The notes under the pieces are model-generated. The model searched no databases, had not been told where the DNA came from, and saw nothing but the letters and a program-made list of their open reading frames with translations. A stretch of DNA of 63,955 bases, the filler included, from Hausera hauseri (taxonomy: Eukaryota), in assembly GCA_046269625.1 (NCBI GenBank). It is 10 parts of 10 records of this genome, joined end to end, with 100 filler letters (N's around TTAATTAATTAA, not from the genome) between each part and the next. Parts side by side here need not be neighbours in the genome. Positions count along the whole stretch, not along the records: positions 48,729 to 52,790 come from JBJURY010785757.1; 9 more parts are not named here. One strand, given 5' to 3'. The position numbers were made by a program, and so were the translations under genes. Below are positions 1 to 63,955 of this stretch, in pieces (position 1 is the stretch's first letter; each line of letters begins with the position of its first letter).

Positions 1-2631
1 ATACCTATATCGATGATATCCTAATTGTATCATCTTCTTCGAAACAACACTCCGAACACTTATGTCTAATCTTCTAGAGCTTGCACCAAAACAACTTGCA
101 AATTAATTTCTTCAAATGCTCTTTTTTTCAACATAAGGTCAACTTTCTAGCACATGTTATTAGCTCCTCCACACATTCACGTCAGCCAGAGCGCATCACA
201 CAGCTCAAAAACATACAGCTACCACGTACATAGAGATGCGTTCTTTCCTCGGAACCTTGCACTTTATTCATAAGTATATTCCACACTGCTCCATTTTAAC
301 CGCTCCATTTGCATCACTAAGCTCTGGCAAGAAAAACAGCCTATTCAATGGACCGCCAAGCTTGCCAACGCTTTCGATCACCTCAAGGATAATCTAAAAA
401 CCGTAAAAATCCTGGCCTATCCCGACTCCCATGCAGAACTCTTCTTAACCACTACAGCTGCAGGTGCTGTCCTCCATCAACTCAAAAATGGACCCCATGA
501 GCCATTAGAATTCTTCTCTTGAAAATTCACAGCACAAGAGCAAAAATATTCAATATTTGACAAAGAGTTGTTTGAAATGGTCCTTGCCGTAAAACACTTT
601 AAACATATTCTAACCACACGAACCTTTACAATACAAACGGACCACAAGCCCTTGCTTCAAATTCTCACCATGAAATCGCCTTCTCCACATCAGGAGAGGC
701 AAATATCGTATTTGTCCACATTTAGTTTTGAAATTAAGCACCTAAATGTATTCTACAATTTAGTAGCCGAATTTTTGTCCCGATCGGTCACCTCGATTGA
801 TTTTACACCAATTTTCCTTCAATCAAAACCTCAACAAAACCAGTCACCCCCTGACATCCTTAAATCTCTTAAATCGTGCAAATCCATCGACGGTGTGGTC
901 TTTGGCACCTCCAAACCTAATAATCCTAAAGTCATCCGTTCTGAATCGCTTCAAAAAGAAGCATTCAACAACATCCATTCGTTGCACCATCCTGGTGCCA
1001 AGGCCACTTTTCGACTCTTACAACGCCAAGTAGTATGGCCGTCGATGCACGCTGACATGCAGTCATGGGTTACGCAATGTGTGGCATGCCAAAAATACAA
1101 CGTTACTAAGCACCCAAAGCCACCACTATTTCATTTCCCCTCCACGTCTCGTTTCGAATCTGTTCACATTGACCTTGTATGCCCACTACCCTTAGACAAC
1201 GGCCATCAGTTCATCCTCACAATGATAGACCGTTCCTCGCTATGGCCAGAGACTGTCCCGCTTCGGAGCACCAACACAGAAACAATCGCAGTCGTTTTCA
1301 TCCGCACTTGGATCAGCAGGTTTGGATCACCTCGCCACATCATTTCGGACCAAGGTCCACACCGAACGATGAAAACGTCTCTTAAAATCCTTGCTGAGTC
1401 CAATCGCAGTTGGACCACACTCCTTCCGTACGTTCTGCTTGTCTGGCGGAACATACCATCTACTTCTACAGGCTGTTCACCTCCAGAAACATTATTTGGC
1501 ACTTGTATCAGATCATTATTAGAGCTGGCTGAGCTGGACAATATTCCTACAGAAGAAACCATACAAGCGGCACAGAGACACTTCGTTGAGATCAGCAAAG
1601 ACTCATTTTGCAGCCTGTTACACGCAAATAAACCCTACATACCCGACGATTTATATACTGCCAAGTTCATATGGCTAAAGAATCAGACGCCGTGTGGTTT
1701 TAACCTCAGCATGTCGGCCCTTACAAAGTAATTCGCTTACACTCCCACAACATCATCATTTTCAAAGACGACAAAGAAGTAACAGTCTACATTAAGAACT
1801 CTAAGCCGGCTTTCTTCATTGATGATACGTCTTCCATCGAAACCACTTCTCGATTAACACGTTTACACGACGCGCAGCAATCTAAAAATTCATCCCCCAT
1901 GTCTATTCAATTTCTTAATCCACTTTTCCCTACATTTCCTCCCAAGATTTCTACTTTAATTTCTTCTGACAGTTAAGCCTCTTTTGCCCCATCCGAATTT
2001 GCACCTTCAAGCCTTTTAACACCTCTTCCATCTCCTGGTGACAACTTGCTTTCTCCTTTTACAAGACATCCTCCGCCAAACATCACTTCGACTTCACCAA
2101 TCGCTACATCTTCTTGCTCTCTTCCGTTTTGTCTCTCTTCGCCGTCTTTTTTCGCCCTCTCTTTCTCCTTCCACACTTCCTCATCTTCGGCGCTCCCTTC
2201 CTCCATCTCTATCACACATCATCTTCTACTCCTTTCATCTCCGCTTCGCACCTTCCTTCTATCTCTACTCGTATCCCTATTTCTCTTCCTCTCCCTCCTA
2301 CTACCTCTGTTTTATTCTCTACTTTTACTCTTTCACCTAAAACAATTTCAATTTTTACACCACTTTTTGTCTCTCGTCCTTTATCCGCCACTACACCTCT
2401 TTTCAGTCCTTTGTCTTTCAACACTCTCTTGAACACCTTCAACCATCCATCTCCTACAATCTCTTTTCCTACTTCGCTTTCTTCTTCTCTTCTTTGTGAC
2501 TCGTCTTGGCATGACACAACACTCACAACAAAATCTGACAATTTTTCCCCAACTTCAACCTTTGCAAGCAAACACACAGCATAAAGACAAAACACGCAGT
2601 CACATTTAGCAAGTATAGCAGGGAAAAATCA
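1..2631 (+). mobile_element. Ty3/Gypsy LTR retrotransposon, conventional family, copy A1 (RT end, RNase H, integrase, pyrimidine-rich tail), decayed
   Basis: YIDD at 6-17; RNase H motifs (YSIFDKEL, TDHKPL); integrase HHCC zinc domain (HSLHH...CVAC) and core (VHIDLV, SDQGP); stops and frameshifts; high similarity to the copies at 4655-5969 and 39381-44233. Confidence 0.95.
568..1731 (+). pseudogene. Gypsy pol RNase H-integrase fragment with an internal deletion in the integrase core
   Basis: SDQGP is joined directly to HRTMKT, whereas sister copies (e.g. 40425-40946) have about 35 more residues including HPQxNG..E between them. Confidence 0.9.
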
Positions 2632-3979
2632 GTAGATGTTAATTCGATATAATCACAAACAGCAGCAGAACGTGTTGATATCAGTTCGACCAACGACAGA
2701 TTCAAAATTAAAAAATTGTAGTTGAGATAAAATTCCGAGATCTCAAAGGGTTACAAATTTGAATCGAAACAATAGACTTGGAATTGTGACTAAATGGCAA
2801 ATTCATCCAAGCGGTATCAATTAAGAAAATTCATAAGTCAAAATGGTTAAAAAATTAAAAAAGTTAGATAATATTGTATTTTTTTGAATTATTAAAACAA
2901 AACAAAGTTTCACATGGATATACTGTACAGTTTTTACAATAACTCCAATTACAAAAGAACCTTTACAAATACAGCTTTATCGACATTTAAACATACTATT
3001 AAGCAGTTTAGTCAATTTCCAGGTATTCAGCATCGACCATCTTCTGATTTCATTTGCAGTTATTTATTGATGTCATGGTCGTTAGAAACGACGCTATACC
3101 AACCCAGATGGAGAAACGGATCGTGATGTTGTTACCGTTGAAGATTAAGTACTTGTAACTGTCGTATATTGCCTGTCTCAATATTGATATAAAACGCCGA
3201 ACTACAAAATTCTGGATTCTTAATGGACGACTTGACGATTGCATCTGACAATGTCAGCTCATTCTATTGCGACACTACCGGACCTGAGAAATTGATCTAT
3301 CAAGTCACCCGGTATTCTATCTGACTAATGTGCGGATCGAAATCGCTGGAACACGTCTGACTGGAAACAGACTGGCCGGTTCAACAGGCTAGTTCGAGCC
3401 AGAACTTCACCTTCTTACGAACAGATTAAGGCATATTCTTCATAAAGATCGCGTCGTGTTAAGTGATCGATAATTGGAACGAAAGACGAACGGTAAAAAA
3501 TACATGTATGTGCCGAAAATCGAACTGGAAAGCGAATTGTTTACCTGTTCGTTTTGTCTGTACCATGACTATGTCGGTTTCCTGTATCGATGTTTCAGTT
3601 CGAATGACGATGAAGTGGAACAGTCGGTTATGCAAAAAGATGCTCATATACAACGTGAACATCACCAGTTTATATGTGACATTAAGGGGGTTCTGTATGG
3701 GGAATCATCAATTAAACGAGCCATCGATGATGGTTGAACCGATGGTTGTAGATGACCCGACATACCGAAAGAACTTGATGACATTGAACGATGTTTGTAC
3801 GGTGACAACTCGGAGATTGCGCAAGATCATCAGATGAACATACAAAGGCCGAATGATTCGATTCAGGAAGAATACTTTTAAATCTCGACACTTTAATACA
3901 CGAATAAAAAGCTCAAACATGGGCATTTATACTTTTTACTGATGGTGTTTTTGAGATCTATAGTGTTCCTGATTTTACG

Positions 3980-4650
3980 CTATACTTCCGAACTGTGAAT
4001 TTCTTTGACTGTCCACATAGAATTATCATTAAAGTAAATCTCAGTTTGTAGATTATGCAACCCTTTGATAGTACCGGCATAATAACATTTTTTGTTTCTC
4101 CATCTTGCATACACTTTAATATCATTATCAATATTGGGTTCTTCTGAGATTGTTTCGTTCTTTTCGTCATTGCTATCTTCTAGTACCGTTATTCCGCTTT
4201 TCAGATTTACATGTGAAATTGATTTACTGACAGATGACATGGAACTGAAAGATGTTCGTTTGTCAGATAATGAACTAGCCGTCGCACTAAAGCTGAAACG
4301 TTCATTCTTGCTCTTAGATGTATTGTTATATGAACATATTTGTGTCGAAGGGGTATTATTTTTGGTGTCTCTAGTCAATACTGTGATTTCTTTTGGTGAC
4401 AAATTTATCGCCGCTGCTGATTCATTGTAATTTGTCATTCCTGTATTTGGATAAATAGTAAATGTTTGATTGGTAACAATAGGTGTCGTTGGCTGTGTAT
4501 TTAGTGGTGTTGAATGAATATTTGAACTGAAACTGGATACATTTTGCATTTGATGTGTGCTCATTTGGTAAACCGGTGGAAGAAATGTATTATTTTCGAC
4601 GTTCGCTGGTTCAACTTCAAATGTTTTAAATGAACTTATCGTAACTTCTT
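3980..4650 (-). pseudogene. Host gene fragment: Ser/Thr-rich region followed by a Tudor-like domain
   Basis: KVYARWRNKKCYYAGTIKG...EIYFND fits the Tudor consensus (V.A.W...yY.G.I...V.F.D; 53BP1/LBR/PHF20 type). The 5' end abuts the LTR of copy A2. Confidence 0.5.
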
Positions 4651-4654
4651 TTGC

Positions 4655-5969
4655 GGCTGCAACGGACGCCCGGCCGTCTCCAACCAAATGGGCCAGAGGC
4701 CGCCCGCCGCTGTTGGCACCACATGAACCCCCGTGGCAAAGTGAAAACTATGAAGAAGAAAATAGATGAAAAGCAACAATCGCTAAACAAAACAGTGTAT
4801 ATATCAGTTGGTCTTAGTGTGGACAAGACGTTGGGTGTCTTCGAGTGATTTTTCTCTGCTATACTTGCTAAATGTGACTCTGCGTGTTTTGTCTTTGCGC
4901 GCTGTGTTTGCTTGCAGAGTTTGAATTTGGGGAAAAAATTGTCGGATTTTGTTGAGTGTTGTGTCGTGCAAAAATGAGTCAGAATAATGAGAAGGAGGAG
5001 GTGAAGGAGGAAGAGAGATTGTTGAAGACGAAGAAATGATTAAAGGTGTAGTTGCAGATAAAGGAAAAGAGAAAGAAGTTGGAGTGGAAGTTGGAATTGA
5101 ATTGGGTGAAAGAGTGGAAGTGGAAAATCAAACAGACGTAGTGGTAGAGAGAGGAAGAGAGATAGGGATAGAGGTAAAGAGAGGAGAAAGCTGTGAAGCG
5201 GAAGTGAAAGGAGTAAAAGATGATGTGTGAGGATAAATGGGGGAAGAAAGCGCGAAGATGAGGAAGGTGTAGAAAGAAAAGGAGAGAGAGAAAAAACGGC
5301 GAAAAGGTACAAGGCGAAAAAGAGCGAGAAGATGGAGAAGGCAAAGAAAAGTAGTTGGAGGGATGTATGCAAGAGGTTGGTATGATGAAAGGTGTAGAAG
5401 GAGAGATTGGTGAAATCAAAATTGTGTTTGATGGAGGAGGCATTGTAAGAGGAGAAAGCATGTTGTTATAAGGGGATGGAGGAGGTGTTGAAAGGCTTGA
5501 ATGTGCAAAATTTGACGGGGCGAAAAAGGCTGAATTGTGTGAAGAAATTGAAGTGGAAGTTTTGGGAGAAAACGTAGGGGAAAGTGGATTAGGACATTAA
5601 GCAGAGATGGAAGGTGAATTTTTGGATCGCTGCGTGTCGTACAAACATGTTGATAGAGAAGTGACTTCGATGGGAGACGTATCGTCGATGAAGAAGGCCG
5701 AATTAGCGTTGTTGATGTGAACAGTTACTTCTTTGTCGTTTTTGAGAATGATGATGTTGTGTGAGTGTAAGCGAATTACTTTGTAAGGGCCGACATACTG
5801 AGGTTATAACCACACGGCGTCTGATTCTTTAGCCATATGAACTTGGCAGTATATAAATCGTCGGGTATGTAAGGTTTATTTGCGTGTAACAGTCTGCAAA
5901 ATGAGTCTTTGCTGATCTCAACGAAGTGTCTCTGTGCCGCTTGTATGGTTTCGTCTGTAGGAGTATTGT
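4655..5969 (-). mobile_element. Gypsy copy A2 (integrase end, pyrimidine-rich tail, PPT, start of 3' LTR)
   Basis: The reverse complement of 4846-5969 matches about 1540-2631. It continues to CTTTGCCACGGGGG (PPT-like, 4728-4732) then TGTGGTGCC at 4723, paralleling CTTTGCCACGGGGGAGGGG-TAA-TGTTGTGCC in copy B1. Confidence 0.9.
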
Positions 5970-6069
5970 NNNNNNNNNNNNNNNNNNNNNNNNNNNNNNN
6001 NNNNNNNNNNNNNTTAATTAATTAANNNNNNNNNNNNNNNNNNNNNNNNNNNNNNNNNNNNNNNNNNNN
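5970..6069. other. Artificial contig spacer (N44-TTAATTAATTAA-N44); first of nine
   Basis: Identical 100-bp spacer with a six-frame stop linker also at 17787-17886, 25474-25573, 29639-29738, 38335-38434, 44234-44333, 48629-48728, 52791-52890 and 59418-59517. Adjacency across spacers has no biological meaning. Confidence 0.99.
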
Positions 6070-6900
6070 CTATTTTCTGGATAATAAGTTTGTAATTGTA
6101 CACTTGGTTTATTAGGTCGTACTTCGTATAAGTCAAATTTTCTTTTAAACTCTTGGTTCATGAGCAGTTTGCAACAGGGGTGTTGTACACCTGCACGAAT
6201 AGAACAATATCCTATTTTCGGGGTTTGTCCCATAGTTGCTTCGAAGGTGATACTAATTTCTCGACTGATAGTTAACTCTGTACGGGCATTTACTTGGATG
6301 CATTTTCTTGCCTTATTAACCGAAATTCTCTGGATATTTTCTTCCAATAACTTTATATTCGGGTCAGTGATGGTAGAATGTCGGTAGGTTTTATTCCATG
6401 GTGTCTGTTCCATGAAGTAACGACTAACTGAGATTGTGGTTTTATTTCAATATAAATTTCGAATGATTCTTGTAAGTACAAGCGATAGGTAAGGTTATAA
6501 GTACGTCCAAAATCTATGTCGCAACACTATATATGATCGCTAGGTTCAAAATCACAATTTTTTGCTTCTTTCATTGTTATATCATTCAAAACAATTTGAA
6601 ATCTTCCGAAGTCGTGGTGTGGTTTCCAAGTCTTAAATCCAACACATACGGCATTTGGTAAGTAGTAATAAATCGTCTTTAATTGCAATAATTTAGTATC
6701 TTCTTGCCTTTGCATGTCTTCGACTGTCGGTTTCTTTTCCGTATTAATCGGTTCCGATTTTGTTCCACCCTTCCGAATTCCATATATGTTTCCTAGCGTA
6801 GATTCGTCGTGCCACCATTGGGTTTGTGTTCTCGGAATATAAGAAGCAATTAACGATAATGCTAAAACTATCTGAACGTATGATATTGGACTAGCGACTA
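6070..6900 (-). pseudogene. Post-integrase extension: signal-like hydrophobic segment plus two 4-Cys ectodomain units (truncated by contig end)
   Basis: In frame after the integrase C-terminus: VQIVLALSLIASYIP, then C..CDF..CCDIDFG and KC..YCS..CC..FDLY; homologous to 51021-52790. Confidence 0.75.
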
Positions 6901-9900
6901 TTGAGGAAGTTTTTCTCTTGCGTTGGCGTAGGTTATAATGTTTATTGGGCCGTATTTCTGTCTTAACAACTCTTTGTACTGATATGACTTCCTCCTTTCC
7001 GTTCTTGTTGACATATACTGTGGTTGGCGTAGCTCTGGTAACTTCGTACGGTCCTCTCCCGGTGCGGGTCAATTTCAGTGAGGTGCCTTTTCTGGCTACT
7101 GGATAGTGTACATAAACCCAATTTCCTGGTTCCAAATAATGTGGTATCGCTTTCTTGTCGTATTGCTTTTTAAATTGCTCTTGATATTCTTGAGGTAATT
7201 CTTTAGCGATCTCCCAACATTTTTGTAATTGTATCTGCAATACTTCTGCAAAGTTCTGTTCTAAATCTTCGAGACTGGCTGCGTACGGCGTCATTCATAA
7301 ATCCGTGGGCAACACAGCTTCATGTCCGCACATCACAAAAAATGGTGTAAATCCTGTTGCTGGATGTGGTGTGGTATTGATGGCAAATTGAGTCCCCTCA
7401 AGAAATTCGTCCCAATATTTTTGGTCTTTAGCTACCACCGTCGATAGTATACGTAGTACGTTTGAATTCATTCGTTCTGTCATTCCGTTACACTGAGGAT
7501 GGTACGCGGTAGTTAATAGTCGTTCGATTTCGAATATCTTGGTAATCTTCTCGAAGAGTTCACTGGTAAAATTCCGTCCTCGATACGTTAATATCTGGTC
7601 TGGTGGTGCATATCGACAAATAATCCTTTTTACTACTGCCTCGGCTAAAGTTTCTGCCTTTTGGTCGATTAGCGCTACTAATTCGACGAAATGAGTTAAT
7701 CGCTCAATACAAGTTAAGATATATTTATTGTTCTTGTGGGCCGTAGGAAGATGTCCTACGATATCCATTGACATGGCTTGCATAGGCCTATCTGGCACAT
7801 TGTTTTCGGTTCGGCCATGTAATTTTTCGTCTTCTTTTGTTTAGTTGCACACACATTACAAGCATTTACCCAATTCTTTACATCAATATAGATACTAGGC
7901 CAAAAGTATTTATTCATTATTCTTTCTAATGTCTTCTTCCATGACATGTGTCCAGCTAAATATGAATCATGTTCTGACATCAACACTTCGGTTCGTAAAC
8001 TTTTTGGGATAACTATCAGTTTCTTTTCTTTTCGTTCGTAATATAAGATATCCCCATTGCTGTTGTCATTCAATACGCAATATTTATGTCCATGTCTATG
8101 TAAATGTTTTTATAACGGTCGCACTTTTGGCATAATATCTTTTTCAGCAAATTCTATAATCTGCTGAATAACTTTATTCTTTCTTTGTTCCGTCGAAATT
8201 TTAATTGGTTCATCCTTCGTTAGGGCGCGTTGGCGATCTATTATTTTTTCAAGTTGACTTTTCATTATTACCATGATTTCACTGGTTTTAGTCTTCAGTC
8301 TCCATAGTGCATCGGAATCTACATGCTTGTTCCTTGGTTTATACTGGAATTCTATATTGTATTTCGATATTTTTTCAATCCACCTGTACAGTCTGCATGT
8401 CAGGTTATTTGCTCAACCCTTCAAAGTCGTAACGGCCTTGTGATCGGTGACAATTATAATTTTCTGCCCGTATACGTAAACATTAAAATGTCGAAGTGCT
8501 TCTTTTACGGCTAAAGTTTCCAATTCGGTAACAGAATAATTTTTCTAAGCCTTCTTCAAAGAACGTCCTCCATATGCAATCGGGTGTTCTAACTATTCGG
8601 CCTCTCCTTTCTTTGCTAGTTCATATCCAATGCCTTCTTTACTGGCATCTGTCTTTATTATAAAGGGTAAGTTAAAGTCTGGATAACGTAAGACAGGTTC
8701 ACTTGTTAATATCCTCCATCTCATCGAAGGCTTTCTGTTTGACGTCCGTCCATTTCCATTTAATCCCTTTTTTAAGTAGACGATATAAAGGTGCATTAAT
8801 TTTTGAAATATCTGGCACATAGGTCGCGTAATATTCGCAGAGTACTAACCAGTGTTTTAGCTCCTTCTGGTTTTGTGGTTCCATGCAATCAAATATTTTG
8901 TTTAATACTGATTTATCTGGTTTCGATCTCCCTTCTCCAACTATATGGCCAAGATAGGGTACTGCATTCTGATCCCATTTGCATTTCTTCGGATTTAGTT
9001 TCAATCCGGCTTATTCTAAACGCATCAATGTATGTTTAGTGTCCTTTAAGTGTTCTTCTTCGGTCCTTGACGCTATCATTACGTCATCTAAGTACGCAAA
9101 AGCATGATCCAGTCCCATTAACATTTTATTCATCATTCTTGTGAATTTCGCTGGCCCGGTAGTAATACCGAACGGCATGACGTTAAATTCGTAAACATCA
9201 TCGTGAGTTTTGAATGGTGCTTATAACGGTCTTCGTCTTCAATCTCTACTTGCCAATATCCTGATTGTAAATCCAGAGTAGTAAACCATTTTGCTTCTGA
9301 GAGTCGGTCTAGAGCCTCTTTTACTGATGGTAATGGAAAAGAATCTTTCATCATGAGGTTATTTAAAGCTCTGTAATCAATGCAAAATCGATGTTTTGTG
9401 GTACCTTTCTTCTTAACCATGAGAAATGGTGAGTACCACAATCTATAACTAGGCCTAATTATATTGGCCTTGAGCATTCGTTTGACTTCTTTTGTTATCT
9501 CAGGTCTCAGCAAGTGAGGTAACCATTTTGGCATTTTCTGGTCCTCCAAATCTGCTTCCTCGTTTGACCCCGGCTTTTTTCATGAGTGGAATAGTCAGTT
9601 TTAACGCTTTCGCTCTACCAATATCTTCCTCGTCCTTAGCAATAATCGATTTATATCGGCATAGTAATTCATAAAACCGACAATAATATTCAGGTGAAAA
9701 CTTAGTTTCGACATGAGGTGGAAATTCGGCATATTTATAAGGTTTTTCTTCAATAGTTATTGACGGTACTCTATAGGTATTCCATAGAGTGGTATAAGCA
9801 TGAAGCCTGACGGGGATCTGTGCTTTATTAGCTATTCTGATCGGCACCCGACCAGAGTGTACTCTTGTTAGTATATTGCTGAGTATTATATTTGGATCTA

Positions 9901-10410
9901 ATGTATCCTTTGGTTCAAAATCTACCGGTTGATCGTTATCTTGCTGTACTTGGACATAAATTATCATTTCTGTCCTTGGTGGCATGTCTTCGTCCAAAGG
10001 TATCCACATCTCTTTAAATTTTCTTTCTTTGGCGTTTTTTATACCTTTATTTAGTCCGATTTTTACCAGCTTCCCCGTTTGTAAGTCGATCAATATATTC
10101 GGTAGTCTTTTCAGTAAATCACATCCTAGGACGATGTCGTCGGTTAATTGTTTCATAATTGCAAATTCATAACGAAAATTTTGTCGCACTATTTGGACTT
10201 CTGGGTTAATTTAAACATCGGTTTCGACATTTGACCAAAAGCTCCCGTACTTCCTGGAACTTTTGTGGATGGTGGGTATAATTGTCCTCTTAACGATTGT
10301 GGTATCGATTTATTTTTAATGTAAGACATTTCGGACCCTGTATCGATTAAGGCATAAACTTTCCAATCTTTATTGATGATTTTGGCGAAGGGTCTGCCTT
10401 CTATTACTGT
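6900..10410 (-). pseudogene. pol: Pol polyprotein PR-RT-RNaseH-IN of the giant element
   Basis: ALIDTGS (D at 10342-10344); RFCIDYRALN, LDLQSGYWQ, YLDD (9083-9094); TDASKEGIG, TDHK; HDSYLAGH...CNVC, MDIVG, AYHPQCNGMTERMN, GPYEV. Confidence 0.95.
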
Positions 10411-10456
10411 TCCGAAACAGTTTTATGCTACTTTTGGGCGTTTAGTCACCGATATT

Positions 10457-12861
10457 TTATGTCCATTGATTCGGATTTCTGGGGAGGATACTATGTTCTG
10501 CGTTTGGATATAGTTCATTGTTTTCGATGTTTAATTCTTCCGTTTCATGAGTACTGATTAATGGTTCTCGGTTGTTAGTGTGTAGTTCGGTATTCTGGAA
10601 GGTTTTTGTCCGTGGATTTTCCCAGACAGATGATTTGGTCTCTATATTTCGGGCCTCTCTCGGAGAATACAACATCCTGGGATCATCCACTGGCTGTCGG
10701 TAATACATTTTCTGTAGGACCCCGTAGCGTTTTGTGCATTCATACGGGTCTTTTATATTAATTGTCCTTTTACAGACTTCCGTGTGGTATGAACGTATGG
10801 ATCGTTTGTCACAGTCCTCATGGAATGGAGTGGTAGGAGGTAACATAGGCAATGTCGTTTTAATGACAGAGTTTGTCTTATATCTGTTTATTCTGGAAGG
10901 TACTTCTCCTCCCTTAGGCTCGTCATCGTCTGAATTATTTCTCCGCGTATTAGGTTTTGTAAATTTCCGCTTGTACAAGAACATAGGCCTTCCTTTTCGT
11001 TTACGATTATAATAACCAACATGGCGTTCTACATCCGATTTCCATCTACTTTCTTCGTATGCCTTTAAGAATTTTCCAAAGGGCGTTATGATTGCAGTCA
11101 GTATTTTACATGAAAATCCGGTCAATGTAAATATTTCATAACCATTTATTACGGCTTGAATAACGGCCTTAATCATTTGTATCATAAAATATATTGCTAA
11201 AAATCCGGATATTGCTTGTCCGAAAATCAAAAATCTTCTGTGGTTACTCGTTGATAATGGTTTACGTCGAGTAAAGATTCCCATTTAGCTTGATATCGGG
11301 TATCTTCTACTACAGAGGCCATGAGTCGATTTAATTCATGTGTCTGCTGTCGCCGGAAAGCGAGAAATTGTCGAAAGGCTTTAATTTCCTTGGGTTTATA
11401 TATGCCTTTCGACGAGGTGTCCTGAAATTTATCGTCTGTAATTCCTCTCGCAAGAGTTGTTCCGGTTAATTTATTTGGAGCGGCAGTGATACCTCCATTC
11501 GGCAAACTAACCCAGCATGTTTTACTACGTCAAAACATGGGCTCTCCTAAGCTTGTTTTACAATCTCTAAGGATGGTTGATTGGATTGCATTATCCAATA
11601 ACACTCTCGTCAATTGCGTAGCTAACCTTGGAGTATTTTGACAAATAACAGGGAGTTCCTGAATGTAACGTTTTTCTTCCACATTGATGGGTACATCTCT
11701 CTTTCCACACTCGTAAGTTAACAAGACTTCGCCCGTAACTCGACCGAAAATTCCTTCTCTCATAGGGATTATTGGAGAAGCCAATTCTGGGTTGGCATAT
11801 ATAAGAGCCAATTTCGTCCTCATGATCTCGGTATCTAATTTACAGTCATGTGTTATCATTTTGTGATATAATTCCTTTATTCCGACTTGTCCTTTGTAAT
11901 AGAAGTAATCATCTCTGCTTTTCAAATAGTCCTCAATTCGGATATGCTGCGTTTCCAACTGATAGGTTTTCGCATTTATTTCAGTTTCGACTACGAAGAA
12001 CGCCTCATAGTTTGTGGCGAACATTACTATGTCACAACGGGAAGTCATTTCTTTTTTTATAAATTTCAGTTCATGCTGATCCGAGATTAATATAGTAGGT
12101 GTAGGGTGTTCCAATACGTCTTCGCGTGTCCTTGAGTTGGTATCCGATATATCCACATACCGCTTTCCCGTAGTTTCACTAAACTTGAGTTCCTTAATTT
12201 TAATAAAATTACAACTTCTTCCAGAGCGAGGTTCCCATATTATAACAGAACTTCTAAAAGCACAGATTCCGTCTTGTAAGTGACATTTCTGATTTTCGGT
12301 GTATAACTTGGTGATACTATTGAACATTACTTTCTATGGCAGCATCTCCGATTCGTAAAAATCCACGACCACTACATTTGCTTGTAATCCTTTCCCAGTG
12401 CCGTATTCTGCTCCGTAACAATGTTCTCTATGCATATCTAACCTTCCGGCCACTACCTTATACGCCCTAATTATCTTTCCTGGTTGCATTTCTAACTGCA
12501 TACTGTCCCATTGTACTCTTCCAGTCTCTTTAGCTTTTTTGCAGTATTGGCGTTCTAAATTTATTGGAATTAGCGGAGTGGTTGGCTTGATTATGGAGGA
12601 ATGTCAGTGTACTAGCCCACAGTGAATGATACTACGCGATCGCCTCAGCATGCATTCCATCCCATTAAACGATATCAATTCTTGTTTTTGGTACAGGAAG
12701 TAATTTTTCTCTCTTGTTTCCAACTTGTACGGTCTGGCATCTTTGTACGCTACCAGATCCATTAGGGAATATCTCTGCCCTAGTTTAAACTTATCGCAGT
12801 CGTAAACGATAACAGCGTTTATATGCTTTATTAGCATCACCAAGGTGAGTATGCTGATTAA
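10457..12861 (-). pseudogene. env: Chuvirus-like (Monjiviricetes-type) fusion glycoprotein / env
   Basis: Hydrophobic LISILTLVMLIKHINA, then VYDC...YSLMDL...ECMLRRSRSIIHCGLVH; CHLQDGIC..VIIWEP; ELYHKMITHDCKLD...GIFGRVTGEVLLTYEC...ELPV...TRVL; C-terminal hydrophobic FLIFGQAISGFLAIYFMIQMIK...GFSCKILTAII. Motif order matches chuviral G and its endogenous derivatives. Confidence 0.8.
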
Positions 12862-15800
12862 TTAATTTGATTTATTTTTCCAGTAGCCGACATCCGCCAT
12901 TGTTAAATTACGTAACATATCTTCAAGTTTATTACTGTCCCGCCTGTCTTCTTCCTTGTCGAACAGTCTTGACCAATTTACTTCGCAGGGCAACCTTCTT
13001 GCCGCTTTCGGTGCTAAGCTTATAGCTCTATTAATTTCATTCTCTCGATTAGGGTTTATTTTGATAGCTAAGTATAATAGTACTTTTCTCAATTCCTCGT
13101 TGGTGTTTTCCACCATAATCTTTTCGATTACCGATTCATCGGCTAAGTTACTCTTTGATAGTTTAAAGCGTGAACTTCTAATCATTCTAGCTGCTTCGAA
13201 AGTTACCTTTTCTTTATTGTCTAATACGTCACCTCGAAGGCTGGAATAATTTACTATTCGTACTAGATTCTTCATTAACTCACTTAATTCCTCATTATTT
13301 GTACTGAGAGTCGGAATCGACATATGTCTCAATTCCCTAATCAATTCTGCATTATAATCCACGTCTTCTCGCGTTTTTTAGGCCTACCAACTGGACGTTT
13401 TGGCCTTTGTCCCTTAGTGGTTGTTTCACTCAGTGGCACTAAATTTATGTCGTATTGTTCCTTGTCCTCATCCGTTTGTAAGTACTCAAAATGCATTGCA
13501 GCGTCTCGAACTCCCATACTTTGTCCTACGCATTTTTCCGTCTTGGCTTTACGTGTGACTTCTTCTTTTGTCTGTTCGTTAGCTATTATTGCTACTATCC
13601 GATTCGTTTAGTTTGGGATAATCCCAACATATATTAGTTGCTCTAGGTCATCGAGTATTCTACCTCTAAAGTAAAATCTATAATTTAACATTCTTTTTTG
13701 TCCATCCATTTGGATGATACCATTACTTTCATCGATACCTCAGGTTTAGCCTTCAAGATTTTAGCGTATTTCCTTATCAAAAGTTTCGGCACCGTGCTAT
13801 AAATTGTATTCTCACTAGATAATTTAGTTAACGTCGGAATAAGTTGTCTTAACTTACTTTCAGTAATATTTGCGTTAATTAGTTCAATTAAATCCTCTTC
13901 AGTTAGCGCTAAATCGAGATGCGTCTCCACATTGAATCTCCTGTCTTGCGGGCATGTTTCTATCTCGTTTAGTTGTACTGGGGTCATGGGTTTTTCTGTG
14001 ACCATTGCTTCTAAATATGCATCCCACTCTGGTTCATTTTCGGCTTCTGGGAGTCCATAGTCTATCAAAACTGTCTTTGCTCTTTGCACAATTTCTCTAA
14101 TTTCCTTCAATCTTGGTTGTATTTCTTTCACCTGCATAGTTCGGAAACCTATGCCGTTTCCACAGGCATACTAAATCATTTTCAGTAATTTGCCTAATTC
14201 ATTAGGATCGATGAATCCTTTTTGGTGGTAATCTGTTAATTCTATAATTACATCTCTTTGCCATCTTTGTACAAATTCTCGTTTATTTTTGATCTCTGAT
14301 TCAGTAAAAGCATATTTGTTTCGATAAACTTCGAGCTCTTTTGTTAGTTCATCTAACCTTGTTGCTCTTTGTTCTGTTTTAATACACGTTTCTTCTACTT
14401 TCTGTATCTTGGGCATCAATTGCCTCATTCTCTCATCATTAATCTCCGCCATTTATACCAATAAATAGGTTAACTCATACATCTCATTTATATCTTTTGA
14501 GTCAAGGTCCATTGCATCCGACAATTTCTTTACGAACTTATGTTCCTGAAAACTAAAATGTGGGTCGTCTCTTATTTTTGTCAACTCTGTATGGAAATTC
14601 TAATCTGATCCGGCCATCCATTCTTGTGGTTTACGCAAGAATTTTATGGCGTCTGTTAACGTGACTCAATGTTCCGTACATACGTTTAAGGTTTCAATGT
14701 CTTAGACAGAGATCTCGTCGATAGGTTTATCTGTTAAGTGTTGGACTCCTTCTAGACAAACAACCCTTAACCTTGAGTGTAAATTGTAAATCATATTCAG
14801 CTATTTTGTAAAGTCCGTCTCTTCGACCAATTTGTAGATCTCCTCCAATATCGACGCTTCTTTTTTCCTTTTCATAAATTTTAGTCGTCGTAACGCTTCG
14901 AATTGAGTACGAATGTCTATTTATATTATCATTGTGCCTTAATCATGTGCACTTTCTTCTAGAGGCTTCTTTACCATTGGCTCCTTTTGTGGGAATTCTT
15001 TTTTGCGGTCATCTACTAATTTTCTTAGTCTGACAGTTAATTTGCGATTATTGGTTTTGCTATTATAGCCCTATCTAACATCTTATATGCATCTTTTAAC
15101 TCATCGTCCGGCCCTTTTAGTTATTCCGTAATCCGGCCGACATAACTAAACTCGTCCTCATATTCTTCCAATTCTACGATACAAGCTTTTATTACGTATT
15201 GAGTTTCCTCATGGCTTGGAGACATGATTCGGTTTCTCAAACTATAGATCTGTGATCGCTTTTCATTTCCCATTTTAATTTGATACTCTAGATTCGTGTA
15301 TTGTTTGGGTACAACGAAAGCGATTTTTATCATTTCCATTAAGAAAGAAATATCTATAGGGTCTGTACCCAATATTTCTTAATCAATAATACTTCAACTG
15401 TTAACCGGTCTTTCTCTAAGCCGGTTAATCATTGCATGGCAGATTTCATCCATTATTCGCTCTAAATTACGGACTACTCTCTTCAGTTTTGGGTTTGTTT
15501 CTAAGGTGGACAGTAACGTCTTAGCCTTAGTGACTTTTACATCAACACTATATTAGTTTTTGCTCCATCCTTCCAAAAATTTGACTCCACTTTTAATCCA
15601 TGATTCTAATTCGTGCTTCCATTTTGACAGCGTTTCAGGTGATACCTCTTCAGGTTGTCCTAAGTCGATTGCTTCATCAAGTTTCTCTTCACTGCATAAT
15701 TTGAAACTTTTATATAACGTCTCAGCATACTGTTGCTCTTTTCCGGATATATCTACTTGTTCGCTTAAGCATTTCTAAATTTTTCCCTAGAATTTCTGTA

Positions 15801-16480
15801 TCATGACACCTAATTCTCATTTTCTTTAACTCATCAGCGTTTCTCCACGAACGTCGAACTTTCCACTTCTTTGAATCAAAATCGTCAATATTTATCGGTT
15901 TCTCCTCACTATTGGGAAGTGGGCAAATCTCGTTAATTTCATTAATTGACTTTGTAGATTCGTTCACCTCGATAGGTGTGAATGGACCAATCTCTGGTGT
16001 ATTTATGCTATGTTCTACGTCGCTTTCTACAACGATGTTCGTAATTTTCGTTTCTTCTATTTACTCTCTAGTTATCTGTGAGCGTGAACGACTTCTACGT
16101 TTTGTTTTTAAGGAAGGGTTACGGCATCTATTTTTCGTAATTTTAAGCATTAATGGCTCCATAAATTCTTTTTCTGCTGTATCATCATGGGTAGACTCAT
16201 TTACATTTTTAACCGTGAACTCAGGTTCCGCATCTAAGTCGACTTCTGTCGAGGTTCCTGGTTTGTCAAATACTTTATTACTTACCGGAATACCCTTTTT
16301 CCGTGTCATATCAGTCCGCTTGGGTGCTATTGCATATTAATATTCAGTTTCTGGCTCTGCTAAACCGTGATACACTTCTAGTAGTCTCAATGTATCTCCG
16401 TATTCTTTTCTAGCTATCACTTTGCTTCTAAATTTTCGTTAACTCTGATCATACTGGTCTTATTTGGCTCAATGAATGAA
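12862..16480 (-). pseudogene. Unknown charged/helical coding region between gag and env; contains an AT-hook-like motif
   Basis: A series of same-strand ORF fragments (16309, 15967, 15372, 14452, 14137, 13362) with protein-like Glu/Lys/Leu composition and coiled-coil character; KRPVGRPKKR at 13371-13400. Confidence 0.6.
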
Positions 16481-16506
16481 ACGCTACGTCGGTTTGGAAA
16501 TGACAT

Positions 16507-17520
16507 TTAAATGTGTTCTTCTTTTCCGCAAGTGAAACAAACTAAATTTCCATTCCTGCCAACTTTTTGTCGACCGTCTTCGTTCACAGGTGACTTAGGT
16601 CTACTTGTGATTCTATCATACTGATTCGGCGAACTTTGGGCACTATCTGCATTTCTTCGATTGTCGTTATTTCCATTATCATCATTGCTATTTGAATAGT
16701 TAGGGCCTTTGTAGTTTCCTCTATTCCTATCCCAGTTCAAATTCAATCTATTCATATTTCGCTCGTCAGTGTTGTTATTGCTTCGGCCATTCCTGTAACT
16801 GTTATCATTATTTCTATTCCAATAATTTTTATTACCCACAAATCATCTGTCATCCCTATCACGATTGCCATTCCGATTTCTATTTTTACGGTCATTTCAA
16901 TCATTATTTTTATCGTTCTTATCGTTATGTCTGGTATATCTATCGAGTGCCATTTCTAAGTCTTGAGCCAATTGCAGAGTTTTCTCGAAATTCGCAGGTC
17001 TGGCCAAAATCAACTGCTTAACTAAATCTTGGGACCAAATGCCATTAATTAATTGAGTGGTCATCATAAAATCCAAATCTGGCGGGGTTCTCTTTTCCGC
17101 AATATCGCGTTCTGCGTCTGTTTTAGCTTTTGCTACATTAGCTATCCTCAAGGTACTTACATAACTATTAGCGAGTTTCTTTAATGCAAATGCAAACTGA
17201 GTTACTGATTCGCCTTTCTGTTGCACTCTGTTCTGAAAAGCCATAAGTCTCTGTTGTGGCGTTACGGTCGGCAACAATTTACGATTTAATGCTCCTACCA
17301 AGGAGGACCAAGACTGCTTTTCATCATTAGTGAGCTCACCATAAGCGTCAGCGGCTACCTTTTTCAAATACAACGACAAACGTTTAATCATCACTTCAGG
17401 AGTAAGGCTAGCACCTTCTGCGTGCAATTTATAAGTTCTCAAGAATTCATTAAGCTCGTCCGGGTAACCGTCATATGCCGGCAGGTTCAGAGAATCAGAG
17501 GTAAAAATGTCCAGTTTCTG
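16507..17520 (-). pseudogene. gag: Gag (capsid-like domain, Asn/Arg/Asp-rich linker, degenerate CCHC knuckle)
   Basis: LPAYDGYPDEL...LSLYLKKVAADAY...SWSSLVGAL...RVQQKGESVTQFAFALKKLA (retrotransposon Gag, Q..GESV..F motif); knuckle CFTCGKEEH at about 16510-16540. Confidence 0.85.
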
Positions 17521-17886
17521 CGCTAATGGTAATTTATCTCTAAATTTGCTTTATTGATTTTATGCTTCTCAAGTGGGATTTTAAATTGCTTGTTTTGCTC
17601 GATGACGTCTAACTCGATTCTATTCTCCGAATTTGAACGTTTATCTAATTTTTGTGTGGCGTACGGGGGAATTATCCTTTAATACGAGGTATAGTTTTGA
17701 CTTATCAATATTTGTTCTCAATTAAATTTAACGTTATTTATCCCGTTCAATAACCTATATATCAAATTTAGTTTTTAATTCCAACTNNNNNNNNNNNNNN
17801 NNNNNNNNNNNNNNNNNNNNNNNNNNNNNNTTAATTAATTAANNNNNNNNNNNNNNNNNNNNNNNNNNNNNNNNNNNNNNNNNNNN

Positions 17887-20800
17887 ACAAAAATGTCATC
17901 TCGGGTGCCGTTTTTATACCCACATGTACCAAGTTAACAACCCTATTTGCATATACCACACAAAATTTAAGAATGAGGCGCATAGGTGTATTCCTGGTTG
18001 TACCTTTAGAAGCAGCACACAGCATACAAAAGTCGGACGTACTGTTTCACCTTCTAACAGCCGCCCAAATTTACCACTGCCAAAAAACTAATTCCGCCAC
18101 CAGTGCTTTCGGCGAGTCCTGGCGAAGGCCATTCTTCAGTTTTTACCAGCCGAAAACTTTCTTTCGCCATATTTACCGTAAAAGCAATAACTACGTTACC
18201 AACAACTCGCCACACAGATTTCATCATCGATTCAGGTGCAGCGATTTCTTTACTGCCACTTACCTTTCCAACTCAACACACCTCATTCAACAATAAACCT
18301 CTTTTTACAGCTTCCAGACAACCGCTACACGTTTCCGGTACATGCAGGCTTTCGTTTACCCTTCCGAAATTTACTTCGATATTTCACTGGGCGTTTACTG
18401 TTGCAAATGTCCAGACAGCCATTTTAGGATCAGATTTTCTTTTGCACTATAACCGCCTTTTCGATTGCAAACTACGTTGCTTAACAAGTGGTTGCAATAA
18501 GGAGCGATTCGATCACGTCCATACCATTTCGTCTGTCGTGCAGGTGATTGCAAGTCGAAAACCTATATTAAAAAAACCTTCGAACAAACCTTTTTCTTAC
18601 AATCATGGTACCTTGTTTTATAAATTACTAAAGAACAATATTACTAACGATTGGGGCTTGCACGGCGATGAGAGTGATTCCGTTACCACTGCCAAATCAT
18701 TAGATAAAACTACCAGCTACAATACCATCTTCAGTACTACCATCCTGCATCGAATACCACTTCATTTTAGATCACAAAATAATGTCCAAATTGCAACATT
18801 TACTGGTAAAAACACCTTGCTCCTACCAAACTTTTCACAATTACCTGTAAGTCTGCAGCAATTCATTAACGTATTCTGTTCTAGGATAATTAAAAAAACA
18901 GGTCTTTTACTATAGAAAATAACACTTTTCACCGCATTGTGACACAACATTAAATACGTATCCGCCAAAAAGTGCGTCCATTATCTCCTCGTCGTAGGCA
19001 AGCAGTTGAAGCCGAATTTCTCTAACTCGAACGTTCCGGCATTGTACGTCACTCCAAATACTTATTGTCGTCACCATTACATTTCGTGCAAAAGAAGGAC
19101 GGAACTTTTCTACCATCTGGCGATTATCGTCAATTGAACACTCTGACAACAATAGATGCATACCCGCTACCACTCAATAAGGATATCTTGCACCATCTTA
19201 ACAACTCTACAATTTATTCTACCATTGATTTATTTAAAGCCTACCACCAAATTCCGGTGACACCTGAAGATAACAAAAAACAGCAGTAACTACTCCTTTT
19301 GGCCTTTATGAATATCTGTACATGCCTTTCGGCCTACGGAATGCCGCACAGACTTTTCAACGCCATATTGATGCTATCCTTTCTGATTTTCCATATGTTC
19401 ATCCATATATTGGTGACATATTAGTTGTTTCCTCTTTGAACCTACAACACGAGGAACACCTCAGATCAATCTTTCGACGTTTACACCAACATAATCTGCA
19501 GATCAATTTCGCCAAATATCATTTTTCCAGAAATGTATAAATTTCCTTGGTCACATTATTTCTGCTGAAGGTCACTCGCCTCAGCCCGATCGAGTTGAAG
19601 CCCCAAAAAACGTGCAGCTATTTCAAAACACAACAGAAATGACAAGCTTTTGGGGAACTTTGCACTTCGTTCACAGGTATGTGCCGTACTGCTTTGACCT
19701 TACCGCACCATTTGCACACTTAAGCGGCGGCAAAAAACATCAGCCAATCCAGTGGACAACCGAACTGGTTGATAAGTTTTATAAGCTACGCGAAGGAATT
19801 AAGACCGTCGACATTCTCGCTTTTCCTAAGCCTGATGCGGAACTCATCCTTACTGCAGACGCTTCAACCACTGCGGTAGGTGCTGTACTTCACCAAATCC
19901 ACAAATGAGAAATCAATTGCTATAATTTTTTTCTCTTAAGCTAACAACCCTGAAACTAGATATTCAACGCTCGATCGAGAATTATTGGCCATCGTTCTCG
20001 CATTAAATCATTTCTCCCACCTACTTGTCGCTTGCCATTTTACCTTCCAGACTGATCACAAGCCCTTGATAAACATCATGGTTATGAAACATCCTTCCTC
20101 ACGCCAAGAACGACAGATATCATATTTTTCGACATTTAACTTTGACAGAAAGCATTAACGGGGTTAATAATTTGGTTGCCGATTTCTTATCTAGGACGGT
20201 TGGTTCGATTAATTTTTCACCAATCTTCACTCAAGTACAACTTCAACAGAAGCAGCCACCTCAGGACATGTTTAATTTTTTACGTCTTGCACAATTGTTG
20301 ACGGCATGGCTTTAGACACTTCCAAACCAGGTCATTCCATTATAATTCTTGCCCCACCTTTACAACGGCAAGCGTTTAACAGTGTACATTCACTACACCA
20401 CCCTGGCGCTAAAGCCACTTTTCGTTTACTCCATCGACAAGTAGTTTGGCAGTCAATGCGTTCCGATGTGCAAACCTGGGTTAAGGAATGTGTGGCCTAC
20501 TAAAAATACAAAACAACTATGCATTTAAAGCCACAAGTATTCCACGTCCCCTGGCCATCGCGTTTTGAATCCGTGAATATCGACATCTTCGGCCGTTTTC
20601 CTCCGGACAACAGTCATCAATTCATTCTCACCACGATCGAACGTTCCTCGCAATAGCCAGAAGCCATCCCTCTGAGGAGCACAAATACCGACACCGTTGC
20701 TGACGTTTTTATTAGCACATGGATTAGCAGATTTGGATCACCTCGTTTCATCATCACGGACCAGGGTCAACAGTGTGAATCCAACCTGTTCAAATCCATT

Positions 20801-22018
20801 GTTAACTGACTGGGGGTCCAGCACATACATACTACGCCTTATAACCCCCAATCGAATGGCCTTCTAGAACGTTTCCACCGAACATTGAAAACGTCACTAA
20901 GAATCCTTGCAGAGTCAAACACTAGTTGGACGAATCTTCTTCCGTTTGTTTTGCTTGGTTGGCGGAACACTCCGTCTACTTCTACTGGCTGTTCACCCAC
21001 TGAAGCCTTATTGGGTGTTCCTGTACGGTCATTATTCAAACTTACTGCCCTTGACGACACCTCTACAGATGGAACGATACGGGCAGCGCAAAATTACTTT
21101 GATACGATCAGTAAAGATTCGTTCTGCAGGTTATTTCACAAAGACAAAACATATTTATCTGAAGATTTGTAATCGGCAAAATTCGTCTGGCTAAAAAATC
21201 AGGCGCCGTGCGGTTTTCAACCACGGTATTTGGGGCTTTACAAACTCGTACAATTGCACTCCCATAATGCCGTTATTTCTAAAAACGGTAAGGAATTATC
21301 GGTACATATCAATAACGTCAAGCCTGCCTTTTCGTAGACGATACCCCAAAATTGAATCTTCTAGCTTCTTTTTGACTTTTTCGCATTTTCCCCTTGCAGT
21401 TCCCACAACTCCTGCACCGCCTTCCGTTCCGACCCCTATTCCTACTCTTTTATAAGAACCTACCATTAAAATCCCTTTTCCTAACCTTATAATTTGTCCT
21501 TCTTTTTCCCCTGAATCTCCTTCTCCAGCTCCTTCTTTGTCCTTGAACGACACCCCACCTTACACCACGACATCCGATATTTCTTTACCTCAATCAACTC
21601 ATCAACCATATTCAATGACATTGAAAAATCGCAAATTCGTGGCATTTAGTACTTATAGTAAGGAAATTAACACTGCAGGAGTTCAACGTTTTATTCATAC
21701 GAAGACCACCTAGACAGCCTGCTTCTTTTCGACACATTTTCTACTTTCTTGCCCTCTAGTTTTTGCTTTGCCACGGGGGAGGGGTAATGTTGTGCCCAAC
21801 AAGGACCTGTAAATACACTGTTATTGTTTTCTCATTTGTTGCCATTTGTCTTTGTTTATTTGTCTTCGCAGTTGCCGAAAGGTTGGTGCACTTTTGTCAT
21901 TTTATCACATCGTGCGCGGATTTGGTTAGGTCTAATCTATTCAATTCGGTATTTACTAACATCTACGTACCTGCCAGACATTATGGATTTATTCAAATCA
22001 GTCACGTTTTTAGAAACA
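17887..22018 (+). mobile_element. Gypsy conventional family, copy B1 (gag end, PR, RT, RNase H, IN, PPT, 3' LTR), decayed
   Basis: FIIDSGA protease; GDYRQLN, IDLFKAYHQIP, MPFGLRNAAQTFQR, YIGD (degenerate YIDD); ADASTTAVGA; integrase motifs; PPT GGGGGAGGGG at 21775-21784. Confidence 0.93.
21788..22018 (+). repeat. Putative 3' LTR of copy B1 (about 231 bp)
   Basis: Starts TGTT three bases after the PPT; candidate end AACA at 22015-22018 gives inverted termini. The right boundary is inferred. Confidence 0.55.
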
Positions 22019-22854
22019 GTTAATACGGAATCCACATATACCAATGTAATTATTTCTAATGAAGTACAGAAACTTAGGGACATAAGAGAAAGTTTGTAAA
22101 ACAAATGGAATAATTATATAAAATTAATATTCTTAATAGTTGGATGTGTTGTTAGTTGGATGTTCCAAAGTCAATATTCTGTTCTATCTATTCCAAAAAA
22201 TTGAGGTTTATCCGTTGTCTGTGAAACGTTATGACGACCAGAAAGTCATAGTGTCGTCGAGTTTGAGCAAATGTAATTCCCATATAAGAATTTCTCTATA
22301 CGCGGACTATTTGATGGTATTATTCATTTCGGTCATTTATGGAACATAATCAAAATATCTTATTCCAGTCATTAAATTTGTGTTTTTCAGAAATCGATAA
22401 ATAGGGAATGTTTAGAAGTAATTCGGCGAAAGAATTTTACTTCTTTACGGTTAAGTTGATTACGTTACATGTTTGGAAATTTTATTGACAAGAAAATGAT
22501 AAATTATTATTGAAGTTCTGAAGTTTGAAGTAACCAATATGTTATTGTTTGCTCTTAAGTCTTTTACATTATGTGGTAATGGAATTATTTAAAATTTCTG
22601 ACTCAACACAGAAACTATGGTGTCAGAAACATTACTTATCAATGCTGATTTATCAAACAGACGTTATTGACAATACAGTTGAACAAAGTATTACAGAAAA
22701 TCAATCAATTACTCAGAATGCCTCTCATTTGGGAACGAGTTTTTCACGAAAACTGTTTCAATGTCAATTCGTTCCCCTCAGTCCTAACAGCGTCAATGCA
22801 ACAACGAATGAATCATTTCAATTACCGAAAACTATTTTACAATGTAGTACAAGC

Positions 22855-24726
22855 GAAATGCATCAATTGAATTTAGTATCAAAGGCTCATCATTTTATCA
22901 ACAAGCATGAGTCATTTATTCTTCAAAATCAGTGCAAGTTTCGCTCTGCTCAAGAGTCTTTTGTTAATGGTAATTCATCGGTTTATTTGGAAGAAATGTA
23001 CAATTCTTGGTTAGAAAATCCATCAAGTATTCATAAATCATGGGATGTTTATTTCCGACAAGTAAACAAAGGTGCCGGAATCGGTTAGGCATACATTGCG
23101 CCTCCGAACATTGTTTATGACAGACCATCAATTTTGAAAGTTGCTCCAATCACTGCCTATGGCAACTACAAAAGGTGTTTCGTTGGTCGATGCAGTTAAT
23201 GAGAATTCAATTGAAGATCATTTGGCTGTGCAGGCTATTATTAGATCATATCAAATTCGAGGACATTTCGCTGCTTTGAATGATCCATTGGGAATTGATA
23301 TTATTCACGATTAACCAAAAAATATAGTCTATGCTAATATTTGTAAAACTGTTGGTAAACCCCATTTGGATAAGGTCTTTCGTTTACCAAAAACAACACA
23401 TCGGTGGAGAAGAGAACGAACTAACACAGAGAAATTATTCATCGATTAGAAAACGCATATTGCCGACATATTGGCGTTGAATATTTTATTAATGATCTCA
23501 GCGAATGTGATTGGATATGAAACAAGTTTAACACCTCGTATTTTAAAATTCACCGATGATGAAAACGACTCACGTTGGTCCGATTAATTCGTTCAACGTG
23601 ATTTGAAGATTATTTGGCTAAAAAGTGGAGCTCCGAGAAACGTTTTGGACTTGACGGTTGTGAAGTTTTGATACTAGTAATAAAAACGGTTATTGATACA
23701 TCCAGCGACTTAAGTGTTGAAAGTTTTAATATTGGAATGCCACATAGAGAGCGGTTAAATGTGTTAGCAAATATATGTCGTAAGCCATTGGAGCAGATAT
23801 TTTGTCAATTCGATTCAATTTTAGAGCCAAACGATGAAGGAAGTGGTGATGTCAAATATCATTTGGGAATGTATCATAAAAGAATAAATAGATTAAATAA
23901 CAAAATGATCAAAGTTCCAATAGTAGCTAATACTAGTCATTTGGAAGCCGTGGATCCAGTTTTAGCAGAAAAGTCGTATGCCGAACAATACTATAGTAAA
24001 GACAAAGATGGAAAGAAAGTGCTTACTATTGTTCTTCATGGTGATGTTGCTTTTGCATGCCACGGAGTTGTTTTCAAAACGTTTCATTTGAGTGATTTAC
24101 CGAGCTATACAACTCACGGCACGATACACAGTCGTTAATAATCAAATTTGATTCACAACTTATCCTCCAGTGACTCGTTCATCGTCGTATTGCACTGATG
24201 TGGCGAGGGTTGTAAATGCATCAATATTCCATGTGAATGCCAATGATCCTGAAGCAGTTTTAAATAATATATCGGGAAAATTGTTAGTTTTCCACCGGAT
24301 AATTTCAGTTTGCATTCTGGGTTGAAACGAACTTTGAAGGAACGTGAACAGTTAGTTTAAGACAGAATGGCACATTGGGCCCTTGGGGAGGCTTTTGCAT
24401 TTGGAAGTTTGTTGAAAAATTGTATCCATGTGAGACGCAGTGGACAAGATGTTGAAGGAGGAACGTTCTCTCATAGGCAGTGTAGTGCATGATCAGGATC
24501 GTGATCTTGTTGTACATGTTCCCCTTAACAATCTTCATTCTGGACAAGTTGAATTCTCCGTTAGCGATTCGTCTTTTAGTGAATATGCTCTATTAGGTTT
24601 TGAACCCGGGTTTTCTCAAACCGACTCGAATGCCTTAGTTTGTTGGGAACCTCAATTTGGAAAATTTTTCAAACAATGTCCAATGTGTAATTGATCAATT
24701 TGTTGCATCAAGACAGTCGAAATGGT
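22855..24726 (+). pseudogene. OGDH: Mitochondrial 2-oxoglutarate dehydrogenase E1 pseudogene, intronless, internally deleted, 3' truncated
   Basis: [31 protein letters not shown]; [17 protein letters not shown]; [15 protein letters not shown]; [10 protein letters not shown]; SHLEAVDPV; LHGD; after [11 protein letters not shown] it jumps to [40 protein letters not shown]. Many stops and frameshifts. Confidence 0.93.
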
Positions 24727-25189
24727 CAATCAGGGTCATTCTGCTCCGTTTTGACGGTGTTGCATGCCAGAAATCACAAGGGCCATCTACGGTCTTTACA
24801 GACCCTCATCTGCTGTGCCCGTTGGAGAAACTGATACACGATGGGGTGAGATTTGTCATTGTGCACTATCCGTCTGGCAACCATTTTTTTAATTTGCTTA
24901 TTAGCGATTCATATTTCCTGTTTTCCTCATATGTTTTTGTTCTTAACATGTCCGCCGTTGACACAACGTCACCTCTTTTAAACTTAGACCTCCGTTGCGG
25001 TTGCCATTTACGACCCATTTACTTCGATATTTCAGATTTTTGTTCATATACGTGCAACAAAACTTGAGTTCCGAGTACATCATAGCTTGACCGACTGCCC
25101 AACCATCTGTCCAATGTCAGTGGGTCTTACACTACGGTCCGTTGCGCCACCCTAGAGCCACCATCGACTCTTTCCTTTTTATTCTTCCT

Positions 25190-25473
25190 ACATAATTGTC
25201 ATTTACTCACACTCAATACAACGTATTTTATAGACGCACATTACTTGCACAATTATGTGCTACACTGCGCATTTTCCTGATTTTTATCTCACTTACAACA
25301 ACTTACCTGTATTTAATGTCAATTTTTGCGACCTTTTCGTTACTTCATCCCGTTATGTCATTATTCATATACACATTCGCATTCGTGGTGGCATGAAATC
25401 TTCGCCCACCATTGACACTACTGACAAAACTACCTCTAAACCATCACCTTTTACTTTTCACCAAAAATCAACG
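25190..25473 (+). mobile_element. Putative 5' coding end of a Gypsy copy: ubiquitin-like leader ending IRIRGG followed by a Gag-like start
   Basis: FPDFYLTYNN...IIHIHIRIRGG-MKSSPTIDTTDKTTSKPSPF. Paralogous to about 59200-59417, and the post-GG peptide resembles CQPTPETTETFMPSKPLF at the gag start of copy A3. Confidence 0.45.
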
Positions 25474-25779
25474 NNNNNNNNNNNNNNNNNNNNNNNNNNN
25501 NNNNNNNNNNNNNNNNNTTAATTAATTAANNNNNNNNNNNNNNNNNNNNNNNNNNNNNNNNNNNNNNNNNNNNAATCATAAAACTCATTTGTGGTTACAC
25601 AACCAAGTCAAAGATGATTTTAATGAACATAAGGATACAATTTCTCAAAATGTGTCCAATACTGTAACAATCTCAGCACCAGTTGTTCACATGGGATTAA
25701 AATGGATCGCGAACAATACCAATGCTCCATCCAAATTAAAAAGTTCCCGAAATCCGAAATCATGCATTAAAAACAAGTG

Positions 25780-28700
25780 ACACGATATGTCATAGTTGGG
25801 ACAGGAGAAACAACACTCCATGACTTCCTGGATTATTCAAAGAATGAAATTGCTGGAATTCTACATGATAACTTGATTGAGCTCAAGACCATCAAAGTCA
25901 ATCCAATAGTAGAGGCCACATTCACCAATGTGGAGGGCGAAGAATAAAATAGGGCTTTCAAAACGAAAAATAAGCCAATATTGAAAGCCAGAAATTTTTC
26001 AGAGTTTCTGCATGAGGAACATGCAAAACTCATACATGAAGCTGAGGAGAGTCAGAATAAGAAGAGTGGGTTGACTCATGCAACCATAAAACGATTGATC
26101 CTTCATGTATAAAAGTACTATCCTATGTGAGGAAGCTCTTATATAAAGCTTCTGGAATGGATTGCACTGCAAGAAGTATGTGTCAATGTTTAAAATGACG
26201 ATAACATGTGCTTCAAATATTCCATCTTTTCAAAATTCGCAGTCATAAAGGATCAAAAGCATGTTTCACGTGTTTCAATATATCAAGATATTCAACATAA
26301 TTATAATTTCAATTGTATTCCGTTTCTACCAGCAATGGATAACATCAAAAGATTTGAACAAGTGAACCAGATATCTATCAATATCTTTGGAGTGAATGAA
26401 ACGGATAAATTCCATCCTTTAAAAGTATGCAAAGCTGAATTGAAGGACCATATAAATCTGATCCTGTTAGATAATGTTGAAAAAAGGCATTTTATTTTGA
26501 TCAAGAACTCTACGTCTTGTGAGATCCCAAATAAAAAGTATACTGCCAGAAATGAGTTCTGCAAACGATGCTTATCCCACTTCAGTGGTGACTTAGCTGT
26601 GAAGAGGCTTGAAAAAACAAAATGTATTGCAACAGCAATCATAGAATCAGAATGGAATTCTCCAAAGAAGATTCTACTGAATTCAAAAAATATGAGAAAA
26701 TGCAGTGTCAATTGAAAGTATGTTGCAACCTTGAGCCTATCCCTAGTCCAGTTCAGACTTGTAGTCCAAATCCTTAACAAAGTAATACAACAGCATCCCA
26801 ACATCCTGAGATGTCATCTTTTTGTATGTATGCAAAAAGAATGGATGAGGAGCCATATTTAATCAGGGTTCCAATGCAGTACATTCTTTTATGCACAGAT
26901 TGGAAACCTAAAAGTATGATAATATCATCCAATAAAGATGAATGGAGAAGTGCAACAACATGTTACATGTGTTGCAAACCATTAACGATGGACAATTACA
27001 AGGTACGTGATCATTGCCATGTAACAGACAAGTACACATGTGCAGCATGCGATTCATGCAATCTACGATGCAGAACAGTGACATTTGTGCCTGTGATCTT
27101 CCACAATCTCAATGGCTATGATTCCCATTTCATAGTTCGAGAGCTTGGCAATATTGATATCACCCCAAACAGTGAGGCGAGATATGTCACTTTTACCAAG
27201 CATATGGGACACATAAGACTCCGATTCATTGACATTTTCCGTTTAATGGGTTCACAACTTGATGGCTTCATCGAGAATCTTCCATCAGATGAACTAAAGG
27301 AAATAAAGAAATTCTTCCCAGGTACATTTAACTTGGTCAAAAGGAAAGGAGTTTTCCTCTGAGTATATCGCATCATGGGGATCGCTGGATGACACACCAT
27401 TGCTAGTCAAGAAGGACTTTTATAGTCAGCTGTCAAACTCAGATATCAGTGATTCTAACTATGAGCATGTTCAAAAGGTCTGAAATGCATTCCAATGTAA
27501 CACAATCGGAGAATACAGTGACATTTATCTAAAAACGGATGTGCTACTATTAATAGATGTCTTTGAGAGCTTCATAGAGGTGACACATAAGAGCCATGAG
27601 TTGGATTCATCTCATTTCTTCACCGCCATAGGAATGAGTTGGGAAGCAATGCTGCGATGTACTGGTGTAAAGCTGTAGATCTTGAAGGGTTACAACATGA
27701 TCCTCATGATCGAGAAAGCATTTGTGGAGCATCTGCCGGGTCATTCACAGATATAGTGAGGCCAACAATAGGCACATGGAAGATTATGATGCATCCAAAT
27801 CATCTACATAACATACTTGGATTCCAACAACTTGTATGGATGGGCAATGAGCGTCCCATAGCCATATGATAACTTTAAATGGGATGGGTATCCCAAAGAC
27901 ATTGCAATACAATATCTAAATCCCAATGGAGATATGGGTTACATATTCGAAGTAGACGTGGAATACGATCATTCAATCCATGCAAGGCATGCACAGATGC
28001 CTTTTCTACCATACAGCAAACTGCCACCTATGGGAAATTCAAGAAGCTGATGTGCCATCTAGGCAACAGACAACAATATGTAGCCCATTACATTAATCCC
28101 CAACAGGCCATGAAGAATGGACTTCGAATAACAAATATCCATCCTACCCTACAGTTTAATCAGTCAATGTGGCTACAGCCGTATATTGACTTCAATACGC
28201 AGCTAAGGGCCAATGCCAAAAACGATTTTGAGAAGGATCAATTCAAGTTGTATAACAACAGTGTTTTTGACAAAACGATGGAGAATATCAGGAACAAGAT
28301 AAACACCGAACTGGTATGTGATTGAAAGATAGCAAAGAAGCTCTCAGTCAAGCCAAACTTCCACAGTAGCACAATATAGCGGGAAAATCTGATAAGTATC
28401 CATATGCTGAAAACACCACTGGAGTTCAATAAGCCATTTTATGTTGTTATGTCAATATTGAACTTGTCAAAGACCTTGATGTATGACTTCAACTACAACA
28501 TCATGGTTCCAACATTCAAGGAGTTGCAGTTAATGTATATGGATATTGATTCATTCATCTATCAGATCCATACTAAAGACATATTTGAGGATTTTGCAAA
28601 ATTGGCTCAACATATGGATACTTCTGACTATCCGGATGATCATAAAAATTATTCTGCTGCCAATAAGAAAGTCCTCGGAAAGTTCAAAGATGAGGTGAAT

Positions 28701-28990
28701 GGGAATATCTTATCTCGATCCGTTGCATTTCGACCAAAGATGTGTCACTGACGTTACTGGACAGGCGAAAGCGGGCGGAGGCGTGCAAATGGCCACATTA
28801 GCTAAAAAGATCGGCTTCAAAGACTATGGCAGTTCTGAGAGATCGGACTCTTATAATATCTGAAATGAGAAGGATCCAATCTCAAGTTCATTAAATTCAA
28901 ACAGCAGCGCTGCGGAAAAGGGCCTTGACTCAGTGGACGACAAAACAAACGTATTAGAAGATAATGTTGTTAAAATGCCTCGTGGATATC
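25780..28990 (+). pseudogene. Protein-primed family B DNA polymerase (Maverick/Polinton/adintovirus type), decayed
   Basis: GSSYIKL, NDDNMCFKYSI, CKRCLSHF, RDHCH...CDSCNL (endonuclease VII-like), PVIFHNLNGYDSHFI, KGVF, LDSNNLYGWAMS, KNDFEKDQFKLYNNSVFDKTMENIR, YMDIDS, KKVLGKFKDE, terminal DDK. Confidence 0.92.
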
Positions 28991-29239
28991 TTTCATTGTG
29001 GTAATGTTATTTGTTTAGATGTTATTGTTTGTACATGTTGAATAAATGTTTTGAATCAATGTCTTGAGTTTTCATTAAGTAATGTGGAATATGTAACTAT
29101 ATAGGTTAAGTAAATACATTAATCAATAAAATCAATATTTGAAAATTGAATTAATAATAAATTCTCAATACAAACTTTCGATCAATAAATCAAGACAGTA
29201 TATCAATAATTGTATTAATCTGTCATTATTTAAAAATAC

Positions 29240-29508
29240 ATAATACGTGTGGCGTTTGCCTTAAAGAAATGACTGGGAAATATATTCGATTGGCAACGTA
29301 TGAAAAACACAAATTTTGTGTTGGTTGCCTTAGAAGGTGGCTACGACCTAAGAAAATTTGTCCAATATACAGGATGAAATGTGATTATGTCGTTAACCAG
29401 GATGGGAATGATCAGATGTTGTGTGTTGCATTGGTAGGAAGAATAACAATGTACATAGATGATACGTGGGTAGACAGTGATAATAATAGTGACTTAACTA
29501 TTACATAA
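29240..29508 (+). CDS. Small RING-finger-like ORF downstream of PolB (degenerate)
   Basis: CGVC...KHKFCVGCLRRW...CPIYR; C3HC4-like spacing with two ligands lost. Confidence 0.6.
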
Positions 29509-31359
29509 TTGCTGTATTTATGTTTTTTATTGTTATATTAAAACATGTTTTATACAAGTCTTTTGTTTTAAAAAGCAAGTATTTAAAACATTTATTTGGT
29601 AGAAACATAACCTTGATACAAAGCTAAAACTTATTATANNNNNNNNNNNNNNNNNNNNNNNNNNNNNNNNNNNNNNNNNNNNTTAATTAATTAANNNNNN
29701 NNNNNNNNNNNNNNNNNNNNNNNNNNNNNNNNNNNNNNAGGTTGAAATTGAAGCAGCTGCAGCAACGCGAACATAAAAAGAAAAGCGTTAGTGAAATGCT
29801 GTAATCCTATAGAAAATATGCTTAAAACTCAAATCATCGTTATTGAATAAAAGTATATCGCGAGATACTGAGTAGAAAAGTTTCAAGATGGCGGCCCTAC
29901 AGCACAATAGCGTTCAATGCAGGATAATGAACCTAAATGAACCTGAACGCAACATCCGTGGAAGGGAAGCGTGAAGGGACAAACTACCTCCCACTTGTAC
30001 TTTGCTTTCACTCGAACAGAAAAACAAGGCCAAAAAAAGCCTTTCAAAACAAACCCCAAAAACTGGAAGCCACGACTCACAACATTTATATGCGACTTTA
30101 GGAAAAAAACAACCCCAAAGTCGCTTATAATTAGCGTACTTGGCAACTACGGTATAAAAAATCCAGTGCTCTATATATATATATAAAATCGGAGTTGCAA
30201 AATGGCGGCCGCATGTATAACTGGAAGTTGATGAAAGTAACTATTTTAAATAGTCCATAAACCATCAAATGCAATACTAAACACTTTAGGAAATTTAAAT
30301 ATGAACTACACTATTTTTCAGCCAATTACTTTTGTTTTTACTTCTTCATTTCAACTTAAACAGAAACTTACCTCCACAGCTTTGCAGAATTCAGTGAATT
30401 TGAAGAACAAATCAGACGATTGTGAATCTCTGATCAGTAAACACTGTTCACTCCGTTTTTTTTTTCTTTTTAGCCAAAAAAAAACCACTAAGTGTGAGCT
30501 CACGAAAAGTTCGTTGAAACAGAACAAAGCCTGTTACAAACTGATTCAACTTTTGGCGCACAAACCTTTACGAAACCCATTCCACCAATGAATTTAAAAG
30601 AAAAATTCACATGACTACGAACAACCAATAAGCATTCAGTTCCTCACAGACGTATCAAGGCAAGCTAAAGGAACGCCGAATCCTTCCTAGACCAGTAGAC
30701 CGGAAGTTAGCAGCTGTGAATTGGGACAGCCTTCACGGTTACGTCAGCATATGTCCTGTCGCCTAGCAACCGTGACGACGCTCAGAAAAAGGAAGAAAAG
30801 AGCTCAAAATCTTGTTTGTACTGCTTTTTATTAATTCTAGAGGAAATACAGGAACTTTGTCACCGCTGACACCATATTTTCTATCTTCTGCTGACAGAAT
30901 CATACCCAGGTAACTTGCTTTTTTTTGGCTACAAAACTTTAGAGGAATATATGTTAACTTCAGCTGGTTTCATGGATAATTTCAGTGACTGACCGACTAA
31001 TGTATTAACTTTATTAACTTGTGAATAATAAATAAATTTTAAATTTATCTTATTAATAATTTAATGAAAATTAATATATTATAATCTTTAACTTATCTGA
31101 AATTTAGAATACAACATAACATTTGCCAATACTGTATTTTATTTTATAAAATCCATTGGTACAAAAAGTGCCTGTAAAAATGTTAAAAACAGGTTTCTTT
31201 CATTTCTTTTACTAATAAAATAGCACTGAAGTGTTTTCATTGAGCATCACAATATTTACCTTAAGCCTCATTATTATGATAACGCTTTGATATCTTATAC
31301 AAAATTAAATCTTAAACTAATGTTTTTGTTTTTCTCTACATTTCCTGAACCAGACCAGA

Positions 31360-31735
31360 CCCTTGTACTGGAAGATTAACCCGAGTGTCCCAGTCCTGGA
31401 CTGTTACTTTAACCAAGAAGATCCTAGACCAGATTTCTGATGAAGCAGGGAGTCTCTGGCAGAGCTGCTTCATCTCCTGGACCTGCATCCACGACATGGT
31501 TGGGGGGCCACAACTGAGACCCTGGTGTTTGGTTTCTGGCTGGCAGGTGGAGCATCCTGCAGGGTGGTGTCAGGAGTATTTGTGATGCCTCGTTCTGCTG
31601 TCCACTGCATCGTCCATCTGACAGAAGAGGTGGTGTCCATTCACCACCAGGTCATCCACCTGCCTGAAAACCCAGAGGACCTGGAGGTGCTGTCCCATGG
31701 GTTTGCAGGGCTGACAAGCCACAGAGCCTTTTATT
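31360..31735 (+). mobile_element. PIF/Harbinger (HARBI1-like) transposase fragment, teleost type
   Basis: HGWGATTETLVFGFWLAGGASCRVVSGVFVMPRSAVHCIVH...HQVIHLP...GFAGLTSHRAF resembles the HTH region of fish Harbinger nucleases; truncated before the GAIDG motif. Confidence 0.7.
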
Positions 31736-31919
31736 ATTGTTTTGAATGAACTTGATGTTAATAAAATGAATTATTGACAACTACTAGTTTTTGTAATCAC
31801 TTTATTTTCAAATTTTAAACAAAAAACACATTTTGCAATAACATAAAAATACAATCAATTACTTCATTTACTTATTTGCAAATCCTTCTGACATTGTGAA
31901 AAGTCTCTCCATTCTGTCT

Positions 31920-32302
31920 ACTTACATTTGTTTTTGTTGAGGCCCACCACCGAAAAAACCCTCTCTGCATCTGCATTCGAATGTGGGAGGACGAGGACCA
32001 GCTTTGAGGTTGCAGGAAGCCTTGGAAATCTGAGTACTCCTGTCACCTGTGACAAATGAACCAGGTCTCTCTTGTAAATGAGTCCTCGAGGCTCAATGAG
32101 ATTAACCTGCCTAAATAAAGGTTGAATGAAAAATAATGGAAATATGCTTCCAAGTGACGTTTTCTTTTAAGTCCTTTAGCCAATTCATCCCTGTATCACT
32201 GTATCTTCCACAGACCTTCAAATGTACAGGTATCAGGAATGCTTGAGAGGTTATTTCGACTGTGTTCTTGGTGTTAAAAAATAAGCTTTACCTTATCTTT
32301 CC
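31920..32302 (-). mobile_element. hAT-type transposase C-terminal fragment
   Basis: RFPRL...LVLVLPHSNADAERVFS on the minus strand (hAT dimerisation-domain motif). Confidence 0.65.
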
Positions 32303-33297
32303 TTTCTATAGGATTACAGCATTTCACTAACGCTTTTCTTTTTATGTTCGCGTTGCTGCAGCTGCTTCAATTTCAACCTGGACAGAAAAAGCTGCCACAC
32401 AACTACGTAAGTGCGTGGTGACGTAATGTTATGCAACGCTTGAGTCCAGAAGGCGGTAGCAGGCTAAAAAAAAAAGACGGTAGCAGGCTAAGCTAATCTC
32501 TAACGCGCGTTCCTAACAAAGAGCCCAGGCTCAACTCGAAGCAGGACATTGTTACTGCGTTACAGTGTGGAGGTTTAGCACATAGCACAGCTGAGCCAAC
32601 TACAGTAGAGACGAGCTGAATCACAAACAGAGCAGCTCCAGCACACACAGTTATGAATCAAAGTGATCAGAGCAGATTCTTGGATGTTTTTCAAAGTGGA
32701 TCCTTGCGGTTAAAGTTTCCTAGCCAGACTACGACGTTGTGCACTCAGCTCCTCCCCTGATGTTTGGGATTAAATGAAAACTGCACTTTGTCAAACCGTC
32801 TGTCCGGTTGGACCATCTTCTAAACCGACACGGAACAACTGTTGCATTTAAAGAAAAAAATCTACGACCTTGCTCAGCTGCGCCTGCAGCTCCTGCCTGC
32901 CTACAAAGATGGCGGTTAGCGACAAAGTGCTCAGACGTGATGAGAACTATGCATTATCGTTTAATCTACAGGAGGTCGAAGGTCACGTGGCTTTCAGGAG
33001 ACATTAGAAGGTCATGTATAGTAGAACCTTTGCTCAAAGATCTGAACTCAGGAGTAATCAGACAAGACTCGTCTGCAGCAAAACCTTTTATTTTGCTACA
33101 ACCTCATAGTGAACCCGGTCTCCCATCTTGTCTCGTGAGACGAGTCTCGTTATAGTTATGGAAACTACAAACGGTTTGAGATGATTGAGACGCCTGCAAC
33201 AACTCCAGTAAGGACGTTGTGGAGGCTCTCTAATGAGAGCAGCTCTTCATCAGGTCTCCAGTGAGATACTACCCTGAACAGTGAAAACTACAATTAC

Positions 33298-33621
33298 CTG
33301 TGGCCGTTCTCCCATCACCTGCGTCATAATGGGTGAATGACTGTGAACGTGGTGGTAAACGGGAGCAGCCTCACGATGTGGAGGAAACGTTGTTGGAGAC
33401 GTCCGTTCTCTGGGGGAGTTGTTGGGCCACTCCTCCGTCTGATGGCGATGAAAAGGCTGCTGATTGTCTGCGTAGGGAACACGTTGGGCATAAACGAAGG
33501 GGTTTAACTGAGGCTGTGTTGGGCCCCCTCCACCCTCATGGATCACTGGGATAGAGATGTACCCGGGCTGGAGACCGGCGCTACTGGACCGGGATAACTG
33601 CTGATGAGGGGCGGGGTAAAC
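33298..33621 (-). CDS. bag3: BAG3-like next exon (second IPV motif)
   Basis: Acceptor ttttccag| at 33621; SSSAGLQPGYISIPVIHEGGGG; donor |gtaatt at 33297; 324 bp, phase 0 and compatible with the preceding exon. WW and BAG exons are not recognised in this contig. Confidence 0.8.
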
Positions 33622-34178
33622 CTGGAAAACAGTACACAGTAGAAATTTGACTTTAGCTCGTGTCTAATAAAAAAAAGAAAAAAAAAAGCTTGTTTTATTA
33701 GTAAAAACAATATTATGATCCATCTCACTTCACAATTAATTTAATTTTAGCTAAAAATCCATACACATCAACTGAATTATAAATCTTTTTCTCTTGTCTA
33801 AAGTACACCAACTGTGGCGGCCATCTTGGATCAGGTTAACACCAAAAGCTACTCGATTGTAATGTTCAGTGACGAACTTACAAACGTTTCATTAAAAGCA
33901 GCTATGCTACTTTTTACCTTTAGCCATCATTGTTCCTTTTAGGTAGAACAGTTTAACTCATTTTAGCATCTGTTTAGCTACTTTTAGCCAAAAACAAAGT
34001 TTTGCTTGATTTGCCAATTTCAACGTTTTTGCTCATTTTAGCTGCTTGTTTTATCTTTAGCTACAGTTTAGCTAGTTTGAGCTCGTTTCTTGCTCCTTTT
34101 AACTGCAACATCTCAGTTTCAGCTTCAGCACTCTGTGTTTGGGCAGAGTTTTCACAGATGGTGATTTCACTCCCCCAC

Positions 34179-34514
34179 CTCGGTTGTTTGAGACACCGGT
34201 GATCCGACTTGGCCCGGCTCAGGAGAGCAGCTCTCAGAAGGTCCGTGTAACGGCGATCTGGGTCGGCTGTGCTGGATACCAGACGCCTGAGGCGATGTCT
34301 GTCCATCTGTCTGGGCGTTCTGTGCCGTGATCGGCTGGATGTAGGAGTAACAGGGGTTCTGTTGCCTGACATCGGATCCCTCGTGGATGATCGGGATGGG
34401 AATATAACCAGGTCGAAGGATGGGGTGCTTCATCTCTCTAACAAAGGACTTGCGAGTCTCTTGAGGACTGGGTTCTGTCAGTACACTGGGTCCATTTGAT
34501 GAAACTTCTAGACT
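34179..34514 (-). CDS. bag3: BAG3-like co-chaperone internal exon (first IPV-type motif), teleost-like
   Basis: Acceptor ttttttctag| at 34514; SLEVSSNGP...LRPGYIPIPIIHEG; donor |gtgggg at 34178; 336 bp, phase 0. Confidence 0.8.
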
Positions 34515-35801
34515 CTAGAAAAAAAAAGTAACATTATGAAGAACCTAACAACCCTTCTTTCTCTTGACAACAAATTAATCTTATCATAAACTCTACAAAC
34601 CATATTCACCACAACAAAAAAGTACAACACCAGAGTAAAACAGGGACTCGGGGACCATCTTTGATTTGCAACATCAGGGTGTGACAAAATAAAATAAACA
34701 CTGGAATGGCCACTGACCGATGGCACTGGGTGATTTGTAGCCACCATCATGCTAGGTGCTGCATTATCACTCCATAAAGCTTAAAGGTCAAAAACTACAC
34801 ATTGTTTACACACTGAGGCCTTGGGATGCCATGTTGGGAGAAACTAAAGATGCCATGTAGCATCTACCAAAATGGCGCCACAAATTCTCACCTCATTAGC
34901 AAAGACTGTGCTGTGGTTGGCCGACCCAGAGCATCTCTAGCATCCACAGTATTGTGTTTTAACCTAAATCAAATATTTATACATTTTGTTATTCAGTTAT
35001 GATTGTTTGAATAATTTTGACATTTTTAATTCTTATTTAAATTTATTTACAGCTCCTACACTTGTGATAATTAAAAAATAGGATGTAGTGTAAGAGGCGA
35101 TGTTGGTAGAAGAGCCCGACTGATATCAGTAGGGCCGATATTCTAGGCTCATAGACATTTGAGGACATATTGGTATCGGTGATCAATGGCCCATTATGCA
35201 CCACTATAAACACTTCTAGTTTTCACCCCTGAAACACTGGGAACCAGCAGTGTCCTTACCTGCACAAGGCGTCATTGTACAATGTATCTAGCAAAGGGTG
35301 CATGCGGACTACTTTCAAGTCATGGTTGTTCACTTTTTCTTCGAGCACAGCGTAGCAGGGAGCAGCTAAATACGTGTAGCATATTTTGCTGAACAGCGCA
35401 TGGTAAATGTATTGTAAATGATCTGTAAAATAAATAAATCAACAACAATAAAGTCTCTTCAATCCTCCAACCTGCTCATCATTAGCTATGTGCCTCTCAA
35501 CTTAGCAAGCTAATGTTTACATAACCTGGCACAGGCTATTGCCTTGTAAAACTTTATCCAGAACAATAAATCTAATTTAGTAGTAAAATATTTCAGTGAT
35601 AGTAATGTTATCTTTGTTGTCCTCAATGAAATGCATTGTTTGTCTGAAATCTGTACTTCTCTGTAAAGAAAAAAAGTTGCTGCCATCAATACCAAGTAGG
35701 CCTCACCATATGTGACTGACTGTTCAAACAATGAACAGGGAAGGACGTTTCTTTGTTCAATTTATATTTTTCTAACACTTGATAACTTTAGGGCGAACTG
35801 T

Positions 35802-36072
35802 ATCTGCATTCGAATGTGGAAGGACGAGGACCAGCTTTGAGGTTGCAGCAAGCCTTGGAAATCTGAGTACTCCTGTCACCTGTGACAAATGAACCAAGAA
35901 TATAATGGAAATATGCTCCTAAGGGAGGTTTTCTTTTAAGTTCTTTAACCAATTGATCCCTGTATCACTGTATCTTCCACAGACCTTCAAATGTACAGGT
36001 ATCAGGAATGCTTGAGAGGCTATTTCTACTGTGTTCTTGGTGTTAAAAAATAAGCTTTACCTTATCTTTCCG
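35802..36072 (-). repeat. Second direct copy of the hAT fragment at about 31966-32302
   Basis: Near-identical ATCTGCATTCGAATGTGG...AAGCTTTACCTTATCTTTCC; the first copy carries an extra internal insert. Confidence 0.85.
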
Positions 36073-37359
36073 TATAGCTATTTCAGCCCAAAAACTCTCC
36101 ATTTCAAATTCTTCTTGGTGCTGCAGTGGTGGCATCGTCATTGTCTGGTACTCCAGACACTCCTCTGGTCCATGGTAGGGGAGCAGGTGGGGGAAACCTA
36201 TGTATGAGCAAAGAGTTACAAGTTTTTTTATTTGCTGATAGTCATCAACCAACAACAGAAAATAAATAAAAGCATTTTAAGTGGACTGAAACACATCCAA
36301 CTTCATCTCAACTTGGACAAAATAATTTATTTGGTAACCAAACAAAAAAACAACATTCACTCTAAAACATGAGTGGAATAAAGTCAGTGAGCCTATTTCA
36401 CTTGAGCAAGCTTCTGAACTATGTGGGACAAATTATATTTGTCTCCTTGTTTAATGGCAAGTCTTTATCTCAATATGAGAATAAAATAAAATAAAAACAC
36501 CAAAGAATCCTTTTGGGGTCCTTAATAAAAAAATAAAATAAGAGCTGGCCAGCAAAAAAAATGTTTATATAGAGCTCTATATTTGTGTGTGTGTGTGTCT
36601 GATGCATACAAAAAAAATCAGATGAACGAGGTTGTCCTGACTGGGAACGGCGACCCAAAGTGATGATGGTGACTGGTCTCCACCGATGCAGGAAAAGCTC
36701 AGCAGCCTCCCTGTTGTCCTCCACAGGTACACCTCAGCAATTTCGCTCTCAGCAATGTTTTGTCCTAATAGTGCAAATACCTTTGGCAGCAAGATAAAGC
36801 ACATGATAGATCAATGGTCACCAAATAAACCAAATGTAGGGCCTTAGAACTACCAATGCTATTAGAAAATCTATTGCAATGGTCTTTTCCCAACCGGGGC
36901 CGCTAAGTGGCATACAGTGAGAACATAAGCCCGTTGCTCTCTAGGCAGACATATAGGAAACATACATATTAAATAGCGAAGTTAAACGCGAAAATTCAAG
37001 CAGTGAAACAGGGTAATTTAGAATGAGCTTTGCAATATCATGTTACCTACAAATAATAATAAACGAAAGACGTATTTACTCCTACAGACTTATAAGGAAA
37101 TGTGGAGCCAGTCTTCACATTTTTGCTTAACATGTGGAATATGTTTGGGTTATGTGGATCAGCATAACACCAGGCCGCTTTAATATTCCCAGCGAAATGT
37201 ATGGTGCATAGAAATCAGTTGTCGATGAACTCTGTTCCATTAAGTGATTAAGTGATCTTGCAGTAGCTTGATTTGACGAAAGAAAGAAAATGAAAGTTTT
37301 AAAGTGTGGGATACACTGTTTCATTTAAACCTAATTTGACACAGTAATTAATATCATAC

Positions 37360-37585
37360 CTAAGAGACTCACGTTGACTGGGTCCTTGAATCCTTGCTTG
37401 ACAAAACAGATAATGTTTATAGTGTTTGTCACAATACCAAATATATCGATCAGCTGACACGTGATCGAGAAGATTATCCACTCTAGAATGTATTGTAAGT
37501 CTTTGCTTGATATCAGTTCCGGTTTAAGGTTCAGTTTTGATACCCAGATTTCATCATTCAGCGAAGCGTTTCCCGTATCTGTCAT
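37360..37585 (-). CDS. First coding exon of a rhodopsin-class GPCR resembling gastropod chemosensory/FMRFamide-receptor-like genes
   Basis: N-glycosylation site NAS; TM1 LIDIFGIVTNTINIICFVKQGFKDPVNVSLLG (pattern typical of Aplysia/Biomphalaria-type receptors); splice donor G|GTATGA at 37359. Confidence 0.7.
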
Positions 37586-39380
37586 CCTTGAAGGGAAAGA
37601 ATTTTAGAACAAAGGAACAGACACGAAAATAATAGGCAATTATATCTGCGGACAACAATTAATGCTCATGTCATACCTGGTTCTTCTTCTTGTTTGGGTT
37701 CGGACAGGTCCACTGTGATCCCGATGCTCTTGGCAAGTCAAGAAGCTTCCATTTTAGTGTCCGGTCTATGTGTTTCCCGGCGGTTTGAGTGCGCGTGAGA
37801 CATGGGATCGAGTACTGGCCGTCATCGATATAACGCCAATGCCCCATGCAACAGTCTAGGCGTTTCTGAGCAATGATCTGAGCCTTGTCATTCAGTAGGA
37901 TAGGGGAAATCAGGATAAGCGGCCAACGGAAACATCCCCCTGCTCGAGTGCATGTTGAGTCGGCAGAGCCTTGTCTGTTCCGAAATGAAAACACTAAGAG
38001 CCCACGACTGCACAACCGTGAAGGTAGGATTGTCTTAACTGACACACCTGGAACTTTCAGCCATTACTCACCTCAGACGTTTTTTAACTCTTTATTCATT
38101 TATGACACGAGACTAATGTAAAGTGTTGTATAGTTAATGTTTGTTGTCTTTCATTTTCCTTCCAGGTTTTCACACTAATGGTTTATTATTGTTGTTGTTG
38201 TTGTTCGATGTCCACATCATCGAGCGTCAACTCTTCTGGATGCCCAAGAAGGGCTATTGCAGTCCTAAGAACGACTATGGAGGAGGGTTGTTAAGCTTTC
38301 GTTCTGTCCCGGTGGTGTCTAAGGTGGACCAAGANNNNNNNNNNNNNNNNNNNNNNNNNNNNNNNNNNNNNNNNNNNNTTAATTAATTAANNNNNNNNNN
38401 NNNNNNNNNNNNNNNNNNNNNNNNNNNNNNNNNNTTCTCACCCCGTGATTATGTGCTCTCCTACCATTGGCCACTTTTCCTTATCCCGATGACGTGTTCT
38501 CCTCCCATTGGCTTACTTCCTTCCCTGGCGAGGAAGGGGGTTTGGCTCGTAGTCCTCACTTCCACCTACTAACATGAACTCCAATGTGATTTAGAAGTTG
38601 AAGAAAACATTAGCAAAATTTAATCCAAAACGCTAGAAAGTTTAGCAGCAAAAACAAATAATTATTAAATATCAAATACTTGCACAGACAAATATTAGTG
38701 TTAAATAAATTTTCATTAAATGTTTAGAAAATACAGAATTGTGAAATTGTCAAATAGAATAGTCTGATGTATTGCTGGACTATTTGCTTAATTTTGAAGA
38801 ATTAGTTAAAAATTTATGATGATAATAACTAGTGAGCAAATCGATCCAATATGATTTTAGGAACGCGTAGTTGAAATTTGGAGGAAAACTCTGAATAAAC
38901 AGCCAAATTGAATGAATCTGAAATTTTGTCGATGGAGTAAACTGAGCAACTTTGACACAGTTTCGAGAATTTTGGTATTAGGGAAATCTGAATTAAATCT
39001 CAATTGCAACCATGATTTGGACTGTCTAAATTTTGTAACGCACGCACGCTTTCGAAAATGCGTGAAATAAAGGGGCACCTGGACCGAAATTTGTATCTGA
39101 AAAGAGATTAAACAAAAATGCCTGAATGTTTGTGGCCAAATATGAAATACTACTACAAAACTTAGGAATAACAAAAACGTTTCGAATTTTCAATTGGTAA
39201 ACTGCGAATTACTGTGGTCGTTCGTAACTTTCTTCAAGAAAAATGATTTAAATCGTAGTACAAATTTTGGATAATATCTGTTCACTTTGGATCATATCTG
39301 TTCACTATCACTGCTAATGATACTTGAAAAGAACGATGTCTGATTCTGAGTATTGCGAGTGTATTAAAACACCAGGTTTC

Positions 39381-42300
39381 GAGTGTTGTGTGATGCCAAG
39401 AAGAGTCAAAAAGAAGAGATGAAGAAGGTGAAGGAGGAAGAGAGATTGTTGAAGACGAAGGATTGATTAAAGGTGTAGTGGCGGATAAAGGAAGAAAAAG
39501 AGAAGTTAGAGTAGAGGTTGGAATTGAATTGTGTGAGAGAGTGGAAGTAGAAGATGAAACAGAAGTATTAGTAGAGAGAGGAAAAAGGATAGAGAAAGAG
39601 GTAAAGAGAGGAGAAAGTTGTAAAGCGGAAGTAAAAGGAGTAAAATATGATGTGTGAGGAGAAAGGGCCGAAGATGAGGAAGGTGTGGAAAGAGAAGGAG
39701 AGAGAGAAAAGATGGCGAAAAGGTAAAAAACTGAGGAGAGCAAGAAGATGGAGAAGGCGCAGGAAAGTAGTTGAAAGGTGGTGTGTAAGAGGTTGAAATG
39801 ATGAAAGGGGCAGATGGAGAGATTGGTGAAGTCGAGGTGGTGTTTGATGGAGGAGGTATTGCGAAAGGCGAAAGCAGGTTGTTACTAGGGGATGGAAGAG
39901 GTGTGAAAATGCTTGACGGTGCAACAACGGATGGGAAAGAAAAGGCTCAATTGTGAGAAGAAATTAAAGTGGAAGTTGTGGGAGAAAACGTAAGGGAAAG
40001 TGGATTAAGACATTGAGCAGAGATGGAAGGTGAATTGTTGGATTGCTGCGCGTCATATAAAGATGTTGGTGGAGAAGTGACTTCGATGGGAGACGTATCG
40101 TCGATGAAGAAGGCTGGCTTAGCATTGTTGATGTGAACTGCTACTTCTTTGTCGTCTTTGAGAATGATGATGTTGTGGGAGTGTAGGCGAATTACTTTCT
40201 AAGGGATGAAATACTGAGGTTGTAAACCACATGGCGTCTGATTTTTTAACCAAACGAACTTGGCAGTATATAAATCGTCGGGTATGTAGGGTTTATTTGC
40301 GTGTAACAGTCTACAAAATTAGTTTTTGCTGATCTCAACGAAGTGACTCTGTGCCGCTTGTATGGTTTCGTCTGTAGGAGTACTGTCCAGCTCAGTCAGC
40401 TCGAATAATGATCTAATAGAAGTGTCAAATAATGCTTCTGCATGTGAACAGCCTGTAGAAGTTGATGGTGTTCCGCCAGCCAAGCAGAACGTACAGAAGG
40501 AGTGTAGTCCAATTGCGATTGGACTCAGAGAGGATTTTGAGAGACGTTTTCATCGATCGGTGAAAGCATTCGCGAAGGCCATTCAATTGGGGATGATATG
40601 GTGACGTGTGAATGTGGTTAATTCCCAAAAGATTGACAAGAGCTTTAAACAGGTTGGATTTGAACTGTGGGCCTTGGTCCAAAATGATGTGGCGAGGTGA
40701 TCCAAACCTGATAATCCGAGTACGGATGAAAACGTCTGCGATGGTTTCTGTGTTGGTGCTGCAAAGCGGGACAGCCTCTGGCCATCGCGAGGAACGGTCC
40801 ATTATGGTGAGGATGAACTTATGGCCGTTGTTTAAGGGTAGTGGGCCTACAAGATCAATGTGAACAGATTCGAAACGAGACGTGCAGGAAAAATGAAATA
40901 GTGATGGCTTTAGGTGCTTAGTAACTTTGTATTTTTGGCATGCCACACACTGCCTAACTCATGCATGCACGTCAGAGCGCATCGACTGCCATACTACTTG
41001 GCGTTGTAAGAGTCGAAAAGTGGCCTTGGCACCGGGATGATGCAACGAATGGACGCTGTGGAATGCTTTTTTTTGAAGCGACTCAGAAAGAATGATTTTG
41101 GGATTATTAGGTTTGGAGGTGTCAAAGGCCACACAATCGATGGTTTTGCAAGATTTAAAAGATTTAAAGATGTCAGGAGGTGGCTGGTTTTGCTGAAGTT
41201 TGGATTGAGGAAAACTTGGTGTAAAATCAATCGAGCTGACCGATCGGGACAAAAAGTCAGCTACTAAATTGTCGACTCCGTTTAGGTGTTTAGTTTGAAA
41301 ATTAAATGTGGAAAAATACGATATTTGCCTCTTATGACGTGGAGAAGGCTATTTCGTGATGAGAATTTGAAGCAAGGGCTTTTGATCCATTTGTATGATA
41401 AAAGTTCGTGCGGTTATGAGATGTTTGAAGTGTTTTACGGCAAGGACCATTGCAAACAAATCTCTGTTAAAGGTGTAATATCTTTGCTCTTGTGCTGTGA
41501 ATTTTCGAGAAATGAATTCCAGTGGCTCATGGGATCCATTTTAACTTGGAGGACAGCACCTGCAGCTGTTGTGGATGCGTCGGCGGTTAAGAAAAGTTCT
41601 GCATGGGAGTCTGGGTAGGCAAGAATTCCCAGTTTTTAAATTGTCTTTGAGGTGATCGAAAGCGTTGACTAGCTTGGCAATCCATTGAATAGGCTGTTTC
41701 TTCTTGCCAGAGCTTAATGATGTAAATGGAGCGGTTAGATTGGAACAGTGTGGAACATACCTATGAATAAAGTGCAAGGTTCCGAGAAAAGAACGCATCT
41801 CTGTTGATGTACGTGGTAGCTATATGTTTTTGAGCTGTGTTATGCGGTCTGGCTGAGGTGAATGTCCGGAGGAGCTAATGACATGTCCTAGAAAGTTAAC
41901 TTTATGTTGAAAAAAGAGCATTTGGCGAAATTAATTTGCAAATTGTTTTGGTGCAAGCGCTGGAAGATTAAACGTTAGTGTTCACAGTGCTGCTTAGAGG
42001 AGGATGATGTAATTAGGATATTATCAATATAGGGATAGGCAAAGTCTAAACCTGATAGGACTGTATCGATGTGCCTTTGGAAAGTCTGGGAAGCGCTACG
42101 GAGTCCAAAAGGCATGAAGAGGTATTCGAAAAGGCCGAAAGGTATAATGACAGCCGTTTTCGGAATGTGTGCTGGGGCCACCGGAATTTGGTGGTATGCT
42201 TTCTGTAGATCGATGCAAGAAAAGATGGTCGCATCATGGAGCCTGTGAAGGATATCGTTGATTAATGGTAGAGGGTAGGCATCCATTATTTTTATGATGT

Positions 42301-44233
42301 TAAGTTGGCGGTAATCACCGCACGGGCGAAAGGTGCCATCTTTTTTTAAAACCACATGTAGTAGTGAAGACCAGGGGGATTTGGATCTTCTGATTATGCC
42401 TGATCTTTCCAGTTCGAGAAACACAGCCTGCACTGTCTATCTGCGACGATGCGATAGCAGACGGACCTTTCGACGTATTGGTCTTTGATGTGCTGTTACT
42501 ATGTGATGAAAAGTGGATTGAGGTGGTACGAATGATTTGTCCTTCTGCAACAGACGCGTGCAGGAGGATGAAATGTATTGCTGTAGATCAGAAGGCAACG
42601 ATGAAAAATTATCCGATGGTGTCGATGCACCGTGACTGGATAAAGTTGAGGTATGAGTTATGGACGAGGTGTTGTGACTGGGTGGTATTTGGTGCAGGAT
42701 GTTCGTGTTGAAGATGGTGTTGGCAGCTGTGCTATTAGTAATAGGTTCCACGCAGTTGGCAATATCGTATTTGTCACCGTAGTAAAAATGTCTGTATAAA
42801 GTATGATTATAAAAATAATTTAAATCGGAAGTCGCTTGCTTCAGTATTGACTTACTGGACGCGATCGCCTGGGTGGTCACCAAAATGCTGATAATTTGAT
42901 TAAGATTATTTCCGCACTTTAAGGAACATTGTTTTCAATCCACAAGTAAATTGTAGTGGGACAGAAAATCTGAACCCAGTATAGGTGTGCGTACATTAGC
43001 TATTGTAAATTTCCATGTGAAGGTGTTTGGGAGGTGTGGAAAAGTGAAAGTTAATTTGGTAACTCTAAAAATCTGTAAGGGTTCACCGGACGCAGTAAAC
43101 AGTTGCTTTTTTGATGTGAAGTTGTTCTGAATGTGTTGTGCTGGTAGTAGTAAGGAGATTGCTGAGCCAGTGTCTATAAGAAAGTTAATGATTGCTTCGT
43201 TGGAGTAATGACTGCTGCTTCCAACGTGAATACAGCAAAAGAAATATGTCGGCTGTCTTTTTGCAGGTTGTTGCCTTTGCAAGGACTTGCGTGTGTCATA
43301 GCGGCAAAATTAGTTGTTTGTAGATGGTGAGTTTGGCCTACTGTTTTGTGTGAATTTTGTAATGTTGGTTTTATTGTGTGTGTTGTAGGTACAGCCAGGT
43401 AGGCATTTGAGTGCTTTTGTGCCAAATTTTGAATGATAGATGCAAACGATGTTGCTCGTATGGTAATCAAGGGAATAGAATTTACAACCGATGCAGCACT
43501 TCTGAGCATTATTGCCAAATTTGCTATGATAATAGCAAATAGATGACCGCTCGGGCGAAGGCGACCGTCTTTGAAGTTGACTAAATACATTAGAGGAAAC
43601 AGCTCTAGAAAAATCCCGTCGAGGCAGAGTTAATTCGTTTAATTCTTCGTTTATGTTGTTGACTGTGTTCTGTAACTTTTTATTTTCTGTGCGTAATTGC
43701 GCAATTTTTTGTTGCAGAATTGCATTTTGTTGTTGTTGATCTGTTGCTGATGCTGCAGAGATAGCTGGTGCTGTGTGTGAGTGCAGTACTTCGTATGCTT
43801 TGTCTGCCAATTCGACTAGCTTGTCTTATTTGAAGGGGCAATGCATCTAGAAAGTAGCGGCGAATAAGTTCTGGGCTATGCTCCGATGTCACGCCAAGGG
43901 TGTTAAGGTGAGACAAGGATGTACGTAAGAATTCAGAAGGCTTCTGAAGGCCCATGGCGTTATCGTTGAAGTACATTTGAATGATGAAGCCGATTGACGG
44001 CTCAGTAAGCTTGAGAACGGCATTGTAAAGTTGAGTATATGGTGTGAAGTTGGTGGGTCTCGTCCAGTAAAGAATTGATATCGGTATTCTGTATAATGAC
44101 ATTTTTTTCGACCATTTTAGTACTGGCAAATAAAGGTTTAGATGGCATAAATGTTTCAGTTGTTTCCGGAGTTGGCTGACAAGAGTTTGACACCAATCGA
44201 GAATTACGGAATTGACTATTAACTTTATCGTTC
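39381..44233 (-). mobile_element. Gypsy conventional family, copy A3 (near-complete gag-pol plus pyrimidine-rich tail), decayed
   Basis: Gag (KPSEFLR, two C(Y/I)YHSKFG..A.KC..GC motifs), FLIDTGS, CGDYRQLN, MPFGLRSASQTFQR, YIDN, RNase H, integrase; tail homologous to about 1800-2524. Confidence 0.95.
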
Positions 44234-44333
44234 NNNNNNNNNNNNNNNNNNNNNNNNNNNNNNNNNNNNNNNNNNNNTTAATTAATTAANNNNNNNNNNN
44301 NNNNNNNNNNNNNNNNNNNNNNNNNNNNNNNNN

Positions 44334-47300
44334 TTGAAGACGGATGGTTAAAGGCATTGAAAAGAGTGTTAGAAGACGAAGGAGTGATGACAGGTGTAGT
44401 GGTGGATAAAAAAAGAGTGGAAAAAGTTGTAGTAGGGATTGGAATTGTGTTGAGTGAAAAAGTGGAAAAGGAACATGGTACAGAGGTAGTGGTAGGGATA
44501 GAAGTAGAATGTGTGGAAAATGATGGAGCAGGACCAGGCGCAGAAAAGGAAGGTGGAAATGATGTAGCAATAGATGTATGGATAGCAGGGAGTGGAGGAG
44601 TGAGAAAGGAGGTTGATGTGTCAGTTGGTAAGATGTCGTCGACAAATAAAGCGGGTTTTAAGTTGGTAATGTGTACTGTAAGGTCTTTGCCGTTTTTAGA
44701 GATGATGGCGTTGTGTGAGTGCAGCTGTAACAGTTTGTAGGGCCCCAGATACCTGACTGAAAACCGCAAGGCGCTTGATTCTTTAGCCATACGAATTTTG
44801 CCGAATACAAGTCTTGGGGTAAGTATGTTTTGTCTTTGTGAAGTATTTTACAGAACGAATCTTTGCTGACCTCGACAAAGTAATTTTGCGCCGCCCGTAT
44901 TGTTTCGTCCGTGGGAGTGTCGTCTAGAGCGGTTAATTCGAATAATGATCGTACAGGAGCTCCGAATAAGGCTTCAGCAGGTGAGCATCCTGTAGAAGTA
45001 GACGGAGTGTTCCACCAGCATAGCAGAACGAACGGAAGAAGATTTGTCCAACTAGTGTTGGACTCTGCGAGAATTCTTAGTGACGTTTTCAATGTTCGGT
45101 GGGAACGTTCTAGAAGCCATTCGATTGAGGATGATAAGGCATAGTATGTATGTGGTAAATCCCCAATCGGTTAACAAGGGATTTGAACAGGTTAAACTCA
45201 AACTGTGGACCCTGGTCCGTGATGATGAAGCGAAGTCATCCAAACCTGCTAATCCATGTGCAAATAAAAACGTCAGCTATAGTTTCGGTATTTGTGCTCC
45301 TCAGAGGGATGGCTTCTGGCCATCGCGAGGAACTGTCCATCATGGTGAGAATGAATTGATGTCCGTTGTCTGGAAGAAGAGAGCCAACGATGTCGATATG
45401 CACGGATTCGAATCGCGTGTGCAGGGAAAGTGGTATAATGGTGGCTTTAAATGCTTAGCTGTTTTGTATTATTGGCAAGCCACACACTCCTTAGCCCATG
45501 CCTGAACATCAGAACGCATTGACGGCCATATTGCTTGTCGATGGAGTAAACAAAAAGTGGCTTTAGCATTAGGATGGTGTAGTGAATGCACGTTGTGAAA
45601 AGCTTTCCTTTGCAATGATGGTGCTAGAATTATTACTGAATGGTCTGGTTTGGAGGTATCTAAAGCCACACCGTCAACAATTGTGCATTACTTAAAAGAC
45701 TTAAGCATGTCTTCAGGTGGCTGGTTCTGTTGAAGTTGGTCTTGTGTAAAATCGGAGAAAAATTAATCGAACTAACCGACCTAGATAAAAAATCAGCAAC
45801 TAAATTGTTAACGCCGTTAATATGTTTAATATCGAAGTTAAATGTCGATAAGTATGATATTTGTCGCTTTTGACGTATGGAGGGGTGTTTCATGGCCATG
45901 GTATTAAGTAAGGGCTTGTGATCAGTTTGTAGAGTGAAATGACGAGCGACAAGTAGGTGTGAGAAATGCTTTAAAGCGAGAACGATGGCCAATAGTTCTC
46001 GATCGAACGTGGAATATCTGGTTTCAGGTGCTTTTAGCTTGCGAGCGGAAAATTCTAATGGTTGATTTTTTCCCTTGTAGATCTGGTGGAGTACGGCGCC
46101 TACAGCAGTAGTTGACGAGTCTGTATTAAGGATGAGTTTTGCATTAGGCTTGGGGAAAGCTAGAATATCGACGATTTTGTTGCCTTCGCGTAGCTTATTG
46201 AATTTGTCAACCAATTCAGGTGTCCACTGGATTGGCTAATGTTTTTTGCCGCCGCTTAGGTGTGCAAATGGTGCTGTCAATTCGGAGCAATATGGTACAT
46301 ATTTATGTACAAAGTGTAGTGTGCCAAAGAAGCTACGCATTTCGGTAGTTGTACGTGGCAATTGGATATTTTTAAGAGCTTCGACTTGGTCTGATTGGGG
46401 AGAATGACCGTCTGGCGTAATAACGTGGCTTAAAATGTTAATGCGCTTTTTGAAGAAATGACATTTATCGAAATTGATTTGGAGATTATGGTGGTTAAGA
46501 CGTTGGAATATTGCACGGTGTTTTTCGTGTTGTTTGGCAGAAGATGAAACGACTAGAATTTCATCGATATAAGGGTGTGCAAATTGGAAATTGGAAAGAA
46601 TTGAATCAATGTGGCTCTGAAAAGTTTGTGCGGCATTCCTCAAACCGAATGGCATAAATAGGTATTCATAGAGACCAAAAAGAGTGGTTACTGCGGTTTT
46701 TTCTGTACTCGGGTACCACCAGTATTTGATGGTATGCTTTAGCTAAATCAATGGTCGAATAGATGGTGGTTGAATTAAGACGATGCAAGATATCCTTGAT
46801 GAGTGGTAAAGGGTACGCATCCATAATAGTCAAGTTGTTCAGCTGTCGATAGTCACCCCATTGTCTAAAAATACCGTCCTTTTTTATACAACGTGTAAAG
46901 GTGATGACCAAGGAGATTTGGAACGGCGTACTATTCTGGAACGTTCTAGTTCAAGAAATTCAGCGTCTACGGCCTGCCTACGACGAGGTGACAGAGGTCG
47001 TACCTTTTGGCGTATAGGACGTTGATGTTGTGTAACTATGTGGTGTAAAGTACTGTTTGCGAGAGTAAACGTACGGTCTTTTTTAAGTACACGTGGACAT
47101 GATGTGTTGACGAATTGCTGTAAAGTTGTAGGCAACTGTGAAAGATTTGGTGGAAGTGGTGAAACGGCTTGAGTAGTAGCGGATGCAATTTGTGAGTTGT
47201 TTGGTGATGTGCGGTCAAGTGGTATTTCGTGTAAGATGGTTGAATTGAAAATGGTGTTGAATAAAGTGACTTCGCCGAATGAACCAACGTTGGTGGTAGT

Positions 47301-48628
47301 ACCACACTTATCGACATCAAATCTCAATCAAATATCAGTGTTATTATTTAAAAATTTACGGATTGATATATTATTATGGAAATTGGAATTATTTATTAAT
47401 TTTTTTAAGATTGACCTCCGCATCCCGGTCGACTGGGCGGTAGTCGAAATGTTATTGGCATGCCCAGAAATGTCACAAGTGATGCCGTTTCTCAAACATC
47501 TCTGACTGCAGTAAACCAGTAAATTATAGTGTGAGAGAAAGTCGGATCCTAGAATTGCCGTCTGGACGTTAGCGACTGTGAACGTCCAGTGGAAAGATGA
47601 AAAAAATTTGGTAAAGTGAAAGATAATTTAGCCAAGCCAGAAATGTGCAGCGGTTGGCCTGAAGCAGTGTATAAGGGCTTAATTCGGAATGGAGAATTTT
47701 GTACAGGAAAGGTTTGTGGTAATAAAGAAATCGCTGAACCTGTATATATGAGGAAGTCAACGGATTGCGTTGTAGGAGCGGTGATTTCAGCCTTTAGAGT
47801 AAAAACAGCAAAAAAGACGCGTCGGCGTTCAGAAAGTGAAGTAGTGCCTTTGTCAGAGTTTGCCGTGACTTTTGGCGGCGAACTTAGTTTTTTTTAAAAG
47901 GGTGAACTAGAACGACTAATAGAAGGAAAGGCAGTACGTACGTCGTTCGTACTTGATTTAAAAGTGCAGCCTGGAATGCATTTACGAGCCTGATTTTTAA
48001 ACCGTGCATGGTAGATGCAAACAACGGTGTTCGAGGAAAAATTTTGTTATAAAATTTGCACCCTAGGCAGCACTTCTGAGTATTAGTGTTGAATCTGCTG
48101 TAGTAATAGCAGATCGACGAAAGCAAATGCGATGGTGAGCAGTTTCTAGACGCAGAACGAACGCGGTCAGCGGCAAAACACCATCGGCGGGACAGAGACA
48201 GTTCGTTTAATTTATTATTAATATTGTTGATTGTTGAATGTAGTGCAATATTTTCAGCACGCAGTTGATTAAGCTGTTGTTCTATGTATGTATTATTGGT
48301 TTGAATATCGTTAGCTGCAACTGCTACTGAAACTACTGGTGGAGAATTTACGTGTAGGACATCGCGTGTCCTATCGGTTAATTCGGCCAATTTCTCAAGC
48401 AGTGTGGAGTCCTCCACCACGGTAAGTAGGGCTCGGATTTGGATAGGTAACGCATTAAGGAAATAGTGGAGCAGGAGTTCTGGGTTGTGTTCTTTAGTGA
48501 CGCCGAGGGTATGTAGATGTGCCAAAGAGGTGCGTAAGAATTCTGATGGTCGTTGGGTATCTATAGCATTGTCGTGGAAGAAACGTTGTATGTTCATGTC
48601 CGTGGGATGTTCTGTGCTCTTAAGAACG
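44334..48628 (-). mobile_element. Gypsy conventional family, copy B2 (gag-pol), decayed
   Basis: RPSEFLR Gag, degenerate protease (YTGS), GDYRQLN, MPFGLRNAAQTFQ, YIDE, YSTFDRELLA, TDHKPL, integrase, GPYKL, Ser/Thr/Pro tail. Confidence 0.95.
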
Positions 48629-48728
48629 NNNNNNNNNNNNNNNNNNNNNNNNNNNNNNNNNNNNNNNNNNNNTTAATTAATTAANNNNNNNNNNNNNNNN
48701 NNNNNNNNNNNNNNNNNNNNNNNNNNNN

Positions 48729-50915
48729 GAATAATATCTCAGCCTTGTAGCCTCGGCTCTGCATACCGGGCAGGTCGTCTTCCCATTTTTCAGGGTCCAC
48801 GTTTCCAAACAGTATCGGCAGTACTAGGACTACGAATCCTTGGTATAGGTCTGCATTGCAAACGGGGCATTCTTCTTTTTCAGCAGCATCAATATCCACA
48901 AGATTCTCGTCCACTTCTATTCTATCAAACACGAGTCCTTTTCTGTATTGGTACAAATATCCGTACAATCTCTTTTGATTGGGGTCTATTGAACTTTTTC
49001 TTGGATTGTCAGATACTGCTACTAGGGTTCATTCTACTATTTCTTGTTTGTCCAGATCGGGTATTCCAGGTTTCTTATATTGTCTTTTTAACTGAATTCT
49101 GACTTGGGTGTCCACGGTAATTGTTAACCTGTTAATGCCACTTTTTGATTGAAATATTGGGGCTAGGTATCTTCCTATGGTGTGATCTTCTCTGGCATAT
49201 CCGTTTCCACTCACTATTCTTCTTAGAACGGTGGACACGTAAAATACAGCCTCTTTGATTTTTCCTCTGCTGTAATATTCGGCCACAACGAGGATTTTCT
49301 TGTACTCTTTCACTTCGCCAAATTCTGTAACTATAATCGGGGTATCTTCCTCCCAGTTCTTCTTAAGAACGTTAACTTCTGATTTAAGAGATTTGGATTT
49401 TGTAAATTCCAACGGTTTTTCACTGTCCTCTTTTTCTTTCGATTTGATATTCTTTTCTGATTGTTCATGGGTTCCTCCGGAATCGGTTTATCTATCGTTG
49501 ATCTTTTTTCGTCTATTTGACCTTTGCTGGTCTTGCTTCTCTTTTTATGGATATAATCCAGGAAGGAGGTCTTCGTCTTTTGCCTTTTCGGTTTTTCTGA
49601 AGCATCGTATTTTATCGTCGGTTCTTCTTGAGCTTTACTAGTTGAAGGCTTCTGTTGATTGTGGATGGTTATTCTAATTCGGTTCGGTCCTTGGGGCTCG
49701 ATTTGTCGATAACCTGGGTATTCACTAAACCCTTTTCGGAATTTTTGTATCAGCGATTTAGGATTATTGTCAGATATCGCATTCTGTACAGGTTCTCTAG
49801 GTTTCGATTCGTGATCCCATCGTAAATGGTCGTAAACATTCTTGATACATTTTGTTCGCTGGCTCGCCGTCATTAACTTTGGGAATTTAAATCCTTCACA
49901 ATTCATGGCTTCGAGCATCATCTTGAACTGTGATTCAGGCGACGCCGAGGCTGGAAGTAGACATCCTCTTTTCCGCATTAGGGTATTTTCTACTTGACTT
50001 ACGACAGCTGGGTTTTTCGGCTTATTTCTCAGATGCCGGCTAGATATTCTTATCTGATTCCTAATTGTTCTAGTGCTTCGTGGAATCGGAATCCAGTAAC
50101 AACGTATCCATATAAACATTGACTGATATCTTCTTGGATCTCCAAAAAGTATTTTCCTTTTTCAAGTTGAGGTTTTGTAATTCCAGTAACGTCGGGAAAA
50201 GTATCTTTGATTCTAACTCTAGGTGCAATTATTTTGTTTAAGACTTCTTCTCCGTTTGTATTCCTAATAGAGATTTCGATTTGGAAGTACCACCCGTTAT
50301 CCTTTCCCCATAATTCACCTCTACTATCCGGGAATTTCGGCCATCTGGGACTAATATATATGATTCCCCATTTTGTTCTACTTCGTCTTCTAAGGGCTTT
50401 TGTATGTGTACCAACGGGGGTAATGGCTTCATTAGTTCGGTTCGCCACGTCATTTCTATCATAATTTTGGTCGGAAGGTCCGCGATCCGGAATTCCAATG
50501 CATAATCCATGAGATTATAACAACATAGCTCGTAAATACTAAATTTCCACTGTTGTCCCTTTTGTGTACTCCAGGATTGTTCTACGATCCTGTAATGAAT
50601 TTCTCCATCAGTGACATGTATGTACGATTGCTGATGTATCGGCTCATATGGGATCAGATCTATCAAGTGATACACTCGTACATCCTTTGGACTCCTTATG
50701 GCATATAATCGAACCAATCTATTTTCTTCTAAACCCCATTTCAATCCGTTCGGTATTTTACTTTCTTGGGTAAACTCTAGGTAATTGGTATTTTTCAGAT
50801 TTTCCCCGATTTGTCGATATAAACTTTTGGATAGGGGTTTGAGGACTGTAACATGCTGCTGCAGGAAGTCATCGATATCGTGATGGACTGATGGATTCTT
50901 CACCTTCTCGGCCAT
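48729..50915 (-). pseudogene. Frameshifted accessory ORF containing a REX4/ISG20-like DEDDh exonuclease-like domain (about 50330-49820)
   Basis: IEISIRNTNGEEVLNKIIAPRVRIKDTFPDVTGITKPQLEKGKYFLEIQEDISQCLYGYVVTGFRFHEALEQL parallels REX4 (VSIVN..G.VVLD.FVKP...V...T.VSGI......A..F...Q.....L.G..LVGH....DL..L). Overlapping ORFs in successive frames; CPVC near the contig end. Confidence 0.65.
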
Positions 50916-50925
50916 ACTTACTCTG

Positions 50926-50947
50926 CTGAAATAAAAATAAAGGTTAA
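50926..50947 (-). promoter_or_regulatory. Putative splice acceptor just upstream of the accessory ORF ATG (50915)
   Basis: TTAAC (branch-point-like) CTTTATTTTTATTTCAG| ten bases before ATGGCC. Confidence 0.4.
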
Positions 50948-51020
50948 TCCTAAGACAGATCATCGTTTTGAAACAAAACATTTTCTCTGTCTGATGATAG
51001 GATAACCCGATCTGTAGTCG

Positions 51021-52790
51021 TCAGGTTATGCTATCATAAGGTCCGTCTTGGTTACATTTTCCCCATTTACCTCCCTTTCGATTTTTACCGCGTTTATTAC
51101 AATTTTTGGAGACTAGAAAAATTATCGCTGTTAATATGACAAGAACGGAAATTGACACACTAAATACAGTTATTATTGGTAAATTACTCGGTTCGGTAGA
51201 ACTTTGTGTCGTAAACACACTTAGAGTATTAATATCCTTATACGTCATTACTTCAAGTTTATTACCAAGAGTTCGTACTGTAAGAGTTTTAGGGTTCTTA
51301 CCTTCCGCGGTCATTTTGATTATGTACTCGTGTTGTGGTCGTAACGATTTGCATACCGTTCCCAAACCATTTCTTTTTAGAATTACAACTTGGTTGGTGT
51401 GCAAGGTGCGACATTCAATTTCGACGTCCTCTTTTAATGTTTCTTCAGCGTAGAACAGAATTCTATCGCTCTTTGTTAGGATTTTGACCGGTATACTTCT
51501 TGGCATTACGTCTGTAGTGATGATCGTAATACTACGAGTTGTACTCGGCGTCGTGGAGGGCTTTCCCGTAGTGTTCGGAAGTGGAAGTTTCCATATTTCG
51601 TTATTTGGGAGATATCCTCTTAAGAAGACACTTTGTTTACCCTGATAAATGTCGTACAAATCAAATCGTAGTTGGTACCTTTGTCTTAGTTGTATTACAC
51701 AGCATACGGTGGGGCGTCTCTTCGCCAACGAACAATACGCCGGTCTGGGAATAGAAGTGTTCAATGGCGTAAGCTGGACAGAAATTTTTTTGTCTTCCGG
51801 TACTCCGAATTTGGTCTCGATCCAAATGCATTTGTTTCTTAAGTCCTTGTGAATTCCAACAATGTCGTCATCTAAAAGTCTGTTAATCGGATTGGTGCTT
51901 CGAATTATTTCGTCCGTTTTCGCTTGATTTGCGTCCTTTTGTTGTGGCATTCGTATTGTGAGCTCTGAAGCTACGATGGCTTGAGTCCCAAATTTATAGG
52001 AATAAAACAGCTGGAAGCTATATCTATAGACTTTCCCGAAATCTATTTTACAGCATCTCCTGTGGTGTCCGTATGGAAAATCACATAATTTCATTTCATC
52101 TCCAGTAGTTATAAATGTTATCTGAAATCCTATGTGTCTCTGAATAGGTTGGTCTGATTCAAACCATGCACATGGCTTTCCCCAATCCATATCCCGTATT
52201 CTAAGTGTCTGTAAATTCTGGATATCTTTTTGTTTTTCGGTTTTAGCGCTCGATTTCACCGTAGGTATATACGAAGCGATTAATGATAAGGCTAGGACTA
52301 TTTGTACATAAGATATTGGTCTAGTCACTATTGATGACGTCTTCTTTTCTTTATTTGTTTTGCTCGAACGTAGATTGTAGCGTTTGTCTGGTCTTATCTC
52401 TGTTTTGACTACCCTTTGAATTGATGTGACCTCTTCTTTACCATTCTTGTTTATGTAAACCGTAGTTGGCGTAGTTTTTGTAACTTCATAAGGTCCTCTA
52501 CCTGTCCTGGTAAGCTTAAGAGATGTGCCTTTTTTCGCCACTGGGTAGTGCACGTAAACCCAATTTCCAGGTTCCAAGTCATGCGGTTTAGCCCTCTTGT
52601 CGTATTGTCCTTTAAATTGTTCTTGGTATTCTTTAGATAATTCTTTGGCTATTTCCCAGCATTTCTGCAATCTCGATTGTAGTACTTCAACGAAATTTTG
52701 CTCTAAATCTTCCGTTCTAGTTGTATATGGAATCAATCCTAGGTCTGTGGGCAGTACAGCTTCTCTACCGTACATCATAAAAAATGGAGT
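51021..52790 (-). CDS. Integrase C-terminus fused in frame to a predicted type I membrane protein
   Basis: Uninterrupted 585-aa ORF: IN tail (GPYEV), signal-like VQIVLALSLIASYIP, two 4-Cys units, Thr/Pro linker, beta-rich FN3-like unit (LRPQHEYIIKMTA), TM LPIITVFSVSISVLVILTAIIFLV, basic cytoplasmic tail ending YDSI. Confidence 0.8.
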   Translation of the reverse strand, partial: TPFFMMYGREAVLPTDLGLIPYTTRTEDLEQNFVEVLQSRLQKCWEIAKELSKEYQEQFKGQYDKRAKPHDLEPGNWVYVHYPVAKKGTSLKLTRTGRGPYEVTKTTPTTVYINKNGKEEVTSIQRVVKTEIRPDKRYNLRSSKTNKEKKTSSIVTRPISYVQIVLALSLIASYIPTVKSSAKTEKQKDIQNLQTLRIRDMDWGKPCAWFESDQPIQRHIGFQITFITTGDEMKLCDFPYGHHRRCCKIDFGKVYRYSFQLFYSYKFGTQAIVASELTIRMPQQKDANQAKTDEIIRSTNPINRLLDDDIVGIHKDLRNKCIWIETKFGVPEDKKISVQLTPLNTSIPRPAYCSLAKRRPTVCCVIQLRQRYQLRFDLYDIYQGKQSVFLRGYLPNNEIWKLPLPNTTGKPSTTPSTTRSITIITTDVMPRSIPVKILTKSDRILFYAEETLKEDVEIECRTLHTNQVVILKRNGLGTVCKSLRPQHEYIIKMTAEGKNPKTLTVRTLGNKLEVMTYKDINTLSVFTTQSSTEPSNLPIITVFSVSISVLVILTAIIFLVSKNCNKRGKNRKGGKWGKCNQDGPYDSIT

Positions 52791-54744
52791 NNNNNNNNNN
52801 NNNNNNNNNNNNNNNNNNNNNNNNNNNNNNNNNNTTAATTAATTAANNNNNNNNNNNNNNNNNNNNNNNNNNNNNNNNNNNNNNNNNNNNGAAAGTAAAG
52901 GTGGCCTAGCTTTACGCTGACAACATAACCCAAATCATGTGCCAGTGTGAAGGAAAAAATGTGGACACTAACCCCACATTTCCCGATACCTATCTTTAGG
53001 CATGAAACGGACTTTACTTACAAAGGAGACTACTTTTACTGAAATAAACTTACTGATGCTTCCTCTGCTGTGCATTGGCTTGGTGTAACATGTACAGATA
53101 TGCTGACATCTGTGTTAAGAAAGTATAATGTTATTTTTTAAATGTAATTACTGGTTTGTAATATATATTCAAAACTTCTCAAGGGGGAAAAAACTAATTT
53201 CATTCAGCTCATACCCAGCACACATGTAAACATCAAAACAATATGACAGGTTTCTGGAGAAAAAAAAGATACCACTCTATCAAAAATAGTTACATCAATA
53301 CCTGGACAGAACAAGCAATACACAACATTAAAATAAATTTAGTAACACTCAAATGAGAGACTAAGGTCTGACATTAAAACAAAAAAGATTTAAAAAGGGA
53401 AAGAAAGTAATAGGACACATATATGCACTACACCTTCATGTACACACACCATATCAGAATATTAATATAAGGAAATCTAAGAACATAACCGATGAAAATC
53501 ACAAAAGCAGACTAAACAAAAGTAGCAAGGTGTAAAACACAATACTGAGACAACAGCTGAATGTAATTTACCAAGCTTGGGTCAAAGACTATGGTAGCTA
53601 ACTAAAGTTCATAATGAAAACAGTGATCTACATTGCTCAAACTGGGAACATTCTTACCACTGTTGTCTGAGAGGTAGTCACTGAAGTTTCCCATGCCATT
53701 TGTCAGAATTTTATCAATTTTCCCTGCCAAAATGTCTTTGCCTGTTCTCCTGAATATAATATTTACATTTTACAAATTCTATCGTAGGGAAATCTAAAAA
53801 TTTGGATTCTACATAAAATCAGAGCTTCATGAAGAGTATTTATTTATTTGTTCAAAGCACGTACCATGTACGCAGAATGCTGGAGATAAGACGAAAGTGT
53901 CTCAGAGTACTAAGAAATTCTCCACTATTCCAAGTGTTCTGGAAAGTAGTCAGTTTGGTGATGCAGTAGAATCTATAGAATCAACCGAAGAAAATTTAGT
54001 TAACTGTCCAATTCAGACAGATATATCTATCAAGAATTTTGAAAATAATGTTTAGCTATTTTTAAATGATGGAACATCACACATCCCCACGGAGTTTTTT
54101 TTACACGAATCAAATCAGTGGAAAATAAAAAATCTATTTTATCCAGGAATCAAACTGGGACGACGATTAAAACAAATAGTTAATAACAAACAAACTATAA
54201 ACATGAAATATTGGTTAAAGCATACGACAATATAGTCAAAGTTGAAAATAACATTAGAATGGATATAATGGAAGAGTGCCATAATCAGTACACTGTTAGT
54301 CATCGATTGTCTGTGAATGATAACATCAAAGAAAAATCTGAATTACCCAAAGTAAAATCTATCCAGGTGCCACTAGCAATTGAACTACTTTCACCAAAGA
54401 CTCAGACGAAAATAGAAAGCATAGTAAATCAATATCCATCTTTTATGCGATCCTTTAGAAGTAATAGCCGAATTACGACATTTTGGTTATGATCAAAGTT
54501 CTTGTATTAAATTTTTTTTTTCAAAAAATGACAAAATCGCTTCGTTAGATAATTGAGGATGTCATTCCATCATTATTAGTGAATGGTAATAATTCGGGAA
54601 ACTTTGACATTTTTCGTCGGAGTTTAATTTCATCAGTGTTGTCAACAAATAGTCAAGATCCAATGAACTATAATACTGATGATTCTAATGATACTTTCAC
54701 TGCTTTAAATTCAAATAGTAACCATAAAATTTTAAATAATTCGA

Positions 54745-55030
54745 AAGTTCATATTGTTCAGTTATTTCACTTTTTATTCGTACTGTAATGTTTATGTCCT
54801 TTACGATTATTGTTCAATTTACGTTTTATCTATCGATACATCATTCGCAATTTCATGAAGTCGCTAGCCATTCTCGCATTGATCGTACCCGCTGTTGCAA
54901 AATTGTTGTACTTCCATCAGTACATAATTGCGGATAATTCAACTATGCTATCATACGTTTATCGACGAATTCTGTCAAAACCGGCAATTCGATCTATTCT
55001 TTGTCCAATATGGAAATTTATGCCGCAATG
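54745..55030 (+). pseudogene. ALG10: ALG10/DIE2 alpha-1,2-glucosyltransferase fragment
   Basis: HIVQLFHF (cf. HxPQLFYF) followed by HQYIIADNSTMLSYVYRR (cf. HxYLLADNRHYTFYVWRR). Confidence 0.55.
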
Positions 55031-55074
55031 TGGGGATGATGCACGGTCACCGAAATCTTCAATACTTGTTGACT

Positions 55075-55258
55075 TGTGGTGCCGGCGTCGACCGTTTGCA
55101 CCCGGCCCATTCAGTTGGGCACGGTCGGGCTTTTCACCGCCAGCGCGTCGAGTACATAGACGGGTCCAGTTTTTCCGCCTTGAAAATGAGCTGTTGACCG
55201 AGAATGGCGTTACCAAGTTTACTGATATCAAATGTAACACCCATTCAGTTTATTCACA
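55075..55258 (+). repeat. LTR-like repeat (TGT...ACA, about 184 bp) followed by a PBS-like TGGCGC
   Basis: TGTGGTGCC...GGCCCATTCAGTTGGGCACGGTCGGGC resembles the copy-A2 LTR start (TGTGGTGCC...GGCCCATTTGGTTGGAGACGGCCGGGC); ends TTCACA-A-TGGCGC. Confidence 0.55.
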
Positions 55259-56627
55259 ATGGCGCAAGTCCTGAACCACTCTTCGGTTTAGACGAAATTG
55301 AAACAAAATTGTCGGAAGTTTGTTAAAGAATTTAATGGTCTATCAATTGCTTCGAACTTCTCTTTTACCACACTGTAATCCAATTTTCTCCGTGATGTTG
55401 GATTTTTATTCGATTACGCTTATTGTACAGATTATGATGCAAAAGTCTATTCGAATTGCGTTCAAAGTATCCTTATGCATCATATCAAAAATCTCTCCTT
55501 CCAAAAGACATCGAACTCAATTGCCAGAAGTTACAGGAAATATATCATGCAAGCGAAATCCAATTCTCAATATTAGACCCATCTACATCCGGGAAAATAT
55601 ACATCATAGTATCATATGGCATGTACAATTCAACAAAACTCAATGGAAAACGTATTTTGAAATAACCGTGTCAATTCCAATACTTCAGAAAGATCTATCT
55701 ACAGCCATCCGAGATGGTATTGATTCACTCGAGATTTCTACACCTTATGACAATTTTAAGTTCGGCAATATCAATTATGATTGCAGTCCTTTTTCCCAAC
55801 AAACAGATTGTTATGATTTAGAGTCTGCGTCAGGCGCTTATTCCAGACCTATCGAAGAGAATTTAAACACGCCACATAACTCACCGGGCGATCGAAACTC
55901 AGATTATTCCAGAATACGTGAACGGCAAATATTGGATTGTTCGTCGTCTTTAGCACAAATTAACGAGAATTCTGTAAAACAAAACCAAACGACCGTGAAT
56001 AAAGCGAACTATGTCGTTACGTCGTTTTCTATTAAAAGAAAGATAACCCATTCATATTTTATTAAATTGAATCCAAAAATGAAACAGCACATATCTACTG
56101 ATCCTCAAAAAAATTCTCTTCAAATTCTGTTGGCCAGAAACAAAGAAAATCATTTAATTGTCTGTATATGATTATTTAACAATGCAAAGTCTGGAGATAT
56201 GTGATGAAAGGATACTTGATGACAGTGATTGTTTATTTGAAAATGATGTGAATATAATTTCCTCTTATTGTTCGTGAATGAGAATATTTTTTGAAAAATT
56301 GCTTTGACTATTTTTTGATGTACATTAAAGACTGTGGACCGTTAGTAATCATTCAGGCATTGCAGAATTCATACAAAGGATTCATGATTTGTTTAGTCTT
56401 GGCTATTGTTAATTATATTTCACAAATTTCCACAGCATTTAGGTTTAAACAAGAAATCAAATTAGTTTTCTCCATTATCTCTAGATATTATTTATTGGCA
56501 TCAACTTTTGACAATTGCCCTTGGAATTTAATTCTATTTTCACTGTCGTCAGTGTTTTAATTTGCTTTATTAAACCCTTTTCACAGATGTTTGGAAGTTT
56601 ATGTATATGTTTTGTTTATTTACTCAT

Positions 56628-56860
56628 GAATGTTTCGTGAACGACACTCGTCCAGAAGGACCATTGTGCAAAATACGATTGGTGGATTTGAATGCTCTTG
56701 TGACAAAGAATTTGAATTGGATCACCAAACGAATACATTCAAATTGAACCAGTAACTAAATGTCGCGAAACCAAAAGCCGATTTAATATTTGGATTTGAT
56801 GTGAGTGAATCTTCCCAACAATACTTCGACGGCATTTTGGAAATGGTAATAAAGTATAAT
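56628..56860 (+). pseudogene. EGF-like domain followed by the start of a VWA-like domain
   Basis: EC...LCK-NTIGGFECSCDKEFEL (calcium-binding EGF pattern, one frameshift), then in frame ADLIFGFDVSES (DxSxS MIDAS motif). Confidence 0.55.
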
Positions 56861-57764
56861 TGCCGATTAAAGAGTGAACTCGCCAGCAATAATAAGAAAT
56901 TTTTTGTTTTAAATGATGTTTTTTTATGTACAAAAAATTTGTAAATTGAAATTGAAATTAAATAAATCGATTTTGGAGTTTGGATCAACCATTTTGATTT
57001 TCATTATCTTTTGCCAGTTTTGCTATTTTGAACGTATTTTCTGGTTGTAGTAGATCGTTCAGATTTTATTATTTTCTTATCGTCGATATTTCTAATTATT
57101 AAACAACATTATTGTGCCAGAAGACTTTTGGACATTACAATAATACTAACGGTTGATTGTTCTCTATTTATTTGGATATTAATCAAAAGGTTTTATCGTA
57201 ACAAATGGTGTCAAATTTGTTGTTTCAGGTATATCGCTCAGAATTTGCTGTACAGAAATCATAGAAATGGCCTACGAAATATTTACAGCAATGTTCGGTG
57301 ATATTTAATTGTACTCGGGACAGAAATTCGACTGACCGATTTTCTTTAATAATTGAAATAGTTAAAATTCGACACCTTGAAAAGCTCGAGTTTTCGGAAA
57401 CGCCAGACAATGAAAATTAAATAAACGTAATGACATTTGTTCTGGAGCTCCTCTATAAAAATTCCGGTATGGTTCGTTCTAATTATAAAGACATTTACTT
57501 TTTAACGGTAAATAATTGTCTCATTGAAGTTCCGCAAATATTTAAAGTCATTCGGGACGCCTATTACGAATCTTCCATTGCGTACGCTCATCGCACCTTT
57601 TCCGTTTCGCGCCAATATGGGCACATTTACGAGTGGTTAACACAAAAAAAACCATGCGGTGGGCGTTTTCCTCGAACGTTTTTAACTTTATAGTCATGGA
57701 TGTTACGACGTCTCGTATCACGAATGTTTCGAGGAAATTATTCAACAACGCCCATGGCATCCTG

Positions 57765-58330
57765 AAATGAAAGATTTTCATTTCACTTTTACCACTCTCC
57801 AATTACCAATTTTTTTATTCTGGATGAAACATTTAGATAATTTTGCAGAAATAAGACCGATTTATTGTCATGCCGAAGGACAAACACTAGCCGCTGTTAT
57901 TCTTTTGGCCCAGTTGGGTAATAGACACATCCATATTTGTCATGTGTCAAGAAAATACAAAATCGAATTAATAAAACTAGCAGAGTCTAGGACTGCGTGT
58001 AACATGTGAAGTTGCTCCACATCATTTCTTTTTAACTGAGAACTTTTTATCATCTGGTCTCAGTAATGTAAAATCATCTTAATCAACCGCAGAAGATACT
58101 GAAAGTCTTTGGAACAATTTGCATGTCATTATTTGTTTTGCTAGAGATCATGCTGCACATACCCTTGTTGAAAAGCAATCTGCTAATTCCCCTCGTGCTT
58201 TTTCGGGATTAGAAACAATACTACAATTACTGCTAGATGCACATCGGCAAGAACGCATTACACTTAAACAAATATCAGAATAATTAAGTATAGACCCACA
58301 ACATATACTTAATTTACCACCATCTGAGCC
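57765..58330 (+). pseudogene. CAD: CAD dihydroorotase-domain fragment, intronless, decayed
   Basis: WMKHL...PIYCHAEGQTLAAVILLAQL...HICHVSRK, EVAPHHFFL, LWNNLHVIICFARDHAAHT.EK, FSGLETILQLLL. Confidence 0.85.
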
Positions 58331-58339
58331 ATGTTTAAA

Positions 58340-59050
58340 ATGCAACACAATGTGCCATACAACAGCGCGTACGAATATGAACAATCAATCATCTAGAAAT
58401 CATGCCATTTGTCCTTTACATATCAAACAGCAACGAGTCATCGGCATCCACTCTGAAGATAATGCGATATTGGAAAACGATGCTGATTTTGAAACTCTGA
58501 TTGCGAAATCCCATTTTGTAGATTTGACAAACTGTGAAAGATCGAAACGAACCGGCGCAACTGACAATCGGGCGAAAGAAGGAATTTCGATTAATTCCGG
58601 CTTGTTAGCACTGGCAAACTTAGTCTCTACCCTTCGAGATCCGTCAACAAAGTATACACATATCCGCAAAACGAATTCGAAAGTAATTAGACTGTTACAA
58701 AATTCACTCGGTGGAAATTCTCAAACGGTTATAATAGCTCGTATGTCTCCACCTGATTGTGACTTTCTCGAAACGCTGCATGCTCTTCATTACACTAATC
58801 GTGTAAGAAATATCAAAAATCGAGTTATTGTAAATCAGGATAAAACAAGCAAACAATTATCGGCCATGAAGCAACAAACTGAAATACTGCAGGCGAAACT
58901 TATGGAGTATAAACGGGACCGAATTATGGGTAAACGGCTTGCAGAAAGTGATGAGAGTGGTTTAAGCGATCCTTGTACAGAAAATAATTTCTTACAAACT
59001 AAAAATCATACAGTCCGATCACGAATTAAAGCTTTGTCGAGTACAATTGA
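58340..59050 (+). pseudogene. KIF21: Kinesin-4 (KIF21-like) motor C-terminal half and neck fragment, intronless, decayed
   Basis: MNNQSSRNHAI, AKSHFVDL...ERSKRTGAT..RAKEGISINSGLLAL, RLLQNSLGGNSQT, ETL..L.Y.NR.RNIKN.V.VNQD, LMEYK, ENNFLQT; catalytic motifs degraded (DLAGSE to DLTNCE). Confidence 0.88.
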
Positions 59051-59417
59051 TGTCACTAGGGGAGGAAAGGGGAATCCCGTATTTTCGTGCCCGCCGCGCC
59101 GCGGCGAAGCCCCGACCGCCAACCCTGCGCCGGTCGGTCGGGGGGGCTTTCGACGTCGGTCCCAGGTCACGCCCTCAGGCGTGCCACAACTTTCCCCAAT
59201 TTGTTTTTTGTAATAATACACATACATACGACCCACACAAAATATCTACATATTCCTACCCTTCAGACCTGCATCTCTTCTCTTGGGTTTTCCGATTTCT
59301 TTCTTACTCACCATGGTGCTGTCATCCACCTTAACGAGATTTTCTCTTTTCCCAATCAAACTCGTTTCGATGTACATCCCGGTATCTGTGGTGGAATGAA
59401 TTTCTCACCAACTGTCG
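59051..59417 (+). mobile_element. Insertion truncating KIF21: GC-rich LTR/leader-like segment plus ubiquitin-like leader and Gag-like start
   Basis: Abrupt GC jump at TGTCAC (59051); hairpin at about 59106-59150; then FSDFFLTHHG...VHPGICGG-MNFSPTV, paralogous to 25255-25473. Confidence 0.5.
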
Positions 59418-61386
59418 NNNNNNNNNNNNNNNNNNNNNNNNNNNNNNNNNNNNNNNNNNNNTTAATTAATTAANNNNNNNNNNNNNNNNNNNNNNNNNNN
59501 NNNNNNNNNNNNNNNNNACAAATTGTGTTGGTCCTTGAGGATATTGAACAATTTGATTGCTCGGTTTTGCAGAATTTGATTGAAATGTTTGGGTAATACT
59601 TATTTTTATTGAATGAATTAAATGTGTTGATAATTGATACTTTAATTTCAATTTTCTGAATGTTAGAATTTTGCACCATTCATACATTTATTAATTTTAG
59701 GAAACATTCTGACAGCACTTCAGTCGCTATTCTCATGGGATTATCAACGACTATGGAGAAACTCGAATCCTTACTAACGATTCGCTGTTTACCTCAAATA
59801 TCTATCGAACTATTTCCAACCACAAGTCCATCGGATTTGGTTAACTCTTTCATAACGTCGTTGGTTTTGAACTCGTTTCCATTCCAATTGAGTGGGCCAG
59901 TTTACAAATACGTCGTTACGGATTTGTTCTTTTGTTCGAGTTTTTCGATAACAAACGTTATCGCTCATTATAAAGTATTTCATTATTTGTTTTGCCATTT
60001 TCATACATTCGCTTTAGTATTGTTTATTTGAACATTTTATGAATTCCGAAGAGTTCTCTGAACAGACATTTACCATTAGCGAATTATCATATAGTCAAAT
60101 AACAAATTGGCCCCCGATAAAGAACCATACCAGTCAAATGCGACTTCTTTACCATTTTTCGGAATGGTTGTTTGAGTTGATCTCGCACATTTCTGATAGC
60201 CGGATAGTCAATAAAGTAGGCGAGTTATTCGTCATTTTACGATTATCTCGTATTTTGTTTTTTCTTCTCGTAGTTCTATCAGATTTTGGAAATGCATTTG
60301 GATTGTGGACTTGCACGATCGGAGAAAATGTTACACATTATTCAGATTATCCGGTAATTTATTGTTCAAATCGTCTCCATTACTTTTTGGATTGCATTTA
60401 TAAATCTTGACTATGCGTATAAGTGGCCATAGATTATAGACCGAATATAACTCGGACTATAACAAATATTCACAAAGATTCTGGCAAGCATCATCATTCA
60501 TGCACTTATTATCAGCAATAAAAAAACGGGAAAAAATCATCCGTTCGGCGAACAATTTCAATCATTTCTTTAAAAAAAAATTTTTTTTGGGGGGGGGGGG
60601 ATTGAAGAAGTGCAAAAATGACGTAATATTTAAAAGTCCGTATTGCATAATCTTACCTTTGTGTGCAAAACTGGAACTCTGATGTTTTTGTTATGAGACT
60701 GCCCCACCAAACTACGACGGCAGTCTGAAAAGTTGTCGGGCTCAACAATGAAACGTGGCAAAAAAATTTTATGTTTTATTTTTCAAAATAATCTCTTGAA
60801 ACTTCAACGTATTTCTTCCAGCGTTTTGACAATTTGGAATAGTTTCGTCGAAAATGCTTTCCAGTCCGGATGTTTTGTGTGAACACAATTCTAAGTGCAC
60901 TCTCCAAATGTGCAAATCATCAATATATTGGAATTATCGGAAATCCGATATTATTGATTTTTGCACACTTGCACTGTGCACTGATCGATGTGCACGTTAT
61001 ACCGATCAATACTGCACTGATCAACCGTTGTCCAGCACTTTACCAATCGATAGTACTCCGGGAGCACTATGGATTTTGTGCTGTACAACCCCCCCCCCTC
61101 CCCAAGGGGTGGACAACTTTCGCGTGGATCATATTCAAGGCTTGTACGAACAGATTTAAAAAGAGCAGCACTGAAAAAATGAACGCGATGCATTTTTATA
61201 CAGTTTTAACAATTTCGAATGAATTTCATTTGGTGTTAAAACGAATCAAAACAAAGAATTTTATCATTGCACGATATTCAATTTTGTACAAATATGAAAC
61301 GAATAAATACACAAAAAATTACAACATGACAAAATCAGATAATACTCGCAATTTTTATACCAAATTATTTTGTACGGTTTGATATT

Positions 61387-61387
<1 letters not shown>

Positions 61388-61418
<31 letters not shown>
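61388..61418. repeat. (GT)n microsatellite
   Basis: About 15 GT units. Confidence 0.95.
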
Positions 61419-61419
<1 letters not shown>

Positions 61420-61420
<1 letters not shown>

Positions 61421-61830
61421 GTTTTTTTTCTATCTCACCTATGGAATGCCAATTATGAAGAAAATGTCGTGATAACAGTTTCAACCAAGTAACGTTTCTC
61501 ATTTCTGTTGGTGAAAAGCAATTATAATATTTCATTGCTGCACGGAATTCTGGTACCCGTGTTTTTTGTGGTCTTGTGTTATTTTATTCGGAATCCATTT
61601 GTCTGATAAGCATTTCGTGTTGTTCAGCTTCAATTTGTGGTACCCGTCGAGCTCTTCTAGGCTTCCTTCCAAATGTTGTTCGATCTTCTTCAAATTCCTT
61701 CACTTTGTTCCGTACTATCCTAATTCCAATAACGTCTTCACCCCAAGCTGTCACAAGCAATTTATCGATTTCCGTACATTTAAAATCATTCCTTCGCAAT
61801 GTTTAAAACAAACAAATACCTACCGCGCAC
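61420..61830 (-). mobile_element. Mariner-type transposase N-terminal remnant
   Basis: TEIDKLLVTAWGEDVIGIRIVRNKVKEFEEDRTTFGRKPRRAR (Mos1-like HTH and R.GRP region); downstream RVPEF at the WVPxEL position. Confidence 0.6.
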
Positions 61831-62288
61831 GACGTTCAAGCAAATAAAATTCATATGATGCTCTGAAATAAACAATATTTCTAGATAAAAAACGAACCTT
61901 AGTATGCAGATTTTCGTCCAAAAACTAGACACGCAGCTTTTGTCTTTCGTTTTCTTTATTGAATTACCTCCAAAGCCAAAAGCGGTTGCCGAAAGACCAT
62001 TTCTCAAACAATCTGGCTTCAGAAATCTGACAAACGATATTCGTGTCTTGAAATGTTCACAATTTCTCACTTGTTCAATATCCCCCTAGCATGCAAATCA
62101 ATTTCGTGATTGGACAAAATTTTCTTCCTTTTTGCCGATGTTTCTTTATGTTCTGTCAATCTAATAAATATCCTCGCCCATGCCAATTAGAAACTGCTCT
62201 ACATGTCAATGCCATGGGCATGATTCAAACCCGTTATGAATTTGTCAATTTGCATAGGAGGATATGAAACAAGTGCAAAATTGGACAA

Positions 62289-62990
62289 TTGTTTACATTT
62301 TACGAATCATTAAGATCGCAATCACCGGAGGATATTGTTGAAAGTGTAAAACGAGCTAATGCCAGACTGTTGTATTGTAAAGAAAACAATCCCGACATAT
62401 GCAATTTGATGCACAATGCTGAACAAAAGTCAGTGGGATTAACGAACACCAATGTTACGTCTAGCAATTCTACTGCAAATTTGACAAAAATGTCACGCAG
62501 TGAATTAAAACAAGTATTGAATTTCCAAACCAAAATTATACGCATTCGGTTGATTCATTAAGGCATTGATAAAAAGTGCCCAGATAAAGTCGAAGTCTGT
62601 CCAAACTCAATTCACCGAATGGTTGTTAGATTGGATTATCGAACATTTACCACACCATACCGTTATGGACAACTACGGATTTGTTTATTTCGGTAAAATC
62701 GAACTGTTGAAACTCAGTGTTAATCCCTCTGTGAAACATACCATTGAAAATGCATTGATAAATCCTTTTCATTACATCAAGGTAGTTACCATATCCGATA
62801 TTGTTGTTCCACTTTACAAATGTTCGTTAGAACAAAAAACTCCGTTTGGACTCCAACTCGAGTATTACGAAAGATTTACCCGACACTGCCATTGTGTTCA
62901 AGTTGCATCTTGAATTTCAACGAAACAAATTGAACGTTTATGATTGGCTTCAGGTACGCTTACATGTTACATATTTCCATCATGCTTGTT
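62289..62990 (+). pseudogene. Bro-N-like plus T5orf172 (GIY-YIG) remnant of the large-dsDNA-virus type
   Basis: LNFQTKII..ALIKSAQ...QFTEWLLDWIIEHLP (Bro-N C-terminal pattern), then GFVYF...YIKV...TPFGLQL and LHLEFQRNKLNVYDWL (T5orf172 LH..F......EWF pattern) across frameshifts. Confidence 0.45.
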
Positions 62991-63169
62991 CCATAGAAAC
63001 CCCTCGAAAAAGTCGTGAACACTTAACAAATTTAATATAATTGCAAATACAAAAATTTTAAAATGAGCGCGTGATTTGAATTAATTTGTTTCAAAAAATA
63101 ATTTTTGTTCTCACATAAATTGCTACCAAAATGCTGAAAAATACTGTTTTGATATGCGAATGAGGGAAT

Positions 63170-63580
63170 TAATAATGGACAAAGTCAACCAAAGGAGACT
63201 CTATCGTGGTATTCACAGTCAGCTTGGTGTTTCTATGGCCGGTATATCAAAAATTGTAAAGCAGTTCAAGAATACCGAGGATTTGAAGAATAAATTTGGA
63301 GGAAGACAATTCTTTCCAAAAGGGTAGAACGAGCTTTGGTGATGGAAGTAGGAAGAAATCCAACAGTAACGATGGGTTTGGCATTCATATTACCAGTCAA
63401 ACTGTGAACAATAATCTAGTAAAATTAGGTTTTCGTAATTCATCCATGGTTAAAAGGCCTCTTCTGACAGCACAACCCAGAAAGCTGCGCCTTGCTTTTG
63501 CTAAACGTTATGTTAATCAACGTGTTGTATTTACCGATGAGACGATGGTTTCCATTACAAATAATGCCAAACATCAAAGA
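63170..63580 (+). mobile_element. Tc1-like transposase remnant
   Basis: HTH YRGIHSQLGVSMAGISKIVKQF; ITSQTVNNNL..GF....KRPLLTAQPRKLRLAFAK...VVFTDE (first catalytic D); truncated. Confidence 0.8.
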
Positions 63581-63955
63581 GAACATGTATTTAATCTACT
63601 TAACTCGTTTTATATGGTTCGTGTATTCTATGAAAATAATTAAGTATTTATTTTATTATATTTCATATGAATGTTGCAGCAAATTCATGCAGCGTCCTAT
63701 TTGCAATTATATTAAATTTGTTTGAAATTTGTTGTGTTTACGACTTTTTGAGGGTATTGTAGAATTGAGCCAATCGGAATTTAGATCTATGGCATCCAAT
63801 CAGAACACAAATATGACGAAATGGTGCATGTGTGATATCATTTGGACATATCTGTCTTCTGATTGGATGCCACACGCATACATTTGAATTCTTATTTGCT
63901 GTAGGTAATGCGTGGGTGGATTCAACATTTTTCTCCACTTTTCACCAACATGCAT

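Follow-up and report, generated by a model that had tools for sequence, protein, structure and literature searches.

A decayed Burro-like gag-env-pol retroelement in Hausera hauseri and the predicted membrane proteins of its relatives

The contig at positions 6070–17786 of the window (the whole 63,955-nt stretch analysed, comprising ten contigs and the linkers between them) carries a decayed copy of an abundant Ty3/gypsy retroelement of the Burro-like gag-env-pol kind. In its intact relatives, a single frame appears to encode Gag, cargo, a glycoprotein with a gB-type fusion fold, Pol and a further membrane protein; the product would pass through the ER membrane and be cut like a viral polyprotein. 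We estimate the probability of this joint reading at about 0.8. The element fills this contig, without LTRs, giving an internal region of at least 11.7 kb; the contig ends within the coding region, and no direct repeats of at least 40 nt were found in it or in the relatives L001, L002 and L005. This copy is dead because its env contains three internal stops (12604–12606, 12334–12336 and 11530–11532) and a frameshift near 11240; over 1,927 aligned codons the copy has nine stops, and its frame changes several times. A gag-env-pol layout with a gB-type env is already known, and the flagged feature is one more, broken, Burro-like member.

The element and its gB-type envelope protein

The following features were assigned to the element.

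16897..17550, minus strand: gag capsid region (weak Retrotrans_gag match, E 0.029)
16507..16842, minus strand: nucleocapsid region, zinc knuckle interrupted by a stop (weak zf-CCHC match, E 0.06; matches the L003 knuckle)
12865..16400, minus strand: region X, decayed cargo between Gag and Env, about 1,170 codons
13572..13915, minus strand: helical and ubiquitin-like module, split by a frameshift, common to the clade
12861–11230, minus strand: Env, predicted class III fusion glycoprotein, in one frame (PF24664, E 2.6e-38)
11242..12813, minus strand: predicted class III (gB/chuvirus G-type) ectodomain with three internal stops (PF24664; model; Foldseek)
11150..11236, minus strand: Env transmembrane (TM) anchor (PF24664 positions 543–601, E 2.3e-11)
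10246..10398, minus strand: aspartic protease, DTG at 10344–10336 (RVP, E 0.003)
8338..9531, minus strand: reverse transcriptase (RT) and RNase H, frameshifted (RVT_1, E 9.5e-11; RT_RNaseH_2, E 3.9e-9)
6971..8109, minus strand: integrase with H2C2 finger, core and GPY region (Integrase_H2C2, E 4.5e-20; rve, E 2e-12)

An earlier sequence-only reading of this DNA had proposed a chuvirus-like fusion glycoprotein marked by the patterns YDC...C...CG..H, LY...C.L and GEV...C...ELPV and a C-terminal hydrophobic block. All three patterns were recovered in the single frame 12861–11230, with YDC at aa 20–22, C70, HCG..H at 80–85, the LY...CxL helix and GEV...C...ELPV. They greatly exceed what chance would produce: PF24664 matches aa 3–541 at E 2.6e-38 and the TM piece separately at E 2.3e-11. 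The hydrophobic block, which corresponds to this TM anchor, and the tail lie in a frame other than that of the ectodomain, with the break near 11240. The cysteines of the ectodomain are conserved in the alignment examined. The predicted structure (pLDDT 88.7) has a long central helix (309–356) and a gB-like fold with a beta-rich fusion domain, and comparison with viral fusogens by structure and profile gave the match that the proposal implied: Foldseek paired the model with herpesvirus gB (E 6.9e-14, TM about 0.43), 100 PDB matches were obtained at E ≤ 0.001, all those listed being herpesvirus gB, and a profile search also matched gB. The env product is therefore a predicted class III fusogen of the gB/chuvirus G type. 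A single-sequence PDB search and a word-index homolog search with env returned no matches, and none of the 97 pattern matches in a viral contig collection was related.

The pol order PR-RT-RH-IN, an H2C2 integrase and an RT nearest that of Ty3 place the element in Ty3/gypsy, in agreement with the Gypsy lineage assumed earlier. Ty3 RT was the top PDB match (E 2.9e-22), alongside a caulimovirus-type enzyme (E 2.2e-21) and retroviral RTs (E 1e-12 or weaker); to our knowledge, a BEL/Pao RT is not to be expected among the PDB entries. Gag is 27–32% identical to that of L002, L003, P0008 and P0014 (E to 1.5e-18). Sister-copy contigs were present in every bin of region X, where a Pfam search found no family above the cut-off. 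Against a profile built from relatives, the module at 13572..13915 scored 22.0 bits (E 3e-6) and 11.5 bits (best shuffled 9.4), and its counterparts in L002 and L003 scored as ubiquitin (E 8e-4 and 3e-3); ubiquitin-like cargo upstream of env is thus present in this copy, weak but above shuffles. A Bcl-2-like profile at 13149–13027 reached 2.0 bits, below shuffled scores. Weak Pfam Bcl-2 matches occur in P0006 and L003, and Bcl-2-like, ubiquitin-like and ankyrin domains are present in close relatives.

The relationships of env were assessed with the best 150 of 338 phmmer matches, and 26 of 151 proteins were left out of the tree as too short. Retroelement polyproteins whose env occupies the same position gave the best matches (E to 9e-68). 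In the tree, the polyprotein envs, including this one, group as a single clade with support 1.0; P0035 (a BEL/Pao-type protein with DUF5641), P0099 (an integrase-env protein) and chuvirus G fall outside it. The independent capture of a chuvirus glycoprotein suggested earlier remains a suggestion; env belongs to its own polyprotein clade and is about 23% identical to P0037, the one named chuvirus G among the matches listed (E 2.4e-14). We regard it as very improbable that env is a chuvirus glycoprotein fragment that landed by chance in a Gypsy copy, or a recent capture by this lineage. The PF24664 match and the presence of P0037 among the matches listed are compatible with such an event, as is the frequent location of chuvirus glycoprotein fossils near Gypsy fragments in arthropods (PMC10084718), but the single clade of envs sharing one place in retroelement polyproteins argues against it, and sister-copy contigs cover env like the rest of the element.

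Reading frame and junctions around Env

Three features mark the two junctions.

12862..12864, minus strand: in-frame stop TAA between X and the env signal peptide, absent from most sister copies
12814..12861, minus strand: Env signal-like peptide, internal, with cleavage predicted immediately before VIVYDC
10457..11150, minus strand: cytoplasmic linker from Env TM to protease, stop-terminated after a frame break

The env clade comprised 16 relatives among the matches listed; these are partly non-independent, P0005 and P0152 forming one cluster and several loci resembling listed proteins, and run X1 may stem from the same source as the window. In all 12 that include the env start, the ORF has already run for about 120 residues or more when it reaches the env signal, and in six of them a Gag knuckle or capsid belongs to the same ORF. 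The TM is reached in 13 of the 16, and the ORF runs on into the protease in 11 of these 13 (one by motif only). L002 (3,703 aa) and L005 (2,693 aa) retain one frame from capsid to the last hydrophobic segment, in the order Gag-X-signal-Env-TM-protease-RT-RNaseH-integrase, and L001 is open for 3,426 aa from its contig start. Two observations count in the other direction: L003 is open for about 1,400 codons except for a single stop at the X/signal junction, against an uninterrupted frame, and P0006 and P0017 end 30–45 residues after the TM, against continuation into pol. P0021, P0022, P0024, P0029, P0038 and P0114 are short fragments whose first Met falls within the signal or directly behind it; they are uninformative, although that Met may be a true start. 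L004 is a decayed locus and likewise uninformative.

The signal-like peptide forms a helix (2–15) in the model, and relatives have a matching hydrophobic segment before YDC. As noted earlier, it lacks a convincing upstream start, the sole in-frame ATG between the 12862 stop and the predicted cut lying inside the hydrophobic core, eight residues before the cut, and a single TAA separates it from an in-frame upstream ORF (stop-to-stop 13377–12862). Whether other copies share this stop had been raised as a check: sister copies carry a sense codon at 12862 in 242 of 268 depth units (16 contigs; about 90%), and at an internal env stop in 6,491 of 6,543 (58 contigs). The proposed Gag-X-Env-Pol precursor is supported by this sense codon together with the single open frames of L002 and L005. 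In relatives, then, gag, env and pol form one ORF with env in the middle, and sister copies agree at the first junction; this copy is broken. The cytoplasmic tail was correctly described as ending shortly before the protease, its stop (10457–10459) lying 113 nt before the D codon (10344), and as sharing the frame of a pol piece (10210–9500), but DTG lies outside that frame. Of 12 relatives, 8 carry a hydrophobic-YP motif 32–56 residues ahead of DTG; here the motif occurs at 10513, 56 codons before DTG in a different frame.

Down-regulation of Pol by readthrough or frameshifting is common in retroelements. The same RNA might yield Env and Pol under regulation, by readthrough of a stop at the X/signal junction, by programmed frameshifting ahead of the protease, or by both, with Gag in excess instead of a 1:1 ratio. 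The position of the lone L003 stop at the X/signal junction would fit such regulation, as would the different frames of tail and protease here, with no indel there among the best-supported sister-copy rows listed. However, position 12862 is read as a sense codon by about 90% of the sister-copy depth, and the frame continues through the first junction in 12 of 12 relatives and through the second in 11 of 13. Breaks at junctions are, moreover, to be expected in a copy with this many stops and frame changes. We therefore consider regulated expression improbable and retain the continuous frame as the preferred reading.

The domain order, the fold class, the single frame in relatives and the sense codon at 12862 in most sister copies are the established part of the expression model. 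Gag-X would be made in the cytosol, after which the internal signal would insert and signal peptidase would release the Env N-terminus in the lumen. The Env TM would then stop transfer, leaving protease, RT-RNase H and integrase in the cytosol, attached to the Env tail and awaiting release by the element protease. A second internal signal after the integrase would place a fibronectin-III (FN3)-like ectodomain in the lumen, with the last TM as its anchor. All products would arise 1:1, with Gag and Pol initially membrane-bound beside both surface proteins, so that capsid assembly and envelopment would be coupled. Such a polyprotein, alternating between cytosol and lumen like those of flavi- and alphaviruses and bearing a second conserved surface protein, is where the anatomy of this clade may matter.

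A membrane protein downstream of the integrase

The second protein is represented in the window by the following features.

6830..6886, minus strand: second internal signal-like peptide, in frame with integrase
6070..6830, minus strand: second ectodomain, broken and cut by the contig end (similarity to copy B)
51021..52790, minus strand: copy B of a related element, with integrase end, signal peptide, three beta-sandwich domains, TM and tail

Copy B is one open frame with its TM at about 51182–51090, and the broken ectodomain aligns to it with 33% identity over 147 aa and 29% over 99 aa. Its segment 51488–51306 matched a clade profile with 26.5 bits (E 1.7e-7; best shuffled 6.1). All seven relatives extending past the integrase GPY motif, and also copy B, show a signal-like segment followed later by a hydrophobic anchor. 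The model of the second ectodomain (pLDDT 45) consists of three domains of about seven strands, for which the top Foldseek matches were tandem FN3 (E 3e-5); a best VIA Z of 7.1 and Atlas fn3 values of 0.81 and 0.83 serve as leads only. Pfam gave no match to the ectodomain, a PDB profile search gave E 0.2–1.5 only, and a word-index homolog search limited to lengths 239–763 gave no match to the protein. On these leads, the second ectodomain may well be FN3-like.

Tentatively, the second protein may serve attachment or cell-contact targeting for the predicted fusogen. A role apart from entry, like that of the cargo with Bcl-2-, ubiquitin- and ankyrin-like domains, is a serious possibility, somewhat short of even odds; in the producing cell the protein might act as a decoy for receptors, modulate immunity or dock at junctions. 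Its fast divergence (about 30% identity between the two copies vs 81% for their integrases) is in keeping with such a role, as are structural neighbours that include cytokine receptors and adhesion molecules, and T-x-V C-termini, which we take to be PDZ-type endings, in three of seven relatives (P0152, L001 and L002). VSV G and GP64, moreover, fuse without a partner protein. On the other hand, the fixed position, type I topology and a C..L.P..Y motif common to four of the five second ectodomains examined speak against a non-entry role, copy B ends without T-x-V, and forced co-synthesis with Env fits a particle component.

In the fuller picture, these elements would be two-glycoprotein invertebrate retroviruses: one polyprotein crossing the membrane four times, with Gag and Pol tethered, would be cut to give equal amounts of the gB-type fusogen and of an FN3-like protein for attachment or triggering. 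As a whole this picture is rather unlikely. If it were true, an LTR element would show a herpesvirus- or paramyxovirus-style split between binding and fusion. An attachment function would bear on how gB-type retroelement envelopes find target cells, and planarians, which express such elements and in which smedwi-2 RNAi de-represses Burro (PMC8532177), offer a setting where it could be tested.

Comparison with known elements

According to the part of PMC6431247 available, Burro/GYPSM1 of dugesiid planarians is a giant Ty3/gypsy element encoding one polyprotein of Gag, cargo including a ubiquitin-like domain, env and PR-RT-RH-IN, in which env stands in frame after gag and before pol. Its env matches mononegavirus fusion glycoproteins, a BCL2-like domain lies just before env, the internal region reaches 25 kb between long LTRs, and very many copies, including decayed ones, are known (PMC6431247). 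Compared by description only, the element studied here shares the Gag-Cargo-Env-Pol order in one frame (in relatives), ubiquitin-like cargo and many copies, and its relatives share Bcl-2-like, ubiquitin-like and ankyrin domains. It differs in its internal region (at least 11.7 kb vs up to 25 kb), in having one protease motif only and no detected Bcl-2, MATH, BIR or ankyrin domain in this copy, and in the post-integrase membrane protein of its relatives, which the available text of PMC6431247 does not name.

GAG-ENV-POL errantiviruses of the HSV/gB type are known from Platyhelminthes, Bryozoa and Nematoda, with planarians, Macrostomum and a polyclad among the hosts (PMC13524379, as far as available). 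By description only, they resemble this element in their Ty3/gypsy pol and gB-type env before pol, whereas GAG, ENV and POL are treated there as ORFs; the available text mentions neither a post-integrase surface protein nor fibronectin/FN3. Such a protein was not found in the literature searched, insofar as the sources were available.

Anakin has a BEL/Pao pol with env after the integrase (PMC7642597 and PMC10084718, in the parts available). It and chuvirus G have glycoproteins of the same Pfam family, PF24664, but occupy a separate part of the env tree at 20–25% identity. An Anakin identity was rejected, with env upstream of the protease here and no BEL/Pao-type Pfam domain in the element pieces.

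The nematode endogenous retroviruses (NERV) attributed to Sacco in 2022 are reportedly metaviruses with env before pol in a continuous gag-env-pro-pol frame, and are said to be restricted to nematodes. The host here, in contrast, is likely a flatworm, judging from the weak grouping of an OGDH copy in the window, one long-branch pseudogene-like sequence that FastTree placed among flatworms with a support of 0.945.

The env and its place in the element

The window consists of ten contigs with N spacers between them. The contig at 6070-17786 is fully occupied by a single minus-strand retroelement, and no LTR was found within it. The closest solved relative of its RT is Ty3 RT.

Features of the retroelement in contig 6070-17786
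17550-16500, minus: gag
about 16400-12865, minus: region X, a decayed cargo stretch between gag and env
12861-11230, minus: signal-like peptide and env
11236-10457, minus: Env TM and tail
DTG at 10344, minus: protease
between protease and integrase, minus: RT-RNase H
end at about 6970, minus: integrase
after integrase, cut by the contig end, minus: second signal-like peptide and ectodomain

Every env motif named by the sequence-only reading, which had proposed a chuvirus-like fusion glycoprotein upstream of pol, was found. With its three stops read as placeholder residues, the env matched PF24664 (Monjiviricetes fusion) over residues 3-541 (E 2.6e-38), and the frameshifted TM piece matched profile positions 543-601 (E 2.3e-11). 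A profile of 105 homologues retrieved herpesvirus gB from the PDB (E 4e-4), and an AlphaFold2 model based on the same 105-homologue alignment (mean pLDDT 88.7) matched gB structures in Foldseek (best E 6.9e-14, TM-scores near 0.43), in agreement with the proposed fusogen. A phmmer search against 1.84 billion representatives gave 338 matches; among the best 150 of these, which were used, the top ones were long retroelement ORFs. In a FastTree phylogeny of 125 of the 151 env sequences (26 were left out as too short), the window env fell in a 17-member clade (support 1.0), outside which lay Hardyhead chuvirus G (P0037), P0035 (a DUF5641-env protein of BEL/Pao type) and P0099 (integrase-env).

The env feature is real and a member of a published kind. 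As in the relatives of the window element, gag, env and pol follow one another in a single frame in Burro/GYPSM1, which is described with a gag-env-pol ORF of 4,873 aa and ubiquitin-like, BCL2-like and ankyrin cargo (PMC6431247). Another report describes Ty3/gypsy elements of GAG-ENV-POL order and gB type from nematodes, bryozoans and flatworms; for arthropods it gives 114 gypsy elements that carry Anakin-like glycoproteins (PMC13524379). A third reports no Gypsy capture in arthropods (PMC10084718). Region X carries the clade's helical-plus-ubiquitin-like module; a Bcl-2-like domain was not detected in region X and was weakly seen in relatives.

Compared with an intact relative, the window copy has nine stops in 1,927 aligned codons and several frame changes and is therefore dead. 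Sister-copy contigs, all from the one sequencing run found to contain this DNA, which may be the window's own source, numbered 39,228, spread over all 30 bins and were mostly < 95% alike, which argues that the element is an old, many-copy family, region X included.

A probable single-frame Gag-X-Env-Pol polyprotein

The sequence-only reading also proposed that Env is translated inside a Gag-X-Env-Pol precursor, and this polyprotein reading is supported and judged correct. At the junction of region X and the signal peptide, the stop at 12862 was a sense codon in about 90% of the summed sister-copy depth (242/268; 16 contigs), and an internal env stop was likewise sense (6,491/6,543 depth). At the junction of Env tail and protease, the distance from a hydrophobic-YP motif to the DTG is 56 codons and the two are in different frames, while in 8 of 12 relatives the motif is in frame, 32-56 residues before the DTG; the frame is therefore broken between about 10500 and 10425.

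Several relatives hold these domains in one frame. The relatives counted are the 16 clade members besides the window env, several of which are mutually close, and the counts are not independent. The env start was present in 12 of the 16, in all 12 with the signal about 120 to 1,340 residues into the ORF, and in six of the 12 with a Gag knuckle or capsid within the env-bearing ORF. The TM was reached in 13/16, and the ORF went on into protease in 11 of these 13. A metagenome scan yielded five loci, of which L002 (3,703 aa) and L005 (2,693 aa) keep a single frame all the way from the capsid through the final hydrophobic segment, while L001 has 3,426 aa of open frame. Nematode endogenous retroviruses (NERV) are reportedly in a single frame. 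Against the polyprotein, the scan locus L003 has a single stop (3058-3060) in about 1,400 gag-X-env codons, exactly at the junction of region X and the signal peptide, which could be chance, an error or readthrough; P0006 and P0017 terminate soon after the TM, and six short fragments begin at Met in or just past the signal.

The sequences themselves show the domain order and the single frame. Under standard ER translocation, the succession of signal, stop-transfer, signal and stop-transfer would leave Gag-X cytosolic, Env luminal, Pol cytosolic and the second ectodomain luminal. Signal peptidase would generate both N-termini on the luminal side; cutting Gag and Pol loose from their membrane tethers would fall to the element protease.

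Besides several protease domains, the relative P0152 (4,844 aa) contains ankyrin repeats and a zinc finger. Several aspartic-protease-like domains per polyprotein were seen in P0152, P0007, P0002 and L001; P0152 has six DTG motifs, of which two lie beyond integrase, and extra internal hydrophobic segments occur between proteases in P0152 and L001. The database entry P0004 (HBK71150.1) holds the complete polyprotein of an element under the name of a hypothetical protein from a Flavobacteriaceae MAG, and probably stems from animal DNA that was binned with bacteria.

A second surface protein after integrase

The part still worth following is the second surface protein. Integrase continues in frame into a signal-like peptide in both the window element and a related element in the window, copy B:

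52790-51021, minus: copy B, frame open across three beta-sandwich domains (predicted), a stretch rich in Thr, TM and short tail

All seven relatives passing the integrase GPY motif have two hydrophobic segments, one signal-like and one later (weakest in P0012). A profile of seven segments from five relatives, built without window sequence, gave copy B a score of 26.5 bits (E 1.7e-7), against 6.1 for the highest-scoring of 3,210 shuffled chunks; the second-protein domain is therefore inherited in the clade. Pfam gave no match to this ectodomain. Foldseek with its model (pLDDT 45) placed tandem FN3 arrays at the top (E 3e-5), VIA gave a best Z of 7.1, and Atlas scores for FN3 were 0.81 and 0.83, so that an FN3-like fold is a consistent, though not proven, lead. 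Nothing relevant on a post-integrase FN3-like membrane protein was found in the literature searched; figures, Repbase entries or further papers could still label one.

C-termini of the form T-x-V (PDZ-type ending) occur in three of the seven relatives (P0152, L001 and L002) and not in copy B. Downstream of the copy B polyprotein stop, 48729-51020 (minus) holds frames of 260, 276 and 152 aa, possibly accessory ORFs, and a CxxC motif where the contig ends; Pfam assigned no family to these frames. In L002 (12085-13473, E 1.1e-3) and L001 (10617-12107, E 1.4e-5) the next ORF after the polyprotein encodes an exonuclease of the RNase T (DEDD) type, and an exonuclease-like stretch was seen by eye upstream of env in P0012.

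Host and other window content

Several copies of a different Gypsy family, compact and with no env seen in it, lie at 1-5969, 17887-21200 and 38435-48628. The fragment at 26194-27362 resembles a DNA-polymerase-B/Polinton type by eye and had no Pfam match. At 22534-24900 and 58284-59213 (plus) lie copies of OGDH and of a kinesin gene that are decayed and apparently poor in introns. In a tree with 36 reference proteins chosen from 120 listed, the OGDH copy, on a long branch, grouped at support 0.945 with neodermatan flatworms and with Macrostomum, which makes a flatworm the likely, though not certain, host.

Follow-up and report, generated by a model that had tools for sequence, protein, structure and literature searches.

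A catalytically dead DEDDh exonuclease fold and a RING finger in a probable accessory gene behind pol of a Ty3/gypsy retroelement

The window analysed here, a stretch of 63,955 nt from Hausera hauseri, consists of ten short contigs joined by N-linkers. Elsewhere in the window, a fragment of OGDH resembles the human enzyme (E 4e-78) far more than its bacterial counterparts; together with the gypsy content this indicates an animal, presumably an invertebrate. One of these contigs (JBJURY010785757.1, positions 48,729-52,790, 4,062 bp) carries on its minus strand the 3' end of a pol ORF, followed by an accessory ORF that runs from 50,915 to the contig end at 48,729, without an intron across more than 2.2 kb. 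The features of this contig are given below, with identities to two homologous proteins, P0001 and P0002.

52,790-51,021, minus strand: 3' end of a Ty3/gypsy pol, open over 589 codons and truncated by the contig end (ORF listing)
50,949-50,926, minus strand: splice-acceptor-like signal with a branch-point-like TTAAC, a pyrimidine tract and CAG, read by eye
50,915-50,367, minus strand: N-terminal conserved domain of ~175 aa, identical to P0001 at 85 of 172 residues and to P0002 at 91 of 170
50,345-49,802, minus strand: pseudo-DEDDh domain (DnaQ-like superfamily), split over three frames
49,801-49,305, minus strand: basic linker, poorly conserved (18 of 72 aligned residues identical to P0001 in the 49,651-49,427 part)
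49,304-48,870, minus strand: second conserved domain of ~140 aa, identical to P0001 at 73 of 142 residues
48,869-48,761, minus strand: C3HC4 RING finger, broken, placed by motif positions and alignment to P0001

The GPY/F motif of the integrase C-terminus (52,502-52,482, minus strand) marks the element as a member of the Ty3/gypsy group, the contig holding only the integrase end of pol. The integrase C-terminus continues in frame into an extension of ~430 aa, which shows a weak hydrophobic segment at 52,307-52,275 (hydropathy peak 1.71) and ends in a transmembrane helix that starts at 51,182 (hydropathy peak 2.88). A Pfam search with this pol-end ORF returned no family above cut-off. A decayed sister element is present on another contig of the window (6,070-17,786), where the stretch 7,348-6,461 encodes the same integrase end and extension, with 56% identity to residues 1-267 of the 52,790-51,021 ORF. 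Pfam searches revealed in the sister element, in this order, a weak gag match, a zinc knuckle, a Monjiviricetes-type fusion glycoprotein, RT and integrase; pieces of protease and RNase H were recognised by eye. Its env lies between gag and pol and was matched by PF24664 (E 1.2e-17 and 2.3e-11), evidence for a class III-type env that comes from outside the accessory ORF's own contig. The contig of the sister element stops short of the position matching the accessory ORF.

Among 1.84 billion representatives three proteins were matched, of which two were found to be true relatives: P0001, an intact protein of 870 aa (E 1.8e-13), and P0002, which comprises 333 aa and stops inside the DEDDh domain (E 5.7e-13). 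The remaining match, to the bacterial Ig-repeat protein P0003 (E 9e-4), was discarded as due to chance. Both predicted homologue proteins start with a Phe-rich run, as a translated T-tract would give. Further searches yielded no relatives among 204 longer candidate proteins (queried with the window piece), only P0001 itself among 2,624 proteins (queried with its residues 50-430), no relative among 66 pattern matches in prokaryotic genomes and no match in phages. The plasmid search returned one record, a 3'-5' exonuclease (E 0.06), and no second copy of the accessory ORF was found within the window.

P0001 consists of the N-terminal domain, the pseudo-DEDDh domain, a basic linker, the second conserved domain and a C3HC4 RING, and matches the window in five HSPs from 50,882 to the contig end (tblastn E 2e-147). 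Because these five blocks are colinear, the locus is read as one ancestral ORF that is now broken. Four frame changes (at ~50,310-50,285, at ~50,050-50,020, somewhere in 49,700-49,320 and at ~48,850-48,825) and an in-frame stop at 49,031-49,029 interrupt it, and unless these breaks stem from assembly errors, the full protein cannot be produced from this copy. The ORF spans ~729 codons, in agreement with the first-pass annotation, which had proposed an accessory protein of more than 700 codons. All breaks fall in the accessory ORF and none in the 589 codons upstream, a distribution with a chance of 0.03-0.09 for four to six breaks. The accessory gene may have been dispensable, or lost before pol, in this sub-lineage, or the uneven distribution may reflect assembly errors.

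The N-terminal domain, at about residues 56-230 of P0001, gave no usable match in Pfam, in a PDB profile search or in the Atlas. A cupin-like pattern was seen in it by eye and was rejected, the Atlas and PDB profile searches giving no support. The second conserved domain, at about residues 601-740 of P0001, had no match in Pfam and, for its 49,304-49,032 part, none in the PDB. The linker harbours a basic cluster at ~49,444-49,427, common to the window copy and P0001, which we take to resemble a nuclear localisation signal.

The domain that follows the N-terminal domain is, judged by its sequence profile, a real DEDDh-type domain. Its core lies at 50,280-50,053 (minus strand) and is identical to P0001 at 34 of 76 residues, and the C-terminal half at 24 of 67. 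The core comprises strands 2 and 3, the xxGI motif, a helix and the strand of ExoII. A reference profile was made from 13 named phage, plasmid and bacterial exonucleases (L001, two of six loci and ten of 50 listed hits). The starting point of this profile was the best plasmid match of P0001, and its scores are therefore not fully independent. Of the 1,147 segments obtained from the window in six frames, the profile placed the ORF piece 50,514-50,053 at the top (27.2 bits, E 1.5e-7; runner-up 5.4 bits). The 76-aa core scored 29.3 bits, a value that none of 1,000 shuffles reached (725 scored, maximum 9.3). The DEDDh scaffold recognised in the first-pass annotation is thus borne out. Of the span of 49,820-50,450 given for it there, 50,450-50,345 belongs to the N-terminal domain and not to the nuclease. 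A second window match of the profile (50,161-49,334, E 0.75) lies off ExoIII and was not counted as support.

Profile comparisons pointed in the same direction. In hhalign the domain aligned to the 13-exonuclease reference at 96.4% over 72 gapless columns. A domain profile composed of the P0001 stretch, P0002 and two window pieces gave seven PDB matches at E<=5, five of them DEDDh-type nucleases: DnaQ (6.3e-6), PolC exonuclease (6.1e-4), ISG20L2 (1.3e-3), SDN1 (4.6e-3) and ISG20 (0.92). The other two were both NOB1 (E 1.5). P0001 was found to match PHROG 192 (E 1.1e-4), and five of its six NCBIfam matches fall on residues 262-359, four of them to models with PolC/DnaQ names and one to a model without a name; none comes near its curated cut-off. 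In the Atlas, 19 of the 30 P0001 hits are in RNase_T clusters (best 0.92) and the nearest clusters are eukaryotic RNase_T proteins, the top hit sharing 167 features and so narrowly missing the 170 that true family members typically show. Pfam RNase_T gave no match to P0001 at E<=0.5. The window piece alone matched no Pfam family at E<=1 and had six PDB matches, among which SDN1 (E 0.9) was the sole nuclease. In a global alignment to DEDDh references the C-terminal half of the domain reached a confidence of 0-3. AlphaFold models were unusable (pLDDT 30.9 and 38.2), and the searches made with them, in which Foldseek gave no match at E<=0.001 and a wide search none at Z>=5, are uninformative on the fold. 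The narrower label REX4/ISG20-like was not established: the core aligns gaplessly to ISG20L2 and ISG20, while DnaQ and PolC score ahead of ISG20L2, SDN1 and ISG20.

The catalytic residues of this fold are missing. D-x-E, D and H-x4-D are intact in each of the 13 references. ExoI had been left unclear in the first-pass annotation because its equivalent, VEVNYGE at 50,324-50,304 (minus strand), sits in the frame upstream of the core; it can now be located, and shows no D-x-E. In the window and in P0001 the first strand reads N-x-G, in P0002 N-x-A; an alternative register gives E-x-N for the window and A-x-N for the two homologues, so that D-x-E is absent from all three in either register. An N-x-x-E is conserved in all three. 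The motifs earlier noted at the ExoII and ExoIII positions were both found. At ExoII, GFRFHEA at 50,094-50,074 (minus strand), the Asp shared by 13 of 13 references aligns without gaps to Met330 in P0001 and in the same register to Ala in the window, a comparison confined to these two as P0002 stops before this position. The putative ExoIII, MTASQR at 49,873-49,856 (minus strand), was placed by spacing only, which puts Leu395 and Cys400 of P0001, and Met and Arg of the window, at the catalytic positions. Neither P0001 nor the window has H-x4-D or Y-x3-D near the last helix, and H-x4-D is absent from the window pieces altogether; the sole H-x4-D in residues 231-420 of P0001 lies ~45 residues ahead of where ExoIII is expected and is not shared by the window.

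The view that the domain is catalytically dead is supported by the intact P0001, in which the ExoI D-x-E and the ExoII Asp are missing as well. Because the loss is common to an intact homologue, the dead state is not decay of the window copy. Identity in the core is 45%, 50% and 58% across the three pairs, against 49-54% in the N-terminal domain and 25% in the linker. Since the core is as conserved as the N-terminal domain and more so than the linker, we read the dead fold as one that was kept by selection. Basic residues after a conserved Pro are retained in the window, P0001 and P0002; judging from DEDDh structures, they presumably adjoin the former substrate site. Overall, residues 231-420 of P0001 are not strongly basic (26 K+R vs 24 D+E).

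A RING finger lies near the C-terminus. Residues 747-790 of P0001 were matched by PF00097 (30.8 bits, cut-off 21) and PF13639 (29.7 bits, cut-off 27.3) and contain all eight zinc ligands with C3HC4 RING spacing. RING domains of E3 ligases make up most of the PDB match list of this region, and RINGs that retain every ligand are as a rule E3s. The RING of the window copy keeps six of the eight ligands (pairs 1-2, 5-6 and 7-8), has a frame change inside the finger and lacks the C-x-H pair in all three frames. The last 32 codons of the window copy are identical to residues 770-801 of P0001 at 23 positions. The CPVC motif reported earlier is present, in fact twice, at 48,869-48,858 (ligand pair 1-2) and 48,772-48,761 (pair 7-8); it does not form the protein terminus claimed for it, as the ORF runs off the contig and P0001 has 80 more residues after the RING. 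With the RING present, a putative nucleic-acid-binding ubiquitin ligase becomes more likely as the function than a mere RNA-binding decoy.

Between the integrase ORF stop and the first accessory ATG there are 105 nt, on the same strand, with no LTR or repeat between pol and the accessory ORF and no repeat inside the contig. This position behind pol on one contig supports the earlier reading of the ORF as retroelement cargo. The splice-acceptor-like signal sits 10 nt before the first ATG, which suggests that a spliced subgenomic mRNA serves to express the accessory ORF. The contig breaks off shortly after the RING and contains no 3' LTR. The same signal, and the fact that no 3' LTR is seen, would also be expected of a host gene or pseudogene, with a large exon and its own splice acceptor, beside a 3'-truncated gypsy insertion. 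The uneven spread of breaks between the two ORFs fits such a neighbour too, and P0001 and P0002 are known as proteins without genomic context. However, the shared strand, the short distance to the integrase stop, the missing intron and the encoding of P0001 in a single 870-aa ORF all argue against it, and a conserved host gene should have more than two relatives, although the library may sample invertebrates poorly. A host origin is therefore considered improbable. In all likelihood the accessory ORF belongs to the Ty3/gypsy element, a linkage to pol that is known from one contig, and the best explanation of the locus is an accessory gene after pol in a decayed copy of a Ty3/gypsy LTR retroelement of an invertebrate animal.

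For the function of the intact accessory protein, of ~800 aa, a mechanism can be proposed. In one polypeptide, as seen in P0001, a C3HC4 RING is joined to a DEDDh exonuclease fold that has lost its metal-binding residues in this lineage and was probably kept by selection. The dead nuclease may hold nucleic acid (element RNA, cDNA ends or small-RNA complexes) without cutting it. The RING would recruit a host E2 and ubiquitinate proteins bound at that nucleic acid, and host restriction or silencing factors would thereby be removed from it. That the accessory protein is a nucleic-acid-binding E3 ligase is an evenly balanced prediction, and an anti-defence target of this ligase is a guess held with less confidence. 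A nucleic-acid-guided ubiquitin ligase by which an env-bearing retroelement lineage destroys host silencing or restriction proteins is, in this full form, unlikely. A captured exonuclease, no longer able to cut, would here clamp RNA or cDNA ends and steer the RING towards host proteins such as those of PIWI or Argonaute complexes, or towards end-trimming nucleases. The two flanking conserved domains could also carry the main function.

Other functions have to be weighed against the predicted E3 ligase. The nuclease might be active with a rearranged site, for example through the first strand's conserved Asn and the Glu at position +3 from it; this N-x-x-E is shared by the window, P0001 and P0002, and Maelstrom has been reported to cut RNA with non-canonical residues in some species. 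However, there is no acid at ExoII or near ExoIII, and one Glu cannot hold two metal ions, which makes an active enzyme highly improbable. Alternatively, the dead nuclease may be a structural or protein-binding scaffold only, which has ceased to touch nucleic acid, while one of the two other conserved domains selects the substrate of what would be a virus-type E3 adaptor. The divergence of its C-terminal half beyond confident alignment, the conservation of both other domains to the same degree as the nuclease core and the near balance of charges in P0001 231-420 are consistent with this. A mere scaffold is nevertheless judged quite unlikely: conserved basic residues are found in the core next to the inferred position of the former substrate site, PMC5408684 describes RNA binding as retained by the dead DEDD domains of Maelstrom and EXD1, and the PXL of PML binds nucleic acid as well (PMC13659232).

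A nuclear regulator resembling Rev or CERV, made from a spliced mRNA, would use the dead nuclease to bind unspliced genomic RNA for its export or stability, and its RING for multimerisation or self-turnover instead of an attack on host defence. The post-pol position, the splice-acceptor-like signal and the basic cluster shared with P0001, similar to a nuclear localisation signal, agree with such a role, but a RING complete with all its ligands is usually the mark of an E3. CERV likewise has a pseudo-enzyme domain; however, it is described with a dead G-protein-like domain and a Cys loop, and with neither a DEDDh domain nor a C3HC4 RING in the available text (PMC10309623). A regulator of this kind is possible but doubtful.

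The predicted E3 ligase bears on a wider issue. To our knowledge, it is an open question whether animal transposons encode proteins countering host silencing. The conserved dead nuclease and the intact RING of P0001 offer a concrete anti-silencing candidate with a natural intact homologue, and the fusion is more interesting than a nuclease alone. What exonuclease cargo does in LTR elements was not put to the test in the available text of PMC5408684. The gene would constitute a third kind of post-pol accessory gene for Ty3/gypsy, beside env and CERV. If the guided ligase were true, it would mirror vertebrate PML and give Metaviridae an accessory function of the Vif type; if the RING were inert or the ORF host DNA, it would be merely one more piece of odd cargo. 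The finding is limited by thin sampling (two homologues) and by a linkage to pol on one contig, and the function is predicted from sequence.

Several known systems resemble parts of this locus. Among DEDDh enzymes, the core from strand 2 to ExoII aligns both to REX4, ISG20, ISG20L2 and SDN1 and to DnaQ, PolC and phage epsilon-like enzymes; unlike in these, the catalytic residues are absent here and the C-terminal half is not confidently alignable. A GAG-ENV-POL layout has been reported for errantiviruses of nematodes, bryozoans and flatworms (PMC13524379), and the sister element has gag, env and pol in the same order. Its env resembles, by eye only, six Schmidtea env rows in the supplement of that paper, in whose main text the terms 'exonuclease', 'DEDD' and 'RING' do not occur (PMC13524379). 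The post-pol position and splicing signal of the accessory ORF fit env genes and CERV of Cer1 from C. elegans, a spliced accessory protein with a pseudo-enzyme domain (PMC10309623). CERV differs in that its pseudo-enzyme is G-protein-like and its tested role is genomic RNA export; 'exonuclease' does not occur in the available text of the CERV paper (PMC10309623).

Exonuclease cargo has been cited as a known accessory domain of LTR elements (PMC6338049). Rotifer Juno and Vesta LTR retrotransposons, as well as Terminons, carry a DEDDy ORF3 (PMC5408684). As in the present locus, Juno and Vesta are Ty3/gypsy elements with a DnaQ-superfamily exonuclease gene after pol; however, their ORF3 is an RNase D-like DEDDy enzyme whose catalytic residues are given as intact (DEED), without mention of a RING in the available text (PMC5408684), whereas the core described here is of DEDDh type, dead and fused to a RING and two further conserved domains. 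Cargo of planarian Burro elements, which count among the GAG-ENV-POL errantiviruses with gB-type env, has been tied to ubiquitination and apoptosis (MATH/TRAF, BIR, BCL2 and SUMO-like domains), but it is described upstream of pol, with no exonuclease-like domain listed in the available text (PMC6431247), whereas the gene studied here lies after pol. The 'AIR1 RING' of Burro1 was set aside as a RING precedent, CCHC gag knuckles being placed at that end (PMC6431247). Exonuclease-type cargo of LTR elements is thus known already. The fusion of a dead DEDDh domain to a RING is apparently new, since no retroelement protein with both was found in the literature searched, which lay outside Repbase and subscription papers, among them the original Burro paper.

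A parallel in domain content is PML, in which a RING is combined with a pseudo-exonuclease (PMC13659232; PMC10123124), one that binds G-rich RNA and DNA (PMC13659232). PML isoform 1, with its PXL, may be likened to the accessory protein in that a RING and a dead exonuclease fold occur in one protein, in a context of conflict with retroelements. PML differs in being a vertebrate host restriction factor, with an N-terminal RING in an RBCC arrangement and a TREX/Plex9-like nuclease, and it is described in the available text as a SUMO E3. Homology is not claimed; PML would serve as an analogy from the opposite side of the conflict.

In both the Ty3/gypsy element that carries the accessory ORF and its related, decayed sister element, the integrase continues in frame beyond its C-terminus, and the pol of the sister element carries the same extension. 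In both elements this integrase-fused extension is probably a membrane protein whose ectodomain is rich in Cys and Thr. No family was identified for it in Pfam, where only a weak CUB-like match was obtained (E 0.18), and a PDB search yielded no useful match.

52,310-51,021 (-), integrase-fused extension, element under study
6,870-6,070 (-), integrase-fused extension, sister element
50,926-50,916 (-), donor-like GTAAGT, element under study

The donor-like GTAAGT lies directly ahead of the first ATG of the accessory ORF, only 4 nt after the acceptor-like CAG (part of a splice-acceptor-like signal), and its occurrence so near this signal is possibly due to chance.

The window consists of ten contigs joined by linkers of the form N50-TTAATTAATTAA-N50, and features flanking a linker are not neighbours. 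Other mobile elements and decayed coding fragments were found as follows.

1-5,969; 17,887-21,300; 38,435-48,628, several copies belonging to another, ordinary gypsy family
22,534-24,138 (+), decayed OGDH (2-oxoglutarate dehydrogenase E1) coding sequence
25,574-29,638 (+), pieces of a DNA polymerase B of the protein-primed type and of endonuclease VII, matched weakly in Pfam
29,248-29,373, further RING-like stretch in the same region (tblastn E 0.016)
58,284-59,213 (+), decayed fragment of a kinesin motor domain (PF00225, E 2.8e-33)
63,287-63,643 (+), Tc1-like transposase fragment (by eye)

The copies of the ordinary gypsy family are 70-90% identical and show a strong strand skew. The polymerase and endonuclease fragments are presumably Polinton-like. 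The OGDH sequence, with 176 residues colinear and gapless, is perhaps a processed pseudogene.

The sister element comprises gag, ORF pieces, a fusion glycoprotein, pol and the integrase-fused extension; this probable membrane-type extension is present despite a separate env.

6,070-17,786 (-), decayed sister gypsy element
17,550-16,510 (-), gag
16,340-12,862 (-), ORF pieces, ~3.5 kb, unexplained
~12,861-10,460 (-), class III-type fusion glycoprotein

Judged by eye, the env of the sister element resembles the gB-type env rows of Schmidtea in the PMC13524379 supplement.
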